Source of the DNA: a virus
Taxonomy: Duplodnaviria > Caudoviricetes
IMG/VR virus record: IMGVR_UViG_3300025310_000006
Coordinates: 1-60,660 of that record
Direction: 5' to 3' (one strand)
Length of the DNA: 60,660 nt
Made by a program: the position numbers and the translations under genes. Shown here one piece after another: positions 1 to 60,660 of this stretch (positions are counted from its first letter, which is position 1; each line of letters begins with the position of its first letter). The notes under the pieces were generated by a model. It was not told the DNA's origin. It saw nothing but the letters and a program-made list of their open reading frames with translations, and made no database searches.

Positions 1-2
1 AA

Positions 3-257
3 GTAAGTCCGACTTACACAAGTCAAAGATGTTCACGTTGTGGTTGGGTTCGCAAGGGAAACAGGAAGGCGAAGTGGTTTAAGTGTGATAAATGCTCATT
101 TGAGTGTGATGCGGATTTAAATGCTTCGACTAACTTATCCCTTCCGTTGATGCCTATCGGCAAGCAACAGCGATTGAGTAAAATCAATAGAACTGGTTTT
201 TATTGGTTATGCTCAGGTCAGGAGTCTATAGTCCCTGATACCCATAAAACTGGTTAA
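3..257 (+). CDS. tnpB: TnpB (RNA-guided RuvC nuclease), C-terminal part; runs off the window start
   Basis: Frame 3 from base 3 reads VSPTYTSQRCSRCGWVRKGNRKAKWFKCDKCSFECDADLNASTNL...KTG*. This is the TnpB YTSQxCxxCG...CxxC zinc ribbon plus RuvC-III D(A)DxNA. Not in the ORF track because the start lies outside the window. Confidence 0.93.
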   Translation, partial: VSPTYTSQRCSRCGWVRKGNRKAKWFKCDKCSFECDADLNASTNLSLPLMPIGKQQRLSKINRTGFYWLCSGQESIVPDTHKTG

Positions 258-289
258 GTGGAATGATTTTCCATAAAATTAGTAACTAT
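153..289 (+). ncRNA. Probable TnpB omegaRNA (reRNA) scaffold overlapping the tnpB 3' end and right end
   Basis: TnpB omegaRNAs are known to lie in this position. This is the segment retained in the mini-copy (4 substitutions and one 3-nt indel). The 5' boundary is approximate. Confidence 0.6.
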
Positions 290-482
290 CAATTCCACCA
301 AGGCGAACCTCAACCTTGTAAAAGATATTGAATCCCAAGTCCAATGTCATTTCAACCGTGTCACCATCAACAACCCTGTCAAGGGCTGCTACATTGTAGA
401 TAAATGTTCGCTTCGTTGATTCGACAGCGGTTGCTTTAGCCATGAACGCCCCTAATAGTAAAATGATAAGAATGAATTTCAT
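279..482 (-). pseudogene. Thermonuclease (SNase-like) gene truncated by the IS607-type right end
   Basis: Signal-like MKFILIILLLG, then RVVDGDTV..LDLGF...VRLGGID, the thermonuclease-family N-terminal motifs. After GID the frame runs into the IS end (SY*) instead of the usual T/A-PE. Confidence 0.8.
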
Positions 483-949
483 AGACGGTATTTCTCCGCT
501 ACCTTGTCCCACGGATCACCCATAGCCTTGCAGAGCATGCCGAAGAATTCCGCCAGGGCGGTGTTCTTCTTGAGACGAGCCATCTGCTCATCACACTTGC
601 CGTCGAGGATGTCGTTTGGAAAGCCGACAACGATTCCCATAATTCCGTGAATGTGGAGAACCTTGTCAATCATCTGTTGACGCCACTCTGCGGACGCTAC
701 ATTGGTGACTGCATGCATCTTCTTCTCAAGAACCTTGGTAGCCAGAGCCTTGAAGTCGTTGGGGAATGTGTCAGTCCCCTTGAAACGCTCATTGAAGTCG
801 GTTGTTGAGTCTGCGGGTGTGGCTGTTGCCGAATACTTGGTGAGCGGGATAAGCTGAATCTTATCATCAATCTTCACCTTCTTGCAGAGTTCTCCACGCT
901 CATTGATGAAGACATCAAGCAGAGTTTCGTTTCCTTGGGTAGCAGTCAT
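479..949 (-). CDS. Hypothetical protein
   Basis: 156-aa ORF with AAGGAA RBS and an upstream promoter-like motif. Its stop overlaps the next start (ATGA). Confidence 0.75.
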   Translation of the reverse strand: MTATQGNETLLDVFINERGELCKKVKIDDKIQLIPLTKYSATATPADSTTDFNERFKGTDTFPNDFKALATKVLEKKMHAVTNVASAEWRQQMIDKVLHIHGIMGIVVGFPNDILDGKCDEQMARLKKNTALAEFFGMLCKAMGDPWDKVAEKYRL

Positions 950-974
950 ATAGTTTCCTTTTTCACTAAGGAGT

Positions 975-1005
975 AATATAAGGCTTCTTAGCAGTTATTC
1001 AATAC
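975..1005 (-). promoter_or_regulatory. Putative early promoter/operator GTATTGAATAACTGC...TATATT
   Basis: The 15-mer GCAGTTATTCAATAC (991-1005) is identical to 17683-17697. On the minus strand it reads TTGAAT-N16-TATATT. Confidence 0.55.
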
Positions 1006-1008
1006 TTA

Positions 1009-2262
1009 TCATATTTCTATAATACCTGGGAACCTGTCACCATCTTTAAGACATACCAACCACGCTGATACAACAGGTATATTCATATCTTTCCACCATT
1101 GGGAGGGGAAGTGCGTCTCACATCTAAACTTCATAAATCTAACAGATGTATTTCGTATGTAGCGAGCCTGCTCTTTCTTATAATAGTATAAGAAGCTGTT
1201 CTCATTCCAATAAGAGACATGTGTTGGATCTTGGAAAGCCCCTCTACCATCAGTTGAAGGAACTTCTATAAAAGCCCACCCACCATGATGTAATACTCTA
1301 TGTATCTCACTTATAGACTTGAGAGGATCTTTCAAATGTTCCAGAACATGTGAGGCGTTTATAACACCAACGGAATTATCGGGTAAAGGTATTCCTTGAT
1401 TTAGATCATGTTTTATATCCCCACCCTCTATATCAATACTCGTATATCCTGGGCGCTTATTTATTCCGCCTCCAATATCAATAAGCAGCTTACCATTGAG
1501 GATGGCGTCTCTTTCAGCCAGTTTTTGAGCATTTTTATAGCCCATTCTTACAGTCTCAGTCTGTATCTTCTGATTACGCTCCAACCAAGTATTATCACCA
1601 GTTATACGGTAAATGTAAAGAGGTTTATCAATATGAAACATCTTAGTAAACAAATAGGTTCTCTGAATCAAATCTTGATCATCCAATACATCAAGATTTA
1701 TATCATGCCCCCCAAGCGACTTATAAACACTCGTTCTCCAACATCTCACATGATCGGGCATAAACCAAATATAAGTCATTGAATGGCTTGTAGGTTTGAA
1801 AGTTATTGGAGAGGCGAGTAGCTTCCTTTCTTCACCAATTTTAATATCTAAATAATTATGTCTCCACCCGTAGTTTTCGTTATATGGTGTAAACTTTCCG
1901 TCCATTGGTAACTTCATATTGTCGCTATAAACAAACCCAACATCAATGTCGGAAAATGCTTTTACAACTTCTGTAAGACACTCATTAATTAAAATATCAT
2001 CATGATCCGCCTCAAGAAGAATATCACCAACTCCAGCGTTAAAAGCGTGATGTTTATGATATCCTACATTTGGACTTCTAGAAGAATCTGTAAGTATTCT
2101 AACCCTATCATCTTTTATGAAAGAAAGATGATCCAGCGTAGCATTCCCATTAACCCAAATAACCCATTCCCAATTCTCGTAAGTTTGATTGAGTATAGAT
2201 TGATATAGCTCCTTTATGTAAGGAGTATTCTTATGGGTTGGCGTTATTATGGATACTTTCAT
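1009..2262 (-). CDS. Glycosyltransferase family 2 fused to a C-terminal SAM-dependent methyltransferase
   Basis: MKVSIITPTH...SILNQTYENWEWV, EADHDD (DxD); C-terminal DIGGG, ASHVLEHL, EIHRVL..GG, FQDPTH. Confidence 0.9.
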   Translation of the reverse strand: MKVSIITPTHKNTPYIKELYQSILNQTYENWEWVIWVNGNATLDHLSFIKDDRVRILTDSSRSPNVGYHKHHAFNAGVGDILLEADHDDILINECLTEVVKAFSDIDVGFVYSDNMKLPMDGKFTPYNENYGWRHNYLDIKIGEERKLLASPITFKPTSHSMTYIWFMPDHVRCWRTSVYKSLGGHDINLDVLDDQDLIQRTYLFTKMFHIDKPLYIYRITGDNTWLERNQKIQTETVRMGYKNAQKLAERDAILNGKLLIDIGGGINKRPGYTSIDIEGGDIKHDLNQGIPLPDNSVGVINASHVLEHLKDPLKSISEIHRVLHHGGWAFIEVPSTDGRGAFQDPTHVSYWNENSFLYYYKKEQARYIRNTSVRFMKFRCETHFPSQWWKDMNIPVVSAWLVCLKDGDRFPGIIEI

Positions 2263-3266
2263 ATAGCCATGTCAGCCTTAATAGTGGCATGACTCTTATA
2301 GTTTATAAGCTCCAAGTCCTCAAGCGAAAGATTCTCTATGTCTTCAAGAGTCTTTATATCTTTCTTTATGTTGAGAGTTGGGAAGGCGTGAGGTATTCTT
2401 GAAATCTGCTCTTTACACTGTTCTATATGGTTGAGGTATATATGTGTGTCACCACCTGAAAAAGTCAGCTTTCCGGGGGTTAGTCCAGTTATCTTAGCCA
2501 ACAGGCATGTCAAGAGAGCATAGCTTGAGATGTTGAAAGGCAATCCAAGGAAAGAGTCTACGCTGCGCTGATACCACTGGCAGTTCAGTTTCCCATCAGT
2601 GACATCAAATTGATAGAGAAGGTGGCACGGTGGTAGCGCCATCTTGTCAATCTCAGCCACATTCCAAGCAGACACAATCATACGACGATCATTTGGATTC
2701 GTCTTGAGAGTGTTGATGACATTGGCGAGTTGATCCACACCAGTATTTTTATATATCTCTAAATGTTTTTTATTTTCAATAGTATATTGATTATATTCAG
2801 CACCCCAACTTCTCCATTGCACACCATAGCCCAATCCAATTGACTTCTCTGGAAACGCAGTCATACCTTTTTTATCAAGAAACTCCCTTGTAGTATTCCC
2901 AACCCAAATCTTGACACCCTTTTCTTCAAGTTTAGATGAATCATGTTCACCACGAATAAACCACAACAGTTCCTCCACAACACCTTTCCAAAATACCTTC
3001 TTGGTTGTCAGAATGGGAAATGAGTTTGAAAGATCAAATGAAAGTTGCGTTCCAAATATGCTTTTAGTCCCCGTACCAGTCCTATCGCCTTTGACAACAC
3101 CTTCATCTAAAATCCTTTCGAGTAAGTGGAGATACTTGTATTCCTCATGAGACTTCTCCAATCGAAAGCGTGTAATCAGCTTCTCTTCTTCTTCGTTTTT
3201 TGTCACGCTGTTATTCATTTTCGTTTCTCCTGCTCTGTTCAAGAGCATATCGTCTTTCAGCCTCAA
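2259..3266 (-). CDS. thyA: Thymidylate synthase (probable start 3218)
   Basis: DRTGTGT, FPILTTKKV, ELLWF, YGVQWR, DRRMIVSAWN, MALPPCH, YQRSVD, GLPFNI, GDTHIY. Confidence 0.97.
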   Translation of the reverse strand: MRLKDDMLLNRAGETKMNNSVTKNEEEEKLITRFRLEKSHEEYKYLHLLERILDEGVVKGDRTGTGTKSIFGTQLSFDLSNSFPILTTKKVFWKGVVEELLWFIRGEHDSSKLEEKGVKIWVGNTTREFLDKKGMTAFPEKSIGLGYGVQWRSWGAEYNQYTIENKKHLEIYKNTGVDQLANVINTLKTNPNDRRMIVSAWNVAEIDKMALPPCHLLYQFDVTDGKLNCQWYQRSVDSFLGLPFNISSYALLTCLLAKITGLTPGKLTFSGGDTHIYLNHIEQCKEQISRIPHAFPTLNIKKDIKTLEDIENLSLEDLELINYKSHATIKADMAI

Positions 3267-3597
3267 GAGCGTATGCTACTGATGTGTATGCTGCTTCAAG
3301 CCCCTGCCTGTTTCCTGTAATAGTAGTATAAGGAATATTGTTGTTATTCAATAGACGGACTACTTTCTTATCTATTTCAATAGCTTCGTCCTCTGTTTGA
3401 TTCCGTCCAGATGGATTGTATTCCTTGGTTCTGTCTATGAAGTATGTCAGGTTGTTTTGAGCCTTGAACGACTCAACGATATAGTCGTGGAAAGCTTTAT
3501 GTATTTTGATATTCGGCTCGTTGTAATACAGCAAGCCAATAAGAATTGGTGAGTCGGTGATGATGGCTTCCACTTGTCCAAGCAGCATATTCTGTGT
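3211..3597 (-). pseudogene. AAA_28/NadR-like nucleotide kinase, C-terminal half only
   Basis: GQVEAIITDSP, YNPSGRNQTEDEA..ID are typical of phage AAA_28 kinases. There is no P-loop; the 5' part is replaced by the palindromic IS-end scar at 3598. Confidence 0.7.
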
Positions 3598-3628
3598 ATA
3601 GTTACTAATTTTTAAAATTAGTAACTAT
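3598..3628. repeat. Palindromic scar made of two back-to-back IS607-type right ends
   Basis: ATAGTTACTAATTTT-T-AAAATTAGTAACTAT. Each 15-bp arm equals the element terminus at 275-289 and 7621-7635. Confidence 0.85.
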
Positions 3629-3861
3629 ATGTGGTTCTTATGATCAAGGCTGGAGTATTTTGGAAAATATATTCAAGGATAACGATGTTGATTATAAGAT
3701 ACAAAGAAGAAAACACAAGACTGGAATGTTTTCCACAATAAGAGTTTGGAATAAGAAGTCTTTATTGAATATATCAAAAATCCTATATCATCGTCGATGG
3801 TATAGGATTGAAGAGAAAATACGATAAGTGCCAAGAAATTACAAATCAACTATCAAAGTAG
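3627..3861 (+). pseudogene. C-terminal fragment of a probable LAGLIDADG-type homing endonuclease, frameshifted near 3790
   Basis: ICGSYDQGWSILENIF...STIRVWNKKSLLNISKILY, then in another frame DGIGLKRKYDKC. The LY...GLKRK tail resembles phage LAGLIDADG proteins. No start codon. Confidence 0.5.
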
Positions 3862-4600
3862 ACTTGAATTCCTTGTTCTCATCTTTGTAGCCGCGGGGGT
3901 TACATACACATCTCGTGGTGTTTACCATGAAATCACAGCTAGAATGTGTATGTCCGAAAATCCAGAGCGGAACATCCTCAGTCATCAGATTCTCGCAGTT
4001 GCAAGTGAAGTACGGGTTGAGCGCACTCCCCTTATACTGCTCATGAATCGACTTCTCCGAAGGGCAGAAGTGAGTGACAACGATGTTTTTCTTTCCAGGC
4101 TTGACAGAGTTCTTGATAAATCCCCGTGCAGCGAGGTTCTTACCAATCATCTTGTCAACCGTGAAAGGCTTCACAATCCCGTTATCATCCTTTTCCATGA
4201 TAAGCTTGAAGTCGTTGATGCCCCACTCGACAATAGACTTTATCCGAAGTTCGTCCTTCGTAGGAGTAATGTCGAGGTTGCTCCACAGGGTTGAGCCGAT
4301 GAACCGATACTCGCCTGTGTCATACACCTGATCATCAAGGAAGTGAAAGTGCTTGTAAGTAGCCTCAAGGCTCCGTAGCTCATTATCAACATCCTGCATG
4401 ATAGCCAGATATGATTCGTGGTTCCCCTTGATGTAAACGATTGGCTTGTCAATCGACTCAATGAGCCGAACGAACCGTCCAAAATACCGTGGCTCACAGG
4501 GAACAATATCTCCCGCAAGAATCAAAATGTCCTCGTCACTCTTCTTATAGGTGAAGGGAGCGACATCAAGGTGAAGATCTGATAGGATGCGTATTTTCAT
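3839..4600 (-). CDS. Calcineurin-like metallophosphoesterase
   Basis: SDLH, AGDI, GNHE, VVTHFCP, GHTH, NPRGY motifs. Confidence 0.93.
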   Translation of the reverse strand: MKIRILSDLHLDVAPFTYKKSDEDILILAGDIVPCEPRYFGRFVRLIESIDKPIVYIKGNHESYLAIMQDVDNELRSLEATYKHFHFLDDQVYDTGEYRFIGSTLWSNLDITPTKDELRIKSIVEWGINDFKLIMEKDDNGIVKPFTVDKMIGKNLAARGFIKNSVKPGKKNIVVTHFCPSEKSIHEQYKGSALNPYFTCNCENLMTEDVPLWIFGHTHSSCDFMVNTTRCVCNPRGYKDENKEFKSTLIVDL

Positions 4601-4644
4601 GCCTCTATTGTAGAGGCTGGCTATAAAAGCCAATACTTATATTT

Positions 4645-4857
4645 TTAGACGCAGGCTTCAAGTGCTTGAAGCTGTAATGCCTCTTTACGATATTCAAAGC
4701 ACAGGTAGTAGTCGCTACGAGGGGTAAATCGGTGGGCAAGAGTCGCTTCTACAACGCCTTGCCAGCCTTCCTTTTCTTCAACAACAAACTCGCATAAGCT
4801 TGGTGTCTTGAAGTAGGATTCGTCTTGCTTGTAGACATTGACAACAACTGTTCCCAT
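4645..4857 (-). CDS. Hypothetical protein
   Basis: 70-aa ORF with AAGGGG RBS. Confidence 0.6.
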   Translation of the reverse strand: MGTVVVNVYKQDESYFKTPSLCEFVVEEKEGWQGVVEATLAHRFTPRSDYYLCFEYRKEALQLQALEACV

Positions 4858-5071
4858 CGCTGCCCCCTTTGGATATGTATGTCTATTTATCTTCCTCTAG
4901 TTTACCAGTCCACACAAGTATTTCAACCTGTTTCTTGAGAAGAAATATGTTGACTTTATCATTGAATTCAGAGGTAATGAGAATGAATCTCTTTTAGAGT
5001 CTCCCCATTTTCGTTTGTTATTACGGCTAGGTAAGCCCCATTCTTCATGCGGCTTACTTTTACGCGGTAGT

Positions 5072-5524
5072 TTATTCCGCTTCCCATGGGAAAACCAACC
5101 ACCCTTCCGGCTTATCTTCACAATAGAAGTCTGGTACAAGTCCAGCTTCATTGTCTTTCTTGTTGAATAGAACGGCTATGTAGAAGTCTTCGCCTTGCTT
5201 GAGGTTATACTTCTCTATAAGATACTTTATAGTCCCACCACTGTCAATCAAGTCATCAGTAAGCAGGAAAGGCTTCTCGGTTATGTCAAAATCAAACAAG
5301 TCAACGAGAGGTTCTTTTCTTTTCTTATCCCCATCGTAGCAGGATACTTTGATGCTGCGGTGTTTGACTTTCAGGTTGTCAGCCAATGGAAGCGACAGAT
5401 TCAATCCGCCGCGCTGAATACCAACAACTGACTTGAACGATATTCCACTTGAATAAGCTCTATTACAGATATCCAAAATCATACTATCTAACTTGCTATG
5501 AGTTAGGATTATCTTTTCCGTCAT
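5072..5524 (-). CDS. Type I (purine) phosphoribosyltransferase, Gpt/Hpt-like
   Basis: GIQRGGL, PRPP loop LLTDDLIDSGGT, C-terminal WLVFPWE. Confidence 0.92.
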   Translation of the reverse strand: MTEKIILTHSKLDSMILDICNRAYSSGISFKSVVGIQRGGLNLSLPLADNLKVKHRSIKVSCYDGDKKRKEPLVDLFDFDITEKPFLLTDDLIDSGGTIKYLIEKYNLKQGEDFYIAVLFNKKDNEAGLVPDFYCEDKPEGWLVFPWEAE

Positions 5525-5967
5525 GGAAGCGGCTCCGTGTAGATATACTTGAGGTTGTATTCAGTGACTAGATTCTTTTCGTCAACTGCTCCCTCACCGC
5601 ATGGAGCGAATCGCAAGCCACCGGCGTCAGCGAGTTGAGCTACAGCGTTTCCCCTGCCGCCATCTTGAGTTCCCACCTGTGGATACTTTTGAGCGTCAAA
5701 TGGTTGTGCAAGGGCAAACTGACGCATGAAGAAGGATACTTCTGCCGTAAGCTCTCCTGTCTCTTCTATTTGAGCGGTGCCTTTGACGAGCATCCCGACT
5801 GCTCTTGACATATCAACATCTGGTGTCACCCCAACCCTGTTTACAATAAACACGGGTTCTGTATTACTGTTTATTCGAAAGAGTATTTCTTCACATATTG
5901 CCCGTGGAAACACTCTTCCGGATTCTTTACTTGGCTTATCAGCGACAATCTTTAAGCTGATTCTCAT
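5521..5967 (-). CDS. Degenerate paralog of the prohead core protease (gp21-like fold, catalytic motifs apparently lost)
   Basis: GRVFPR, VDMSRAV, APCGEGAV, VTEYNL align by eye to GRVYPR, INLHRVSH, SSRGLGNV, VTEYEL of the gp21 at 54911-55615. Confidence 0.6.
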   Translation of the reverse strand: MRISLKIVADKPSKESGRVFPRAICEEILFRINSNTEPVFIVNRVGVTPDVDMSRAVGMLVKGTAQIEETGELTAEVSFFMRQFALAQPFDAQKYPQVGTQDGGRGNAVAQLADAGGLRFAPCGEGAVDEKNLVTEYNLKYIYTEPLP

Positions 5968-6190
5968 CGTCTTCCTTTTTTTCTTTGGTTGCTTTAGCGG
6001 CTATTTCATCAAGAGCGTTGATAGCCGAAGAATCAACTTTTACGACTGGAGGAATACCACGGATACACCAAATAGTATTGTTGTATGATTCCTTGATAGC
6101 TGTAATCGCATGTGCAGTCAGTCCAGTCAATAAAAGCAGAACGAAGAAGGATAGCCACGGGTTGGCAGCCATAAAAGTGAGAAGTTCCAT
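5939..6190 (-). CDS. Small membrane protein
   Basis: N-terminal hydrophobic helix (WLSFFVLLLLTGL). Confidence 0.6.
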   Translation of the reverse strand: MELLTFMAANPWLSFFVLLLLTGLTAHAITAIKESYNNTIWCIRGIPPVVKVDSSAINALDEIAAKATKEKKEDDENQLKDCR

Positions 6191-6290
6191 ATTTTGGTCC
6201 CTTTGGGATTGAGTATACGGATAAAGGTAAGTTATACAATATGATAATCAAACCATATCGTCGTCGTCTAACACTACAATGAAATTATTA

Positions 6291-6761
6291 CTATTGTTTA
6301 GCCACTTCGGGACGAAAGTTGGGATCATTCGACGCTCCCTCCACAGGACGCCCAGCTTCATCAAACTGAATACCATATACATCTTCTTGAAGTGTCATGA
6401 CTGCTGACTTGAGCATGCCCATGCGCTTCTCAGATTGTTCTTTGATGGCGTTTATAGCCTCAAGAGCATCGTTTAGCTGCTCTTTGAGGGTGGTAATCTG
6501 ATCTTGAAGGGCTTGGACTTCACTGGAGGAAACTTTCAATTCCCGGGCTTCTGTTTGAATCTTTTCAAGCTTGTGTTGAAGCTGGAATAACGACGATACG
6601 GCTCCACCTTTAGCGGTTACGGGCGTCTTGTCATCAACTCTTTCTAAGAATACATACTTGAGTTCTCTATCAGACTCAATAACATCTCCCGGGACGAGCA
6701 TAATGCGCTTGCCCCCAACCATGAGTGATTGTCTGAAGTCTGAATTATTCTTATACTTCAT
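6291..6761 (-). CDS. Hypothetical coiled-coil protein
   Basis: 156-aa ORF with an ATGA overlap with rmlA and a heptad-rich C-terminal half. Confidence 0.75.
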   Translation of the reverse strand: MKYKNNSDFRQSLMVGGKRIMLVPGDVIESDRELKYVFLERVDDKTPVTAKGGAVSSLFQLQHKLEKIQTEARELKVSSSEVQALQDQITTLKEQLNDALEAINAIKEQSEKRMGMLKSAVMTLQEDVYGIQFDEAGRPVEGASNDPNFRPEVAKQ

Positions 6762-7567
6762 TTGAGCGGTATCCTGTAGTTATTAGTATTTATCCATTCC
6801 TGTGTTCGAGCCATTGACGATGGAATACCCATGTCGCTCCAATAGCCGTCTATAATGGTTGATGTCATTGACTGATTCTGAACATAGAATTCGTTGACAT
6901 CCGATACCTCTAACTCGCCTCTACCAGATGGTTTCAGCCCACGAATAATGCTGAACACATGCGGAGTGTAAAGATACAATCCAGTGACAGCGTAGTTGCT
7001 TTCGGGGTTCTTCGGCTTCTCCACAATACCAGTTACGATTCCGTCTTTCAATGAAGCTACTCCGAATCTTTCAGGATCGCCAACTGGCTTGAGGAATATG
7101 TGGGCGAAGGAATCGGTTCCTTCATTTAGCCTTTGCGAAACTGGACAATCAATAGCTTTTCTAAACTTATTTTCAAACTCTTTGAAAGCTTCCTTGAAGG
7201 AGTCTTGATAAAAGTTATCGCCAAGTATAACTGCAAAAGATTCATCGCCAACCCAGCCTTCTATAAGCTTCATGGCGGAAGCGATTCCAACTGGGCGGGA
7301 TGCATCGTTATGATCCTGAATCTTATATGTCAAGTCAACGCCAAAGCGATGTCCGTCACCAAGAAACTCTATGATGTCACCACAATGCTCTTGCGATGAT
7401 ATGATGAGTATTTCTTTGGAGCCTGACTGAATAAGCGTATTGAGCGGATACCAAATCATCGGTATGGCTCCTTGCAGTGTATACACCGGAAGCAAATGCT
7501 TATTTGTTACCTCGGTTTGAGGTAACATTCTCGTTCCCCGTCCACCACATAAGCATACCGATTTCAT
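6758..7567 (-). CDS. rmlA: Glucose-1-phosphate thymidylyltransferase (RmlA/RfbA family)
   Basis: GGRGTRM.P.T...NKHLLPVY, LGDG.RFG, LGDN, PERFGV, EKP, AVTGLY, KPSGRGELE, WSDMG. Confidence 0.92.
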   Translation of the reverse strand: MKSVCLCGGRGTRMLPQTEVTNKHLLPVYTLQGAIPMIWYPLNTLIQSGSKEILIISSQEHCGDIIEFLGDGHRFGVDLTYKIQDHNDASRPVGIASAMKLIEGWVGDESFAVILGDNFYQDSFKEAFKEFENKFRKAIDCPVSQRLNEGTDSFAHIFLKPVGDPERFGVASLKDGIVTGIVEKPKNPESNYAVTGLYLYTPHVFSIIRGLKPSGRGELEVSDVNEFYVQNQSMTSTIIDGYWSDMGIPSSMARTQEWINTNNYRIPLK

Positions 7568-7620
7568 ATTATACCTCTCAGAGATTTGTATAGAAGTTGT
7601 TTTATAGACTCTTTATCATT

Positions 7621-7908
7621 ATAGTTACTAATTTTGAAAATCATTCCACTTAACCAGTTTTATGGGTATCGGGGACTATAGACTCCTGACCTGAGCATAA
7701 CCAATAAAGACCAGTTCTATTGACTTTACTCAATCGCAGTTGCTTGCCGATAGGTAATGCCGATAGGCATTTGGTAATTTACCAGATTTATACCAATTCC
7801 ATGCCGTTCTATAAGTTACACCAACTTGATTAGCATATTCGGATAATTTCATAAAGTTATACCTTTACTACATTATACCATACTTTTATTATTACTATGT
7901 TATACTAT
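7621..7908 (-). mobile_element. Internally deleted, non-autonomous IS607-type mini-element (left end and tnpA 5' fused to tnpB 3'/omegaRNA and right end)
   Basis: 7621-7754 is the reverse complement of 153-289. 7852 starts MKLSEYANQVGVTYRTAWNWYKSGKLP (IS607 TnpA N-terminus). The AT-rich left end has short (T/G)(A/G)GTA(T)AA repeats. The left boundary is approximate. Confidence 0.85.
7730..7852 (-). pseudogene. tnpA: IS607 TnpA N-terminal MerR-like HTH fragment (40-codon ORF)
   Basis: MKLSEYANQVGVTYRTAWNWYKSGKLPNAYR, then out-of-frame tnpB sequence to TGA at 7730. Confidence 0.8.
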
Positions 7909-7987
7909 AACCTACTACTAAAAATGAATTAGTATTCAATACTCCTAAATAGTATTTTTATCCACCTTACAGGATTACAACATTTAT

Positions 7988-8224
7988 TTACAGTTGACTC
8001 TTGAGGTTATTCAAATACTCAACATGCCAGCGCATGTAGTCATCGGACTTGCTCACAGAATATGAAGTTGTAGTACGAGCATTCGCTATACGAACTCGCC
8101 CATTAGTCCTACCATAGCTTTTCACTATGTTACCCTCAATTCTCATAATCTCATCCATCAACTGATCAATACCACTACGAGCGGTAGGCATATCATATCC
8201 TTTCATATTTTCTTTATTATACAA
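7988..8224 (-). CDS. Hypothetical protein
   Basis: 78-aa ORF in the minus-strand run. Confidence 0.55.
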   Translation of the reverse strand: MYNKENMKGYDMPTARSGIDQLMDEIMRIEGNIVKSYGRTNGRVRIANARTTTSYSVSKSDDYMRWHVEYLNNLKSQL

Positions 8225-8238
8225 ACTTCAAATAATAA

Positions 8239-8562
8239 TCAAGGGGTATCAGTACCACGCAACATGTCAGTTGGTTGTGGGTTGAATATCTGATTCACTA
8301 GCTCAAAGCCATACTTACCCATAATATCGGTAACGGCTTGGGCGTGTTCTTTTGGAGTTACTACAACGGTTCTTGAGGACATTGGATCAGCGTCTATCCA
8401 GCGGACACCAATCTTGAGACATTCTTCTTTAGCAGCGGCGAGCTTATGATTGAACAAAGCGGTGTCGGTATCTCTACCCCAACTGAATTCCAATACACCA
8501 CGGGTAAAGTCTTCTCCATAGAGCTTTGCTTCAATTCGTTCTCTTATAGTGTCAATATTCAT
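8239..8562 (-). CDS. Hypothetical protein
   Basis: 107-aa ORF overlapping the upstream stop. Confidence 0.7.
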   Translation of the reverse strand: MNIDTIRERIEAKLYGEDFTRGVLEFSWGRDTDTALFNHKLAAAKEECLKIGVRWIDADPMSSRTVVVTPKEHAQAVTDIMGKYGFELVNQIFNPQPTDMLRGTDTP

Positions 8563-8914
8563 GGTTCTCTTCTCTTATTCTAATTGGATCCGATGTAACT
8601 ATATTTATGGTTCTTGAGGGATCATAGCCCGCGCCAAGGAATTGTATGGCGCAATGTATTATCCATGTGGTTGCCGAATAAAATGCTCCGTTGAGTGGAT
8701 TCCACCAAGGGAAAGGACCATACGCCAATCCAAGCCCCAAGCCTATCCAGAAGCCTATACACATTGGACATGTGATAAGCTTATAGAAGAAGTCGGTGTT
8801 CAACTCTAGCCAATCGCGCAGCCATTGAAATATAGAGCCTTTACCAAGTATGTTGGCTATTCCAAAGGCTGCTACGATTGCTATGAGAGTTTCCATTATC
8901 CGACTCTTCTCCAA
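8552..8914 (-). CDS. DUF1360-like membrane protein
   Basis: SIFQWLR...LITCPMCIGFWIG (CPxCxxFW) plus transmembrane segments. Confidence 0.7.
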   Translation of the reverse strand: MEKSRIMETLIAIVAAFGIANILGKGSIFQWLRDWLELNTDFFYKLITCPMCIGFWIGLGLGLAYGPFPWWNPLNGAFYSATTWIIHCAIQFLGAGYDPSRTINIVTSDPIRIREENHEY

Positions 8915-10752
8915 CTGTTCGCTACTGAATAAAATTGCAGTAAAATTGGTATCGGATGATTACCAGCGGTTGTCACCATGAGCGGAACCACGTAAAATGG
9001 ATTACCTAATATAGAATACCCATTACCATCGACTACATATCCACTTGTGAGAGATGTGGCTTCAACATATACAAATAACATTTGCCCATTATAAGGTGCC
9101 GATGGTAAATAAATGGTTAAATTATTTACAGAGACGCCACACACTAATGTAACAGTTGATATGTCATTAGGAATGTTGTAAGTCGAGGTAACTGCTGATA
9201 CCGATCCATATACAGTGTTTCTGATGCTGAATCTGTCACAAGACAAAGCTCCCAATGCTCTTACATAACCGGTGTCAAACTCACCATATATAAGGGCTTG
9301 ATCACTGGTACCATCATCATTGGCTATATACAGCTTATTAGATCCAGTCTCGCTATAACCGGCTTTGAATCCTATAGCCACATTGTTTGATCCGACATTA
9401 TTGTAAAGAGCCTGTGAACCGACAGCAGTATTATTATCACCATCTAAGCTTACAAACAGAGAGGCATATCCAACCGCTACATTGTTATCTCCACTGACAC
9501 ACTGATTCATTGCTGAATATCCTGCGCCAGTGTTGAAGTTTCCTATCTTATTGTTTCTTACCGAGTTTCCACCAACTCCAGTGTTGAAGTTTCCGGTAGT
9601 ATTTTCATACATGCATGTTATTCCAACCGCTGTATTACCATTACCATCTATATTGTTGTATAGTGAATAAGCTCCGATACCAGTATTTTCAACACCATTA
9701 TCGTTATTGTAAAGTCCGTAGTAACCAACAGAGACATTTAAACTACCACCGATATTGAAACGCATTGCATTTCTACCGACAGCGACATTATTATATCCAG
9801 TGGTGTTGCTATATAAAGCTGCTCTACCAACCGCAACATTTTCATATCCAGATACATTTTCATTGAGGGCGTTTACACCGACTGCCGTATTACTGGAACC
9901 GTCAATGTTATTGGTGAGTGCGTTTACTCCAATAGCAATATTATCGTCACCGGATATGTTTTGTGTGAGAGCGTTTAATCCGACAGCGACATTGTTATTT
10001 CCTATAGTATTATATTTCAACGCAAAATTTCCGAGGGAAATGTTATTATTTCCAATCTCGTTGCTATAAAGCGAGTCATATCCAATAGCAACATTTGAAT
10101 GACCTGTTGTAGTGGAAGCCAAAGTGTTTACACCGACTGCTGTATTTCTGTAGCCAGTTGTAACAGAAGTCAAAGAATTCTTACCGAACGCTTCGTTGTT
10201 TTGAGTGCTGTAGCTATCTCCCTTTGGACTTGTCAATTCACCAGTTACTATTTCGCTTCCATAAACTTGGACGGTGTGCCCATCATCATCCTTACTTTCA
10301 ACAGTATTACCAAACAAAACATGTCCACCCTTTCTCCAAGAAACATGGGTTACTTGTGAAGCATTATCAAACAATCTCATCTGGTTTAGACCGTTATCAA
10401 CACCTGAAATAGAATATACATCCATCTGCCAGTCAGCCAATTCAGGATTGGAGTTAGCCATGTTACCACTCAAAGCGGAAATCTCATCAACATCGAATCT
10501 GAATACGAGGTTGTTTCCATCTATGATAGTATCTGTTAGAACATGCTGTCCTATTATAAGGCATTGTCCTGATATCTGAACATCGGCAGCATACACATCG
10601 TTTATTTGAAAGTCTGCTAAACAACCAGTATCGTCAATTATGTAAACTCGGTTGTTCTTGAGGCTGTACATGGCGAGATGATCAGCAGTTGCAACCGGAT
10701 AGCTTGTTTCTCTTCTACGAATCTCATGTGCAAATTCTTTGAATCCTGCCAT
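8896..10752 (-). CDS. Tail fibre/adhesin-like protein with 14-aa N(T/V)AVG repeats
   Basis: About 20 tandem copies of GxxN(T/V)A(V/I)GxxAL, a trimeric beta-roll head-type repeat. Confidence 0.75.
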   Translation of the reverse strand: MAGFKEFAHEIRRRETSYPVATADHLAMYSLKNNRVYIIDDTGCLADFQINDVYAADVQISGQCLIIGQHVLTDTIIDGNNLVFRFDVDEISALSGNMANSNPELADWQMDVYSISGVDNGLNQMRLFDNASQVTHVSWRKGGHVLFGNTVESKDDDGHTVQVYGSEIVTGELTSPKGDSYSTQNNEAFGKNSLTSVTTGYRNTAVGVNTLASTTTGHSNVAIGYDSLYSNEIGNNNISLGNFALKYNTIGNNNVAVGLNALTQNISGDDNIAIGVNALTNNIDGSSNTAVGVNALNENVSGYENVAVGRAALYSNTTGYNNVAVGRNAMRFNIGGSLNVSVGYYGLYNNDNGVENTGIGAYSLYNNIDGNGNTAVGITCMYENTTGNFNTGVGGNSVRNNKIGNFNTGAGYSAMNQCVSGDNNVAVGYASLFVSLDGDNNTAVGSQALYNNVGSNNVAIGFKAGYSETGSNKLYIANDDGTSDQALIYGEFDTGYVRALGALSCDRFSIRNTVYGSVSAVTSTYNIPNDISTVTLVCGVSVNNLTIYLPSAPYNGQMLFVYVEATSLTSGYVVDGNGYSILGNPFYVVPLMVTTAGNHPIPILLQFYSVANSWRRVG

Positions 10753-10792
10753 AGTATACTCCTAAAGTTATATTATATCGTCTGTAATCAAA

Positions 10793-11194
10793 TTATTGGT
10801 TGTTTATCAAATAATCAGAAACATCTGGAACCTCCCAGCCTTCGGGGCGCATAGGGACATTTACAGTCAAAAATATATCCGTAAACGAAACCGGGGGTGC
10901 ACCATGCATATCATATGCTAATGATACTGTGTTACCTGAAAGTATGGCTGGCTTCTTTATCATAAGATACTCAAACATTATCTTCGACTTCCATATCTCA
11001 ACCGACAATATAAGAGGTATGGATTCCTCAAGTCCAGTTATTCCAAGGTTCCTATCAACACTACGCTGCGCCTGTACCTTCCAATCAAGTAGCTGAGTGA
11101 AGGCTGGGGGGTCAAAATACCTATTAACGTAAACCCAAGCGGCGGCGAGGGCTTCATCAACTCTCTGCTGTTTATAATCTATTTCTCTTGACAT
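10793..11194 (-). CDS. Hypothetical protein (possible fibre chaperone)
   Basis: 133-aa ORF between two fibre-like genes. Function is inferred from position only. Confidence 0.65.
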   Translation of the reverse strand: MSREIDYKQQRVDEALAAAWVYVNRYFDPPAFTQLLDWKVQAQRSVDRNLGITGLEESIPLILSVEIWKSKIMFEYLMIKKPAILSGNTVSLAYDMHGAPPVSFTDIFLTVNVPMRPEGWEVPDVSDYLINNQ

Positions 11195-11204
11195 ATGTTG
11201 TTCC

Positions 11205-14200
11205 TTACCATGGTCTTCTGAAGACGAAGTTTTGTGTGTTGCCTATATCTTTGTTTCTAACGATGTTTAGACGCTCCCCACCGTTTGCGTTTACATCCTG
11301 GATAATGTGGTTAGGTCTAAATACATATCTTCCGTAAACCTTGACATTCAAATCATTTGTAAGATTAGGTATGTCTGTATTATTTAGATATGTTCCAGAT
11401 ATCTCCACAACGTTGATATATGTAATGGAGCTATCAACCTTTATATCCATGTTTTTCTGTATGTAGAGATTGTTGAGCTTCAGAGCGTCAAGGTATCCAG
11501 AACCTTGCCACCATGCGCTACCATAATCCCATATTCCTCCATTAAACTCAAGAGTGTCTATGGTTGGCGCTCTGTCGTATGTGTATGGATTAGTTATAGT
11601 GCAGTAACCAGTAACATCAGCATCCTTGACATACTTGACTTCCATGAATGCGCCCGGAGCGGAAACATAGGTGTAGTTGAAGTAGGAAGAGTATGTTCCT
11701 ATACCTACCCAATAGGTTCTTGTTTCAGGAAATATAAACTTTGATGTGGATTCTGTGTAGCTACCGTTATAGTAATCATCGTAATCCGATATCAAATGCT
11801 GGAAATTCTTATCGTCATATATTTGGATATATGAATCAACAGAACCAGATATAATAGCAGTTACAATAGCATCACCAGCAACAGCATCAACTTGATAGTA
11901 ACGAAATCCGTCTCCCTGTGGAGTATTTGCGCCAAGAGGGAATGATTCTACATATTCTCCAGTTATTACTTTTGGTATTGCCTTTGTCCAGATTCCTGTT
12001 GGCGAAACCTTACTTGCGTAAGGATATGCCTTCTCATGGAGAGGAACGCCAAACCCTATATGGTTATATGTTACGGGACTGCTTCCGTTGTTATATGCTG
12101 AGTTTTCACCATGTCTTAGTTTATACTCAACATTTCCACCGTATGCGAATGTTTGGAGGTTATTAGACGGAACCGTGTCAAAGAGTGTAAAACCATTCTG
12201 AATATCAGCACCGGAATTATATGAATATATTCTTGAATCCCCAGAAGCGTGAAGGTTCCACTTGTTGTTTCTTGCTCCGCTGTAGAAAGCGTCGAAACTT
12301 CCAGTCTGAATCGTGGAGTTATTCAATGTAAGATTATGTTGTGTGTTTGATTTGTTTTCTCCGATTACACTGAAGTTATAATCACCACAACCAAATGTAG
12401 AGTTTTCCAAAATAACATTTAGAGCACCGGATGTTGGTGATACTGATAAATAGTTTGGATTGATGTTCATACCATGACATGAAAAGCTACCAAGGAACGT
12501 GACTGTGAGATTATCTCTGTTGTTTCTTATGTAAACTGGACCATCGTTCATCTGTCCGTCAGGTATGGTGTATGCTGATGAACCCGTTATGGAGTTTATC
12601 ATCGTGTTGTTATAGGCATCCCTACCATATAAGAACAATCCACCCCTAAGCCCAAATCGCACCGTCTCTGCGGCTGGAAGTCCACCACTACGACCGAACC
12701 ATGAGCAGGTTCCAGATCCGTATATCCATGAGTTTCCAGTTATACTATTGGTTATAACCGGACTATCCGCCATGAATCCCATTGGATGAGTAGTTCTTAG
12801 ACTCTTGCCATTCATCTCCATCGAATTGAAATACAACTGAGAGTTACCACTACCGGAGCCAGTATGAGCAACTGTTAAGTTTCTGTTGAGGAATATAGGA
12901 GAGTTTACAGAAGAGAGAGCGAACTTTCCGTTTCCGTTTATTCCCATGGTATTACAGTCGAGGAAGATTGAATCCGCGCTTATTTGCTGCGTCAGTGTGC
13001 TTCCTGAGTTCGGAAACATATAGAAAGTAGATCCACCTGTTACTGTAAACGATGAAAATAGAATGCTGTCGTCGCCGGGATATCCGAATGTAAGAGAGGG
13101 AGTCTTCACACCATCAGTTGAAATAAATCTTATATTACCATACTTGAAACTTCCGGAAATATCTGGTATTGGAGATGAAGCAATTCTGAAGTCACAATTT
13201 ATAACATCTATATCATTTGGAATAATATTGTTAGAGAAGTAAGAGAATCTTCTATTTCCAAAGTCCGACGATAATATCCACTTATGTAATGGATATCCCG
13301 ATATAGGAGGCGGTGGTAATGAAATATAGGCATTTAGTCCATTGAAATCACAATTATTTGTTATTTCTATAGTGTCAACGCCTTCGTCCGGATATATTAT
13401 TCCATCAATCCAGAAGTGACCACCATTTGCACCACCAGTTCTTATTATCTTATTTGGAACTGGTGGATCACTTCTGAGACGAATACGGTATTTGTTAGGA
13501 ATATTATAATTTACACATAACATGGACTGTAAGAAACCAGAATCAGCATTTATTGTTAATTTTCCGGAAATATTTACATTTCCCATTTGAGCCATTCTAG
13601 CAACTGTTCTAACTCCGGTATTATATCCAGATATGTCAATTGGAGCGAACATTATGATACTGTCTCTAAAATTTGAACCACCAGATATATTAAGTGCGGA
13701 AAAATCAAATGACGCGTCGTTATAAATATGTATGTAGCCTGTATCAGGACTATCACCGCCGGATATTACGGCGTAGATATATCTATCGGCGTTATTACTG
13801 CCAAAATTGGGGCTGAAATTATACTTTCCACCGTAGACATATATGTTCTTAGCGTTCCAATGTTCTTTGAAATTGAACTGAGAATTAGAAGCCGTAAATG
13901 TGTGATTTACAGTTCCCCTACTTCCATCTTTATTGACATGGAAATCTTTTCCACTCCACTGAGTCGGAGCAAAGTTCCATGTAAGAGTTGCACCAGTTCC
14001 AACATCGACATAGAATGGATCTTCGAAGAACAATCTAGATGCAGAAGATACTGATATATCTCTTCCAACACGCAACCTTCCCCCAGGCTGAGGGAATACC
14101 AATGTTCCCATATTGGAAAGTAATGTTTCTTCACCAAATACGACAGCATTTGCTGTTATAGACTGAGTTCCGAATGACACATTAGAAGCAAAGTTGTATC

Positions 14201-15167
14201 CGCTTATACTATCAACATGAGTTGGTTGTGTGAATGTAGCTGGGCGAATACCTTGATCAAAGAGTCCTATAGAAGCATTTGCATGCCTCTTGACTGTATT
14301 ATCAGTCAATGGAATGTTGTAAATAGTCAACTCATCAACTCTACCATTGAAATAGCTACCATTTGAAATGAATCCAAGTGGGACTCTTGTTGTACCGGCT
14401 ACTGCTCCAACTCCACCGCTTGCGGGGGTTGCTAAAAGATTAGTAACGGACGCTGGAATATCTGAGAGATTGGTTTGCTGCTTTGCAACATCTCCATTTA
14501 CAAAGAGCTTGTGAACTGCGCCTTGTCCATCATAGACGGTGGAAACATAATATGTTGAACCAGTTATAATATCTTCATCGGTGTGTATGTAAGAATACTT
14601 GGAAGTGTTTCCGTCCCAAATTCCGCTGCATAGCTTTCCACCACTTATATACATTGAAAAACCAGAGAAGAAGTCACCCTGCTCGTAAAGGTAATTCTTT
14701 CCAGAGTAGTTCAAGCTATCAGCGTTGAACATCATCTCTATAGTTTTTGCTCTAAACTCACCATAATTTATCAGATTGTTATTTGGTACGAGTATTCTTC
14801 CAGTTGTTCCATTCAACTTGACACTTGTTCCGTTATTGAAACCACCTGAGATAAGTGCGGGTTGACTATAGGTTATTCCACTGGTACTGTAGTTTCCATT
14901 AGCATCGGGACCAGCCGAACCGAAGTTTGTGCAGATTGTTCCACCTGTTTCATTGAATCTATACCACAAGACAGGAGCATCGAGACTGATAACATCTTCG
15001 AATATACCGGAAGGAGAGAATGTATCCGATGGTGTGAATACAAGACTGTCATCCGGTAACAAAGATGAACCAGTTGCCGCTTCAGTACCACTCTGAGAAG
15101 TAGTATAGTTACTTCTCTCATTGGCGTTCTGATTGTTATTTAAGTTTCTCCAATAAATGATTGGCAT
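11205..15167 (-). CDS. Large virion adhesin/tail protein with an N-terminal LamG/ConA-like domain
   Basis: PVLWYRFNETGG...KLFVNG...FNGRVDELTIYNIPLT (LamG-like). Beta-rich S/G/N body and a PPC-like segment (VDSYIQIYD...YWVGI). Confidence 0.75.
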   Translation of the reverse strand: MPIIYWRNLNNNQNANERSNYTTSQSGTEAATGSSLLPDDSLVFTPSDTFSPSGIFEDVISLDAPVLWYRFNETGGTICTNFGSAGPDANGNYSTSGITYSQPALISGGFNNGTSVKLNGTTGRILVPNNNLINYGEFRAKTIEMMFNADSLNYSGKNYLYEQGDFFSGFSMYISGGKLCSGIWDGNTSKYSYIHTDEDIITGSTYYVSTVYDGQGAVHKLFVNGDVAKQQTNLSDIPASVTNLLATPASGGVGAVAGTTRVPLGFISNGSYFNGRVDELTIYNIPLTDNTVKRHANASIGLFDQGIRPATFTQPTHVDSISGYNFASNVSFGTQSITANAVVFGEETLLSNMGTLVFPQPGGRLRVGRDISVSSASRLFFEDPFYVDVGTGATLTWNFAPTQWSGKDFHVNKDGSRGTVNHTFTASNSQFNFKEHWNAKNIYVYGGKYNFSPNFGSNNADRYIYAVISGGDSPDTGYIHIYNDASFDFSALNISGGSNFRDSIIMFAPIDISGYNTGVRTVARMAQMGNVNISGKLTINADSGFLQSMLCVNYNIPNKYRIRLRSDPPVPNKIIRTGGANGGHFWIDGIIYPDEGVDTIEITNNCDFNGLNAYISLPPPPISGYPLHKWILSSDFGNRRFSYFSNNIIPNDIDVINCDFRIASSPIPDISGSFKYGNIRFISTDGVKTPSLTFGYPGDDSILFSSFTVTGGSTFYMFPNSGSTLTQQISADSIFLDCNTMGINGNGKFALSSVNSPIFLNRNLTVAHTGSGSGNSQLYFNSMEMNGKSLRTTHPMGFMADSPVITNSITGNSWIYGSGTCSWFGRSGGLPAAETVRFGLRGGLFLYGRDAYNNTMINSITGSSAYTIPDGQMNDGPVYIRNNRDNLTVTFLGSFSCHGMNINPNYLSVSPTSGALNVILENSTFGCGDYNFSVIGENKSNTQHNLTLNNSTIQTGSFDAFYSGARNNKWNLHASGDSRIYSYNSGADIQNGFTLFDTVPSNNLQTFAYGGNVEYKLRHGENSAYNNGSSPVTYNHIGFGVPLHEKAYPYASKVSPTGIWTKAIPKVITGEYVESFPLGANTPQGDGFRYYQVDAVAGDAIVTAIISGSVDSYIQIYDDKNFQHLISDYDDYYNGSYTESTSKFIFPETRTYWVGIGTYSSYFNYTYVSAPGAFMEVKYVKDADVTGYCTITNPYTYDRAPTIDTLEFNGGIWDYGSAWWQGSGYLDALKLNNLYIQKNMDIKVDSSITYINVVEISGTYLNNTDIPNLTNDLNVKVYGRYVFRPNHIIQDVNANGGERLNIVRNKDIGNTQNFVFRRPW

Positions 15168-15181
15168 TTATCTTTTCCTAG

Positions 15182-16249
15182 TTACCATGTCAGTTTGAGT
15201 GATATTATTGAAGCGTCTCCGAGGAGAGAACCACCCACTCTTCTTATACTTATTATCACCAAATCACCCTGCTTTATATCGTGATGGGTTGGACTTAGTA
15301 AAGTTACAACTTCATCATCGACAACATTTGCAGAAGTAAATGTATGTGTAAACGATATTGTATTGTGTCCAGAAGAGGTTGTCCAGTTATCAGTATCAGA
15401 CAAGTCTTCAACTGTTAGCTGGAAATCAGCGGTTCCAGTCAATGGGGCTGTCATCTTCATCTTGACATAGACGGTGCTTCCGAAGTTGAAGTTTTCAGAC
15501 ATCGGGAAGTTGAAGTATGCTACTTCAGAGCTTGATGCGAAGTCAACCGAGTCGAATATCATTCCACTAGCAGTTATCTTGCTGGACAAATCTGCACCCG
15601 AAATGGCTGGAAGAAGAGCCGATGCTATAGGAATAAGTTTTTCCGTAACATCCGGTCCAGCGCCTATATCAGCCGATATAGAAACTGTGAACGTATTCAT
15701 AGGCGATTCAACGACAGTTATCAAACCGACACCTGTTACATTTATAGAATCTATTTTAGAATCAAGTCCACCCGAAATAGCAGCTACTTCAGCCCAGGTT
15801 ATATCACCGATACCGCTGCCGCTTCCAGAGGTTTCCATGAGATAGTTTACATCAGATACTAAGTCGGAAAGAACTACTCCTGAATACTTTATCTTCTGAG
15901 CCTGTGACGAAGCATTAGGATCGACAATGATTATCTCACCCTCATGCGAGTCAACGATATTGACCGGCTTTGGTGTATCTAGAAGCTCTGCAAAGGTATC
16001 AACGGCGCCGGAGATGCTATTGACAGCAGTTAAAAGATAGTTGACATCGCCAACAAGCTGCGAGCCACCGGAAGTCTGTGATATGTCTATATAGGGGGCT
16101 GGATTGGTGAATACAACATCTCCACCCACAACCATCAATCCATCGCCTTCACCGCCTATCGCGGTTGGGAACGAATACTGTGAGCCGCTGACAGCAGCAC
16201 CAACGGTAAGAATACCATAGACATCAAGATTTCCGTTGTGTTTAGACAT
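15182..16249 (-). CDS. Putative structural/tail-associated protein
   Basis: 355 aa; YSFPTAIG.EGD motif resembles fibre N-termini; downstream of a late promoter. Confidence 0.6.
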   Translation of the reverse strand: MSKHNGNLDVYGILTVGAAVSGSQYSFPTAIGGEGDGLMVVGGDVVFTNPAPYIDISQTSGGSQLVGDVNYLLTAVNSISGAVDTFAELLDTPKPVNIVDSHEGEIIIVDPNASSQAQKIKYSGVVLSDLVSDVNYLMETSGSGSGIGDITWAEVAAISGGLDSKIDSINVTGVGLITVVESPMNTFTVSISADIGAGPDVTEKLIPIASALLPAISGADLSSKITASGMIFDSVDFASSSEVAYFNFPMSENFNFGSTVYVKMKMTAPLTGTADFQLTVEDLSDTDNWTTSSGHNTISFTHTFTSANVVDDEVVTLLSPTHHDIKQGDLVIISIRRVGGSLLGDASIISLKLTW

Positions 16250-16613
16250 TTCTGTTTTCCTTATTATACATTATTATAATATCACTTGTTATCTTCCTAA
16301 CAAGTTCTTCCCTTGCAGTCATGTCCGTGCCGAAGAATCCGGCATCAACATCGGTATTTGGATTATTAGGTTTAGAAGGATCCTCACCATATTTATCAAT
16401 AAGTAGGCGTCTGAAAGCCTTCATCGCATACTGCCCTTCTGGAGAAGCTACGAAATCGTTGATATTCTTATTTTCATGGTATCCGAAGTGTCTTGCAAGT
16501 TTCTGTAGGACTTCAGCTTGCACATGCATGTAGTTCTTCATAACGAAAAGCTCATATAGCTTCGCCACTGAGCGCATTTTCTTCCGTAGTGTCTCTTGCA
16601 ATGGTACAGGCAT
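16242..16613 (-). CDS. Hypothetical late protein
   Basis: GAGGA RBS and TATAAATA at 16630-16637. Confidence 0.7.
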   Translation of the reverse strand: MPVPLQETLRKKMRSVAKLYELFVMKNYMHVQAEVLQKLARHFGYHENKNINDFVASPEGQYAMKAFRRLLIDKYGEDPSKPNNPNTDVDAGFFGTDMTAREELVRKITSDIIIMYNKENRNV

Positions 16614-16629
16614 ATCAAATCCTCTACCA

Positions 16630-16637
16630 TATTTATA
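16630..16637 (-). promoter_or_regulatory. T4-type late promoter TATAAATA
   Basis: Exact consensus just upstream of the fibre-gene block. Confidence 0.7.
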
Positions 16638-16640
16638 TAA

Positions 16641-16670
16641 AATAACAAATCCCAGGTTTTTAGCCTGGGG
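16641..16670 (-). terminator. Intrinsic terminator after guaC
   Basis: Minus-strand stem CCCAGG...CCTGGG followed by ATTTGTTATTTT. Confidence 0.55.
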
Positions 16671-16693
16671 TGGTTTTCAACTATTTATTCGTA

Positions 16694-17653
16694 TCAGTTT
16701 ATTGCTATCAACTCACATGATAGGAGAGCGGATAAATCCTTTCCTCCAGCATATGATATACTCGAACGCAAATCTTCCTGTAGCTCGACAAGCAGATTGC
16801 TCATATCACCCTTGTAGTCTTGGAACAGCTTCTTACCCTCGACATGGGTATACTTGCCCTTATTATGCTCAGAAGCGGAGCCGTAGTATATACTCTTCTT
16901 ATGTCCGTCAATTTCTATTATTTCACCACCGCTCTGATCGTATCCATTGAAGAGACTTCCAGCCATAACCATAGTAGCCCCACATGCAATGGCTTTGGCT
17001 ATATCACCATGCTCACGAACGCCACCATCGGCTATAACAGGCTTCTTTGCAGCCGCTACACACTCTTGGAGGCAGGATATGGTTGGGCGGGTAAAGCCCG
17101 TCTTGAGCTTCGTAGTGCAGGCTAATCCAGGTCCAATGAAGAGCTTGCAGCAGTCAGCGCCCCACGATTCAATTTCTTCGACAGCTTCGGCTACAGCCAT
17201 GTTTCCAACGATGAGGAACGAGTCGGGAAGTTTGTCCTTGATATACTTTATCATCTTCTCAGCCTTTGGTGCCCAGGCTGAAGCTATATCAAGTGTTATG
17301 TAGTCGGGCTTGAGTCTGGAGGCTACAATCGAATCAATCTGCTTGTAGGATTCGTCGTTGACTCCCATGCTTATTGATGTGAAGTATCCGTATGACTCCA
17401 TATCCAAAATAAACTTGACGGGATCGACACCGAAACGATGCATGACGTAGAACCAGCCCTTAGAAGCCAAGAACTTACAAGTGTCAACACTAACTACGGA
17501 CTTCATATTAGCTGGACACACAGGCATCTTGAAGCGTCTACGCCCGAATTCTACAGAGGTATCACATTGACTTCGACTTCCAACTACCGCCTTCTTTCTT
17601 GAAAGAAGGAAGACATCTCCGTAGTTATATTCTCTGCGTGGTTGCATATCCAA
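16694..17653 (-). CDS. guaC: GMP reductase (GuaC type; probable start 17647)
   Basis: PANMKSV, YVMHRF, YITLDIA, IGPGLACTTKLKTGF, IADGGVREHGDIAKAI, YYGSASEHNKG, VEGKK, SSISYAGG. Confidence 0.93.
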   Translation of the reverse strand: MDMQPRREYNYGDVFLLSRKKAVVGSRSQCDTSVEFGRRRFKMPVCPANMKSVVSVDTCKFLASKGWFYVMHRFGVDPVKFILDMESYGYFTSISMGVNDESYKQIDSIVASRLKPDYITLDIASAWAPKAEKMIKYIKDKLPDSFLIVGNMAVAEAVEEIESWGADCCKLFIGPGLACTTKLKTGFTRPTISCLQECVAAAKKPVIADGGVREHGDIAKAIACGATMVMAGSLFNGYDQSGGEIIEIDGHKKSIYYGSASEHNKGKYTHVEGKKLFQDYKGDMSNLLVELQEDLRSSISYAGGKDLSALLSCELIAIN

Positions 17654-17697
17654 ACTCCTTTTCCTTATTCTAAGGAGTTTGGGCAGTTATTCAATAC
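17651..17697 (-). promoter_or_regulatory. Putative early promoter (TTGAAT-N16-TAGAAT) with an RBS-sequestering inverted repeat upstream of guaC
   Basis: Shares a 15-mer with 991-1005. The CAAACTCCTT...AAGGAGTTTG inverted repeat (17651-17681) contains the AAGGAG RBS. Confidence 0.55.
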
Positions 17698-18449
17698 ACT
17701 CGTATTTCGTCTACGAATGAAGATCCGTCAGTATCTTGAGGGTTGCCGTAACAGGTTTTAGCCGCCCCATTACCACCAATTATCATAAATCCAATAGCGT
17801 CAATACTCCCAGCCGGACCAGTTATAGAATATTGTGTTGTTGTCTCCACCAATCCACCGCTCCAGAATCTTTCCGAGCGGAAGTTACCTATTCTAGAATA
17901 TGTGCCACCGACAGCGGTTGCTTGTTCCGCTACAGAATACCATTTGTTATTAGCATGTGCAGATGCAAATATGTTTGCAAATGTTATGGTTGAAACAGAT
18001 GTTGTACCACCTTGTATTTGTGCGGTTTCAAGCATATACCAACCATTGGTTACACCTGAAACACCGGAAACCTTGACAACCACGGTTATCGGCATTGTTG
18101 GTGACAACGCACACGCATTGTTAATAGCTTCTTGCTGCAACTCTGTCTTATATAAAAGAGATACGCTTGTCACACCGCTCAAAGAATATGATCCGGTTGG
18201 ATCGGTATCCCCCGACTTCTGTATATCATATGCAAATACAATTTCGTGTTTACGGGGGGACCAGAATATTACACTGTCCGAACCCTGGGAACCAAAACCT
18301 CCACCGGAAATACACTGAACTAAACACCCCGCATCACCAATGTAAGCAGGTGGAGAGCCATTTGCGGCACCAAGCCATCTTTGTTTACTTGACTGTAATA
18401 CTCTAATATACTGGTTTCCCGTTCCGCCTCTACTCATATAAACCTCCAA
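17691..18449 (-). CDS. Hypothetical late (probably structural) protein
   Basis: GGAGG RBS (start probably 18437), TATAAATA at 18454-18461, G/S/T-rich sequence. Confidence 0.7.
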   Translation of the reverse strand: MEVYMSRGGTGNQYIRVLQSSKQRWLGAANGSPPAYIGDAGCLVQCISGGGFGSQGSDSVIFWSPRKHEIVFAYDIQKSGDTDPTGSYSLSGVTSVSLLYKTELQQEAINNACALSPTMPITVVVKVSGVSGVTNGWYMLETAQIQGGTTSVSTITFANIFASAHANNKWYSVAEQATAVGGTYSRIGNFRSERFWSGGLVETTTQYSITGPAGSIDAIGFMIIGGNGAAKTCYGNPQDTDGSSFVDEIRVY

Positions 18450-18452
18450 ACC

Positions 18453-19145
18453 TTATTTATAAATTTGGAGTTTAGTCCAGCCCCTTCTATCCTGCTCATT
18501 CTTGGTGACGGGGTGTAGCGACGAAACAAACCTATTCTTACCGCCATCCACATTATGAATTATCTGTATTATCATCTTATCCATTGGAATAGTTGCGATA
18601 CTAAAAGGTATCTCTACGGATACAACATTTTCGTTTATACTCACATCTATTTCTTCTACGCCATTCCATTTGACTTCCCACTGTGAATCTTTCTTTATGA
18701 CGGTATATCCTTCTGAATTCTTGTCTGTCCAATTACCACCCTCATACTTGAGATATGTGACATTACCACTGAAAGGAATGATTATCTGATAAAATGTATT
18801 TGGACTGTCGGCATTTGAAATGTATACTTCAACACTATCACGCTCCCATGGGCGAACACCAACCGCCTTAGTGTCGAACATTCCACTTTGGAATACAAAC
18901 TTTATGTATTCGTCATTGTGGACTGACCATGCGTATAAGTCGCTCTCACCGACACTCTTTCCCAAAGGTTGTAGCTTGGGGAAAGAGTAGCAGTCACCGA
19001 CATTCAAAAATCTACTATACTGTGAGGTAGCCACGGTTCTCCTTTCGCTCTTACCCGTTGTAGGTGATAGTATCCAGGCTACTGTTAGCGATAGTAGAGC
19101 TAAAGCTATAAGAATAACAGCAGAGAATTTTGTCTTGAAATTCAT
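18453..19145 (-). CDS. Membrane-anchored CBM9/DOMON-like carbohydrate-binding protein
   Basis: N-terminal TM; WERDSVEVYIS...YQIII...VEIPF resembles the CBM9-like WxxDSVEx(F/Y)I motif. Confidence 0.55.
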   Translation of the reverse strand: MNFKTKFSAVILIALALLSLTVAWILSPTTGKSERRTVATSQYSRFLNVGDCYSFPKLQPLGKSVGESDLYAWSVHNDEYIKFVFQSGMFDTKAVGVRPWERDSVEVYISNADSPNTFYQIIIPFSGNVTYLKYEGGNWTDKNSEGYTVIKKDSQWEVKWNGVEEIDVSINENVVSVEIPFSIATIPMDKMIIQIIHNVDGGKNRFVSSLHPVTKNEQDRRGWTKLQIYK

Positions 19146-19147
19146 TG

Positions 19148-20260
19148 TTATTCCTTCGGAAGAGACTGAATTTTCTTATGGATTTCTTCGCACTTCTTTT
19201 TTATCTCATCGTTCAGGGAGTTCACCTTCTCAGCAGTCTTTATATAAGTCTTATCTTGGGACATAGGCTTCAAAGCGCCCATAATGGACTTTCTTGCATT
19301 CCATAGAACCTTTCCTGGCACTCCCTTCTCTTCACCGACACGTGCGCGCTCGTTTCTAACTACCTGAACTCCATCCGGTCCCTCCCATGCCACTAACACA
19401 GCCTGCTCGGCATCTGCAAGTTGAATCTTCAATTCGGTGTTATTACTATCCGCTTTGAGTAATTCCAATATTTCCTTCACTTTCACTTTAGCCTTGTTAT
19501 AGACACCCCAACGGCGAGCCTCAAGCGCACCCAATTCCTTCAAGCGAGCGTCATATTTCTCGGACTGCCGTTTATCCACAGCAGCCATCCTCGAATTTAT
19601 CTGACTTTCTATTTCCCTTATAGTAGAATTTAAATCTCTAGTATTTCCTTCAATAAAGGCAGAATGCGATATACCTCTTCTCTTTTCCGATAGTGTCTTG
19701 AGGGAAGATAATTCAGCCAATAGCAATTCATATTCACGGCGAGTCTTCAAGCCCTCTTCTTTCTTCTTGAGAGTATTGAATTGGACAACCGTATCAAGGT
19801 ATTGCTTTTCAACTGCAACGAGTATAGGAGCATATATGGCTTCGTCAAGCTGCCTCACCCTTCCTATAAGGAGTGCCTGCCCAACTTCCGTTCCAAGCTC
19901 TTCATCGCTAGTATTATCTAATATTTCTTTCACTTTTTGAACCAGTGTAGCAGGAGTTATAAGCGAAATGTTGTCGAGATTGAAATCACCGTTTATAAAA
20001 GCTGGAGCCTGCTCTTCGGAAACCTTTGCAGGTTCCTGCGGTGGTGTTATAGTAGGAGTCGCGGTAGGAGTCGGTTGGACGGCTACTGGAGTGTCCACCT
20101 TTTGTGGGACTGGCTGCGTTGCTGTTGGTAATGGATTCTTATCACCGCTTGTGATGTAGTATCCATATCCACCGACACCTACGGCAGAAACGAGTAGTAG
20201 AGTAGCCACAACATTCTTGAACTTCATAAAGTCTCCTTTGGATGACTTTATTCTACTCAA
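19148..20260 (-). CDS. Membrane-anchored coiled-coil protein (probable start 20227)
   Basis: N-terminal TM, Pro/Thr linker and long helical region. Confidence 0.7.
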   Translation of the reverse strand: MSRIKSSKGDFMKFKNVVATLLLVSAVGVGGYGYYITSGDKNPLPTATQPVPQKVDTPVAVQPTPTATPTITPPQEPAKVSEEQAPAFINGDFNLDNISLITPATLVQKVKEILDNTSDEELGTEVGQALLIGRVRQLDEAIYAPILVAVEKQYLDTVVQFNTLKKKEEGLKTRREYELLLAELSSLKTLSEKRRGISHSAFIEGNTRDLNSTIREIESQINSRMAAVDKRQSEKYDARLKELGALEARRWGVYNKAKVKVKEILELLKADSNNTELKIQLADAEQAVLVAWEGPDGVQVVRNERARVGEEKGVPGKVLWNARKSIMGALKPMSQDKTYIKTAEKVNSLNDEIKKKCEEIHKKIQSLPKE

Positions 20261-20276
20261 CCCTAAAATTTGTCAA

Positions 20277-20840
20277 TCACAGAAGTATTATTATAAGCAG
20301 TACTTGAAGTATACCAATAATTAGCCCAAGATAGAATCCCATGTTTATTATGGATTTCATCTCCTTCTTAGCCACATCATTTACCATCTTCTCAAGCTTT
20401 ATCACATCAAAGTTTTCAATCTTCTCCCTAACCATATTATAAATGAAGTCGTTTGTCGAGGCTTTCATTTCAGAATCATCGGCAAGCCCATCTTTCAGAG
20501 TTTCAGAAACCATCTCTGTTAGAAACTCACCTATGATGCCTCCAATAAAAGATTTCTTATTACCAAGCATTGAATTGACTGTATTACCTATGACACCATT
20601 CAATCCACTAGAGCCACCTATCTTATCCTTTATGGAGTCAAAATTGACTAGCTCTTTAGATACTACTTCTGCTATCTTATGAGCCAACTCCTTTTGCTTC
20701 TTAGGTATCAACCCCTGAAATCCTAGAATTGGTTTCCTGGGATAGAAAAGCATCTTGACAGCCAGCCAGTTAGTAGCCCAGCTATGAAAAGCAGCTACAA
20801 GAGCGATAGAGGCGTACTTGAGATAGAGAATGTCTATCAT
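20277..20840 (-). CDS. DUF445 (YheB-like) membrane protein
   Basis: TNWLAVKMLFYP...QGLIPKKQKELA...V..EL and C-terminal EMKSIINMGFYLGLIIGILQ. Confidence 0.85.
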   Translation of the reverse strand: MIDILYLKYASIALVAAFHSWATNWLAVKMLFYPRKPILGFQGLIPKKQKELAHKIAEVVSKELVNFDSIKDKIGGSSGLNGVIGNTVNSMLGNKKSFIGGIIGEFLTEMVSETLKDGLADDSEMKASTNDFIYNMVREKIENFDVIKLEKMVNDVAKKEMKSIINMGFYLGLIIGILQVLLIIILL

Positions 20841-21322
20841 ATAGTCATCTGCTCTCTGATAGTATTCCTATGAAGGTTGGTTGAGTTTATGTCTTCAATG
20901 ATTTGCTTATACAGATACTCTTCGAATGTATTGAGCAAGTCTTCAAAGTCTTTTATGTAAGCCGTGGCACGGATGCGTGTCTCTGAAGACTTAGACTTGG
21001 TGAGTATCAATAGACTCTCAACGAATCTCACAAAGGCTCCATCCATGAAGATGAAGTTGTTTATTGGCTTGTCATCTTTCTTGTTGTCTTGCATAGCAGC
21101 CGAAATAACCATCTTATATCTTTCGATAATGAAAAACCATCTTTCAACTGTTGGCTTATGCTCCCCCGGTATTGGACATCCTATAAATATCTCTACAGAT
21201 GCTATGTCTTTGAATCTGGTATCGTCATGCACTTTCTGTGCATCGCTGCTGAAGGCAGTCTTGAAAGCGTCTTCAAGATAACCCGACCATCTTACAAGGG
21301 GATTGCGCTCTTCAGTCGTCAT
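20837..21322 (-). CDS. Hypothetical protein
   Basis: 161-aa ORF translationally coupled on both sides. Confidence 0.7.
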   Translation of the reverse strand: MTTEERNPLVRWSGYLEDAFKTAFSSDAQKVHDDTRFKDIASVEIFIGCPIPGEHKPTVERWFFIIERYKMVISAAMQDNKKDDKPINNFIFMDGAFVRFVESLLILTKSKSSETRIRATAYIKDFEDLLNTFEEYLYKQIIEDINSTNLHRNTIREQMTI

Positions 21323-21845
21323 GCTTCTTTTCCTTCAGCGTATCAATATATGTCTTCATAGCAAGATAGCGAGCATCGCTTTTATTGCTCAACGGCAAGT
21401 TAGCATGTTCTATATCGGCTGAAGTCTCCAGTATCATGATACGAAGCTGTCTAAGCTGTTCTTTCTGCTCTTCCAACTTTATCTTGGCTACATTGTAGTC
21501 TTCTTCTATCTTGCTCTTTGTAGCATCGAGGAATTTTATGTCTTCCTCTTTTATACCATTCCTCGAAAGTCTTTCCTTTTCGACATCACACTCAACCATC
21601 ATGGCTTTGTATGAAGATATGACTTTTATAAGTTTCTCTACAGAGCGTTCTGTCTTCACCTTTTCAAATTCTAATTCAGCCTTTGAGTTTGATGTCCCGA
21701 TATACTTCTTGCTACGCAAAAACTTCTCTCTAACCCAAAATAAACCATCGTCTATTTTCTCCTTGTTATTCTTGTATAGCTTCTGTGGTATACCAAGAAC
21801 GACACCAGCCAAACCCAAAAGTGTAACGGATATGAGGGTGAACAT
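21312..21845 (-). CDS. TM plus coiled-coil protein (PspA-like architecture)
   Basis: Hydrophobic N-terminus and long E/K-rich heptads. Confidence 0.6.
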   Translation of the reverse strand: MFTLISVTLLGLAGVVLGIPQKLYKNNKEKIDDGLFWVREKFLRSKKYIGTSNSKAELEFEKVKTERSVEKLIKVISSYKAMMVECDVEKERLSRNGIKEEDIKFLDATKSKIEEDYNVAKIKLEEQKEQLRQLRIMILETSADIEHANLPLSNKSDARYLAMKTYIDTLKEKKHDD

Positions 21846-22513
21846 TACTTTCCTTTTTGCTCCTTGAACTTACGATACTTTTCCTTCATCTCAAATCTCT
21901 TGACGATGTTATCGTTGACGGAGTATTCGCTATGTCCAGTGTAACGGGATATGACTTCATTTGTCATGGTGCCGTATCCCATAACGGCAACCTTATCCAA
22001 TCTTTTTTGCGATTCTTCTATTTCGTTCTTGTGCTTGAAGACAACTTGGGCTATCTGAGCTTGAGCCAGTCTTTCCTTTAGAACAGTTTTCTCATACGCC
22101 TTCAAAGATTCTTCACGGCTCTTTATGAGGGCTTCCTTCTGAGATATACCCTGAAGGGTTACATCTCTCTGTGTCTTCTTGACACCGAATTCATGCTTAT
22201 AAGAATCTCTCTCATCCTGTGACAAGTCAGCATCATCTTTAGCGAATTCAAGAAACTCAATTTCTTCTTCAAGCCTCTTGAGTAGAGACTTGTCAACCGC
22301 AAGCTCGGCTTTATCGTTTCTGAGGGATTCCTTCTCAGCCTCATACTCAAGCTTTATATTTTCTTCAGCGTTTCCAAGTATCATACCCTGTCCAAACTTG
22401 GTGCGCATGAAACGCTTCTTCACAACACCGACAACGGCTCTAGCGGGGGCAGTATTTCGAGCAAACCAAGCAGCCAAAGCACCGCCTCCAACTATCAATG
22501 ACTCAAATAACAT
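21845..22513 (-). CDS. Coiled-coil protein with hydrophobic N-terminus (PspA/IM30-like architecture)
   Basis: 222 aa; N-terminal hydrophobic/amphipathic helix, long coiled coil, and KERLAQAQI resembling a PspA-type segment. Confidence 0.55.
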   Translation of the reverse strand: MLFESLIVGGGALAAWFARNTAPARAVVGVVKKRFMRTKFGQGMILGNAEENIKLEYEAEKESLRNDKAELAVDKSLLKRLEEEIEFLEFAKDDADLSQDERDSYKHEFGVKKTQRDVTLQGISQKEALIKSREESLKAYEKTVLKERLAQAQIAQVVFKHKNEIEESQKRLDKVAVMGYGTMTNEVISRYTGHSEYSVNDNIVKRFEMKEKYRKFKEQKGK

Positions 22514-23240
22514 TGTGTATCTCCTTGTCTATGTCTTTGCTGTATGTATCTATAATAGTTTGCAATTCCATGTCAGACATATCTTTTATATTATAGCATG
22601 AATGATATGAATTACTTTTACTTATTTTCTCACCGTCAATCTTTATATTCTTGAAATTTGTAACTGTATAGTTAGAATTCAAGGAATTGAGAATAAGTAT
22701 TTGCATTTTACTCATTTCTCTATATTCACCACTATCAATATTCCATTCATCTCCCCTAAGTATATGAGAATGATTCCAGAATGCGTCTTCTACAAGGAAT
22801 AGAGGCATATGTGAATAAAATGAATTTCCAAAAAGCTTATCTATAGCGTCTTTCTTGTCCGACAAACGATATACATCATCGACATCCAATCCGGTTCTCA
22901 TAATCTGCTCAACCGTTTTACGCATAAATTCATCGGTTAGAGATTTGGGTCTTGTTATCTCGTAAAGTCCCTTTCCGGGTAAATGAGCGGTTGAATCCGC
23001 CTCCCATCTCGGATCCTTCTTCGGATAGTCATTGAATGTTGAGGCAAACTTTACATAGGAATCATCAAATCGTATATGAAACTTGGTTTTATTCTTCTTA
23101 GCATAGGCATGTGAATAAACTAAACCATACAGGTGTCCAATATGCATCTCACCCACAGGATTCACCGATATGGCGAATCTGGTTCTATTATGTTCAAACA
23201 ATATAGTCATGCTTCTTTCTTTGGTAATATGTTTGTCCAC
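22503..23240 (-). CDS. Minimal glutamyl-tRNA synthetase-like (class Ib) catalytic domain with no anticodon-binding domain
   Basis: RFAISVNPVGEMHIGH (HIGH), KFHIRFDD, VEDAFWNHSHILRGDEW, GEKISKS (KMSKS). Only about 240 aa. Confidence 0.75.
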   Translation of the reverse strand: MDKHITKERSMTILFEHNRTRFAISVNPVGEMHIGHLYGLVYSHAYAKKNKTKFHIRFDDSYVKFASTFNDYPKKDPRWEADSTAHLPGKGLYEITRPKSLTDEFMRKTVEQIMRTGLDVDDVYRLSDKKDAIDKLFGNSFYSHMPLFLVEDAFWNHSHILRGDEWNIDSGEYREMSKMQILILNSLNSNYTVTNFKNIKIDGEKISKSNSYHSCYNIKDMSDMELQTIIDTYSKDIDKEIHNVI

Positions 23241-24178
23241 ATTTTAGATATCATTTCCTCAGACACCAACCAATCAAGTCCGTTGAATCTTTCAATATAC
23301 TGACGATCATTGCGAAACTTTGTTACCACATCGGCTAAGAAAGAATACTGCTTATAACATATAGCATTGAAGAAGCTAGGAGTCTTGGAGTTTTTTATGA
23401 ACCAACCAATGGAATCTTTGAAGAATACTATGTCATTGAATATGGAGTAGTGTTCGACTGTTATAACATGGCTCTTCATGGATGCACCACGGTGTAAGAG
23501 TCTTCCGTCAAAGTCAATACTCAGGACATTGGTTGGATTAAGAACTGCCCAATGGGCAAAGTTTCCCAAGCCGCTGTCTACCTTGTGAACTCCATCTTTT
23601 GCTTTAGCGTCCATCTCTTCATCAACCAGTCTTCCACCTGTGAAGGTTTCTTTATCTTTTATATTATAGATGTAGTTGCATAGGAATAGATTCATGAGGA
23701 ATAGGTGGTTGTTTCCACTGTAGAAATCATAAGAGGTTTCAGCATCACCGTCAACGCGCTTTTTCCAAGCATTCACTACCATGTAAGCAGATGGATTACT
23801 GTCCATTGTAGTAAGCATATCATCTAATATGTTACTCTCAACGAAGCAGTCCGTATGGAGATAGAAAGCTTTATAAGTGGTATTATCCAAAAGCTTTCCG
23901 AATACATATGCCTGCTGGGATGCTTCGTCTGGTTCTTTACTTCCAATGACATACAAATCAAACTTATCACTAACCATTTCCGCGAGTGATGTAAAAAATT
24001 CATCTTCTTTGAAGTCGTATTTTAGAACATCGTTTACCGATACTATGACACATTGTATATTGTTGTTGTTCTTGTATAGGTTATGAATACATCTTAGTAA
24101 AAATAGCTGAGTACCCTCAACATAATTTATTAGAACGGCGTTGTCATAACCTTTTTTCAGTATAAGATCAGTTTGCAT
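23207..24178 (-). CDS. Putative GT-A-fold glycosyltransferase-like protein
   Basis: AVLINY...LLRCIHNLY...CVIVSVND and KAFYLHTDCFV (the HxD/DxD position of GT2-like enzymes), with a late LLHRG. Confidence 0.5.
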   Translation of the reverse strand: MQTDLILKKGYDNAVLINYVEGTQLFLLRCIHNLYKNNNNIQCVIVSVNDVLKYDFKEDEFFTSLAEMVSDKFDLYVIGSKEPDEASQQAYVFGKLLDNTTYKAFYLHTDCFVESNILDDMLTTMDSNPSAYMVVNAWKKRVDGDAETSYDFYSGNNHLFLMNLFLCNYIYNIKDKETFTGGRLVDEEMDAKAKDGVHKVDSGLGNFAHWAVLNPTNVLSIDFDGRLLHRGASMKSHVITVEHYSIFNDIVFFKDSIGWFIKNSKTPSFFNAICYKQYSFLADVVTKFRNDRQYIERFNGLDWLVSEEMISKMWTNILPKKEA

Positions 24179-25094
24179 GTTTCACCATTCCTTTTATTAT
24201 ATCAATTTCTTCTTTTAGTTGCTTCCATGTTGGGTGGCGATTATTCATGAAATGATGTTCATCGGAAACCAGTCCGTCATATCCACGGTTTAGTAGTTTT
24301 CTCCCATTCTTATTGAGAATACCAACCGCACCTTCTGTTCCACCTAAAACCGGAATGCCGTATTTCTTCATACCTATAAACCAGTTATCAGTATCGTACA
24401 TAGCATTCATAGATATCAAGCCAACCTTATATCTTTCAACCATTTTCTCAATATAAGGTATCATTCCCCTATTGGCTATATCGAAAGTATCGTTTCTTCT
24501 AAATGTTATTGGTAATAGGCATTTGTTCGGAACGCTTTCAAGTATATGATTGAATCGTTTAAGATAGTTTCCGATTATGAAAGGTTTGGCGATTTTCCAA
24601 GACTCCTTATCTTTATCATTTTTGAAGTCAATATATTTGTTTATTGATATGTTATTATCTTTCAACAACGATTGACTATGCTCATCACAAAAAGGAGATG
24701 GGTGCATAACCGAGTCAACCATACATGTTTCATGGTGTATCATGAGATACCAGGGCATATCCGTCACAACCCATTTATCTATCAATGTATTAGCTGCAAT
24801 TTCTTCAGCCGCTTTCTTAGCCCACTCATCAGCAGCTTGAAAATTGTTTTGTTTCAAAGCAATTCCACTTGCACTTACGAATGGTGATATTGGCTTTTCC
24901 TTCCTCAATACACTTGGAAGTAAAGATATGATAGTGAAACCTTTATCTTTAGCCTTGTTTATAAATTCTATGTCAACTGATTCCCATATTGATATGGTGT
25001 CTATACCAAGAAACTTCAGCTTTTCTAAAAAGTCATCAGACTTTTCTTTATAGTATTCCTTGGATAGTTTCTTCCAGATGTGAACACATAGCAT
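24168..25094 (-). CDS. Hypothetical protein, possibly a TIM-barrel glycoside-hydrolase-like fold
   Basis: LEKLKFLGIDTISIW...FINKAKDKGFTII alternating beta/alpha pattern. Family assignment is weak. Confidence 0.5.
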   Translation of the reverse strand: MLCVHIWKKLSKEYYKEKSDDFLEKLKFLGIDTISIWESVDIEFINKAKDKGFTIISLLPSVLRKEKPISPFVSASGIALKQNNFQAADEWAKKAAEEIAANTLIDKWVVTDMPWYLMIHHETCMVDSVMHPSPFCDEHSQSLLKDNNISINKYIDFKNDKDKESWKIAKPFIIGNYLKRFNHILESVPNKCLLPITFRRNDTFDIANRGMIPYIEKMVERYKVGLISMNAMYDTDNWFIGMKKYGIPVLGGTEGAVGILNKNGRKLLNRGYDGLVSDEHHFMNNRHPTWKQLKEEIDIIKGMVKHAN

Positions 25095-25097
25095 ATA

Positions 25098-27110
25098 TCA
25101 GCATGGTCCTGGCGTCGATGACCAAGTAGAGATGCCCGAATTGCATCCACTCTCAGTCCAACAGGTATTATAAACGGAATTGTATATTGAGTATGGAGTT
25201 CCAGATTGTGGTCCTATACAGTTCAATCCGGTGCCAGATGGAGCGCCCCACCCAATATTGGAAGCTCCCGCAACAAAGAACAATGCTCCGTCAACCGGAT
25301 CACATGGGTTTGGACCCGGATCAGAGCTACTGGAGCTTGAGCTTGAGCTAGATGAGCTAGAGGATGAGCTTGAGCTAGAGCTAGATGAGCTAGAAGAGCT
25401 AGAGGATGAGCTTGAGCTAGATGAGCTACTGGAGCTTGAGCTTGAGCTAGATGAGCTAGAGGATGAGCTTGAGCTAGAGCTAGATGAGCTACTGGAGCTT
25501 GAGCTTGAGCTAGATGAGCTAGAGGATGAGCTTGAGCTAGAGCTAGATGAGCTAGAAGAGCTAGAGGATGAGCTTGAGCTAGATGAGCTACTGGAGCTTG
25601 AGCTTGAGCTAGATGAGCTAGAGGATGAGCTTGAGCTAGAGCTAGATGAGCTACTGGAGCTTGAGCTTGAGCTAGATGAGCTACTGGAGCTAGAGGATGA
25701 GCTTGAGCTAGATGAGCTACTGGAGCTTGAGCTTGAGCTTGAGCTTGAGCTAGATGAGCTACTGGAGCTAGAAGAACTTGATGATGGGAAGCAGCATATA
25801 CAACAATCGTCAAGATTATCGAATACTATGTTTCCAGAAGTGTTTACATATATGTCGAAACACTTTCCAGGCTCAATATTTTTTATGAAATGAGTATAGA
25901 GAGCTTTTCCGTATACCTTATTGTAGTAATTTGTAGTTGTCCTCGAATACCATCCAATATCCTTGAAGTCTGGATGATCGACGAAGTAGCTTGTATTCTT
26001 ATAATAATCGTTATACAAAGCTCCACTTATCTCACCGACATAAGCGGCGCCGGATGTGTATTCACTCAAAACATCAGTTGGTAAGTGGACTTTCCATTTC
26101 TCGTCGCCAACTGGAATAATCTCAGTTTCCCATGTTAGGATGTTGTCGGGATTGTAGATGTCAAGTGGATCCCTGATATTGTCGATCGGAAACTTCCACG
26201 CTATCAGTTTGATATCTTCGGTATACTCAGCCTTTATCTCTTTACCTTCTTTGACATCATCCGGAATACTGGCTTGAGGATAGTAAAGGTTTCCATCTAT
26301 AGAGTGGCTTCGAACATTACAATTCTTGTATGTTCCGTCCAAGTTTCTATCAATTCTCGTTGACAGGTTGTATGAGAACCAAATGGTTCCGAAAGACCAT
26401 GTATAACGCTCGCCCAAATCCCAGGTTTGCTTTGTGTCGTTTAGATATCCTACACCTACATTGTTTCCAATGTTGTAGTTGTTGAACTTTCCGTTATACC
26501 ATGTATCAATCTTCAAGTCCTCGGAGTGAAGAACTGGAACCCCGTTCCCGGCAGTCTTCATCATAAGGTTCAATCCGTTTATCGTAACAAACTTATCGTC
26601 AAGATAATCTTGATCTACGAATACGATTTGATATTTGCTATTTGTATCGTTTGGTAGTTTTGGCGGATTTGGACCATACGGAACTCTTTCCGCTATTGGA
26701 GATTTAGTCTTGAATCCTGAAGCTTCTCTACGCTTGGTTACAATGTTTGCAAAAAGAAATACCTTAGCACAATCTTTTATCTCTTCAGGATAAAAGTCCT
26801 TATTATCAAATATGTAAGGATTCGAATATATGAACTCTTGTGTTGGATTGCCTGGATTACCAAGAAATAGGGGAATGATAACCCCCGTAGCCATCGTTGG
26901 ATGGTCGGATACAGGGAGTGGGCTAAGAGTCGCTTCATCAATTCCAGAAGCTATTACAGGAGTGTCACTGGTATTGGCTATAGCGTTTTTAAACTCTAGC
27001 TCTTTTTCAGGATACGGAGAAGTAGTACGAATGGGAACGCTGTTCGCTCCATTCTTACCGAAGTTGCCTACTATTACCGGCTTTCGAGATCCTCTACTTC
27101 TCAGTGACAT
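25098..27110 (-). CDS. Poly-serine protein (154 consecutive Ser) with Cys-rich flanks, probably a virion appendage
   Basis: 670-aa ORF with GAGGA RBS. DDCCICCFP precedes the tract and a Cys-containing domain of about 75 aa follows it. Confidence 0.8.
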   Translation of the reverse strand: MSLRSRGSRKPVIVGNFGKNGANSVPIRTTSPYPEKELEFKNAIANTSDTPVIASGIDEATLSPLPVSDHPTMATGVIIPLFLGNPGNPTQEFIYSNPYIFDNKDFYPEEIKDCAKVFLFANIVTKRREASGFKTKSPIAERVPYGPNPPKLPNDTNSKYQIVFVDQDYLDDKFVTINGLNLMMKTAGNGVPVLHSEDLKIDTWYNGKFNNYNIGNNVGVGYLNDTKQTWDLGERYTWSFGTIWFSYNLSTRIDRNLDGTYKNCNVRSHSIDGNLYYPQASIPDDVKEGKEIKAEYTEDIKLIAWKFPIDNIRDPLDIYNPDNILTWETEIIPVGDEKWKVHLPTDVLSEYTSGAAYVGEISGALYNDYYKNTSYFVDHPDFKDIGWYSRTTTNYYNKVYGKALYTHFIKNIEPGKCFDIYVNTSGNIVFDNLDDCCICCFPSSSSSSSSSSSSSSSSSSSSSSSSSSSSSSSSSSSSSSSSSSSSSSSSSSSSSSSSSSSSSSSSSSSSSSSSSSSSSSSSSSSSSSSSSSSSSSSSSSSSSSSSSSSSSSSSSSSSSSSSSSSSSSSSSSSSSSSSSSSSSSSSSSSSSSSSSSDPGPNPCDPVDGALFFVAGASNIGWGAPSGTGLNCIGPQSGTPYSIYNSVYNTCWTESGCNSGISTWSSTPGPC
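25323..25784 (-). repeat. 462-bp mixed-codon serine tract (AGC/TCA/TCT/TCC/AGT) with higher-order repeats
   Basis: The plus strand is built from GAGCT(T/A) hexamers. Blocks such as GATGAGCTACTGGAGCTTGAGCTTGAGCTA recur. Confidence 0.95.
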
Positions 27111-27118
27111 TTAGTTCC

Positions 27119-27478
27119 TCATTGTGGCGGCGGCTCCGCGGGCGCAGCAGTCCGCCGTAATAGGTGTTCCTCCGCCTTTTCCTTTGGTATATTTATCTTG
27201 AAGAAGAAGGGAATTTCTTCGAGGTTCGACAAGTCAAGTCCCAAGTCAACGCTAACGATTTCATCGTCACCGAGACGCTGCTTGACAAGATCGGTAACCT
27301 TCACACGAAGATAGTGCATGGAATCGGCTGTAAACTGCTTGGTTTGCTGAACATACTCAGTCAACACTTCCTGAATGCAGCGTTCGACTATCTTCTTTGT
27401 AACGGGATTGAGAGCCGTAGCTGGGGTTGGTGCCATCTGTCCCTGACTGATGGTTGGTGGTGTTTGATTTTCACTCAT
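27119..27478 (-). CDS. Hypothetical protein
   Basis: AGGAGA RBS; 119 aa. Confidence 0.7.
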   Translation of the reverse strand: MSENQTPPTISQGQMAPTPATALNPVTKKIVERCIQEVLTEYVQQTKQFTADSMHYLRVKVTDLVKQRLGDDEIVSVDLGLDLSNLEEIPFFFKINIPKEKAEEHLLRRTAAPAEPPPQ

Positions 27479-27517
27479 TGTAGATTCTCCTGTGGACTAT
27501 ATTATACTTTGTTTTTA

Positions 27518-28678
27518 TTATAGTCCACCGCCCAAGTCCATCTCTTCTCCACCAGCATCGCCGCCTTCAGCACCGGCATCTGCTCCAGCATCTCCTTCAG
27601 TCCCAGCGTCACCGCCTTCATCTCCACCTTCATCTCCCACATCACCGTCAGCGCCAGCTTCATCTTCAAAAGCGGCTTCTATATCCGTGATGACAGGATA
27701 AACAGATATTCTGGACGAGCCTTCTCCCTGCTTGCCAGTGTAATCGTTTATGAACGTGCGGAACAATGGACTCTTCTTATATTCTTGAGATTTGATATTG
27801 TCCTTGATAAACTTATCAATTGACGGAGGTATGTCAGCATATAGCTTATTAAATGCTATAACGCCACGCTCGCCTTGTGGTTGGAAGTATGATATTGGTA
27901 TCAAATTTGGACGAATCTTCTTCTCTTCTGAGAAGTTTATCTTGACTCCGAGAAGGAATTTGATAGCCTTCTTATTATCTACCCAATCCTCGCCAAAGGA
28001 CTTATTCATAAACTTCTCTATCTTTTCTATAGCACTTGCTAAATCCTTCTTATGAGATATAACTCTTGGAACACCATTTTCATCGTTATAGAATATAGGT
28101 ATATTTGAGTTATAGATGATTACTCGACGCTCACGCTCTGCTATCTGAGGGAATTCCTTACGAAGCTCCTTATTCTTCTGCATGTAAAGTTGATACTGAT
28201 CTGGAGTCAATCTGGACTCTAATTCGTCCGCTCTAACGCCAACTCTCTTTTCATCGTCGGACATAAGCGACATTGGATCAATGCCTGCATACTTGAACTT
28301 GAAGCGAGCGAGACGAATGTTAGCATCTGAGGTTAGTGCATAGTCAACTTTTGGATCACCAGAGTCAGTGAATAGCTCCTGTATCTTGGCTTGATCGGAC
28401 TGCGTTGCTCCAGCGCCCTCTGCGCCCGTTTCCTGCCCTTCTGGCGGGGTTTCTTCCCCGGCGGTGTCTCCACCCCCATCACCGCCCGTTTCGCCCGCCA
28501 TGCTCTCTGCGGCAGCATCTACATCGTCTTGGCTAAACAAGTCTTCCCCACCGGCAGCTTCGGCATCTCCACCAGCATCGGCTTCAGCGTCATCAGCACC
28601 TTCATCTTCAGGAGCTTCAGTAAGAAGTCCGAGACGGTACTTGAGGCTAGTTTCAATATACTTAGTTATTTCATCCAT
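27518..28678 (-). CDS. Acidic late protein, candidate internal head protein
   Basis: TATAAATA at 28709-28716; LLTE-A putative gp21 site; D/E/G-rich ends. Confidence 0.65.
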   Translation of the reverse strand: MDEITKYIETSLKYRLGLLTEAPEDEGADDAEADAGGDAEAAGGEDLFSQDDVDAAAESMAGETGGDGGGDTAGEETPPEGQETGAEGAGATQSDQAKIQELFTDSGDPKVDYALTSDANIRLARFKFKYAGIDPMSLMSDDEKRVGVRADELESRLTPDQYQLYMQKNKELRKEFPQIAERERRVIIYNSNIPIFYNDENGVPRVISHKKDLASAIEKIEKFMNKSFGEDWVDNKKAIKFLLGVKINFSEEKKIRPNLIPISYFQPQGERGVIAFNKLYADIPPSIDKFIKDNIKSQEYKKSPLFRTFINDYTGKQGEGSSRISVYPVITDIEAAFEDEAGADGDVGDEGGDEGGDAGTEGDAGADAGAEGGDAGGEEMDLGGGL

Positions 28679-28723
28679 ATTGCTTTCCCAAGATAAAGGT
28701 TTCCCCTTTATTTATAAGAAAGC

Positions 28724-29368
28724 TTAGATGCGCTTTATTACCTTATAATCGTCGCTTGGAGTATATGTTGAATATATCCAAGTAACAGGAATAATAACCT
28801 TTTGGGCATCTTGGTAGTTCAAATCAACCTGTCCCATGTTTTGTGGATGCAAGTCTCTAAACTCAAACTCAAGAACCTTCTCATGGTGATTGTTGAGAAG
28901 TATCAACTTACCAGAGATATAGAAATTCTTGTAGTAGTCCATTGTGGTGAGCTTGTTGAACTCTTCGGGGTTGCTTGCAGCGTAGAACCAATAGAGCAGC
29001 ATGCGGTATATGAACCAATGTTCGTCACCCATGACATTCGTATTGAGAGTTCCAAACTCAAGCTTACCTGTAATAGCCTTGAGGGCTGCGAAAGTAGTGT
29101 CGATAGTTGATGTGAAGAGATTCAAGTCAGGTAAAGTAACCGACTGAAGGAAGAGAGCGAAGTTCTGAGTGTCTTGGTTAGACTCACGAATGTAGTCTAT
29201 ACCGCTCTTGCTTATAGAGCCGATGGTTCCGTCCAGCTTGAAGCTTTTATCATTTCCAAACTTAGACATGAGAAACGACGAAGGTATTCTCTCAAGAACA
29301 AATATGAAGTTGTTGTTGTGAGCTTCGTTGAGTAATATCTCGTTGTTATTAACAAGCTGACAGGACAT
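28724..29368 (-). CDS. gp3: Tail tube terminator / tail completion protein (T4 gp3-like)
   Basis: NNFIFVLERIP, FLQSVTLPDLNL, KLEFGTL...DE...Y..L..W, FEFRDLHP pattern. Confidence 0.7.
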   Translation of the reverse strand: MSCQLVNNNEILLNEAHNNNFIFVLERIPSSFLMSKFGNDKSFKLDGTIGSISKSGIDYIRESNQDTQNFALFLQSVTLPDLNLFTSTIDTTFAALKAITGKLEFGTLNTNVMGDEHWFIYRMLLYWFYAASNPEEFNKLTTMDYYKNFYISGKLILLNNHHEKVLEFEFRDLHPQNMGQVDLNYQDAQKVIIPVTWIYSTYTPSDDYKVIKRI

Positions 29369-29369
29369 G

Positions 29370-29828
29370 TTATCTCCTTGGGTTCACACGGAAGTAATAA
29401 ACAGCGACATCGGTGCAGTCCATGGTTCCACCCGGAGCGCCGGATGTTCCGGATGTTCCGGAAGTTCCCGAAGTGCCAGGATCGCCCGACGCTCCTGTTG
29501 TAGCTGGTGACGAACAATCATCAACTGAAGTTGTCATGGTAATCTCCGTGCGGAAGACTCCCGTTCCACAATCGCAAGAAGTCTTATAGCGATATGAATA
29601 CCAGCCAACCTTGTCGGCTATTGGACACATAGCAGCATCAACCTGAAGCTCATTCTTCTCGTTGTATATCTTGATGTTAGTTGTGTCAGCCCAGCGGTAA
29701 TCGTTTACCTGGGATTGAACCGTCATATCTGTATAGGGACGATTGGAGGCTATAATAGTTGCTACATCCCCACAATAAAAATCTATTGGTGCTACGGCTG
29801 CCATATTATCCCTTTCTGAAAAAAACAT
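29370..29828 (-). CDS. Hypothetical structural protein with GTS repeats
   Basis: Ig-like beta pattern with an inserted GTSGTSGTSG stretch. Confidence 0.6.
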   Translation of the reverse strand: MFFSERDNMAAVAPIDFYCGDVATIIASNRPYTDMTVQSQVNDYRWADTTNIKIYNEKNELQVDAAMCPIADKVGWYSYRYKTSCDCGTGVFRTEITMTTSVDDCSSPATTGASGDPGTSGTSGTSGTSGAPGGTMDCTDVAVYYFRVNPRR

Positions 29829-30036
29829 CTATGGAAGTACATTTTGCAAACATCACTTCTTGTATATGAGGACAATACTTCGTCAAGTCAGGAGTTCCCG
29901 TTGGAGGAGGAGTTGGGCTTCCAGTTATCTCGACACACTCACCCCTATCATACTTGTTTCGCCAGTGATCAATGCGCTTGTATGCTTCCTCGTTCCAACC
30001 GTCCCAATCAAATATCTTACCGCTTGAATGTGCCAT
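29806..30036 (-). CDS. Hypothetical protein
   Basis: 76-aa ORF with AGGA RBS, following the hub gene. Confidence 0.55.
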   Translation of the reverse strand: MAHSSGKIFDWDGWNEEAYKRIDHWRNKYDRGECVEITGSPTPPPTGTPDLTKYCPHIQEVMFAKCTSIDVFFRKG

Positions 30037-30057
30037 AATAGTGATTCCTATATATAT

Positions 30058-31491
30058 TTAGCGTTTCTTAGGTGGTTGAAGGTGTGTCATAGTTGTCAAA
30101 TCTGGATTAGTTGCAAGACTTTCGAAACCATCCTTTATGCAAACCACATAAGAACCGGCGGCTGCACCTATGGCTCCAAGCGAATCTATTTGTCCCCAAA
30201 TGAGCCACTTACCCGACATCATTCTATCAACAGATGTATCTATGTTAGCCGACTTGAATACAATATCTGCAAGCTGTCCTGGCTTTCTCAATTCATTCAT
30301 AGTCATGTCCAACATGCATGACATACTTGAATGAATAGTATTATACGCATGCTCATTTTGTTTCATAGTCAACAATCTTTTCGGATCGTTGAATGAATGA
30401 TGTCTAAACTGCGACCATTGGTTTCCATAATTGGAAGCATGCAATGAATACTGCCCCAAACCACTATAGCTTTTCCGGAATGTATTGTAATCAGATGCTA
30501 CATATTTGTTATCTCTAATATAATCAAATGTCGCAAAAGTTTCGCCGGATAGCTGTCCGAAAGAAGATTTCATTCTACTAAAGTAATTGAATCTGCGATT
30601 CTGTATAGTGTTTGAAATATCATACTTGTCTGTCTGTCCTTCATTTATGTCTCTAACAGGTTCCTTTTCACCCTGAGCGGCGCGATTTGTATGTTGAGCA
30701 AAATGGCTTGAGAATATGTGATAGTCTTTTTGCTTCATAAGAGTGTATATAGACTTACACCTAAGTATAGGCTTATTACCAAACTTAGCCGGTGGTTCCA
30801 CGTAACAAACATAATAAGGCATGCCGTCTTTGTTTACAGCAAACTTTCTAAGATAGTTGAGAGTTTTCATCGGGGTCCAATTTGGAATGAAGAAGTTTAT
30901 CTTATCATCATCCGTATCCGCTGTCTGTTCAATATCTATCTCGTACCAATTCCTTATATTTGGAATAGTGTTGATAGTATCATTCATTATGTCATATATT
31001 GTCTTAGCACGCTTAGGGTAAGATGATTTACTTCCACCATCCCAGCTATAAGATTTGTAAACAGAGTTACATGTTAGAAAAGAATGTATTGGTGCTTCTA
31101 TCAAAGAGAATTCCAATAGATTACTTCCTCTGTCCCAATCCTGCGGATTCTGTATCTCTCTAACATCATTGATAAAGAAATGTATTATCTTCTCGGGAAC
31201 CCCATCTGGATGTATTGAGTTTTTATACCTTATTGATACAACTTCATTTCCAGTTAGAGGCATATACTCTCTGGAAGCGAATCTATCATGACATATCATT
31301 TTAGCAGTTCTAAAATACATATCTAAGGAATCATGTATCTGGAAGTTTATTACATCTTCACCTTTTGTAGTTTTGAAAAAGTCAATACTCTCATAGCTCT
31401 GAGAAAAATCCGTAAGACGGATTATGCCCACCGCATATCCGCTATTATTGACTGCTTCAAAAGGAGAGACATTAGACATTATCACTCTCAC
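30058..31491 (-). CDS. Baseplate hub protein (T4 gp27-like)
   Basis: MPLTGNEVVSIRY, FFIPNWTPMKTLNYL, DRMMSGKWLI; located next to gp53/gp48-like genes. Confidence 0.65.
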   Translation of the reverse strand: MRVIMSNVSPFEAVNNSGYAVGIIRLTDFSQSYESIDFFKTTKGEDVINFQIHDSLDMYFRTAKMICHDRFASREYMPLTGNEVVSIRYKNSIHPDGVPEKIIHFFINDVREIQNPQDWDRGSNLLEFSLIEAPIHSFLTCNSVYKSYSWDGGSKSSYPKRAKTIYDIMNDTINTIPNIRNWYEIDIEQTADTDDDKINFFIPNWTPMKTLNYLRKFAVNKDGMPYYVCYVEPPAKFGNKPILRCKSIYTLMKQKDYHIFSSHFAQHTNRAAQGEKEPVRDINEGQTDKYDISNTIQNRRFNYFSRMKSSFGQLSGETFATFDYIRDNKYVASDYNTFRKSYSGLGQYSLHASNYGNQWSQFRHHSFNDPKRLLTMKQNEHAYNTIHSSMSCMLDMTMNELRKPGQLADIVFKSANIDTSVDRMMSGKWLIWGQIDSLGAIGAAAGSYVVCIKDGFESLATNPDLTTMTHLQPPKKR

Positions 31492-31909
31492 TAAGTTTCA
31501 AATTCCTCTTATCATATACAGACTTATAGAACAACATGTCTTTCTTTATCTGAGGAAGGTACGAATCTTTTATTATCTTGATAGTTCTGTTTTTATCCGG
31601 ACCCGGAGTAAAATCACCAGCCAAAACATCTTCTAAAAAAGTAAACGGATTTGTGTAATCATTTACCAGTGGCACTAACCACCATAACTCAATTGTCTTA
31701 TAATAAGTGTTTGATATGGAATAAAGTGTATCTTTAGGAGTTACTATATGATACCTGTAGATGTTATTGACAGCATCTTCTGGAAATACAAATGCTCTGT
31801 AGTTATTCCAAATATCGAGTATTGGAGTTGATATCTCGTTCTTATCATAATATATCTTAGGAAAGAGATTTGTAAAGCTATTTGCTGATAGTATCTGTTC
31901 TTGTGGCAT
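31472..31909 (-). CDS. gp53: Baseplate wedge LysM protein (T4 gp53-like)
   Basis: FPKIYY, YHIVTPKDTLYSISNTYY....WWLVPLVND..NPF. Confidence 0.75.
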   Translation of the reverse strand: MPQEQILSANSFTNLFPKIYYDKNEISTPILDIWNNYRAFVFPEDAVNNIYRYHIVTPKDTLYSISNTYYKTIELWWLVPLVNDYTNPFTFLEDVLAGDFTPGPDKNRTIKIIKDSYLPQIKKDMLFYKSVYDKRNLKLSESDNV

Positions 31910-31920
31910 ATTTTATTCCA

Positions 31921-33159
31921 TTACTGAGTTGAAGGGTAATTTTCTTTCTCAGCTTTTTTTCTTGCAGCTACTTTATTAGCATTACCGCCGCCTTTTAGAA
32001 CACTGACAATACCATTCTGCTTAACAGTTCCATTTGACGTTGTGTTTAGTAGTGGCGAGTTTTCAAACATAGATATCCAGTCATCAGCGTACATCTTTTC
32101 TATAACCTTTATCTCTAATTCACACTTGGCTACCATTGGAATCGTAACATCCAAAAGTTGCTTCTGCTGTTTAGTTATACTATCCTGATTGACAAGAGTA
32201 TAAGCCTTGACCCACGGACCCTCAAACGAATAACTAAAATTTGTTATAGCGCATACATTGTATTGAAAGAATCCAGATGAGTGCGTTACTCTCACATAGC
32301 TTGGCGGCTCAGATATGGCTACTCTCATCCCCGGATATGATGAAAGGAATGACAAAGCGGGAGCCTCAATTCCACCACCCGTATCATTCTCCTTAGCTTG
32401 TTCGGCGGCTTTAGCATCAATATTAGCGCCGATAGAGTCTTCAACAGGCTTACCATCACTTCCCGTAATACCTGTTACTCTTTTTGGATGCGACCAAGCG
32501 GTTATAGTCAATAGTGGAGCATATACATCTCTCACCCAATTGTCTATTGGATTCTCACCGGCAGCGGCACCACCAGCACTAAAAAGTATGAATGGTATCT
32601 TGAAAGAAACTTTATCAGTTTTCTGGTAAGTATCCTGCTTGTCGAGAGTTACCTTTCTTCTAGGTTGCGGAGCATTGTTACCGGCTCCCGCTCCAACATT
32701 CTGAGCAGTATTAACTATACCACTTGCAGCGTCTACCAATCCAGATATAGTATCTAATATTCTAGACATTATACCGTCACCCTCACCCCATTCGTGTGAG
32801 AAGTTAAACTTTAGCCAATCGGTTGTTGATGGAGCTATTCTCATAGTGAACAATTCGTTCTCTATCTCTTTCTGCTCTATTTCCATCTTAACTATACCGT
32901 CAGCGCCCGGCTTTGGCTTTATAGAAACTGGTTTATTCCCTATAAATTCTAGAATAACTTCATCCATCGCATTTCTACTCTCACCACTCTCCGGATTCAT
33001 GATAGCCACATTTTTAAATTGTGGACCCTTCATAAAAGAAAGTTTATCGTTTATTTTTTGTGATCCCGCTCTTTGGATTCCAAAGGCGGAACATGCTTCG
33101 ACACTTGGAACGTATAAATCTACAGATTTACTCTTAGCCGCACTAAATGGATCAGCCAT
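31921..33159 (-). CDS. Baseplate tail-tube cap (T4 gp48-like)
   Basis: Located after the tape measure gene; PPSYVRV...CAITNFSYSF...ELEI motif. Confidence 0.55.
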   Translation of the reverse strand: MADPFSAAKSKSVDLYVPSVEACSAFGIQRAGSQKINDKLSFMKGPQFKNVAIMNPESGESRNAMDEVILEFIGNKPVSIKPKPGADGIVKMEIEQKEIENELFTMRIAPSTTDWLKFNFSHEWGEGDGIMSRILDTISGLVDAASGIVNTAQNVGAGAGNNAPQPRRKVTLDKQDTYQKTDKVSFKIPFILFSAGGAAAGENPIDNWVRDVYAPLLTITAWSHPKRVTGITGSDGKPVEDSIGANIDAKAAEQAKENDTGGGIEAPALSFLSSYPGMRVAISEPPSYVRVTHSSGFFQYNVCAITNFSYSFEGPWVKAYTLVNQDSITKQQKQLLDVTIPMVAKCELEIKVIEKMYADDWISMFENSPLLNTTSNGTVKQNGIVSVLKGGGNANKVAARKKAEKENYPSTQ

Positions 33160-35807
33160 TATACTTTACCCCCATTGAAAGAGTTTCTACTCATGAGCTT
33201 AGATAACTCAAATTGAGTATCTTGTTGAGTTGTTTTCCAACCTTGTCCAACTGCCCCAACAATATTCTTTTCCATCTTTTCCAACTTTCCTGCGAGGGAG
33301 TCTATTCCTTCACCTATACTATCAATACCCTTTTGAATATTCTGAGCATATTTAGGAACTTCCATTGAATCCGATGCTCCAGTTATGAAGCTGTTTATCT
33401 TCATCATAGTATCCATACCCATTGGACGCTTCGAAGAATCAAATGTTGTTATCTCGGATTCATTTTTACCGATAAGTCCTAATACTGGTTTGTCTTCCAC
33501 ATCCCCACTTATTATACTCAATAGGAGCTTAGTATCTTCCAACTTTCCACCGACGCCGCCACCACTTTTAGGAGAAGCCATTCCAGAGAGCATATCAGCG
33601 AAGATTTCACCGCCAAGCCAGCCTGGAAGGTTAGCCAATCCAGATATTATGGAATATACTACTGAATATATAGCGTCAAGGACAGCCTGAAGAATAGGCA
33701 TGTATGGCTTGAAGTTATCCCAAAGAAAATTTACCAACGGTTTGAAGAACGGGAGGAATGTGTCAAAGAAGTCGTTTAGTATTTTGAAGAAGCTGTTACC
33801 ACTTGAGCCGCTAAGTGGAATGACTGCTTCCGGACCGGCTTCACCTATAACAGCTTTAGTAGGTCCGGTTACTATACCACCTTCAGCAAACCAGTTGAAA
33901 GGATTGAGGGCGTCACCTATTGAACCTATTATGCCCTTTACACCGTCCAGCATCTTACCGGGTAAGTCTGTTACGAATCCCCATATCTTTTGAATACTTC
34001 CCCATATCCAATCAATTACAGACTTTACACCTTCCCACGCCGACTTGAATACTCCTATTATCCAACCAGAAACGATATCCCAGACCTTCTTAAAGGTATT
34101 CCAAACCCATGAAAATGTCTTCTTTATAAAGCCCCAAATCTCTTTACGGAAATACCATACGAATCCAACAATAACAGCAACGGCAAGTGCTATAGCTGTA
34201 AGAGGAAGTAATGCTATTAGAACGGGAGCCATCGCGATAGAAAGTGCTATAACTCTCTGACTGGCGTTTAAGATCCACATACCCAAATCCCACGCCATTT
34301 TAGCCGCTTTCCAAGCCCAATCCTTTGCAGACATTATTCTTTGCCAAGCTTCAAACGCAGCCGCTCTAACCCAACCGGCTTTATTTATTTTTCCATCTAT
34401 AGTCGTTTGAACTCTAAAAGCCGAATCCCACAAATCCTTAGCCCTCTGCCACACAGCCATAGCAGTCATCTTCATTCCCAAATAAGTCAACACACCAACT
34501 ATAGTTCCCAATATAGGATGCTTGAATATGAATTCGCCAAACTTCATCAACATATTCCAAACTGAAGATGCGATATCAGCTACAATCTGTCCAATAGCTG
34601 CCCAATCACCATTGAATAGGGAGTCAATGAGCTTGAATGCACCGGATACTATATTCCAAACTACTTTTACCGCCGCCCAAACGACAGGAAGATAGTCCCA
34701 TATAAATCCAGCAACGGTTTTAACTATCTCCCAAATAGTTGTTACAAGTCCCCATAAAACCTTCTTTATGAAGTTACCAGCAAACTTCCAAATCGAATAT
34801 ATTGCAAGTAGCGATAGAATGACAACAGCAAGAATCATCAAAGCCACTGGTAATACTACAGTGAATAGAGATATAGCTATCGACGCCATCGTTGGTATTA
34901 TAGTTTTCCACATCAAACTAATAATATTTCCAACGGTACTGAATATTGGCTTTATGAAGCTGAGTGGACCTTTTATAGAGGATATCCACTTATCCCACTT
35001 CTTATTAATTTTATCAATAGACCATTCCATCTGTAGAATCTTACCGCCAAAAGGATAATCTTTTAGCTTTCTTCTTTTTTCCTCTATTTTTACAGCATCA
35101 ACAACATGTGAAGGTAACTCTTCCATCCCCGTCAACATCTGCAATTCTTTATCATCAATACCAGCCAATCTATCGGCTAGTATGTAAGAATTATGCTCGT
35201 TATCTTTTGTTATGTTGATAAGATGATTGTTTAGATTCTTATTCATCGAAATGACTTCCGATATAGAATCTTTTGTTACAAACATATCAGTCTTCATAGA
35301 CTTGAGGTAGTTTATAACATCCTTTATATCTTTGCTATTAGAAATTCCAGACTTACTGAGAGTAGCCGTCATAGCCAAGATAAGAGACTCTTCCATCCCC
35401 TTATCAAGCTCTTTATCATCCTCAACAGACTTACCAGTTTGCATCATCTTGACAAGAGCGGCAACGGTATCATCCGTCAACTCACCCATGTCATTCTTGA
35501 TTTCAGCAATCAACTCGTCACTTAGATATTTCTTTAGTTCTTCAGAGCCACCCTCTTCGAAGAATTTATCGGATACGCCTTTTTCCGACATGTCCTTCTT
35601 AATAGACTCTATTGAATCCTGAATAGCTTTTATTTTAGCGTCATCTTTAGCTTCGGTGGCTTTATTCAGTTCTATTTGGAGACTCTTCAACTCTTTTAGA
35701 CTCGACAACACTTCCTTAGCTAGAGGATCCTTTTCAGCCTCTACCTTCTTAGCATTGCTGCTATGAATCAACTTCATAGCTGTCGATATGTCTATTCCGT
35801 CCGGCAT
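33159..35807 (-). CDS. Tape measure-like protein
   Basis: 882 aa; Trp-periodic amphipathic repeats, TM segments, FAEGGIVTGPT.A.IGEAGPEAVIPL motif. Confidence 0.8.
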   Translation of the reverse strand: MPDGIDISTAMKLIHSSNAKKVEAEKDPLAKEVLSSLKELKSLQIELNKATEAKDDAKIKAIQDSIESIKKDMSEKGVSDKFFEEGGSEELKKYLSDELIAEIKNDMGELTDDTVAALVKMMQTGKSVEDDKELDKGMEESLILAMTATLSKSGISNSKDIKDVINYLKSMKTDMFVTKDSISEVISMNKNLNNHLINITKDNEHNSYILADRLAGIDDKELQMLTGMEELPSHVVDAVKIEEKRRKLKDYPFGGKILQMEWSIDKINKKWDKWISSIKGPLSFIKPIFSTVGNIISLMWKTIIPTMASIAISLFTVVLPVALMILAVVILSLLAIYSIWKFAGNFIKKVLWGLVTTIWEIVKTVAGFIWDYLPVVWAAVKVVWNIVSGAFKLIDSLFNGDWAAIGQIVADIASSVWNMLMKFGEFIFKHPILGTIVGVLTYLGMKMTAMAVWQRAKDLWDSAFRVQTTIDGKINKAGWVRAAAFEAWQRIMSAKDWAWKAAKMAWDLGMWILNASQRVIALSIAMAPVLIALLPLTAIALAVAVIVGFVWYFRKEIWGFIKKTFSWVWNTFKKVWDIVSGWIIGVFKSAWEGVKSVIDWIWGSIQKIWGFVTDLPGKMLDGVKGIIGSIGDALNPFNWFAEGGIVTGPTKAVIGEAGPEAVIPLSGSSGNSFFKILNDFFDTFLPFFKPLVNFLWDNFKPYMPILQAVLDAIYSVVYSIISGLANLPGWLGGEIFADMLSGMASPKSGGGVGGKLEDTKLLLSIISGDVEDKPVLGLIGKNESEITTFDSSKRPMGMDTMMKINSFITGASDSMEVPKYAQNIQKGIDSIGEGIDSLAGKLEKMEKNIVGAVGQGWKTTQQDTQFELSKLMSRNSFNGGKV

Positions 35808-35813
35808 TCTTTT

Positions 35814-36107
35814 TTACTTCTTGCTATTGCTTGGTGAATTCAGTCCGCTCATACTCCCACCCCATACATTTGCTATTGTCTTGCAGATAATCTCTACTGC
35901 CTTCTTAGCAAACTCAAAGGTATTCTTGATGAACTCATTCTTGTTTTCAAGCTCTTTCTCAAACTTCTTTTTAAAGATGTCTTTGTAATACTCGAACTCA
36001 ACACAAGATAGTTCCTCCGCCTCCCATATATTTATAGAAGGAGAGGAATATATCAATAGCTCGGCTATATCATTAAGCACCTGTTGATAGGCGCTCATCT
36101 GCATCAA
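35814..36107 (-). CDS. Baseplate hub assembly protein (T4 gp51-like)
   Basis: Small ORF between gp26-like and tape measure genes; E.EEL..VEFEYY motif. Confidence 0.55.
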   Translation of the reverse strand: MMQMSAYQQVLNDIAELLIYSSPSINIWEAEELSCVEFEYYKDIFKKKFEKELENKNEFIKNTFEFAKKAVEIICKTIANVWGGSMSGLNSPSNSKK

Positions 36108-36892
36108 CTGATAAAAAAAACGGCTATATTAGCCTCTTCTTCTGAGGCATGCCCACACTTTTCACACTTGAAGGAGAATGGCAGCTTGACACCGAAATCG
36201 GTTCTCTTGATGTAGTCAGTAATCTTATCAAGATCACTAGCTCTAAGGTTTTCGAAGAATTCTATACGCTCTTCTATCTTCATAGGGACTTCGGCGGTTA
36301 TATCATTCTGAGACATGATTATCTTATGGATATAACCAGTCATCATGACAAACTGACGCTCGGAAGTTAGTGTGATCTTCTTGTCAAAGATAATCTTTTC
36401 AAGCTTCTTCTCATCCTCACGGCGGATTGGACCTAGAATGAGCTTAATAGCGCCCCCAGCCACATCTATACTGCTTCCGCTCTTAGGTTCCTCGTAATTT
36501 GTGGTTACGATACTGTCCATATTGAATGGTATATCTTTGTTGATATGCTCACACTTAGGACATTGGTGTGCTAGTTTAGCAGTATCACCGGCTGCGGCTC
36601 TACGAATAGCTACGAGAACCTGATATCTTTCCTGAATAGTCAAGTCATCAGTGCTTCTGTTATCTTCAAGAGTGACATACTTTTCTATAATGTCATCGAA
36701 GTTCTTTTGGATGAGCTTTTCATCCTTAGATTCGATAGCCTTGAGGATGTCCTTCTTATCACGGACTTTCATAGGCTTTATAAAAGCCTTTCTACCACTA
36801 AAGCATAAATCAATGGCTAGTTCATCACCACTTGGAGTTGCGTAAAGCTTCTTCAAGTCTGTCACATTGAACGACGGCTTATCATCGGACAT
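36104..36892 (-). CDS. gp26: Baseplate hub subunit / chaperone (T4 gp26-like)
   Basis: KPMKVRDKKDILKA, CPKC and CEKC zinc pairs, ends in FF. Confidence 0.75.
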   Translation of the reverse strand: MSDDKPSFNVTDLKKLYATPSGDELAIDLCFSGRKAFIKPMKVRDKKDILKAIESKDEKLIQKNFDDIIEKYVTLEDNRSTDDLTIQERYQVLVAIRRAAAGDTAKLAHQCPKCEHINKDIPFNMDSIVTTNYEEPKSGSSIDVAGGAIKLILGPIRREDEKKLEKIIFDKKITLTSERQFVMMTGYIHKIIMSQNDITAEVPMKIEERIEFFENLRASDLDKITDYIKRTDFGVKLPFSFKCEKCGHASEEEANIAVFFIS

Positions 36893-36937
36893 ATTGTGTC
36901 TCCTATATATTGTTATTATAATATAAACTTAGTTTAT

Positions 36938-38188
36938 TCACTTAGGCTTCTGTAAGCCTGTCCACGCATACGGATTTATATTAGGAACTCTAACAGAATC
37001 TATAGCTTTATTAATACCAGATGGTAAAAACTTTCTTATACGGAATCCCAACGGTGGGGAATATCTTAAAGGCATCCAGTTTGCATAATCAAGGAAAGTG
37101 GCAGGATCCGGTGTGTTTATATCACCTTTCCTTCCGAACGGATTGATGTTTTGGAGGAATGAAACCAATGCACCTTCTTTACTTCTTTTCTCACCCTTTG
37201 AATTATAATCAACTTCTTGGTTCCCACCGGCGTCAATGAGAAGTTGCTTATCATCAGAGGTATTGCTGATAGTTGCTTTATTAATTTTGAAATCAGATAA
37301 CTTAGTATCCCAATCAGAGTTACCGTTAGCGGCTTGTTTAGCTACACCAGTATCGACGGTGATGTGAGCTTTATTAATTTTGAAATCAGATAACTTAGTA
37401 TCCCAATCAGAGTTACCGTTAGCGGCTTGTTTAGCTACACCAGTATCGACGGTGATGTGAGCTTTATCTTTCTTTAGATGTGAAAAAGATTGACTATCAT
37501 CAAACGGCTCATTGTTATGCTGTTTAATAGCATAATTTGGATCACTTATTCCGAAATTACTTGGAAGTGTATCATTATCTCCAACATTAGTATTTATTAT
37601 ATAATAATCATACGAGAATGTCACCGAAAAAGTTGATATTTCTCTGCTGGATTGATCTAAATTTACTTCACCGACTCTTGATGGATATAAACCAAAAAAC
37701 TCATATCCAGAAACAACATCACCGTCTTTTGATAGCTGAAAAACTTTGACACCGCTTTTCTTATACGAACCTGCTGTAAAAGGTATCTGTCTTATAGGAT
37801 CATATATTAGCGATTGCCACGCTAGGAAATTATGTCTTAGCTTTTGATACTCGTCACAAATGAAAGTCACAGTCCAATCATCAAATGTCATATGACCAGC
37901 CATCTTATATTTAGAACCTTGGAATTCAAAACCTTTATCTTCCAACGAACACGGCGGAAGTATAGTAGATTTAGCCAACATAGTCAATTGTTGAGAACTA
38001 TCACTTACAGGCGGTATATCTATTTGAAAGAAGTAAGACCTAGCAGCATCACCTACGAGCGTGCGAAAGGTGTGCAGATTTATACTAGCCGCACCGGGCT
38101 TACCTCCAGTTGTACTAGACGGTGGAGAGTTATCCCCACCGCCAGTATATACCGCCTTAGATGTGCTTCCCAAGGCTAATAAAGGCAT
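36938..38188 (-). CDS. Tail-tube-like baseplate tube initiator (T4 gp54-like) with extended C-terminus
   Basis: Tube-fold N-terminal half paralogous to the adjacent gp19 (FRT..GD..R..F, W...F..D, F.GLYP..VGE..LD, FSVTFSYDY). Confidence 0.7.
   Translation of the reverse strand: MPLLALGSTSKAVYTGGGDNSPPSSTTGGKPGAASINLHTFRTLVGDAARSYFFQIDIPPVSDSSQQLTMLAKSTILPPCSLEDKGFEFQGSKYKMAGHMTFDDWTVTFICDEYQKLRHNFLAWQSLIYDPIRQIPFTAGSYKKSGVKVFQLSKDGDVVSGYEFFGLYPSRVGEVNLDQSSREISTFSVTFSYDYYIINTNVGDNDTLPSNFGISDPNYAIKQHNNEPFDDSQSFSHLKKDKAHITVDTGVAKQAANGNSDWDTKLSDFKINKAHITVDTGVAKQAANGNSDWDTKLSDFKINKATISNTSDDKQLLIDAGGNQEVDYNSKGEKRSKEGALVSFLQNINPFGRKGDINTPDPATFLDYANWMPLRYSPPLGFRIRKFLPSGINKAIDSVRVPNINPYAWTGLQKPK
37275..37467. 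repeat. Perfect 93-bp tandem duplication (31 aa) in the gp54-like gene
   Basis: KAHITVDTGVAKQAANGNSDWDTKLSDFKIN occurs twice and is identical at the DNA level. Confidence 0.95.
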
Positions 38189-38197
38189 TATTTATCC

Positions 38198-38824
38198 TTA
38201 TAATGGTCCACTCGTTGTAACACCAACAATAGCATTCGAACCCATGAATGGGATATCTGGACTGAATGCATCGGCTGGGAATGTTCCGGCAGCGACATCT
38301 GCTCCACCGCGGACGGCGAAGTAATCATACGAGAAAGTTACAGAGAACTTCTCCGGATCCTGAGCGCCGTGATCCAAGGTTATTTCTCCAACTGTCTTTG
38401 GGAATAAACCAACAAACTTATATATGAAGGTTCCCTGTCCTATACGATTCAACTGAGTAACAGTTACGTTGTCAGCCTTATAAAATAGTGGTGAACCTGC
38501 AACCTGACGCTCTGGATCGTATATTGATCCCATCCACTGTAAGAAGCGGAGGCGAATTTCGTGAGCATCGTCAACGAGGAATTCACAGTCCCAATCTCCA
38601 CCCATTTCAGCGGAGGTTGCTACCTTATACTTCATTCCCTGGAAGTCGATATCGGCAGTTCCAATTGTATAGGCTGGGAGCTTTGTTGTTCTTGCGAACG
38701 CTGTCATTTCTATATCATCAGAACCAATTGCTGGAATACTGACCTGAAACAAGTGTGGTCTTGAGTGATCGCCAATAATGGTTCTGAAGTTATAAAGATT
38801 TCTATTTCCTGCTGGGAATGGCAT
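38198..38824 (-). CDS. gp19: Tail tube protein
   Basis: RPHLFQV, LPAYTIG...FQG, YKADN.TV.QL, GLFPKTVGEITLD, FSVTFSYDYF; follows the sheath gene. Confidence 0.88.
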   Translation of the reverse strand: MPFPAGNRNLYNFRTIIGDHSRPHLFQVSIPAIGSDDIEMTAFARTTKLPAYTIGTADIDFQGMKYKVATSAEMGGDWDCEFLVDDAHEIRLRFLQWMGSIYDPERQVAGSPLFYKADNVTVTQLNRIGQGTFIYKFVGLFPKTVGEITLDHGAQDPEKFSVTFSYDYFAVRGGADVAAGTFPADAFSPDIPFMGSNAIVGVTTSGPL

Positions 38825-38852
38825 ATCTGCCTCCTGTTTCTCTTATTATTTA

Positions 38853-40862
38853 TTAGACTCCCGATGATTTGCCGACAACCTCGGAGAAGCTTACGCCAGT
38901 CGATACTGCGGTGAATATCAACTTGATAAACTCTATTACACGATTTGGCTTGACGAGTATTTCAGCAATAAACTCGTTTCTATCAATCACTTCTGGTGTG
39001 TTGTTAGAGCTATCAGCCACAACGAGATAATCAGTTACGCCACGACGAGCCTTGATTTCGGCTAAGAATCCGTTGACGAGACTTGAGAATCTTGCTCTTG
39101 TAACATCGTCATTGAACTCGAAGAGGAAGTAGCGAGCCAACTTCTCAATCGAACGCTCCATGTGGAGGAAGAGTCTACGGACATTGATACGATCGAATGC
39201 CGAAGGCTTTGCCTGGAGTGTCTTCTGTCCCCATATAACGATTCCCTGTCCAACGAAGTTAGGAATTGGGTTGATACGGTTGTAGTAGAGAACATCTCTC
39301 TGAGCTTTGTTAGGATTGAGGGCTACTCTGTTGATACCAGAGATGATACCACGATTCAATCCTGCTGGTGCCCACCATGGGTCGTACTGGAAGTCTACGC
39401 GGGCGATGACTGCACCGACATAGCCGGTAACAGGAACCCAGCGGAACTTCTCATTGTAGAAATCGAATATCTCAAAGTATTGTCCGTATATAGCGGAGTA
39501 GGACGAATTGATATTCAACTCAGTGTTGACATAGGTTTCCATGTTTGTGTAAACTCTTGCAACTGGCTTTGCAGTTGAAGTGTTTATCATCTTTCCAACT
39601 GGCACATTGAGAAGTGCCATGCAATCCTTACGGACATTCTTGCAGATATCGTCAAGCGAACGCTTGAGGATAGTTGGATAGTCTGGATCAAGAAGGATGT
39701 CTACTTCGAGTTCTTCCTTGTTGCAGAAGTAGGTTCTCCATCCGAGTTCAATCTCACCAACGAGGTCGAAGAGATTGTCGGTAAGAGCATCTGCTCCACC
39801 AAGCGAGCGAAGTCCAGTCGAGAAGATATCATATCCAGCAGCCGAGTCTTCACTTGTTCCGATGAAGAAGTAGATGAAGTTCGAGTTGCCGTTGACAAGC
39901 TCTGGACCAAACATCTTGTTTCCAAGAGCGTCACGCTTTTCCTTCAACTTCGAGCAGAGGTACTTCTCCTGCAAGGTTCCAGCCGAGTATACCATGAGGA
40001 CGAATTCATCCTGTTCAGCGGTAATCTCTGGACCGTATTCGAATGAAGTCCACTCTTCAAGCAATCCACCGACAACTTCCCATTCACCAGTCGATGTCTG
40101 AGAAGGAGTGAGGATAAGCTCATCACGGAGAATGCTGTTCGAGAGGTAATCTCCAGAATCTTCGAAGATTGGGCTTGAAGTTGATGGTGGTGTCAAACCG
40201 CCCCATACTTCATATCCAGGGTCGCCAGAAGTGGTGCCCGGAGCCGAGCCGTAGTAATACTTGTAGAGGATTGCCTGAGTTTCCTGAGAAGTAGCTGCCT
40301 GGGCAAGCTCATTCTTCAACTCGACAAGAACTGCATAGTCTTCAGCGTTAACGATGCTGACTTGAACGCCTTCGTAGAAGGGTCCAGCACCAACTGCCCA
40401 AAAGTGGAACGATTCGTTTGCGAGAGCATCGTTGTTGGTTGCTCCGAAGACAGGGTTTCCACCGTCGAATGCGAGTGGGGTAGTGTCTGGAACGTTGTCA
40501 TAGGTTGCTGGGAAATACTTGGCTTCAAGTGGGGTTGCCCACTCACCAACAGTAGATCCAGACAAGCCAATTGTCAAACCAGCACAAAGGGTATCTTCAT
40601 TCTCAACACGAAGAACCTGAAGCTGATTAGAACCTTCAAGGAATGCCTTAGCGGTGAAGAAGTGAGGATAGTTGACGTTATCGGGTTCGCCAAATGTATC
40701 AACATAGTCCTTTTCGGTGTTTATTAGAGTTCTTACGTTCAAGGGTCCACGACTAGATGCAACAACTATAGCACCGACAGAGGAAGTAACCGTAGGAATA
40801 CGGAGCGATACATCGCGTTCGATAATGTCAACACTTGGAGAGAGATTTGCAGATCCAGCCAT
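38853..40862 (-). CDS. gp18: Contractile tail sheath protein
   Basis: SPSV.I.E.D, WWAPAGLNRG, RDVLY..RINPI, WGQKTL, AFDRINVRRL, NNTPEVIDRNEF. Confidence 0.96.
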   Translation of the reverse strand: MAGSANLSPSVDIIERDVSLRIPTVTSSVGAIVVASSRGPLNVRTLINTEKDYVDTFGEPDNVNYPHFFTAKAFLEGSNQLQVLRVENEDTLCAGLTIGLSGSTVGEWATPLEAKYFPATYDNVPDTTPLAFDGGNPVFGATNNDALANESFHFWAVGAGPFYEGVQVSIVNAEDYAVLVELKNELAQAATSQETQAILYKYYYGSAPGTTSGDPGYEVWGGLTPPSTSSPIFEDSGDYLSNSILRDELILTPSQTSTGEWEVVGGLLEEWTSFEYGPEITAEQDEFVLMVYSAGTLQEKYLCSKLKEKRDALGNKMFGPELVNGNSNFIYFFIGTSEDSAAGYDIFSTGLRSLGGADALTDNLFDLVGEIELGWRTYFCNKEELEVDILLDPDYPTILKRSLDDICKNVRKDCMALLNVPVGKMINTSTAKPVARVYTNMETYVNTELNINSSYSAIYGQYFEIFDFYNEKFRWVPVTGYVGAVIARVDFQYDPWWAPAGLNRGIISGINRVALNPNKAQRDVLYYNRINPIPNFVGQGIVIWGQKTLQAKPSAFDRINVRRLFLHMERSIEKLARYFLFEFNDDVTRARFSSLVNGFLAEIKARRGVTDYLVVADSSNNTPEVIDRNEFIAEILVKPNRVIEFIKLIFTAVSTGVSFSEVVGKSSGV

Positions 40863-40888
40863 ATTTTGCTCCTTAGTCTGTTCTATAG

Positions 40889-40896
40889 TATTTATA
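40889..40896 (-). promoter_or_regulatory. T4-type late promoter TATAAATA (second copy at 40945-40952)
   Basis: Exact consensus upstream of the sheath gene. Confidence 0.75.
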
Positions 40897-40978
40897 AAGG
40901 TTTACTCTTGCCTTCAAATCTATTTATTAGTTCCTAGTCAATGTTATTTATATAACTTCGAACGAGGACTTCAAGATA

Positions 40979-42583
40979 TTACCCAATACCAAGCTGGTTT
41001 CGGAACCCCTCTAATTCTGGATCAAAATCAAAGTTTCTAGCACCCCCGGTTGCCTTCATAAAACTCTGCATAACCTCTTCATCACTCTGCTGTTCATCAT
41101 TCATAGGAGCGGACTGGACATTCTTACTGAGCATAGAGTGTAAATGATCTTCCCAATATTTAGAACGGAGAGCGTATGCAGCCCAATATCCACTAGCTAC
41201 AATATCATCATGGAAGCTTCTACCCTGGCGAGCCTGGAATACACCAGTCTTTACCTCTTCGAAATATGAAAGCTCAGTAACCATGTCGGAAGAGTTGATT
41301 ATCATCTTCTTTTGCTCGACATCTTCCTTGAAATATGAGAGGGCTAGTGGCTTAGTCTTTACGGAAGCATTTACCCCATACTCACCCTTATCATAGTCAT
41401 ACCATGTATTATCGTAACCATCTTCAAAATACATGTTGTGGACTACAGTGTGTCCAAGGTGGTTGTTTTCGACTATGGCTACAGCGTTGTTATATTTCTT
41501 ACATATCTCGATTATCTTGTCTTTGAAGTCAAATACAGATATATCATTACGACGGAACATGGCTACTTGTTCGTATGTTCCTTTTGTGTGCCAGTCCGTA
41601 GCATCAAATACATTAGCTACATGGAAGTCGGTGTTGGCTCCTTTAGCCACATCGCATGAAACAAGATATAGCCTATTATGGACTGGCTTCTTCCACATAT
41701 AGAAACCTTCCTCTGGATAGAAAGGAGGTTCGACAGTCTTGAGCGATTCCAGCACTTCACCATCTATGAGAGTATAAGAAGAACCAGTAAAGGAGACATT
41801 GTATTCTTGTTGAAATTTAACTTTACCAATTGCCTGTATCTGAATTTCTTTCCATTTTTCATCCCTGTCAGGATGGGCGTGCCAAGGAATCTTCATGGTT
41901 TTCCACGCCGTATTTTTTGCGGATGTTGCACTCTTCCACAATTCATAGAATTTACCAGCGGTTCCGTTTGGAGTAGATACCACTATGATATTACCACCAG
42001 TGGAAAGAGTAGGATAGTTAGCAACCCAAAATTGCTCAGCTATGTTTTCAGCGACGAACGCAAACTCGTCGAGAAACAGTAATGATACCGAATCACCACG
42101 AATAGCGTCTTGTGAAGTGGCTCTTGCGAATATTCTACTTTCGTTTTCAAACTTCATTTCCAACTGATCATACTTTTTTACCCCAGGTTTCAACCACGCC
42201 GGAAGCATCTCATAGCCCTTTTTTATATCATCAACTATACCAATAGCTGTGGATTGTTTGTTAGCAAGTATTGCAATATTTTTTGATGGGTTGAAAATAG
42301 AAAACCAAAGAAGATAAATGGAGGCGCAAGTTGTCTTACCAAGCTGACGGGCTGCCATTATGAGATTCTGGCGATTATTACGCATGTTTTCCAGCATTTC
42401 ACGCTGAAATGGAAATAGCTTGATAATTTCTTCTCCGCGTACAGGATGTATAATAGTATAATATTTCTCTGCGAAATACGTTATATCGCTTGCACATCTG
42501 GCAAGTTCTTGAAGCATATGAGCAGTAAACTCAATTTGCCTACCCGGTTTTACAATGTATCTATCATCATATTGAATTGGCAT
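40979..42583 (-). CDS. gp17: Terminase large subunit
   Basis: Walker A RQLGKTT, ILANK, IRG, LFLDEFAFV, STPNG, QEY, DVAKG, ENN, HDD. Confidence 0.97.
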   Translation of the reverse strand: MPIQYDDRYIVKPGRQIEFTAHMLQELARCASDITYFAEKYYTIIHPVRGEEIIKLFPFQREMLENMRNNRQNLIMAARQLGKTTCASIYLLWFSIFNPSKNIAILANKQSTAIGIVDDIKKGYEMLPAWLKPGVKKYDQLEMKFENESRIFARATSQDAIRGDSVSLLFLDEFAFVAENIAEQFWVANYPTLSTGGNIIVVSTPNGTAGKFYELWKSATSAKNTAWKTMKIPWHAHPDRDEKWKEIQIQAIGKVKFQQEYNVSFTGSSYTLIDGEVLESLKTVEPPFYPEEGFYMWKKPVHNRLYLVSCDVAKGANTDFHVANVFDATDWHTKGTYEQVAMFRRNDISVFDFKDKIIEICKKYNNAVAIVENNHLGHTVVHNMYFEDGYDNTWYDYDKGEYGVNASVKTKPLALSYFKEDVEQKKMIINSSDMVTELSYFEEVKTGVFQARQGRSFHDDIVASGYWAAYALRSKYWEDHLHSMLSKNVQSAPMNDEQQSDEEVMQSFMKATGGARNFDFDPELEGFRNQLGIG

Positions 42584-44330
42584 TTGGTTTCTCCCATATG
42601 TATCTTATTTTACCACAATCATATATTTTATAGTATTTCCCACATCTAAAAATGGCTTCTTCTTCTGTTTCGCCTTCATTTATCATATTCTTTTTTTGTA
42701 GCTCGGATTTACGGAAAGCAAAACGATGCCTCCGCATCAGATTGCATTTTTCAACATAAAAGTAACTCGGAGAAGAAATTCCATCATTTCTAAATCCTAA
42801 TACCTCATACATATTACCGTTTGAAAAAGAGTTGTCCGCATAAGAGACGATGTTTGTAGGCAATTTATCCTTTATAAAATTACTGAGAAGTCTTGATGCT
42901 CCACCCACAACAACACTATTTAAAATAGTAGCATATCTGACCAATTCCCACTCGTATTTTTTACTTTTTGTTGCCTTTGAAAAAGACATCAAGGCAACCA
43001 GTGTTTTATTATAAAAAAGACCGTAAGAGATACTTGATGAACACCACCCTTGAATGTGGTTTTTATTATAAAATTGTTTTTGTAAATAAACGTCTCCAAC
43101 TTCACCTATATCACATTTACGGGCAAATATTTTATTATCAGTTTTACCTAATATATTTTTTATTTTATCTTTTATAATGTCTTGTTTATGTATCCACTCA
43201 TCTTCAAATATATGAAGGAGGCGTATACCATTTTCTTTGCATAAATTTGTTTTATTATAATGATATTTAGCGTTTTTATACTCTGATGAATGCCAGAATA
43301 CTCCGTTAAATTCTATTGCTAACTTTTTATCCGGTAAGAATATATCTATTTCCCCATCTATAATATCTCTGTTATTTCTAATAACATCAGAATCATATAT
43401 ACTTCTAATGAAATTATATATTTCGGTTTCTTGTGAAGAAAACGGAGCCATTTTAGGTTTACAAATACTACACGGGCTACTATTTACAGCAAATCTACTG
43501 TATATGAATTTAGTAGATTGCCATTCTTGATTGCCACAAATATTACAAATGTAATTAGTTCCGCAATTTTTATGTTCAATAACTTTTAATTTATGTTTAG
43601 AAAACTCGTCTTTTATATATGCCGAGTATCTTTCTATTTGGGAATCTGATATTTTTTCAGAGTTAACATAATTAATATTGCCGTATTTAGAAAATTTTGT
43701 ATTTCTGGATTTATCCAGTATTGCTAATTTCTCTTCCTTGGGTTTTTCACTCCAAGTCTTTTTGAATTTTTCTCTATTAGTAAAATTAGAGTCGCCATAT
43801 TTTTCAATCTTTGTAAGTTTTGCTTTTTCTATATTTACAAAATTTTCATTTCCATATTTTTGTAATTTTGTTTCTTTTATAGTGTTTTTTATGCTTTCAT
43901 CATTCATTCTACAGAATAGATTGTTGCAATACTTGTGATAACCTTTAGTTATGCTAATAAATCCTTTTTCATTTCCGCACTTCTTACATATGTTTTCTTT
44001 ATTAACCATTAAGTAATTATCGTAATATTCTTTACCACTAATATTATGTATTTTTACCAAGTGGTTTGAAACAAAAACTTTATATCCAGTATATTTTGTC
44101 TTCTCACCACAGTGCTTACAAACTATACCCTTTTCTAAATGTTCCCTCTTCTTGTCCAAAAATTCATTATTTTTCTTAACTATTTCGTCAACGTCGGCAG
44201 AATTGAATAAAAACATTCTTCCTTTTTTTGTAAAAGGTAATTTTCCCACTTTTCTCCAATAGTCAACTGTCTGTGGTTTGACTTTGCATATTTTTGCAAC
44301 ATCACCTGTTGTAATAAGTTGTTTATCCAT
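42567..44330 (-). CDS. Free-standing Hef-like homing endonuclease with N-terminal HTH
   Basis: MerR-type HTH, KYG..N repeats, EIDIF...LAIEFNG.FWHS, HIFEDEW, IFARKC, NHIQG, ELVRY, GGASRL, YDCG. AT-rich, with TATAAATA at 44336-44343. Confidence 0.82.
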   Translation of the reverse strand: MDKQLITTGDVAKICKVKPQTVDYWRKVGKLPFTKKGRMFLFNSADVDEIVKKNNEFLDKKREHLEKGIVCKHCGEKTKYTGYKVFVSNHLVKIHNISGKEYYDNYLMVNKENICKKCGNEKGFISITKGYHKYCNNLFCRMNDESIKNTIKETKLQKYGNENFVNIEKAKLTKIEKYGDSNFTNREKFKKTWSEKPKEEKLAILDKSRNTKFSKYGNINYVNSEKISDSQIERYSAYIKDEFSKHKLKVIEHKNCGTNYICNICGNQEWQSTKFIYSRFAVNSSPCSICKPKMAPFSSQETEIYNFIRSIYDSDVIRNNRDIIDGEIDIFLPDKKLAIEFNGVFWHSSEYKNAKYHYNKTNLCKENGIRLLHIFEDEWIHKQDIIKDKIKNILGKTDNKIFARKCDIGEVGDVYLQKQFYNKNHIQGWCSSSISYGLFYNKTLVALMSFSKATKSKKYEWELVRYATILNSVVVGGASRLLSNFIKDKLPTNIVSYADNSFSNGNMYEVLGFRNDGISSPSYFYVEKCNLMRRHRFAFRKSELQKKNMINEGETEEEAIFRCGKYYKIYDCGKIRYIWEKPNANSI

Positions 44331-44378
44331 ATACTTATTTATATCACAAACCAAAATTTTTCAATGATATTTTTTGGA

Positions 44379-44993
44379 TTACTCAGTATCCTCTGAAAAT
44401 GGTGTTCCTGGCGACTCTCTGTTCTTCTTTTCCTCTTCTACAATAGCGTCTACTTCTTTAGCATTGTCAAAGCCTTGATTTCTAATAGCCTTGAGAGCGT
44501 CTGTCATAGAACCTATAACCAATATATTACCACTACCATTTGCATTAGGAAGATTTGCAGTAGCCGACTTTTCCTTGATGTCTACTTTACGCTTTTCAAG
44601 CCCGAGTTTTATCTTATCATTCTCAACATCACCAAGCTGCTTGACGGCTGCCGTTACTGCGTTAGCCATAGCTGACATACATTCAACCGCTCTACCACTT
44701 GGATCTTGATTCATCTCATCCTGCATGGTTCTCAGCGCAGTCAATCCTATGGTTGTCAACTCCTTAAGAGTTTCCTTTATGAATTTCTCGTCGCCACCCT
44801 CTTTCAACTTCTCCAATCTGGCTACTATTTTGTCAGCCTCTTGCTTACGCTCCAGATAACGCTTGCGATTCTCTTCATCCTGCATACCCTTTTGCGTCTT
44901 GGGGGAAGGACCGGAATCAAAGTCTTTCATCTGATCAGAGATGTCGAGAATCTTATCTATTTTGTCTTTTGATATTTTACTCATAGGTGTCAA
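44379..44993 (-). CDS. gp16: Terminase small subunit (T4 gp16-like)
   Basis: Between gp15 and gp17; helical, with SGRAVE...M and NILVIGSMTDALK. Confidence 0.7.
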   Translation of the reverse strand: MTPMSKISKDKIDKILDISDQMKDFDSGPSPKTQKGMQDEENRKRYLERKQEADKIVARLEKLKEGGDEKFIKETLKELTTIGLTALRTMQDEMNQDPSGRAVECMSAMANAVTAAVKQLGDVENDKIKLGLEKRKVDIKEKSATANLPNANGSGNILVIGSMTDALKAIRNQGFDNAKEVDAIVEEEKKNRESPGTPFSEDTE

Positions 44994-45962
44994 CTATTAT
45001 TATACTGATTATCTAAACCGTCCTGCACATCTTTATCTGGAACATTGTAAAGATAACCGTTTTGTGGTGTTTCATTTGGATTTGGTGGATTTGGATTGGT
45101 GCCAGTGAGAGGATTATCTGGATCCAATCCATCGTGATATGTCCAACCCATATAATCTTCCATGTTCTCGTCAAACTGAACTTTATAACTCCATATCTTC
45201 TTATCCATGTCGAGATAGTTGGGGGAACCCGAAACTTCTGGAATTGTGAATGCGGATATTTCCGTACCATCGACATTTGGATCGACTGGATTTCTTCTGG
45301 ACATATCTGCACCGATACGAGTGGTGATGCGCTTGATTGGTTTACTAATTGGAAGCTGCGGCTTGTAGAAATTACACTCCATCTTGAATGTGAGGTTACA
45401 CTGGAGAACTCGTCTGTCAGGATCGGCTAGTTCAACAACGAAGTTTGGGGCTACGGATTCAAGAACAACTTTTACCTGTCTTTCATTACCTATACCACGC
45501 TCATAGAGAGATACGGGAGCTTCAGGATTGAAGAATGGAAGTATGTTCTCAAGTATCTGAGCCATATCGTCCATATACTTAGTCCACACAGTTAGCTCAA
45601 AATTCAAGTCATATGGAACCGTCTGCATATCCATGATAGCTTGTGGATTTTCTTGATCCTCGTAATCTACAATTATTCTTCTTTTCTCTAACTGCCCACG
45701 CTGTCTTTCAGTGTTTCTTGACAATCCATTCCAAGCAATAGAGATGCGGGGAAGAAAGTTTGGTGGTGTCTTATCTGGAGTTGACGGATCGGCTATAAGT
45801 TCTGCTACGACTTTTTCTTTAGGAGCGAGTGTTACTGGAACAGGCTTCCAGCCAATAGCTTTACCATCTTTGTCGTAGTTTATTATAGACATCTCATTGA
45901 ATATGTCGGAGAATGCACTAATATGCGTCCAGAGAACTTTATTGTAGAAAGTAATTGTACAT
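44990..45962 (-). CDS. gp15: Tail sheath terminator (T4 gp15-like); N-terminus restored only by a +1 shift near 45948
   Basis: VPV.LAPKEK, LPRIS, VPYDLNFEL, QILENILPFFNP. The conserved FY...F..IFN start lies upstream of 45892, and the RBS-associated ATG at 45962 is one base out of frame. Confidence 0.85.
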
Positions 45963-45969
45963 AAAGTAC

Positions 45970-46851
45970 TTACCCGCCTTTCAGAACATTATTAATTACG
46001 CTCTGTATTCTGTCCCACGAATACGAGTATGGTATTTCTACCAAGTTAATACCTACATCATTGCAATATTTTCTTAAAGAGTTGTCACGCTCAACTTGTT
46101 TTTCAAATCTAGTTTGTCCACCAAAATATTCAACTGGATGGTAGTGCTGCTTACCGTTATATTCTATGACGGTATTTTTTGTTACTAAATAAAAATCAAC
46201 TATAAACTTTCTATTATTGGTTTTTATTTCTTTGTGGTACTCAAAATTTTCATTGTTTTTTTTTAATAAATTTAATATATCTTTCTCTCGTTTATATGTC
46301 TTTAGATTTGGATTTCCGTAACCTCTAAATATGTTGTTTGGTAGACATTTCCAAATATCTCCAGTTTCCAGACACACCCACTCTATCGGAGTATCTTTAT
46401 CTATGTAATTACCTATTCTTTTTATTTTTCTATTTTTCATTCTCTCATCAATTACTTCATTTGTTATTTTAATATGATTATGTTTCCCGTTCTTTTTATA
46501 ATTGGAAACCACATTTGCGGGAGTGTCCATCCAAACATACCCATTAGCGTCCATCCATTCAATTGAATGGTTGGCTGTAACATAATCTCCTATTCTAGTT
46601 ATTCCGCTATTTTTCAATCTGCTATCAATTATACGATTGTCTAATCTTCTTTTTCTATTATTACACATTGGACAGATTTGTTTACTATTCTTTATTCTTT
46701 CAGTAATACTACATAGATATGTATAAAATTCCTCTTTACATTTATTACAATAGAATTTTATCTTACTAGCATTATTAGTATAATCACCAATTCTAACAAC
46801 ATCAAAATCCGATGTCAACATATCTATATATTCATTATCTCTTTTATTCAT
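45970..46851 (-). CDS. Homing endonuclease, PD-(D/E)xK/Vsr-like with N-terminal repeats
   Basis: RIG.Y repeats, FIVDFYL, IEYNGKQHY, RD..LR.YC, LVEIPY. The ORF-track start (46881) lies inside the IS; the likely start is 46851, below TATAAATA at 46860-46867. Confidence 0.8.
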   Translation of the reverse strand: MNKRDNEYIDMLTSDFDVVRIGDYTNNASKIKFYCNKCKEEFYTYLCSITERIKNSKQICPMCNNRKRRLDNRIIDSRLKNSGITRIGDYVTANHSIEWMDANGYVWMDTPANVVSNYKKNGKHNHIKITNEVIDERMKNRKIKRIGNYIDKDTPIEWVCLETGDIWKCLPNNIFRGYGNPNLKTYKREKDILNLLKKNNENFEYHKEIKTNNRKFIVDFYLVTKNTVIEYNGKQHYHPVEYFGGQTRFEKQVERDNSLRKYCNDVGINLVEIPYSYSWDRIQSVINNVLKGG

Positions 46852-46867
46852 ATATGTATTATTTATA

Positions 46868-47293
46868 GTGAATACTCCCACTCCCCTAAAGGGAGTGGGC
46901 TTCTAGGTGGAGTTTCAACCACCAAAGATTATATACCTAATCTTACCTGATTTGTTTTTGTTAAGTTTCTTTCTACATAAGTAGTTGTATATTATAGAGT
47001 TATAACTCATCTTACTTAAAGAAATATACAATATATTTTTTGTTCAACTGTATATAGTTTTACGAGTAGGACAGTCACTTCCTAACCGACGAGTAGGACA
47101 GTCACTTCCTAACCAGTTGTTGGACTTATTGACTTTGCCACTAACCTGTAGTATTGTTTCCTACTCAACCTGTCTATATTGCTTTTTTCAAAGAACTAAA
47201 TATATTATATCACTTATTTTAGAAAGTTAAGTACCGAGTTACCCACCATTCATCCCATCGGCTAAAGCCAATGGGTTTTCTGGTGGAACGTTG
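46868..47293 (-). mobile_element. Non-autonomous IS200/IS605-type element (PATE-like, about 426 bp, no ORF)
   Basis: Left-end hairpin CCCATTGGCTTTAGCCGATGGG preceded by TTTAT; right end GAAGCCCACTCCCTTTAGGGGAGTGGGAGTATTCAC. The first 122 bp match 60539-60660 with 2 mismatches. Confidence 0.82.
47062..47114. repeat. 27-bp-period tandem duplication inside the IS605-type element
   Basis: ACGAGTAGGACAGTCACTTCCTAACC occurs twice, separated by G. Confidence 0.9.
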
Positions 47294-47308
47294 ATAAAGT
47301 TATTTGTC

Positions 47309-48088
47309 TTACCATTGTCCCCAATCTGGTTTATCTTTTCCACTCCTACTTATTATACCACGTCCTCCAGGCATAACTGGATTTCCATTCTCGTCAACAC
47401 CATCGGCTATTTCTTGAATAGCTTTGTTGTCACCGTGATATGCACCACTCTTATTATCCTGAGTAAGCCCTGGAACCTTATACTTCTCTTTTATTTCACC
47501 ATCAACATTTACCAAGTCTGCTGGAGCATTAGGCAAGATATTACCCTCACTATCTGTATGCCCGTAGCGTTCACCGTCACCAATTTCAGCAGGAGATATC
47601 TCACGCTCCTTGCAGATGACAGTATAAGTTGTTCTGTGTCCGAATATGTTTCCCTGAACACCGAGAGTTGATTCAGTCACATGCATAATCTCAAATACTT
47701 GAGTTGTCAAATCTTTGACGAATGTAAACTGATCAGAAGGTAATGGCTTTCTCCCAACAGTGTCTCTAAATGACTGTTGATGAAGATGCATAGTAAATTC
47801 AACCTTATTCATCATACCATACTGGTTGAATAATACATTTTCTTGGACGGTTCCACCTTCGATAATAGCAGTAATCATAACTTTGCGTGGATACTTCTTA
47901 TTAGGGTCTTCGCCAAATATCCTATCCCTATTAGGGTCAACTTCGGCTGGGAAATACTCAACAGGTATACCATAGATATTGAATATCTCGGTTGCTATGT
48001 TATCATAGAACTCAAACTCAGCGGCGTTTGCCATCGCCCCTTTGTATTGATCCCAAAATTGTTTCTGGTCTAATCCATTAGTAGCCAT
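47309..48088 (-). CDS. gp14: Neck protein (T4 gp14-like)
   Basis: IYG..V.Y.P, DRIFGEDP, FEI.HV; follows gp13; TATAAATA at 48105-48112. Confidence 0.82.
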   Translation of the reverse strand: MATNGLDQKQFWDQYKGAMANAAEFEFYDNIATEIFNIYGIPVEYFPAEVDPNRDRIFGEDPNKKYPRKVMITAIIEGGTVQENVLFNQYGMMNKVEFTMHLHQQSFRDTVGRKPLPSDQFTFVKDLTTQVFEIMHVTESTLGVQGNIFGHRTTYTVICKEREISPAEIGDGERYGHTDSEGNILPNAPADLVNVDGEIKEKYKVPGLTQDNKSGAYHGDNKAIQEIADGVDENGNPVMPGGRGIISRSGKDKPDWGQW

Positions 48089-48406
48089 TTCATTTCCTCA
48101 ACCTTATTTATAATTTCAGAGTCATTTAGCCAATATGGTAATTCTACTAATAGTATTTGATTTTCCTCGCAATATTTTTTCACAGCACAGTCTCTAACCT
48201 TCTGCAACTCAAAACATTTTTCCGCTCTATCATAACTCATGCCACCAAACCTTACAGGTTCGTAGTGCTGTTTACCATTATACTCAATTATTATCTTCTT
48301 TTTACCTTCTATGAAGAAATCTACTATATATCTCTTTCCATTGTAAAAGATTGCCTTTCGATAATCAATAGTTACTAAATTAGTAACTATAAGCTGTGCG
48401 TGGCAT
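48070..48406 (-). pseudogene. PD-(D/E)xK homing endonuclease gene with its interior deleted at an IS-end scar
   Basis: GGAGG RBS and ATG CCA CGC ACA GCT (MPRTA) at 48406, then the palindrome, then the C-terminal YIVDFF...IEYNGKQHY...RD...YC...LPYW paralogous to 45970-46851. Confidence 0.8.
48368..48390. repeat. Second palindromic scar of back-to-back IS607-type right ends
   Basis: ATAGTTACTAA-A-TTAGTAACTAT, with 11-bp arms identical to the element terminus. Confidence 0.8.
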
Positions 48407-48435
48407 AAATATCCTCCACACACTATTCACATAAA

Positions 48436-49401
48436 CTATGCAAACCAGAAGGGTCTAGCCGGATAATTGTATTTGTTATCCTCAATCTCCTTTTCCAGCT
48501 TCTCCTTCTCTTCCTTTCCTTCTCTGATATAGAACTCACCATTGACGGTTGCTCCACCTGGGAATGTTATGCCGCTATACTTCGATACATTGTAACCACA
48601 CTGAATCTTGCAGAGAGCGGCTATATATCTTCTTATCCAGATGTTGTCAAACAAAACAGCATCTTCTACTCTTGTCCAAACTGGAAGAATAACTACACCA
48701 GTAGCTTTAGGAGCGGGTGATAAGCGAACCTTTCGACTTTCTTCCATGAATTGAACATCCATCTTGACAGTATAACGCTGCTTTATCATCTCAAGGTATT
48801 GTAGCCCCAATTCGTAGCCTACTAAGTCAGCACCGCCACCCGCTCCACGGGTTCCTTCACCACCTCTGGAGCCAAATGAGTTGAACTGTCCGAAGGAGCC
48901 AGGAGTCCACATAGAAGTGCCTACAGAGCCAAATCCAGCCCCTTGTAAGCCACCGATGCCCGAAGACATAATACCGAGTCCAGTAAGGGCGAAACCTCTT
49001 TCTAGGAGGGGTTCTGTAGAATACTGTTGACTCTGTGTTGTTCTTGATGCAGCCATAACATCACCAACGGCTAATACATTTCTCGGAAGCTGATACTCTT
49101 GCTTATATACTAAGAAAGGTTCGGCTGATATACCTAAGCATAATCCCGACTGATCTTCGTATTGCCTTGTTTCAAACTGATAACTACCATCCTCATTTAG
49201 CTTAGTATATTCAACTGGCTTAGTCTCAATAATAATGTAATTCTCTTCATGTCCAGTTCCACCAGCATGAAAAGTATAGTAGTCAATAGCCTCGTCCATG
49301 AGGTTATCAATCTGAGCCGGATCAATCGGCGGCTTGATAGCTGGCGCTCCAAGAATCTTATAAATCCAGTCAGTTAGCGATGCTCTTGTATTGACTTTCA
49401 T
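48436..49401 (-). CDS. gp13: Neck protein (T4 gp13-like)
   Basis: LGAP.I, Q.D...DEA..YY..H, WIRRY..AL.K.Q.G.N.SKY.G..FPGG.TVNG. Confidence 0.9.
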   Translation of the reverse strand: MKVNTRASLTDWIYKILGAPAIKPPIDPAQIDNLMDEAIDYYTFHAGGTGHEENYIIIETKPVEYTKLNEDGSYQFETRQYEDQSGLCLGISAEPFLVYKQEYQLPRNVLAVGDVMAASRTTQSQQYSTEPLLERGFALTGLGIMSSGIGGLQGAGFGSVGTSMWTPGSFGQFNSFGSRGGEGTRGAGGGADLVGYELGLQYLEMIKQRYTVKMDVQFMEESRKVRLSPAPKATGVVILPVWTRVEDAVLFDNIWIRRYIAALCKIQCGYNVSKYSGITFPGGATVNGEFYIREGKEEKEKLEKEIEDNKYNYPARPFWFA

Positions 49402-49451
49402 ATGTGTCCCTCAACCCTTATTTATCAATCATATGAATGTCTAAAACATTA

Positions 49452-50066
49452 TTATAAATCTTTTATTATTGAAAAGAGGAATTTATAGAGAGCCATTCTA
49501 TCGTCTTCTACCTGAGAATAGTCTATTCCAGCGGTATCCATTATCTTTTTCAACTCATGTTTCTTGACAAGCATCCACTCTCTAGGAGTCTTGGCTTTGA
49601 GAGCCTTTAGTGTCTCAGGATCGAATCCATGTATGGTAGATGGCTTAGGTGGCGGTTCTTTCTTGAACATGATGCATTCACAAACTGACCAATGAACAGG
49701 ACTACCATACGAGCCACCGAAATGATACTTTCCACGCCCATGACACTTCGGACAATTCTTATCAGCGTGAGGACTATCAGGTGGCTCTTCCGCGTCTGGA
49801 AGTAAAAATCCATCTGGCTTTATACTCTTGATGACTTCTTCAGTTGGAGTATTTACTATATTAAATACATTTCCAGTTTGTTCTATGGTGAAATCAACTT
49901 TATTCAGAGTATCACCAAAGGATTCAAATTGTAAGCCGGGTAGTCCGTCAAACATCTCATAATAACCAACTATACGCTCACCCTTTTTCAAGAAAATAAT
50001 TTGATTGTGTATATCCTTGAGCTTTATAACACCATCTGTTACTTTTCTGAATATTGCTGGGCGCAT
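49452..50066 (-). CDS. Hypothetical protein with a DnaJ-like CxxCxGxG zinc finger
   Basis: CPKCHGRG...CEC. Confidence 0.65.
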   Translation of the reverse strand: MRPAIFRKVTDGVIKLKDIHNQIIFLKKGERIVGYYEMFDGLPGLQFESFGDTLNKVDFTIEQTGNVFNIVNTPTEEVIKSIKPDGFLLPDAEEPPDSPHADKNCPKCHGRGKYHFGGSYGSPVHWSVCECIMFKKEPPPKPSTIHGFDPETLKALKAKTPREWMLVKKHELKKIMDTAGIDYSQVEDDRMALYKFLFSIIKDL

Positions 50067-50068
50067 AT

Positions 50069-50440
50069 TTATCCCTTCAGAGGTCCGAGCTTATCATTGA
50101 ATTCATTGACACCATTACCAATTTTTTTCTGTCTCTCTTTAGCTTCTTCTTGGAATCTTATGAGGTTTTCTTTAGCTCTCTGGACGGCATCTTTCTTCTT
50201 CTCTTCAGGTAGCTCTCCAGCATTGAGCTTACTAATCTCTATCTTTAGACGCTCATATTCTTCCTCAAGCTCTTCACGGCGCTTTCTAAACACTCCAGAT
50301 AGACGGACATCCATGTTAGGTCCTGACATGGCTTCTAGCTTCATAGTAGCTATAACTATGCCCTTCTCAATTTCTTCCATTTCCGACTGTCTTGTTTCAA
50401 GCATGAACTTTATGAGTTTGTCTTTTTCGTCTCTTGTCAT
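50069..50440 (-). CDS. Hypothetical coiled-coil protein
   Basis: 123-aa ORF with AAGGA RBS. Confidence 0.7.
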   Translation of the reverse strand: MTRDEKDKLIKFMLETRQSEMEEIEKGIVIATMKLEAMSGPNMDVRLSGVFRKRREELEEEYERLKIEISKLNAGELPEEKKKDAVQRAKENLIRFQEEAKERQKKIGNGVNEFNDKLGPLKG

Positions 50441-50464
50441 ATAAGAATCCTTTGAGGTATTATA

Positions 50465-52282
50465 TCATTTATTTTCTATTATATATCTTTTATGCCCACA
50501 ATCATAAACCCTATATAAACCCAATTTTTCAGACAAGACAGCCTCAGTGTCATATTCGGTAAAATCTATATTAAGGGACAAACACTTCTTTATCAACTTC
50601 TTTTTATCAAATCCAAACTTATGTTTTCTACACCATTTCGTATTAGAACCACAATACATATAGTCAACTCCGAGTATTTTATCCTCCAAAAATCCTATCT
50701 TTTTATAAAATTCACTATCCCCCCACCTATTATCAGAAAAAGTCACTATTTGTGTCATTGGGTGTAATTTTATAAAATTATTCAAAAGCTTCCCGGCTCC
50801 ACCCGGGACGTTTAATTCTCTAATAGTTGAATATCTTTGAAGTTCCCATTGATTTTCTACTCTTTTTAATTTACCATGGCGCAATCCAAATGACATCATA
50901 CATACTATACTTCCATTATGTTCCAACCCATAACAGTTTCCAATCTTGGATGGAGCGCCTTGTATATGATTATTGTTGAAAAAATCCCTAGCTGTAAAAT
51001 CATCTACTTCAATTATTTTACATTTACGAGCGTATATTTTATTTTCATTCTTTCCGAGTATACTTATAATTCTTGATTTACAAATATCTTTTTTGTTGCA
51101 CCACTCATCATCGAATATAGTTATTAACCTATATCCATTTTCTTTGCACATCTCGTATTTTCTTTTGTGATAGTTTTTGTCATTTTTAAATTTAGTCGAG
51201 TGCCATATAACACCGCAAAACTCAAAAGCTACTTTTTTATCATGACATACAATGTCTAACTCATAAGGAGCAATTATTGTTTTATTATTTTCCTCAACAT
51301 CTAAAACCAATGATTTTATAAATTCACAAAATTCTGTTTGACTCTTTCTTTTTGTGGATGCGTAACATTTTTCACAACTCATTTTATAATAGTTTCCAGT
51401 TAAATTAGCCCACGTTTTCACATATAAACCCCCGCAGTTATTGCAAACAAACTCTATAGGAGTATTTACATCTTTATATTCCAATTTAGTTTTTGGATAA
51501 AAATTATATTCCAAACACATATTCTTTATTTTTTCACACACCCTATCAGCATCTATATTTTTCTTACATCCCAAACACCCATTACCATTACCAGTAAACA
51601 AGTTATATGGTAAACATTCTTTTATTTCTCCACAGTCATTACACTGATATACACATTTTGTTTTCGTATTTGTATACTGAACTATACGCCACTTATCTTG
51701 TGTTAAAATTTTGTTTTTGAGATTTTGTGGTAATGTGTCATATGTTATTGTTTCACGTAGTATAACCCCATTTGATAAATTATCACGCGTATTTAACTTT
51801 TCTTTGATTACATCTGCCGAAATTGGGTGATATTTTCCATTACATTCTGGACATTGTAAGGTAGTATTATCAAGATTTTTTTCAAGATGTGATATGGATT
51901 TTATTTCTTTTATATAATCATGAACATTGCATTTAACAAATATACTATCATTAAACCTATTGTAATACTGCTTTTCATTCATAATCTTAAAATTATATTT
52001 AGTTGCCCAGGAAAAAATAACTTCATATTTAACACCCATTTGTTCGTACTTTGCTCGTAACGAACAATGTGGGCATTCTTTTGGATTTTTATGTAAGGAT
52101 TTTACTTTGGTGACAGATGAACAGTATGTATGTTTATTATCACATTCAATTATAACTTTGGTATTTACATTAAATTTATTATCTTCCATTAGATCTTTTT
52201 CATTTATAACTTTTACGCCATTAAATAAATGACTATGGTGTAGATAAGTAGTCTTTGGGCGGGGCATAATAGTTTTCTCCAC
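50465..52282 (-). CDS. Hef-like homing endonuclease with multiple CxxC repeats
   Basis: ELDI...VAFEFCG..WHS, IFDDEW, IYARKC, NHIQG, ELQRY, GGAGKL, YDCG. Paralog of 42567-44330; AT-rich. Confidence 0.82.
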   Translation of the reverse strand: MEKTIMPRPKTTYLHHSHLFNGVKVINEKDLMEDNKFNVNTKVIIECDNKHTYCSSVTKVKSLHKNPKECPHCSLRAKYEQMGVKYEVIFSWATKYNFKIMNEKQYYNRFNDSIFVKCNVHDYIKEIKSISHLEKNLDNTTLQCPECNGKYHPISADVIKEKLNTRDNLSNGVILRETITYDTLPQNLKNKILTQDKWRIVQYTNTKTKCVYQCNDCGEIKECLPYNLFTGNGNGCLGCKKNIDADRVCEKIKNMCLEYNFYPKTKLEYKDVNTPIEFVCNNCGGLYVKTWANLTGNYYKMSCEKCYASTKRKSQTEFCEFIKSLVLDVEENNKTIIAPYELDIVCHDKKVAFEFCGVIWHSTKFKNDKNYHKRKYEMCKENGYRLITIFDDEWCNKKDICKSRIISILGKNENKIYARKCKIIEVDDFTARDFFNNNHIQGAPSKIGNCYGLEHNGSIVCMMSFGLRHGKLKRVENQWELQRYSTIRELNVPGGAGKLLNNFIKLHPMTQIVTFSDNRWGDSEFYKKIGFLEDKILGVDYMYCGSNTKWCRKHKFGFDKKKLIKKCLSLNIDFTEYDTEAVLSEKLGLYRVYDCGHKRYIIENK

Positions 52283-52319
52283 TCTATAGTTTTATTATAT
52301 GCCGTGTTTATAATAAATC

Positions 52320-52356
52320 AAAAAAATAACCCCCGCCGAAGCGAGGGTTATTTTTC
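52320..52356 (-). terminator. Intrinsic terminator after the major capsid gene
   Basis: Minus strand AATAACCCTCGC-TTCG-GCGGGGGTTATT followed by a T run (UUCG loop). Confidence 0.88.
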
Positions 52357-52378
52357 ACCTTTTAAGGATTTAGCTAAC

Positions 52379-53749
52379 TTAGCCTACTGAGCCAGAGAGC
52401 GACGAAGTGGACAAGCCACGGACGTCAATGTAGCGATAGTAGTTTTCAGCACCGAAGAGGTTATTGCACATGCCGTAGCGTGTCATAACACCGATTCTTG
52501 GGTTGAAGGAATCCTGACCAACAGCTTCGAGGAACTGGAGTGGGACATATGGGAGGTAAACGATGCCAGAGTCAGCATCATCGCGTCCCTTGTATCCAAC
52601 AACAGCGTAATCACGGGTTGCAAACATGTCACGGTAGACAGTGAAGCGACCGATGGTTCCGACCTTAGCAACGCCCGAAACTTCAGTTGCGAGGTTGGTT
52701 GCTACAGAGCTAAGAGCGAACTGCTCAAGAGCTTCGATTGCAGCGCAGACGGTTGGCGAAGCGAGAACGAAGTTACCAGCACCACGACGGGTAGCAACTG
52801 CGATATCACTTGAAGCCTTGAGAAGAACGGTGTAAAGTGTTCTAAACTTTTCCTGTTCCCAGCGTCCATCAGCACCACCGAAAGCAGCCGAGCGGTAATC
52901 CCATACGAGAACGCCACCGACCTGAGCGAGAGCAATGATGTTAGCCTTAACTTCTGCGTCGATTTCTGCGGCTACTTCGTAGGCAAGTAAGTCGCTCAAC
53001 TGAGCAGCGAGGTCAACATTGTGCATGTTCTTCAAGTCCTGCTGTGCTTCATGCGACCAACGAGCAGCGAGCTTGCGGGTCTTAGCTTCAACAGTCTGCT
53101 TCTCAACGGAGAGTCCCATGTAACGGATACGATCCATTTCAGCGATTCCCTGCCAGTGAGTTTCGCCAAGACCTTCAGCATCGGCAGTATTGTATCCACC
53201 GCGTGGTGACAATCCTGCGTCAACATCTCCACCCTTTACCTTACCATTGTCAACTGTTATATTCCAAGCGGCGTTGAAATCAGCGGAGGTTGGAAGGGTT
53301 GTTGCGGTTGTTGGATATCCACCCGAGTAGAGAGCTTCTACGGTGTTGAATCCAGCTTCCTGCCCTGGGAATCCAGCCTTCGAATTGAAGTCGCTCTGGT
53401 AGCGATAGCGGAGGGCATATGCCAATCCGACTGGTGTAAACATTGGCTGCACGCCAACGAGTTCATTAGTGACGAGTTCAGGGAATACACGGGCAACTAA
53501 AGGCATTGCGATTGCCTGGAAGCGTGCGATACCTGTTGAACCACCAACGTTTGATGCGTTTGGTCCGACATACGATGTTACTGCTCCACCCGCGGACGAA
53601 GCGGCTTCGCTAAGAACGTCCTTGAAGTAGCGGTTCTCTTGTTCGAGAAGCTGTGAGGTGATTTCTGCCTTACGATCGTCACGAATATGCTCGATCATTG
53701 GCTTCCACTTCTTAAGAAGTGCGTCTCTAATTTGTGCGTCTAATGCCAT
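52379..53749 (-). CDS. gp23: Major capsid protein
   Basis: KW.P, LLEQ, GVQPM..PVG.A.ALR, VEAKTRKL.A.WS.E..QDL..MH, EID.E, TRRGAGNF, Y.PYVPL, F.P.IG..TRY. Confidence 0.97.
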   Translation of the reverse strand: MALDAQIRDALLKKWKPMIEHIRDDRKAEITSQLLEQENRYFKDVLSEAASSAGGAVTSYVGPNASNVGGSTGIARFQAIAMPLVARVFPELVTNELVGVQPMFTPVGLAYALRYRYQSDFNSKAGFPGQEAGFNTVEALYSGGYPTTATTLPTSADFNAAWNITVDNGKVKGGDVDAGLSPRGGYNTADAEGLGETHWQGIAEMDRIRYMGLSVEKQTVEAKTRKLAARWSHEAQQDLKNMHNVDLAAQLSDLLAYEVAAEIDAEVKANIIALAQVGGVLVWDYRSAAFGGADGRWEQEKFRTLYTVLLKASSDIAVATRRGAGNFVLASPTVCAAIEALEQFALSSVATNLATEVSGVAKVGTIGRFTVYRDMFATRDYAVVGYKGRDDADSGIVYLPYVPLQFLEAVGQDSFNPRIGVMTRYGMCNNLFGAENYYRYIDVRGLSTSSLSGSVG

Positions 53750-53785
53750 GGTAATACCTTTCTTGAGTATTTATTGGTTAGTGAT

Positions 53786-54871
53786 TTATATACGACGATT
53801 CATGCGGTCGAGTGACTTTTTCCATGAATCCATCGGTAGGTTGCTAGAAGTTGTTGATGAAGAGGAAACCATTTCCTCTATTTTTTCCATCTGCTTCTTA
53901 GCGGATTCAGTTATAACTGGCTTTGCTGGTGCCTTTGGAGCAACACTTTGAGTTGTAGGCTTTGCTGGAGCCTTGACGCTTTCACTGATTATGTAATCCT
54001 TGACAGCATCGAACTTCTTCTCTATATCGGAGGCAGTTGCACTCTCAAGGAGCTTGGCTGCGCGAGCCTTCTGAGTCTGTGTCATTCCCTCGGTCAACGA
54101 GGCGAGCTTAACCTTCTTTTCCAAATCTCTAACCTGGGCAGTCAATGAGACTACTTCTTTCACTTTTGCGTTGTATTGCTCGGCAATAGACTCAGATTCC
54201 TTCTTCGCAGCCTTGAGAGCTTCGTATCCGGTTGAGTCCAGCTTGATGTAGTTCTTGGAGAAGGTATTTAACATACCATCAACAAGTCCTTCATAAGCCT
54301 TTGCTTTCGCGGCTGCTTCCATGATGCCCTCTGGAATATGCTTAGGAATTTCGGATTCGAGATATTGATCCAACTTCTCAAGCAAGTCCTTACGGTACTT
54401 ATTAACATCTTCAGCAAGAGCAGCCTCTTGCTTTATTCTGAAATTCTTTGCTTCTTCGACCATCACTCTCTCAAGGACGGTGCGATATTCGGCAGCAGTT
54501 TCCTCAACCATCTTCTCAACCTGAGTGCGGTATTCAGAGGAAGTCTGCTCAACAACCTGAATAGTTTGCTCCTTGAAGTTATTCAACTCTTCAAAGAGGA
54601 TTTCTTCTTTCTTAGCGAATGCTTCTGCTAATTCAGCAGCGAACAACTCGGCTTCCTTCTGGAAGGTTTCCTGCTGTTCTTCGAGCTTCTTCTTAGCTTC
54701 AGCAGCTTCCTTCTTAGCAGCGTCGAGCTGTTCCTGAAGTGATAGAGTTGAAGCCTTTGCTCTGTCGGTAACGAGCGAGTCAAGATAGGTTGAAATTTCT
54801 GAAGCGGCTTCGTTAGAGAGTGATTCTCCAAGTGCCTTCTTCAATGTCTCCATAATTGCCTGTTTGCTCAT
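53786..54871 (-). CDS. gp22: Prohead core scaffold protein
   Basis: Between protease and MCP; E/K/A-rich coiled coil; LD.YLE, LTEGMT.TQK; TATAAATA at 54895-54902. Confidence 0.85.
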   Translation of the reverse strand: MSKQAIMETLKKALGESLSNEAASEISTYLDSLVTDRAKASTLSLQEQLDAAKKEAAEAKKKLEEQQETFQKEAELFAAELAEAFAKKEEILFEELNNFKEQTIQVVEQTSSEYRTQVEKMVEETAAEYRTVLERVMVEEAKNFRIKQEAALAEDVNKYRKDLLEKLDQYLESEIPKHIPEGIMEAAAKAKAYEGLVDGMLNTFSKNYIKLDSTGYEALKAAKKESESIAEQYNAKVKEVVSLTAQVRDLEKKVKLASLTEGMTQTQKARAAKLLESATASDIEKKFDAVKDYIISESVKAPAKPTTQSVAPKAPAKPVITESAKKQMEKIEEMVSSSSTTSSNLPMDSWKKSLDRMNRRI

Positions 54872-54910
54872 GTTGTCTCCTGAGATGCTATAAGTATTTA
54901 TAAGGGTTTG

Positions 54911-55615
54911 TTAGATTGTCTTGAAAAAATCTTTCAGACATGAAACGAGATACAAATCTCTATCATGTTTTGGCAATGAAGATAATGCTTTATTCAGATT
55001 ATCGTATGCTTTTCCACTACGAGCAAACGATTCCGGAGTATATCTACCACCGCTTCTGATATAGTTGACGCTTTCAAGAATTCCATCAACGAAACCGTCT
55101 GGTGCTGAAGGATCGGCTACGATATCAACAGTAATAAGCTCGTATTCAGTAACAAGGGCAGCATCTTGTCCATGGGCTTCCTGAACATTTCCAAGTCCAC
55201 GGGATGAAACGCCAAGCTGCCCGTCTGCCTTGAGAATGGATTCGGCTATTCTGCCATATTCTGTGTCAAGTATCTTAGCCTTACCGATAACATCGTTTCC
55301 ATTCCACTTCATATCGGTAATTATGTGGGAAACGCGGTGAAGGTTTATTTCAACGCCTTCTGGATGCCCAAGCTCACCGAATGTGCGCCACTTCTTTGTC
55401 TTCTCATTGGGGAAGCGATCAGCTACATAAGCCTGAACGCATTTCTCCATGAGAGAGCGTGGGTAAACTCGTCCATTACGGTTCTTCTTCTCTGTTTGAA
55501 TGAATATACCTTCAATGGTTGGTGACTTTACTTTGACACCAGTATCATTGGTATATTCTTCATAAAGAAATTTACCTATGGATTCGAAATTTGATTCGGT
55601 AATAAGTTTGAACAT
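54911..55615 (-). CDS. gp21: Prohead core protease
   Basis: IEGIFIQ, NRNGRVYP, GELGHP, INL.RVSH, GVSSRGLG, DIVADPSAPDGFV.GI.E. Confidence 0.96.
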   Translation of the reverse strand: MFKLITESNFESIGKFLYEEYTNDTGVKVKSPTIEGIFIQTEKKNRNGRVYPRSLMEKCVQAYVADRFPNEKTKKWRTFGELGHPEGVEINLHRVSHIITDMKWNGNDVIGKAKILDTEYGRIAESILKADGQLGVSSRGLGNVQEAHGQDAALVTEYELITVDIVADPSAPDGFVDGILESVNYIRSGGRYTPESFARSGKAYDNLNKALSSLPKHDRDLYLVSCLKDFFKTI

Positions 55616-55616
55616 T

Positions 55617-56033
55617 TTATCCCTCTTTTTGCTTGTTTACCTTATCTGACATTTGCTTCAAATATTTTTCTTTACCGTTATTTATCATTATGTCGAGCTT
55701 CGACCTCATAATTTCTGGAAATGTCTTTTCAGCAGCAGCGTAATCGCCGCTCTGAAGCTGATCAAGCCACTGTGAAGTTGACTGAGTGTATCTTTCTCTT
55801 GAGTCCATAATTGCCTTCGCCTCCTGTATTTCTAGGTTATCAATGAGTTTTTTGAAATTAGAGCGAACACCTTTCCAGAACTTAGGGCTGGACTTGTCCT
55901 TCTCTTCTTTCGTCTTAGCATTTTTCTCTTGCTTGGAAACTGCCTGCGTCCAAAGCTCTTCGAGAACAGTGACGCTTATCTTGTGTTTGTGAGCCAATGA
56001 CATTATCAATTCGTTTGATTCTTTTAGGTTCAT
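55617..56033 (-). CDS. Prohead core protein (gp67/gp68 position)
   Basis: Small helical ORF between portal and protease. Confidence 0.55.
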   Translation of the reverse strand: MNLKESNELIMSLAHKHKISVTVLEELWTQAVSKQEKNAKTKEEKDKSSPKFWKGVRSNFKKLIDNLEIQEAKAIMDSRERYTQSTSQWLDQLQSGDYAAAEKTFPEIMRSKLDIMINNGKEKYLKQMSDKVNKQKEG

Positions 56034-56045
56034 ATTATTTTTCCT

Positions 56046-59000
56046 TTATAGAGCAGGTTCTTCGCCACCTGCATCGCCCCCAACATCCCCACCTTCATCT
56101 CCGCCAGCGTCACCGCCAGCATCGCCGCCACCCATATCTCCGCCCATATCACCGCCGCCTAAGTCCATACCGCCGCCGCCTCCACCACCGCCGCCGCCAT
56201 CCTCACCCTCTTCTTCAAGTGAATCCTTTTCAGCGGCAAGAAGCTCTTGATTCTGCTTCCACTCTTCTTCATCAACTTCAAGATACTTCTGGACAATCCA
56301 CTTACGGGCGAATACAGGCTTCTCGGTGTCGATGAGATCCTTGAAGTTACTGAAGTTCTGGAAACGAAGCTCAAGGACTTTAGCTTCCATGAACTTCTCA
56401 AAGAGGTTATTAGCGAACATCTGAATTTTGATGTCCTGCTCAGTAATACCATATTCTTCAGCTATACCCTTGAGGGTAAGATGAGTAATGAATATATCCT
56501 TGAATACTTCAGCGAATCTATCAGTGTAACGCTTGACTTCCTTGACGAACTTGACTTCTTCACGGGTAATATCTGAAGTGTCACCGATGGAGAACTTGTT
56601 ATCTTCACCAAAGCGGCTCTTAGGAATCTTCAAGCCACGGTAGAGCTTATTCAAGAAGTAATCAATGTCACCGATTTCCCCAAGTCCACTATTATGACAG
56701 AATACGCCAGATTCCAGAGCATATGTGTGATAATTATGTATTATATGGTTATTATCTATCTGCAAATCACCAACATCTTCTCTGTCAGACAAATATTCAA
56801 TCGAGACAACTCTATGATTGATATTTTTACAGTCTTTCTTGAAGTGCTTCCAGTTTCTAAACCCATTCTTTTTTATAATCTTTATTATATTAGAAGTAGT
56901 TATGTTGTTGAAATTTGAATGAGAATCATTATTCTCCTGTTTGAGTCGCGATGTAAATGAATTGTTGCTTCTCAAATATTCAACAACGTCCCGGCACTTT
57001 CCACATGTATTACCAACGGCATCTACAATCATCTTGAAAGTTTCAAATGAACATTTTATAGACTGCTTTTTAGCGGAGGATTCCATTTTAGCGATATATC
57101 CTTTATCGCTCCATAAACGCTTGGAATTATTTGAATAAATAATCTTTTTCTCAAGAGACGATTTTACTGCCTTTATAGATATACCACGTTTCAATAATAC
57201 ATTTTTACGGAAACTATCATCATTCAACATTTTATATTGAAGCTTCTCGTTAGCACCTACGAGATTGGAAATAGCCATAGAAACTAACTTCTCTCGCTCC
57301 TCAACAGTAAGAGTATTCAAATACTTCTTTATTCCCTTCGAAACTCTCTTACCAAATCTCTCTTTTTCAGTCGGTGTAGCGGTAGCCCAATATTCTCTCA
57401 ACGATTTTTCATTTCCATTTTTATTCTTTATAGCATTTAATCCTATTTGTGATAATTTCTCAGAATGGAAGGCAAAATGATCCCTAAATCCCATATGAAA
57501 TAGGTTTTCTGGGTTATTATTGAATCTATTTACATCTGAATGATGTATAACCTTCTTTTCTTCATCCAATTTATATTTAATCTCATTATAAAACGGGGTT
57601 CCGGTTATAGAATTCGAAACCATTTTATGGGTTGGTATCCATTCTTTTCTATGAGTATCATAAACAAAGTTATATTCTTTATCACCTCTATAAACTTTAT
57701 TCTCTTGTCTAAATGGTATAATAGAATCATTTTCTTTTATATCTTTAGCTTCAAGCATACCCTTACCCAATACTGGAAATTTATGTTCTGGAGTGCATTT
57801 TATTTCTTTACCGTTATCAAGTATTAGCTTCATCATCTGGGCATTACGTTTTGTGATACCGGCGGCGTCGATCTTTCCAGGCTTTATCTCCCCAGATTCA
57901 GGATCACAGCTAAATACCCAATTCTGCTTTCCAGCAGCATGTTCGTCTATTATTTGCTGAAGAGTTAGCTTTCTTCCATCTAACAAAGGTATAATAGTAT
58001 CCAGAGCCAAGCATCCGCCAGCCAGAGTTGTAACATCTGAAGAGCGTCCGCCCTGGAATACAGGGAACCAGAAGTCCTCAGTCATAGCCATCATATCCAA
58101 ACCCTCAGATATGTCGCCGGTTGCAGGATCGAAGAACTTACGTTGACGATACTTGCGAATCATTTCCTGCATGAATTGATCGGCTCTGCCCTTTGGAAGC
58201 GAACCAACATCAATCTTGAATACACGGCGCTCTGGCGCACGGACTATACGATAGATAACGAGAGCGTCTTCAAGAAGCTTGAGACGCTTATAGGTTGTCT
58301 TGGATTCTTCAAGGAATGAAAGAACAACCTTCATATCCTCGTCCTTACTCCAGTCAAACTTACCGCTATTAGCGTAAGCTATCATTTCCTTTGGAAGATT
58401 CTTGACGCCTGCATCTTCGCCTTGGTAAGCATAGAAGAGAACATCGTCGGATTCAATATCCTTATAGACAGGATAAATCTTGGTTGTCATCAGCTTCTTG
58501 ACTTTGCAAATACCCTTGGATTCGTCTTCGATATCAAATATCTTTTCAAAGTATATCTCACCATCAACCATATATTCACGGAAATACTGGTGAATATACT
58601 TATCAATTCTTATAATCTGATTCATCAAATGATCAAACTCTGCGATGATTGTCTTACGCATGTTGTCATTCTCGTTGAGAGCCTTATTACGGATGATAAG
58701 CTTCATACACTTACCATCTGGACCCTCGTTGACGGCTTCATCAACATACTCATCAACAGCGAATGCTATTTCTGGATACTTAGCCATTTCGCGATATATG
58801 GCGAGGCGGGTTCTCTTATCACGCTCAATAGCGTAGATATACTTTGAGAATACATTGACTACTTGGCTATACTCACCATTGACAATACCGACATCTTGTA
58901 AGTCGGTGACTGGAGCCTGGGTAATAGCCTTCTCACGGGCTTTGTCATTACCAGGGTTCAGATTGTTGAATATGGTGTTTCTTGTCTTGATGAGAAGCTG

Positions 59001-59078
59001 CTTCTCCTGCGGAGACATGTCAGCAGGAGTTTCCGGCTTTCGGCTTCTATTGAAAGAAAAAAAGTTTCTCATTGCCAT
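56046..59078 (-). CDS. gp20: Portal vertex protein with intein
   Basis: YREMA.YPE, EDALVIYRIVRAPERRVFKIDVG.LP, EDFWFP, TLAGG|intein|SGLGEIGDIDYF..KLY..L.IP.SR, ITREEVKF.K. Confidence 0.96.
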   Translation of the reverse strand: MAMRNFFSFNRSRKPETPADMSPQEKQLLIKTRNTIFNNLNPGNDKAREKAITQAPVTDLQDVGIVNGEYSQVVNVFSKYIYAIERDKRTRLAIYREMAKYPEIAFAVDEYVDEAVNEGPDGKCMKLIIRNKALNENDNMRKTIIAEFDHLMNQIIRIDKYIHQYFREYMVDGEIYFEKIFDIEDESKGICKVKKLMTTKIYPVYKDIESDDVLFYAYQGEDAGVKNLPKEMIAYANSGKFDWSKDEDMKVVLSFLEESKTTYKRLKLLEDALVIYRIVRAPERRVFKIDVGSLPKGRADQFMQEMIRKYRQRKFFDPATGDISEGLDMMAMTEDFWFPVFQGGRSSDVTTLAGGCLALDTIIPLLDGRKLTLQQIIDEHAAGKQNWVFSCDPESGEIKPGKIDAAGITKRNAQMMKLILDNGKEIKCTPEHKFPVLGKGMLEAKDIKENDSIIPFRQENKVYRGDKEYNFVYDTHRKEWIPTHKMVSNSITGTPFYNEIKYKLDEEKKVIHHSDVNRFNNNPENLFHMGFRDHFAFHSEKLSQIGLNAIKNKNGNEKSLREYWATATPTEKERFGKRVSKGIKKYLNTLTVEEREKLVSMAISNLVGANEKLQYKMLNDDSFRKNVLLKRGISIKAVKSSLEKKIIYSNNSKRLWSDKGYIAKMESSAKKQSIKCSFETFKMIVDAVGNTCGKCRDVVEYLRSNNSFTSRLKQENNDSHSNFNNITTSNIIKIIKKNGFRNWKHFKKDCKNINHRVVSIEYLSDREDVGDLQIDNNHIIHNYHTYALESGVFCHNSGLGEIGDIDYFLNKLYRGLKIPKSRFGEDNKFSIGDTSDITREEVKFVKEVKRYTDRFAEVFKDIFITHLTLKGIAEEYGITEQDIKIQMFANNLFEKFMEAKVLELRFQNFSNFKDLIDTEKPVFARKWIVQKYLEVDEEEWKQNQELLAAEKDSLEEEGEDGGGGGGGGGGMDLGGGDMGGDMGGGDAGGDAGGDEGGDVGGDAGGEEPAL
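56691..58013 (-). mobile_element. Intein (441 aa) with HNH endonuclease in the portal gene
   Basis: Starts CLALDT; block B CTPEHKF; HNH VIHHSDVNRFNNNPENL; ends VFCHN followed by Ser(+1). AT-rich relative to the exteins. Confidence 0.93.
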
Positions 59079-59084
59079 GTCATA

Positions 59085-59726
59085 TTACTCCGGTAGTATT
59101 CCTGGGACTGCTTTTACTGTCTGGTTAGCGATGTCTTCTGCCTGTTCTATATTTATAAGAAGAGCGTTTCTCATTCTTTTTGGGCTGTAAGAACGGTAGT
59201 ATTTTTTGAGGGCTGGGGCTACTGGACTATATAATCCGTTGTCGAAGTTTTCGTATCTAAAAGCAAACTTAGAGTTATATGGAATCTCAGCGTTGCTCTT
59301 CTTTCTCAATATCTCATTACCCCTGTCATCAAACTGAGAGTTGTAATAATACTTCTTGAGAGCGTATATGACTTTTGTTGTTACTATACTAAGTTTAGCC
59401 AATCGGAATCTTCTGAAGTCAACACCAACAATGTTTCCAGTTTGTAAGTCGAATCCAGCAAACACCACCATGGGGTTGAGAACCATCTTCTCGTCGGCTG
59501 GTATGGTATTACCTTCAGACATATCGGGAATATCTCTACCGATATAATTGAATACCATGATGTCACCAAGTTCTATGTTATTACTTTTTATGTTTCTACC
59601 AACTTCGTCCTTGGTTTGCCCCTCCATGTTATTTGGCGGAACAATGCCACTGACTATAGATGCTACTCCACCGGGAATAGCAGCCTTGCGAATGAATGGA
59701 GCGATAACAATCTTTTTTACAGCCAT
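59085..59726 (-). CDS. DNA end-protector-like protein (T4 gp2-like)
   Basis: G.IMVFNY...PMVV.......GVDF...Y pattern; divergent from gp4. The ORF-track extension to 59867 overlaps gp4 and is unlikely. Confidence 0.5.
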   Translation of the reverse strand: MAVKKIVIAPFIRKAAIPGGVASIVSGIVPPNNMEGQTKDEVGRNIKSNNIELGDIMVFNYIGRDIPDMSEGNTIPADEKMVLNPMVVFAGFDLQTGNIVGVDFRRFRLAKLSIVTTKVIYALKKYYYNSQFDDRGNEILRKKSNAEIPYNSKFAFRYENFDNGLYSPVAPALKKYYRSYSPKRMRNALLINIEQAEDIANQTVKAVPGILPE

Positions 59727-59768
59727 GTTATTATTATATCTATTATAATATATATTTAGGAGAATTAT

Positions 59769-60374
59769 ATGGCTAAAAACAGGAAAAAGTGGTGGGGAGT
59801 ATTTAGTCCAAATGGGGAAGTTGTCAAGAAGATAGAGGAAACCGAAGAAAAAGCCCGTGAAATACACGATATGGTAAAAGCCAACGGGTTTTATGTCAAG
59901 GCGCTTCCAAAGGCTCCGAGTAAATTTCCAGGGCTGAAGACATACACCCCGAAGAATAAGAAAAAGTATATGGGTAAAGAATTACCTATAGCTCGTTCAT
60001 CGTGGGAATATGAGTTTATGAAGTATCTGGATAAAAATGAAAATGTCATTCAGTGGGCTTCAGAGCAGCCTGAGATTCCTTACCAGCATCCTGTAAGAAC
60101 TATGCAGGAGGGTAGGAGTATTGTATGGAATTACCATCCTGACTTCTTTGTGAAGTTTCAGGTAGGTGATAAAGAATGGGTTGAGCTTATTGAGATAAAG
60201 CCATTCAAACAAACACAACAACCATTACCGCCCGGTAATGGAAGGACTCAGAAGCTCTTTGAGAGTGAGATGGAAACTTATATGGTGAACAAGGAGAAAT
60301 GGAAAGCCGCTCAGGAGTATTGTAAACTGCGCGGCTGGAAGTTCCGTGTTATGACAGAGAAGGATTTATTTTAG
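59769..60374 (+). CDS. gp4: Head completion nuclease (T4 gp4-like)
   Basis: P.N.KKY.G, RSSWE..FM.YLD.N, WASE...IPY..P, Y.PDF, EIKP..QT, N..KW.AA..YC...GW.F.V.TE. Confidence 0.9.
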   Translation: MAKNRKKWWGVFSPNGEVVKKIEETEEKAREIHDMVKANGFYVKALPKAPSKFPGLKTYTPKNKKKYMGKELPIARSSWEYEFMKYLDKNENVIQWASEQPEIPYQHPVRTMQEGRSIVWNYHPDFFVKFQVGDKEWVELIEIKPFKQTQQPLPPGNGRTQKLFESEMETYMVNKEKWKAAQEYCKLRGWKFRVMTEKDLF

Positions 60375-60396
60375 TGTATTAATTATATTATGTCAC

Positions 60397-60446
60397 ATAG
60401 TATTCAATACATCTTCGTTATCTTGAAACTTCGTATTGAATACTAT
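60397..60446. repeat. 14-bp perfect inverted repeat containing GTATTGAATAC
   Basis: ATAGTATTCAATAC (60397-60410) and GTATTGAATACTAT (60433-60446). Confidence 0.7.
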
Positions 60447-60538
60447 CATCAAGAGATAATGGACTGAAACCATACCATAACTCTTCTTCTTTTTCAATCC
60501 GATATGTTAACTTCTGTTCCTCGTTACCTATATTTTAT

Positions 60539-60660
60539 CAACGTTCCACCAGAAAACCCATTGGCTTTAGCCGATGGGATGAATGGTGGGTAACTTGGTA
60601 CTTGACTTTCTAAAATAAGTGATATAATATATTTAGTTCTTTGAAAAAAGCAATATAGAC
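60539..60660 (+). mobile_element. Left end of a second copy of the IS200/IS605-type element; runs off the window end
   Basis: TTTAT then CAACGTTCCACC... with the same hairpin; matches 47172-47293 in reverse complement; contains TTGACT...TATAAT. Confidence 0.85.

Follow-up and report, generated by a model that had tools for sequence, protein, structure and literature searches.

A serine-stalk protein gene coupled to three predicted enzymes in uncultured T4-like phages, a candidate module for virion fibre modification

Introduction

Serine-rich repeat adhesins of Gram-positive bacteria are Ser-rich substrates encoded beside their glycosyltransferases (GTs). They consist of SRR dipeptide-type repeats, and their Ser O-glycosylation is begun by GT-B enzymes (GtfA/GtfB), not by GT8 enzymes; GlyE acts on the pneumococcal serine-rich repeat protein. 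In mycothiol synthesis, a class I synthetase paralogue, the CysRS-derived cysteine:GlcN-inositol ligase MshC, joins an activated amino acid to a sugar from a glycosyltransferase of the same pathway. The parent enzyme is CysRS, the bond is an amide to the amino sugar of a small molecule, and the system is cellular, not viral.

Glycosylation of virion proteins by enzymes of the phage itself has been reported for mycobacteriophages Che8 and Rita, whose GTs have been proposed or shown to glycosylate their own structural proteins; the targets described in the available part of that source are capsid proteins of actinobacterial siphoviruses (Freeman et al. 2023, as cited in PMC11256854). GluQ-RS (YadB) moves activated Glu to a hydroxyl other than the tRNA 3' end (PMC3542578, in part). 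Polyserine spacers occur in bacterial enzymes (e.g., ~110 Ser in Chi18B of Saccharophagus degradans) as long, nearly pure Ser stretches between functional domains; in the available part of that source, these marine carbohydrases are secreted enzymes or lipoproteins and have no trio of dedicated enzymes encoded beside them (PMC3124978).

Compared to Che8 and Rita, the candidate target in the locus described here is a homopolymeric Ser stalk of a putative tail-associated protein of a T4-like myovirus, and the enzyme set comprises a predicted GT-A enzyme without a Pfam family, a TIM-barrel-like protein, and a minimal glutamyl-tRNA synthetase-like enzyme (mini-GluRS). This enzyme set is what is new here. 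Compared to the adhesin systems, the tract is pure Ser, and neither a GtfA/GtfB-type GT-B pair nor an accessory Sec system was found among the scanned ORFs of the window (the whole 60,660-nt stretch analyzed). In contrast to Chi18B-type linkers, the spacer lies in a protein of the phage structural region and is followed by conserved enzymes. The mini-GluRS resembles YadB as a GluRS catalytic paralogue without an anticodon-binding domain, but it is shorter (235 aa vs. the 273-residue 1nzj chain), lacks most of the insertion domain, has no conserved Cys, is coupled to glyco-enzymes, and is at least as close to GluRS as to YadB. Compared by description, MshC appears to be the closest mechanistic precedent for the aminoacyl step that we propose. 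We know of no TIM-barrel hydrolase or synthetase paralogue in protein O-glycosylation.

Results

Organization and surroundings of the module

The ORF list places four coupled genes on the minus strand, with the nearest promoter-like motif further upstream:

25098..27110, minus strand: gene of the 670-aa Ser-stalk protein, a putative tail-associated fibre (ORF at that position)
24168..25094, minus strand: gene of a 308-aa protein resembling TIM-barrel glycoside hydrolases
23207..24178, minus strand: gene of a 323-aa predicted GT-A-fold protein, GT8-like (AF2 model and Foldseek)
22503..23210, minus strand: gene of a 235-aa putative minimal GluRS-derived adenylate-forming enzyme (PF00749, AF2/Foldseek, motifs)
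28709..28716, minus strand: T4 late-promoter-like motif TATAAATA, upstream of a 386-aa gene

A Shine-Dalgarno-like sequence (GAGGA) lies 6 nt ahead of the ATG of the Ser-stalk gene. The tight arrangement reported in the initial annotation (a 3-nt gap, then overlaps) was recovered, except that the synthetase-like start was moved. The poly-Ser and 308-aa genes lie 3 nt apart, and the 308-aa gene overlaps the 323-aa gene by 11 nt. The synthetase-like start is most likely the ATG at 23210 (235 aa, 4-nt ATGA overlap), because homologues of 230–247 aa begin at the equivalent Met; the GTG at 23240 (245 aa) is less likely.

The upstream genes encode tail and baseplate proteins (PF12322 baseplate, gp19-like; PHROG families of tail tube, tail protein, baseplate wedge, and tape-measure-like proteins), as first annotated; between them and the module lie a 386-aa and a 119-aa gene, both of unknown function. 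Further virion genes flank the module on its other side. Four small co-conserved proteins are encoded directly downstream; several have N-terminal hydrophobic segments (by eye), and one is a DUF445 protein.

The motif TATAAATA is the closest of its type upstream of the module and may act as a promoter. Matches to the late-promoter-like motif number 13 in the window, where 5.5 would be expected, and all but two lie on the minus strand (11); a related locus, L002, carries the same motif at the equivalent intergenic site (4236–4243). The window, ~31% of the whole phage genome, belongs to a T4-like phage (gp23, gp20, gp18, gp15, and gp19 families present) and also has nucleotide-metabolism genes and a gene for an enzyme of the thymidylate-synthase family. 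Modification of their own DNA is known from T4-like phages, and GT-A enzymes can glycosylate DNA (base J glucosyltransferase); with the T4-like gene families and the nucleotide-metabolism genes, this would fit a reading in which the trio acts on phage DNA and hypermodifies it, adding sugar and amino acid to a hydroxymethyl base. We consider this very improbable. The genes have virion genes as neighbours and follow a late-promoter-like motif, but enzymes that modify DNA would be expected to act at an earlier stage of infection; the thymidylate-synthase match (E 6.8e-106) would fit an ordinary ThyA better than a hydroxymethylase, and Pfam and PHROG searches detected no DNA-binding domain.

The serine-stalk protein

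Three parts can be distinguished in the 670-aa protein:

25785..27110, minus strand: N-terminal globular domain (aa 1–442), the probable particle-attachment part
25323..25784, minus strand: uninterrupted tract of exactly 154 Ser (aa 443–596)
25101..25322, minus strand: C-terminal tip of 74 aa with 5 Cys, a putative receptor-binding knob

The 154-Ser protein with a small Cys-rich tip of the initial annotation was thus recovered with an exact run length and 5 Cys in the tip. Five codons from both Ser boxes encode the run (AGC 56, TCA 43, TCT 31, TCC 15, AGT 9) and are arranged in higher-order repeats (TRF: period 162, 2.7 copies, 93% matches); trinucleotide slippage is therefore ruled out as its source. 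Pfam and PHROG searches with the whole protein gave no matches, and neither did a Pfam search with the tip.

The N-terminal globular part shares 63% identity across 444 aa with the corresponding protein of L002, and no similarity was found between this domain and the upstream protein of a second related locus, L001. The tip is different in each lineage. Despite its unrelated globular part, the L001 protein contains 42% Ser and a Cys-rich tip; therefore, Ser-richness travels with the enzymes and not with one fibre family.

The GT-A-like and TIM-barrel-like proteins

A GT fold had been suspected for the 323-aa protein from its FYLHTD motif, which is present in the sequence, and structure prediction agrees. 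The AF2 model, of only moderate confidence (pLDDT 68.8, pTM 0.74, with 94 of 323 residues at pLDDT below 50), gave 449 Foldseek matches to the PDB at E ≤ 0.001, led by 3tzt (GT8), a hyaluronan synthase, and GlyE (5gvv; rank 3, E 2.9e-7, identity 12–14%). Nearly all top rows are GT-A structures (3tzt, 5gvv, 7zvj, 4wnh, and 1ll0; TMq 0.36–0.45); TMq ranges from 0.30 to 0.45 overall, and a few nucleotidyltransferases appear lower in the list. All ten structural rows from the ESM Atlas are GT8, GT2, or GT64 (TM 0.48–0.59). At the sequence level, none of the six family members matches any Pfam family at E ≤ 10 (including PF01501 and PF00535), and the family profile found no GT among PDB sequences. 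By its structural matches, the protein is predicted to have a GT-A fold, nearest to GT8 enzymes including GlyE. The residues H108-x-D110 and H229 are invariant in all six aligned members and would occupy the positions of the GT8 DxD and C-terminal His, although the first motif is HxD, not the canonical DxD, and H229 borders a low-confidence segment (231–248). Both motifs are named for GT8, and GlyE is a GT8 enzyme with UDP-Gal as donor, in the available part of the source (PMC10709319).

The 308-aa protein, initially annotated as a possible TIM barrel, does resemble TIM-barrel glycoside hydrolases in the ESM Atlas (TM 0.57–0.71 to GH14/42-, GHL10-, and DUF4015-type barrels). This fold comes from the Atlas's own model (pLDDT 0.65; TM by query 0.47–0.71), with all family scores below the bar for naming a family. 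Homologues share 34–78% identity. No Pfam match at E ≤ 0.01 was obtained for any of four members, and a profile search of the PDB was also empty. Eight acidic residues are invariant in the family (E24, D41, D106, D112, E216, E254, D273, and E279), with no catalytic acid/nucleophile pair assigned among them.

The minimal GluRS-like enzyme

The 235-aa protein had been read as a stand-alone class Ib synthetase core, and several analyses indicate a core of the GluRS type. PF00749 matches above its cut-off (E 1.3e-10; 41.2 vs. 23.4 bits) and covers only profile positions 3–43 of 314; the AF2 model (pLDDT 89.7) retrieves GluRS structures in all top 11 Foldseek PDB rows (E from 1.2e-5, TMq 0.47–0.57); and the family profile matches 17 GluRS/GlnRS chains at E ≤ 0.01. 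The window protein bears HIGH and KISKS motifs, of which H-x-G-H and K-I-S-x-S (H23, G25, H26, K195, S197, and S199) are invariant in 9/9 members, with the second Lys of KISKS replaced by Ser in one (L001). Also invariant in all nine are R11, S15, D49, R152, and W156, which we take to be the equivalents of the Glu-binding Arg5, Ser9, Glu41, Arg205, and Trp209 of T. thermophilus GluRS; the invariant residues align with GluRS blocks. P88, otherwise 'invariant' in the family, is Ser in a variant contig.

Compared to four true GluRS sequences, ~55–65 aa of the insertion domain are missing, and the PTYH..VVDD block has a 4-aa deletion. The protein ends ~36 aa past KISKS. With the anticodon-binding domain absent and the insertion domain shortened, a canonical glutamyl-tRNA synthetase is ruled out. 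The family is tiny: a set of 1.84 billion clusters contains 6 short representatives of it, and no cellular genome was found to carry one.

An enzyme acting independently of its neighbours, either as a GluQ-RS-like modifier of nucleic acid or as an anticodon-blind tRNA-charging core, with glutamate going to a tRNA nucleoside or to phage or host tRNA, seems improbable to us. YadB (1nzj) is among the Foldseek matches, but at rank 39, outranked by true GluRS structures, and is not among the 17 profile matches at E ≤ 0.01. In GluRS the insertion domain binds the acceptor stem, and in YadB it also carries a zinc site, whereas the phage family has lost most of this domain and has no invariant Cys in its nine-member alignment. 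An ARAGORN scan of the 60.7-kb window (~31% of the genome) was negative for tRNA genes, and in 3/3 loci translation of the synthetase-like gene is coupled to that of the GT gene. On the other side, GluQ-RS is a precedent for a GluRS catalytic-domain paralogue that glutamylates something else, namely queuosine of tRNA-Asp (PMC3542578, in part).

Conservation across lineages

The order Ser-rich protein, TIM-barrel-like protein, GT-A-like protein, mini-GluRS is kept in all three lineages with readable context, so the neighbourhood conservation that the initial annotation had made a test of its proposal was found, as was a predicted GT fold, another of its tests; the count took in the window, L002, and L001 and set aside the four most distant members (P0011–P0014). 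Identities to the window enzymes are 34–37% (TIM), 34–36% (GT), and 33–47% (synthetase-like). Junctions are mostly overlaps of 4–23 nt, the exceptions being gaps after the Ser-rich gene in the window (3 nt) and L002 (23 nt). The three enzymes also seem to occur together on a fourth, short contig: for P0009, P0006, and P0003 alike, the contig given is 3,004 bp long. A variant contig recovered in another study, 96% identical, has 105 differences but no indels in any of the three enzyme genes; 40 of the 121 places listed across four runs change 35 codons, 20 of them synonymously. The T4-like phages concerned come from sediment, freshwater, and hot-spring samples.

Because the same gene set recurs in distant relatives, the three enzymes probably decorate the serine stalk, as far as gene content can indicate. 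Gene order is also conserved beyond the module: the downstream genes of 222, 177, 161, and 187 aa keep their order in L001 and L002, as do the upstream genes in L002. With synteny on both sides, adjacency is weak and not independent evidence; it could reflect clade-wide synteny, of which the three lineages are not independent.

This synteny on both sides would also suit an unmodified Ser tract serving as a flexible tether, with the three enzymes as neighbours through clade synteny alone that act on other targets (polysaccharide of the host envelope, or small molecules such as a nucleotide sugar), an alternative that we regard as rather unlikely but deserving of weight. There are polyserine spacers of ~110 residues that have no enzyme dedicated to them (PMC3124978, in part). 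On this view the TIM protein might even hydrolyse wall or capsule in connection with the membrane proteins whose genes follow immediately downstream, given that its nearest Atlas models are glycoside hydrolases and that several of the four co-conserved small proteins have hydrophobic N-termini by eye, one being DUF445; however, it matched no PHROG lysis family. Against the tether stand the persistence of Ser-richness in L001 with an unrelated globular domain, the mostly tight junctions with and within the enzyme trio, and the lack, by eye, of a signal peptide or membrane segment in any of the three enzymes.

Two further genes had been suggested to supply or cap the sugars:

6758–7567: rmlA-like gene (RmlA-type NTP_transferase)
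1009–2262: GT2+methyltransferase gene

Both exist, and the NTP_transferase is found in the window and in the L002 record; the GT2 gene is absent from that record. The sequences argue weakly at best for rmlA supplying sugars to the module.

Discussion

The module is best explained as a late-gene unit that has been conserved within a rare, uncultured clade of T4-like myoviruses. We tentatively propose, at somewhat less than an even chance, that late-expressed enzymes O-glycosylate the Ser stalk, after which the GluRS-like enzyme adds an acidic amino acid; we infer the substrates, the reaction order, and indeed any modification at all. The first gene would provide a tail-associated appendage that attaches through its N-terminal domain and has a long stalk, pure Ser or Ser-rich, and a small Cys-rich tip that varies between phages and probably binds the receptor. 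The GT8-like GT-A enzyme would transfer sugar from a nucleotide sugar to the stalk, or to a sugar already on it, and the TIM-barrel enzyme would extend, trim, or remodel this glycan. The 235-aa enzyme would activate an acidic amino acid (glutamate is the likeliest) as aminoacyl-AMP and, without reading a tRNA anticodon, esterify it onto a glycan hydroxyl or possibly Ser. The stalk that results would be stiff, charged, and mucin-like. The stronger form of this proposal, in which a tRNA-independent, GluRS-derived mini-ligase glutamylates glycan or Ser hydroxyls of a virion fibre, a previously unknown type of modification, is in our view unlikely.

Even if the enzymes are unrelated to the fibre, the mini-GluRS proteins form an enzyme family that has not been described before and that has two conserved partners. 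If the proposal is correct, the mini-ligase would be the smallest known GluRS-type enzyme and may show how little of GluRS suffices for amino-acid activation; it would add a new role to those that aminoacyl-tRNA-synthetase cores play outside translation. The locus would then constitute a compact, testable cassette of substrate plus enzymes, extend virion glycosylation from actinobacteriophage capsids to the tail appendages of T4-like phages, and provide these phages with a charged, mucin-like bottle-brush appendage.

A four-gene module built around a poly-serine fiber protein

All four minus-strand ORFs that the initial annotation described as a coupled unit are present in the window, and they form a module in the following order.

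25098-27110, minus strand: Ser-stalk protein (670 aa), a putative tail-associated fiber
next, minus strand: TIM-barrel-like protein (308 aa)
next, minus strand: GT-A-like protein (323 aa)
22503-23210, minus strand: miniature GluRS-like protein (mini-GluRS, 235 aa)

A 3-nt gap separates the first two genes, and the second and third overlap by 11 nt; the GT-A-like and mini-GluRS genes share an ATGA overlap provided that the latter starts at ATG 23210, the start that its homologues indicate. The count of 154 serines proved exact: they are consecutive in the fiber (aa 443-596; window 25323-25784), between an N-terminal domain (aa 1-442) and a 74-aa tip with five Cys, and they are encoded by five codons in higher-order repeats. 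Because a pure Ser run is kept across both Ser codon boxes (AGY and TCN), its composition points to selection on the protein and not to simple slippage. Among window proteins, the fiber alone has a strongly Ser/Thr-rich segment. Neither its N-terminal domain nor any of the three tips (from the window and from L001 and L002, two related loci carrying the same module) has a Pfam or PHROGs match. Plus- and minus-strand ORFs called inside the Ser tract (25180-25893, 25223-25813) were rejected as frame artefacts of the repeat.

Predicted folds of the three enzymes

Sequence searches of Pfam, PHROGs, and the PDB gave no match for the 323-aa protein, and its family profile matched no PDB sequence. 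At the level of predicted structure, the earlier guess of a GT-A-like fold was borne out: the AF2 model (five-sequence alignment; pLDDT 68.8, pTM 0.74) matches GT-A glycosyltransferases in the PDB, with the GT8 protein 3tzt at the top (E 9.4e-8) and, after it, chlorovirus hyaluronan synthase, GlyE (5gvv), LARGE1, XXYLT1, UGGT, and glycogenin. For an independent ESM Atlas model, 10 of the 10 matches listed belong to GT8, GT2, or GT64 families. H108-x-D110, within the ‘LHTD’ motif of the initial annotation, and H229 are invariant in all six members of the GT family. The 308-aa protein also lacks a sequence-level family (Pfam; PDB profile search of the TIM family); in the Atlas, its model looks like a TIM barrel of the glycoside-hydrolase type (TM 0.71 by query), an assignment that we treat as a lead.

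The 235-aa protein had been read as a stand-alone class Ib aaRS core, and it scores above the threshold of the Pfam model of the GluRS/GlnRS catalytic domain, in the HIGH region only. AF2 modeled it confidently (pLDDT 89.7); bacterial GluRS structures are its closest neighbors in the PDB, and YadB stands at rank 39 among the structural matches. In BFVD, its neighbors are full-length giant-virus GluRS and GlnRS, with no miniature GluRS form among them. Compared with four true GluRS, the protein keeps the blocks R-x-A-x-S, HIGH, R-x-D-D, P-x-Y/F..E-D, R-G-x-E/D-W, and KISKS, whereas its insertion domain is about 55-65 aa shorter and a 4-aa deletion adjoins the amino-acid pocket; its C-terminus lies ~36 aa past KISKS. 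The glutamate-binding residues of Thermus thermophilus GluRS have counterparts at five conserved positions (Arg, Ser, Asp, Arg, and Trp), and this correspondence makes an acidic amino acid our best guess for the substrate.

Over residues ~79-163, mini-GluRS has a local similarity to the beginning of the RhoGAP domain (Pfam E 0.1; PDB 3byi E 0.0056), and the family matches a four-repeat RhoGAP protein (P0015) at E 1.2e-8, a value reached because the RhoGAP repeats of that protein add up. We judged the resemblance a chance helix-loop motif, since the mini-GluRS family does not conserve the ‘YRLS’ Arg.

The module in a divergent T4-like genome

The window is a complete, linear IMG/VR virus record of 60,660 bases (31% of the genome by CheckV estimate), with almost all long ORFs on the minus strand. 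By its gene content, the phage is a divergent T4-like myovirus: Pfam matches include the Gp23 major capsid protein, T4 scaffold, prohead protease, gp15, tail sheath, gp19-like tube proteins, a T4 baseplate protein, and the T4-type large terminase. No near relative was found in the GenBank phage collection using megablast of 10 kb or tblastn of mini-GluRS. The features surrounding the module are as follows.

Minus-strand features of the window outside the module
1009-7567: metabolic cluster of a GT2-methyltransferase fusion, thymidylate synthase, metallophosphoesterase, phosphoribosyltransferase, and RmlA-type NTP_transferase
8896-10752: virion-type 618-aa protein downstream of the module (tail-spike and virion-structural PHROGs)
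11205-15167: virion-type 1,320-aa protein downstream of the module (Laminin_G_3 lectin-like domain)
16694-17653: IMPDH/GMP-reductase-family gene among structural-region genes (E 5.3e-47)
20277-22513: four small genes with overlaps, directly after the mini-GluRS gene; conserved in L001 (6017-8099) and L002 (10690-12902)
27518-28678: 386-aa protein with acidic Gly/Asp/Glu/Ala-rich low-complexity ends, conserved in L002 and without a convincing family match
29370-29828: 152-aa protein with Gly-Thr-Ser triplet repeats, conserved in L002 and without a convincing family match
42567-44354, 45970-46881, 50465-52282: large endonuclease/HTH-type ORFs (HTH_17/Vsr-like; DUF2726/CapR; CapR/REase_MTES_1575)
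56046-59078: T4-type portal gene (1,010 aa), split by an intein that contains an HNH-like stretch (Pfam Portal_T4, Intein_splicing, weak HNH_3)

The three endonuclease/HTH-type ORFs lie between structural genes and coincide with low-GC stretches (0.32-0.34), so they are probably mobile insertions of the homing-endonuclease type.

Rarity of the families and conservation of gene order

An exhaustive HMMER pass with the mini-GluRS family over 1.84 billion cluster representatives (E <= 0.001) returned 11 matches: six short proteins (230-247 aa), one RhoGAP-repeat protein, and four ordinary GluRS (E about 4e-4 to 9e-4). Among 5.8 billion proteins searched by word index, mini-GluRS had two non-self matches, the GT three, and the TIM protein one. 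A peptide-pattern-limited scan of representative genomes from 185,579 prokaryote species yielded no mini-GluRS family member; the sole genome-collection match, a 35-residue HIGH region in a Sphingopyxis genome, was taken to be that genome’s own GluRS-type gene. In IMG/VR, scans with one protein at a time or with the initial GT alignment gave no match, and later scans added one further phage only, L002 (also retrieved as L003, L005, L006, and L008), together with the duplicate L007. Because the genome scans rest on short peptide patterns, absence from them is weak evidence. As sampled by these sequences, the mini-GluRS family is tiny, and all members encountered to date lie on phage-like contigs.

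The order Ser-rich protein, TIM, GT-A, mini-GluRS recurs in all three lineages with readable context (window, L002, L001), and the enzyme-enzyme junctions overlap in each. L002, a 51.9-kb IMG/VR record that L007 repeats up to the end of the TIM gene, encodes an 805-aa Ser-rich protein whose Ser runs are 58 and 221 residues long; its N-terminal domain is 63% identical to that of the window fiber, whereas the tip is different. In L001, a 10.4-kb metagenome contig, the Ser-rich protein comprises at least 1,130 aa (42% Ser), and S/T/D/Q-rich tracts flank on both sides a globular part with collagen-like triplets, unrelated to that of the window fiber; its Cys-rich tip has seven Cys. From the identical 3-kb contig size reported for each of the three proteins, we infer that the three enzymes also occur together on a further contig.

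The four small genes downstream of mini-GluRS are as conserved as the module in L001 and L002, and L002 also keeps the upstream genes. Since flanking genes are equally conserved, the module arrangement may reflect clade synteny. One of the small proteins is a DUF445 member, several have an N-terminal hydrophobic segment (by eye), and none has a PHROG family match. Further along L002, a 326-aa ORF (15879-16859) matches the IMPDH/GMP-reductase-family gene by position; the RmlA-type NTP_transferase, ~15 kb downstream of the module in the window, is common to both records, and the GT2-methyltransferase gene was not found in L002. Rival readings would make the module a lysis cassette or assign its enzymes to DNA hypermodification. 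The strongest point in favor of a functional link between enzymes and stalk, as judged from the sequences compared, is that Ser-richness persists where the globular domain of the fiber has been replaced.

Expression signals and natural variants

The window is enriched in the octamer TATAAATA, which resembles the T4 late promoter (13 matches observed vs 5.5 expected), with 11 matches on the coding strand. One copy precedes the 386-aa gene, which lies two genes ahead of the fiber gene, and L002 has an equivalent copy; going downstream in the window, the motif next occurs at 18454 and 16630. The position of this motif and its L002 equivalent suggest that the module may be co-transcribed late with virion genes, and a simple terminator scan found nothing convincing inside the module.

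Near-identical DNA was found in contigs of runs from several studies, labeled as sediment, hot-spring, and freshwater metagenomes; the listed runs include no RNA run. Across all three enzyme genes, a 96%-identical variant contig differs by 105 substitutions and has no indels. Applying to the window 40 of the 121 substitution places listed across four runs changed 35 codons, 20 synonymously and 15 not. P88 of mini-GluRS is invariant in a nine-sequence alignment of the family, yet it is Ser in the 96%-identical variant contig of run X3 (window 22949), making P88S, one of the 15 non-synonymous changes, a natural variant.

A proposed route to a modified stalk

We infer a mechanism of stalk glycosylation, remodeling, and aminoacylation. 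The fiber would be made late, in the cytoplasm, where GT-A would O-glycosylate the Ser stalk from a nucleotide sugar, or extend a first sugar, and the TIM-barrel enzyme would remodel or extend the glycan. Mini-GluRS would then make Glu-AMP (or a similar adenylate) and esterify a glycan hydroxyl with it. This last step has a precedent in MshC, which acts on an amino sugar. Another is GluQ-RS, described as acting on the queuosine side chain (PMC3542578).

We found no paper linking polyserine to phage fibers among those judged by title and start of abstract, and no description of a phage mini-GluRS among those judged by title. Among Gram-positive adhesins, Ser-rich substrates encoded beside GT8 enzymes are known, one being the pneumococcal serine-rich repeat protein, the substrate of GlyE. 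GlyE is described as a GT8 enzyme (PMC10709319), and phage-encoded virion glycosylation is reported for mycobacteriophages (PMC11256854).

The new element is the enzyme set, which combines a GT-A protein lacking a sequence-level family, a TIM-barrel-like protein, and the 235-aa derivative of GluRS, all three coupled to a Ser-stalk protein. If densely substituted, the stalk would take an extended, charged form resistant to proteases and would keep the variable Cys-rich tip at a distance from the baseplate.
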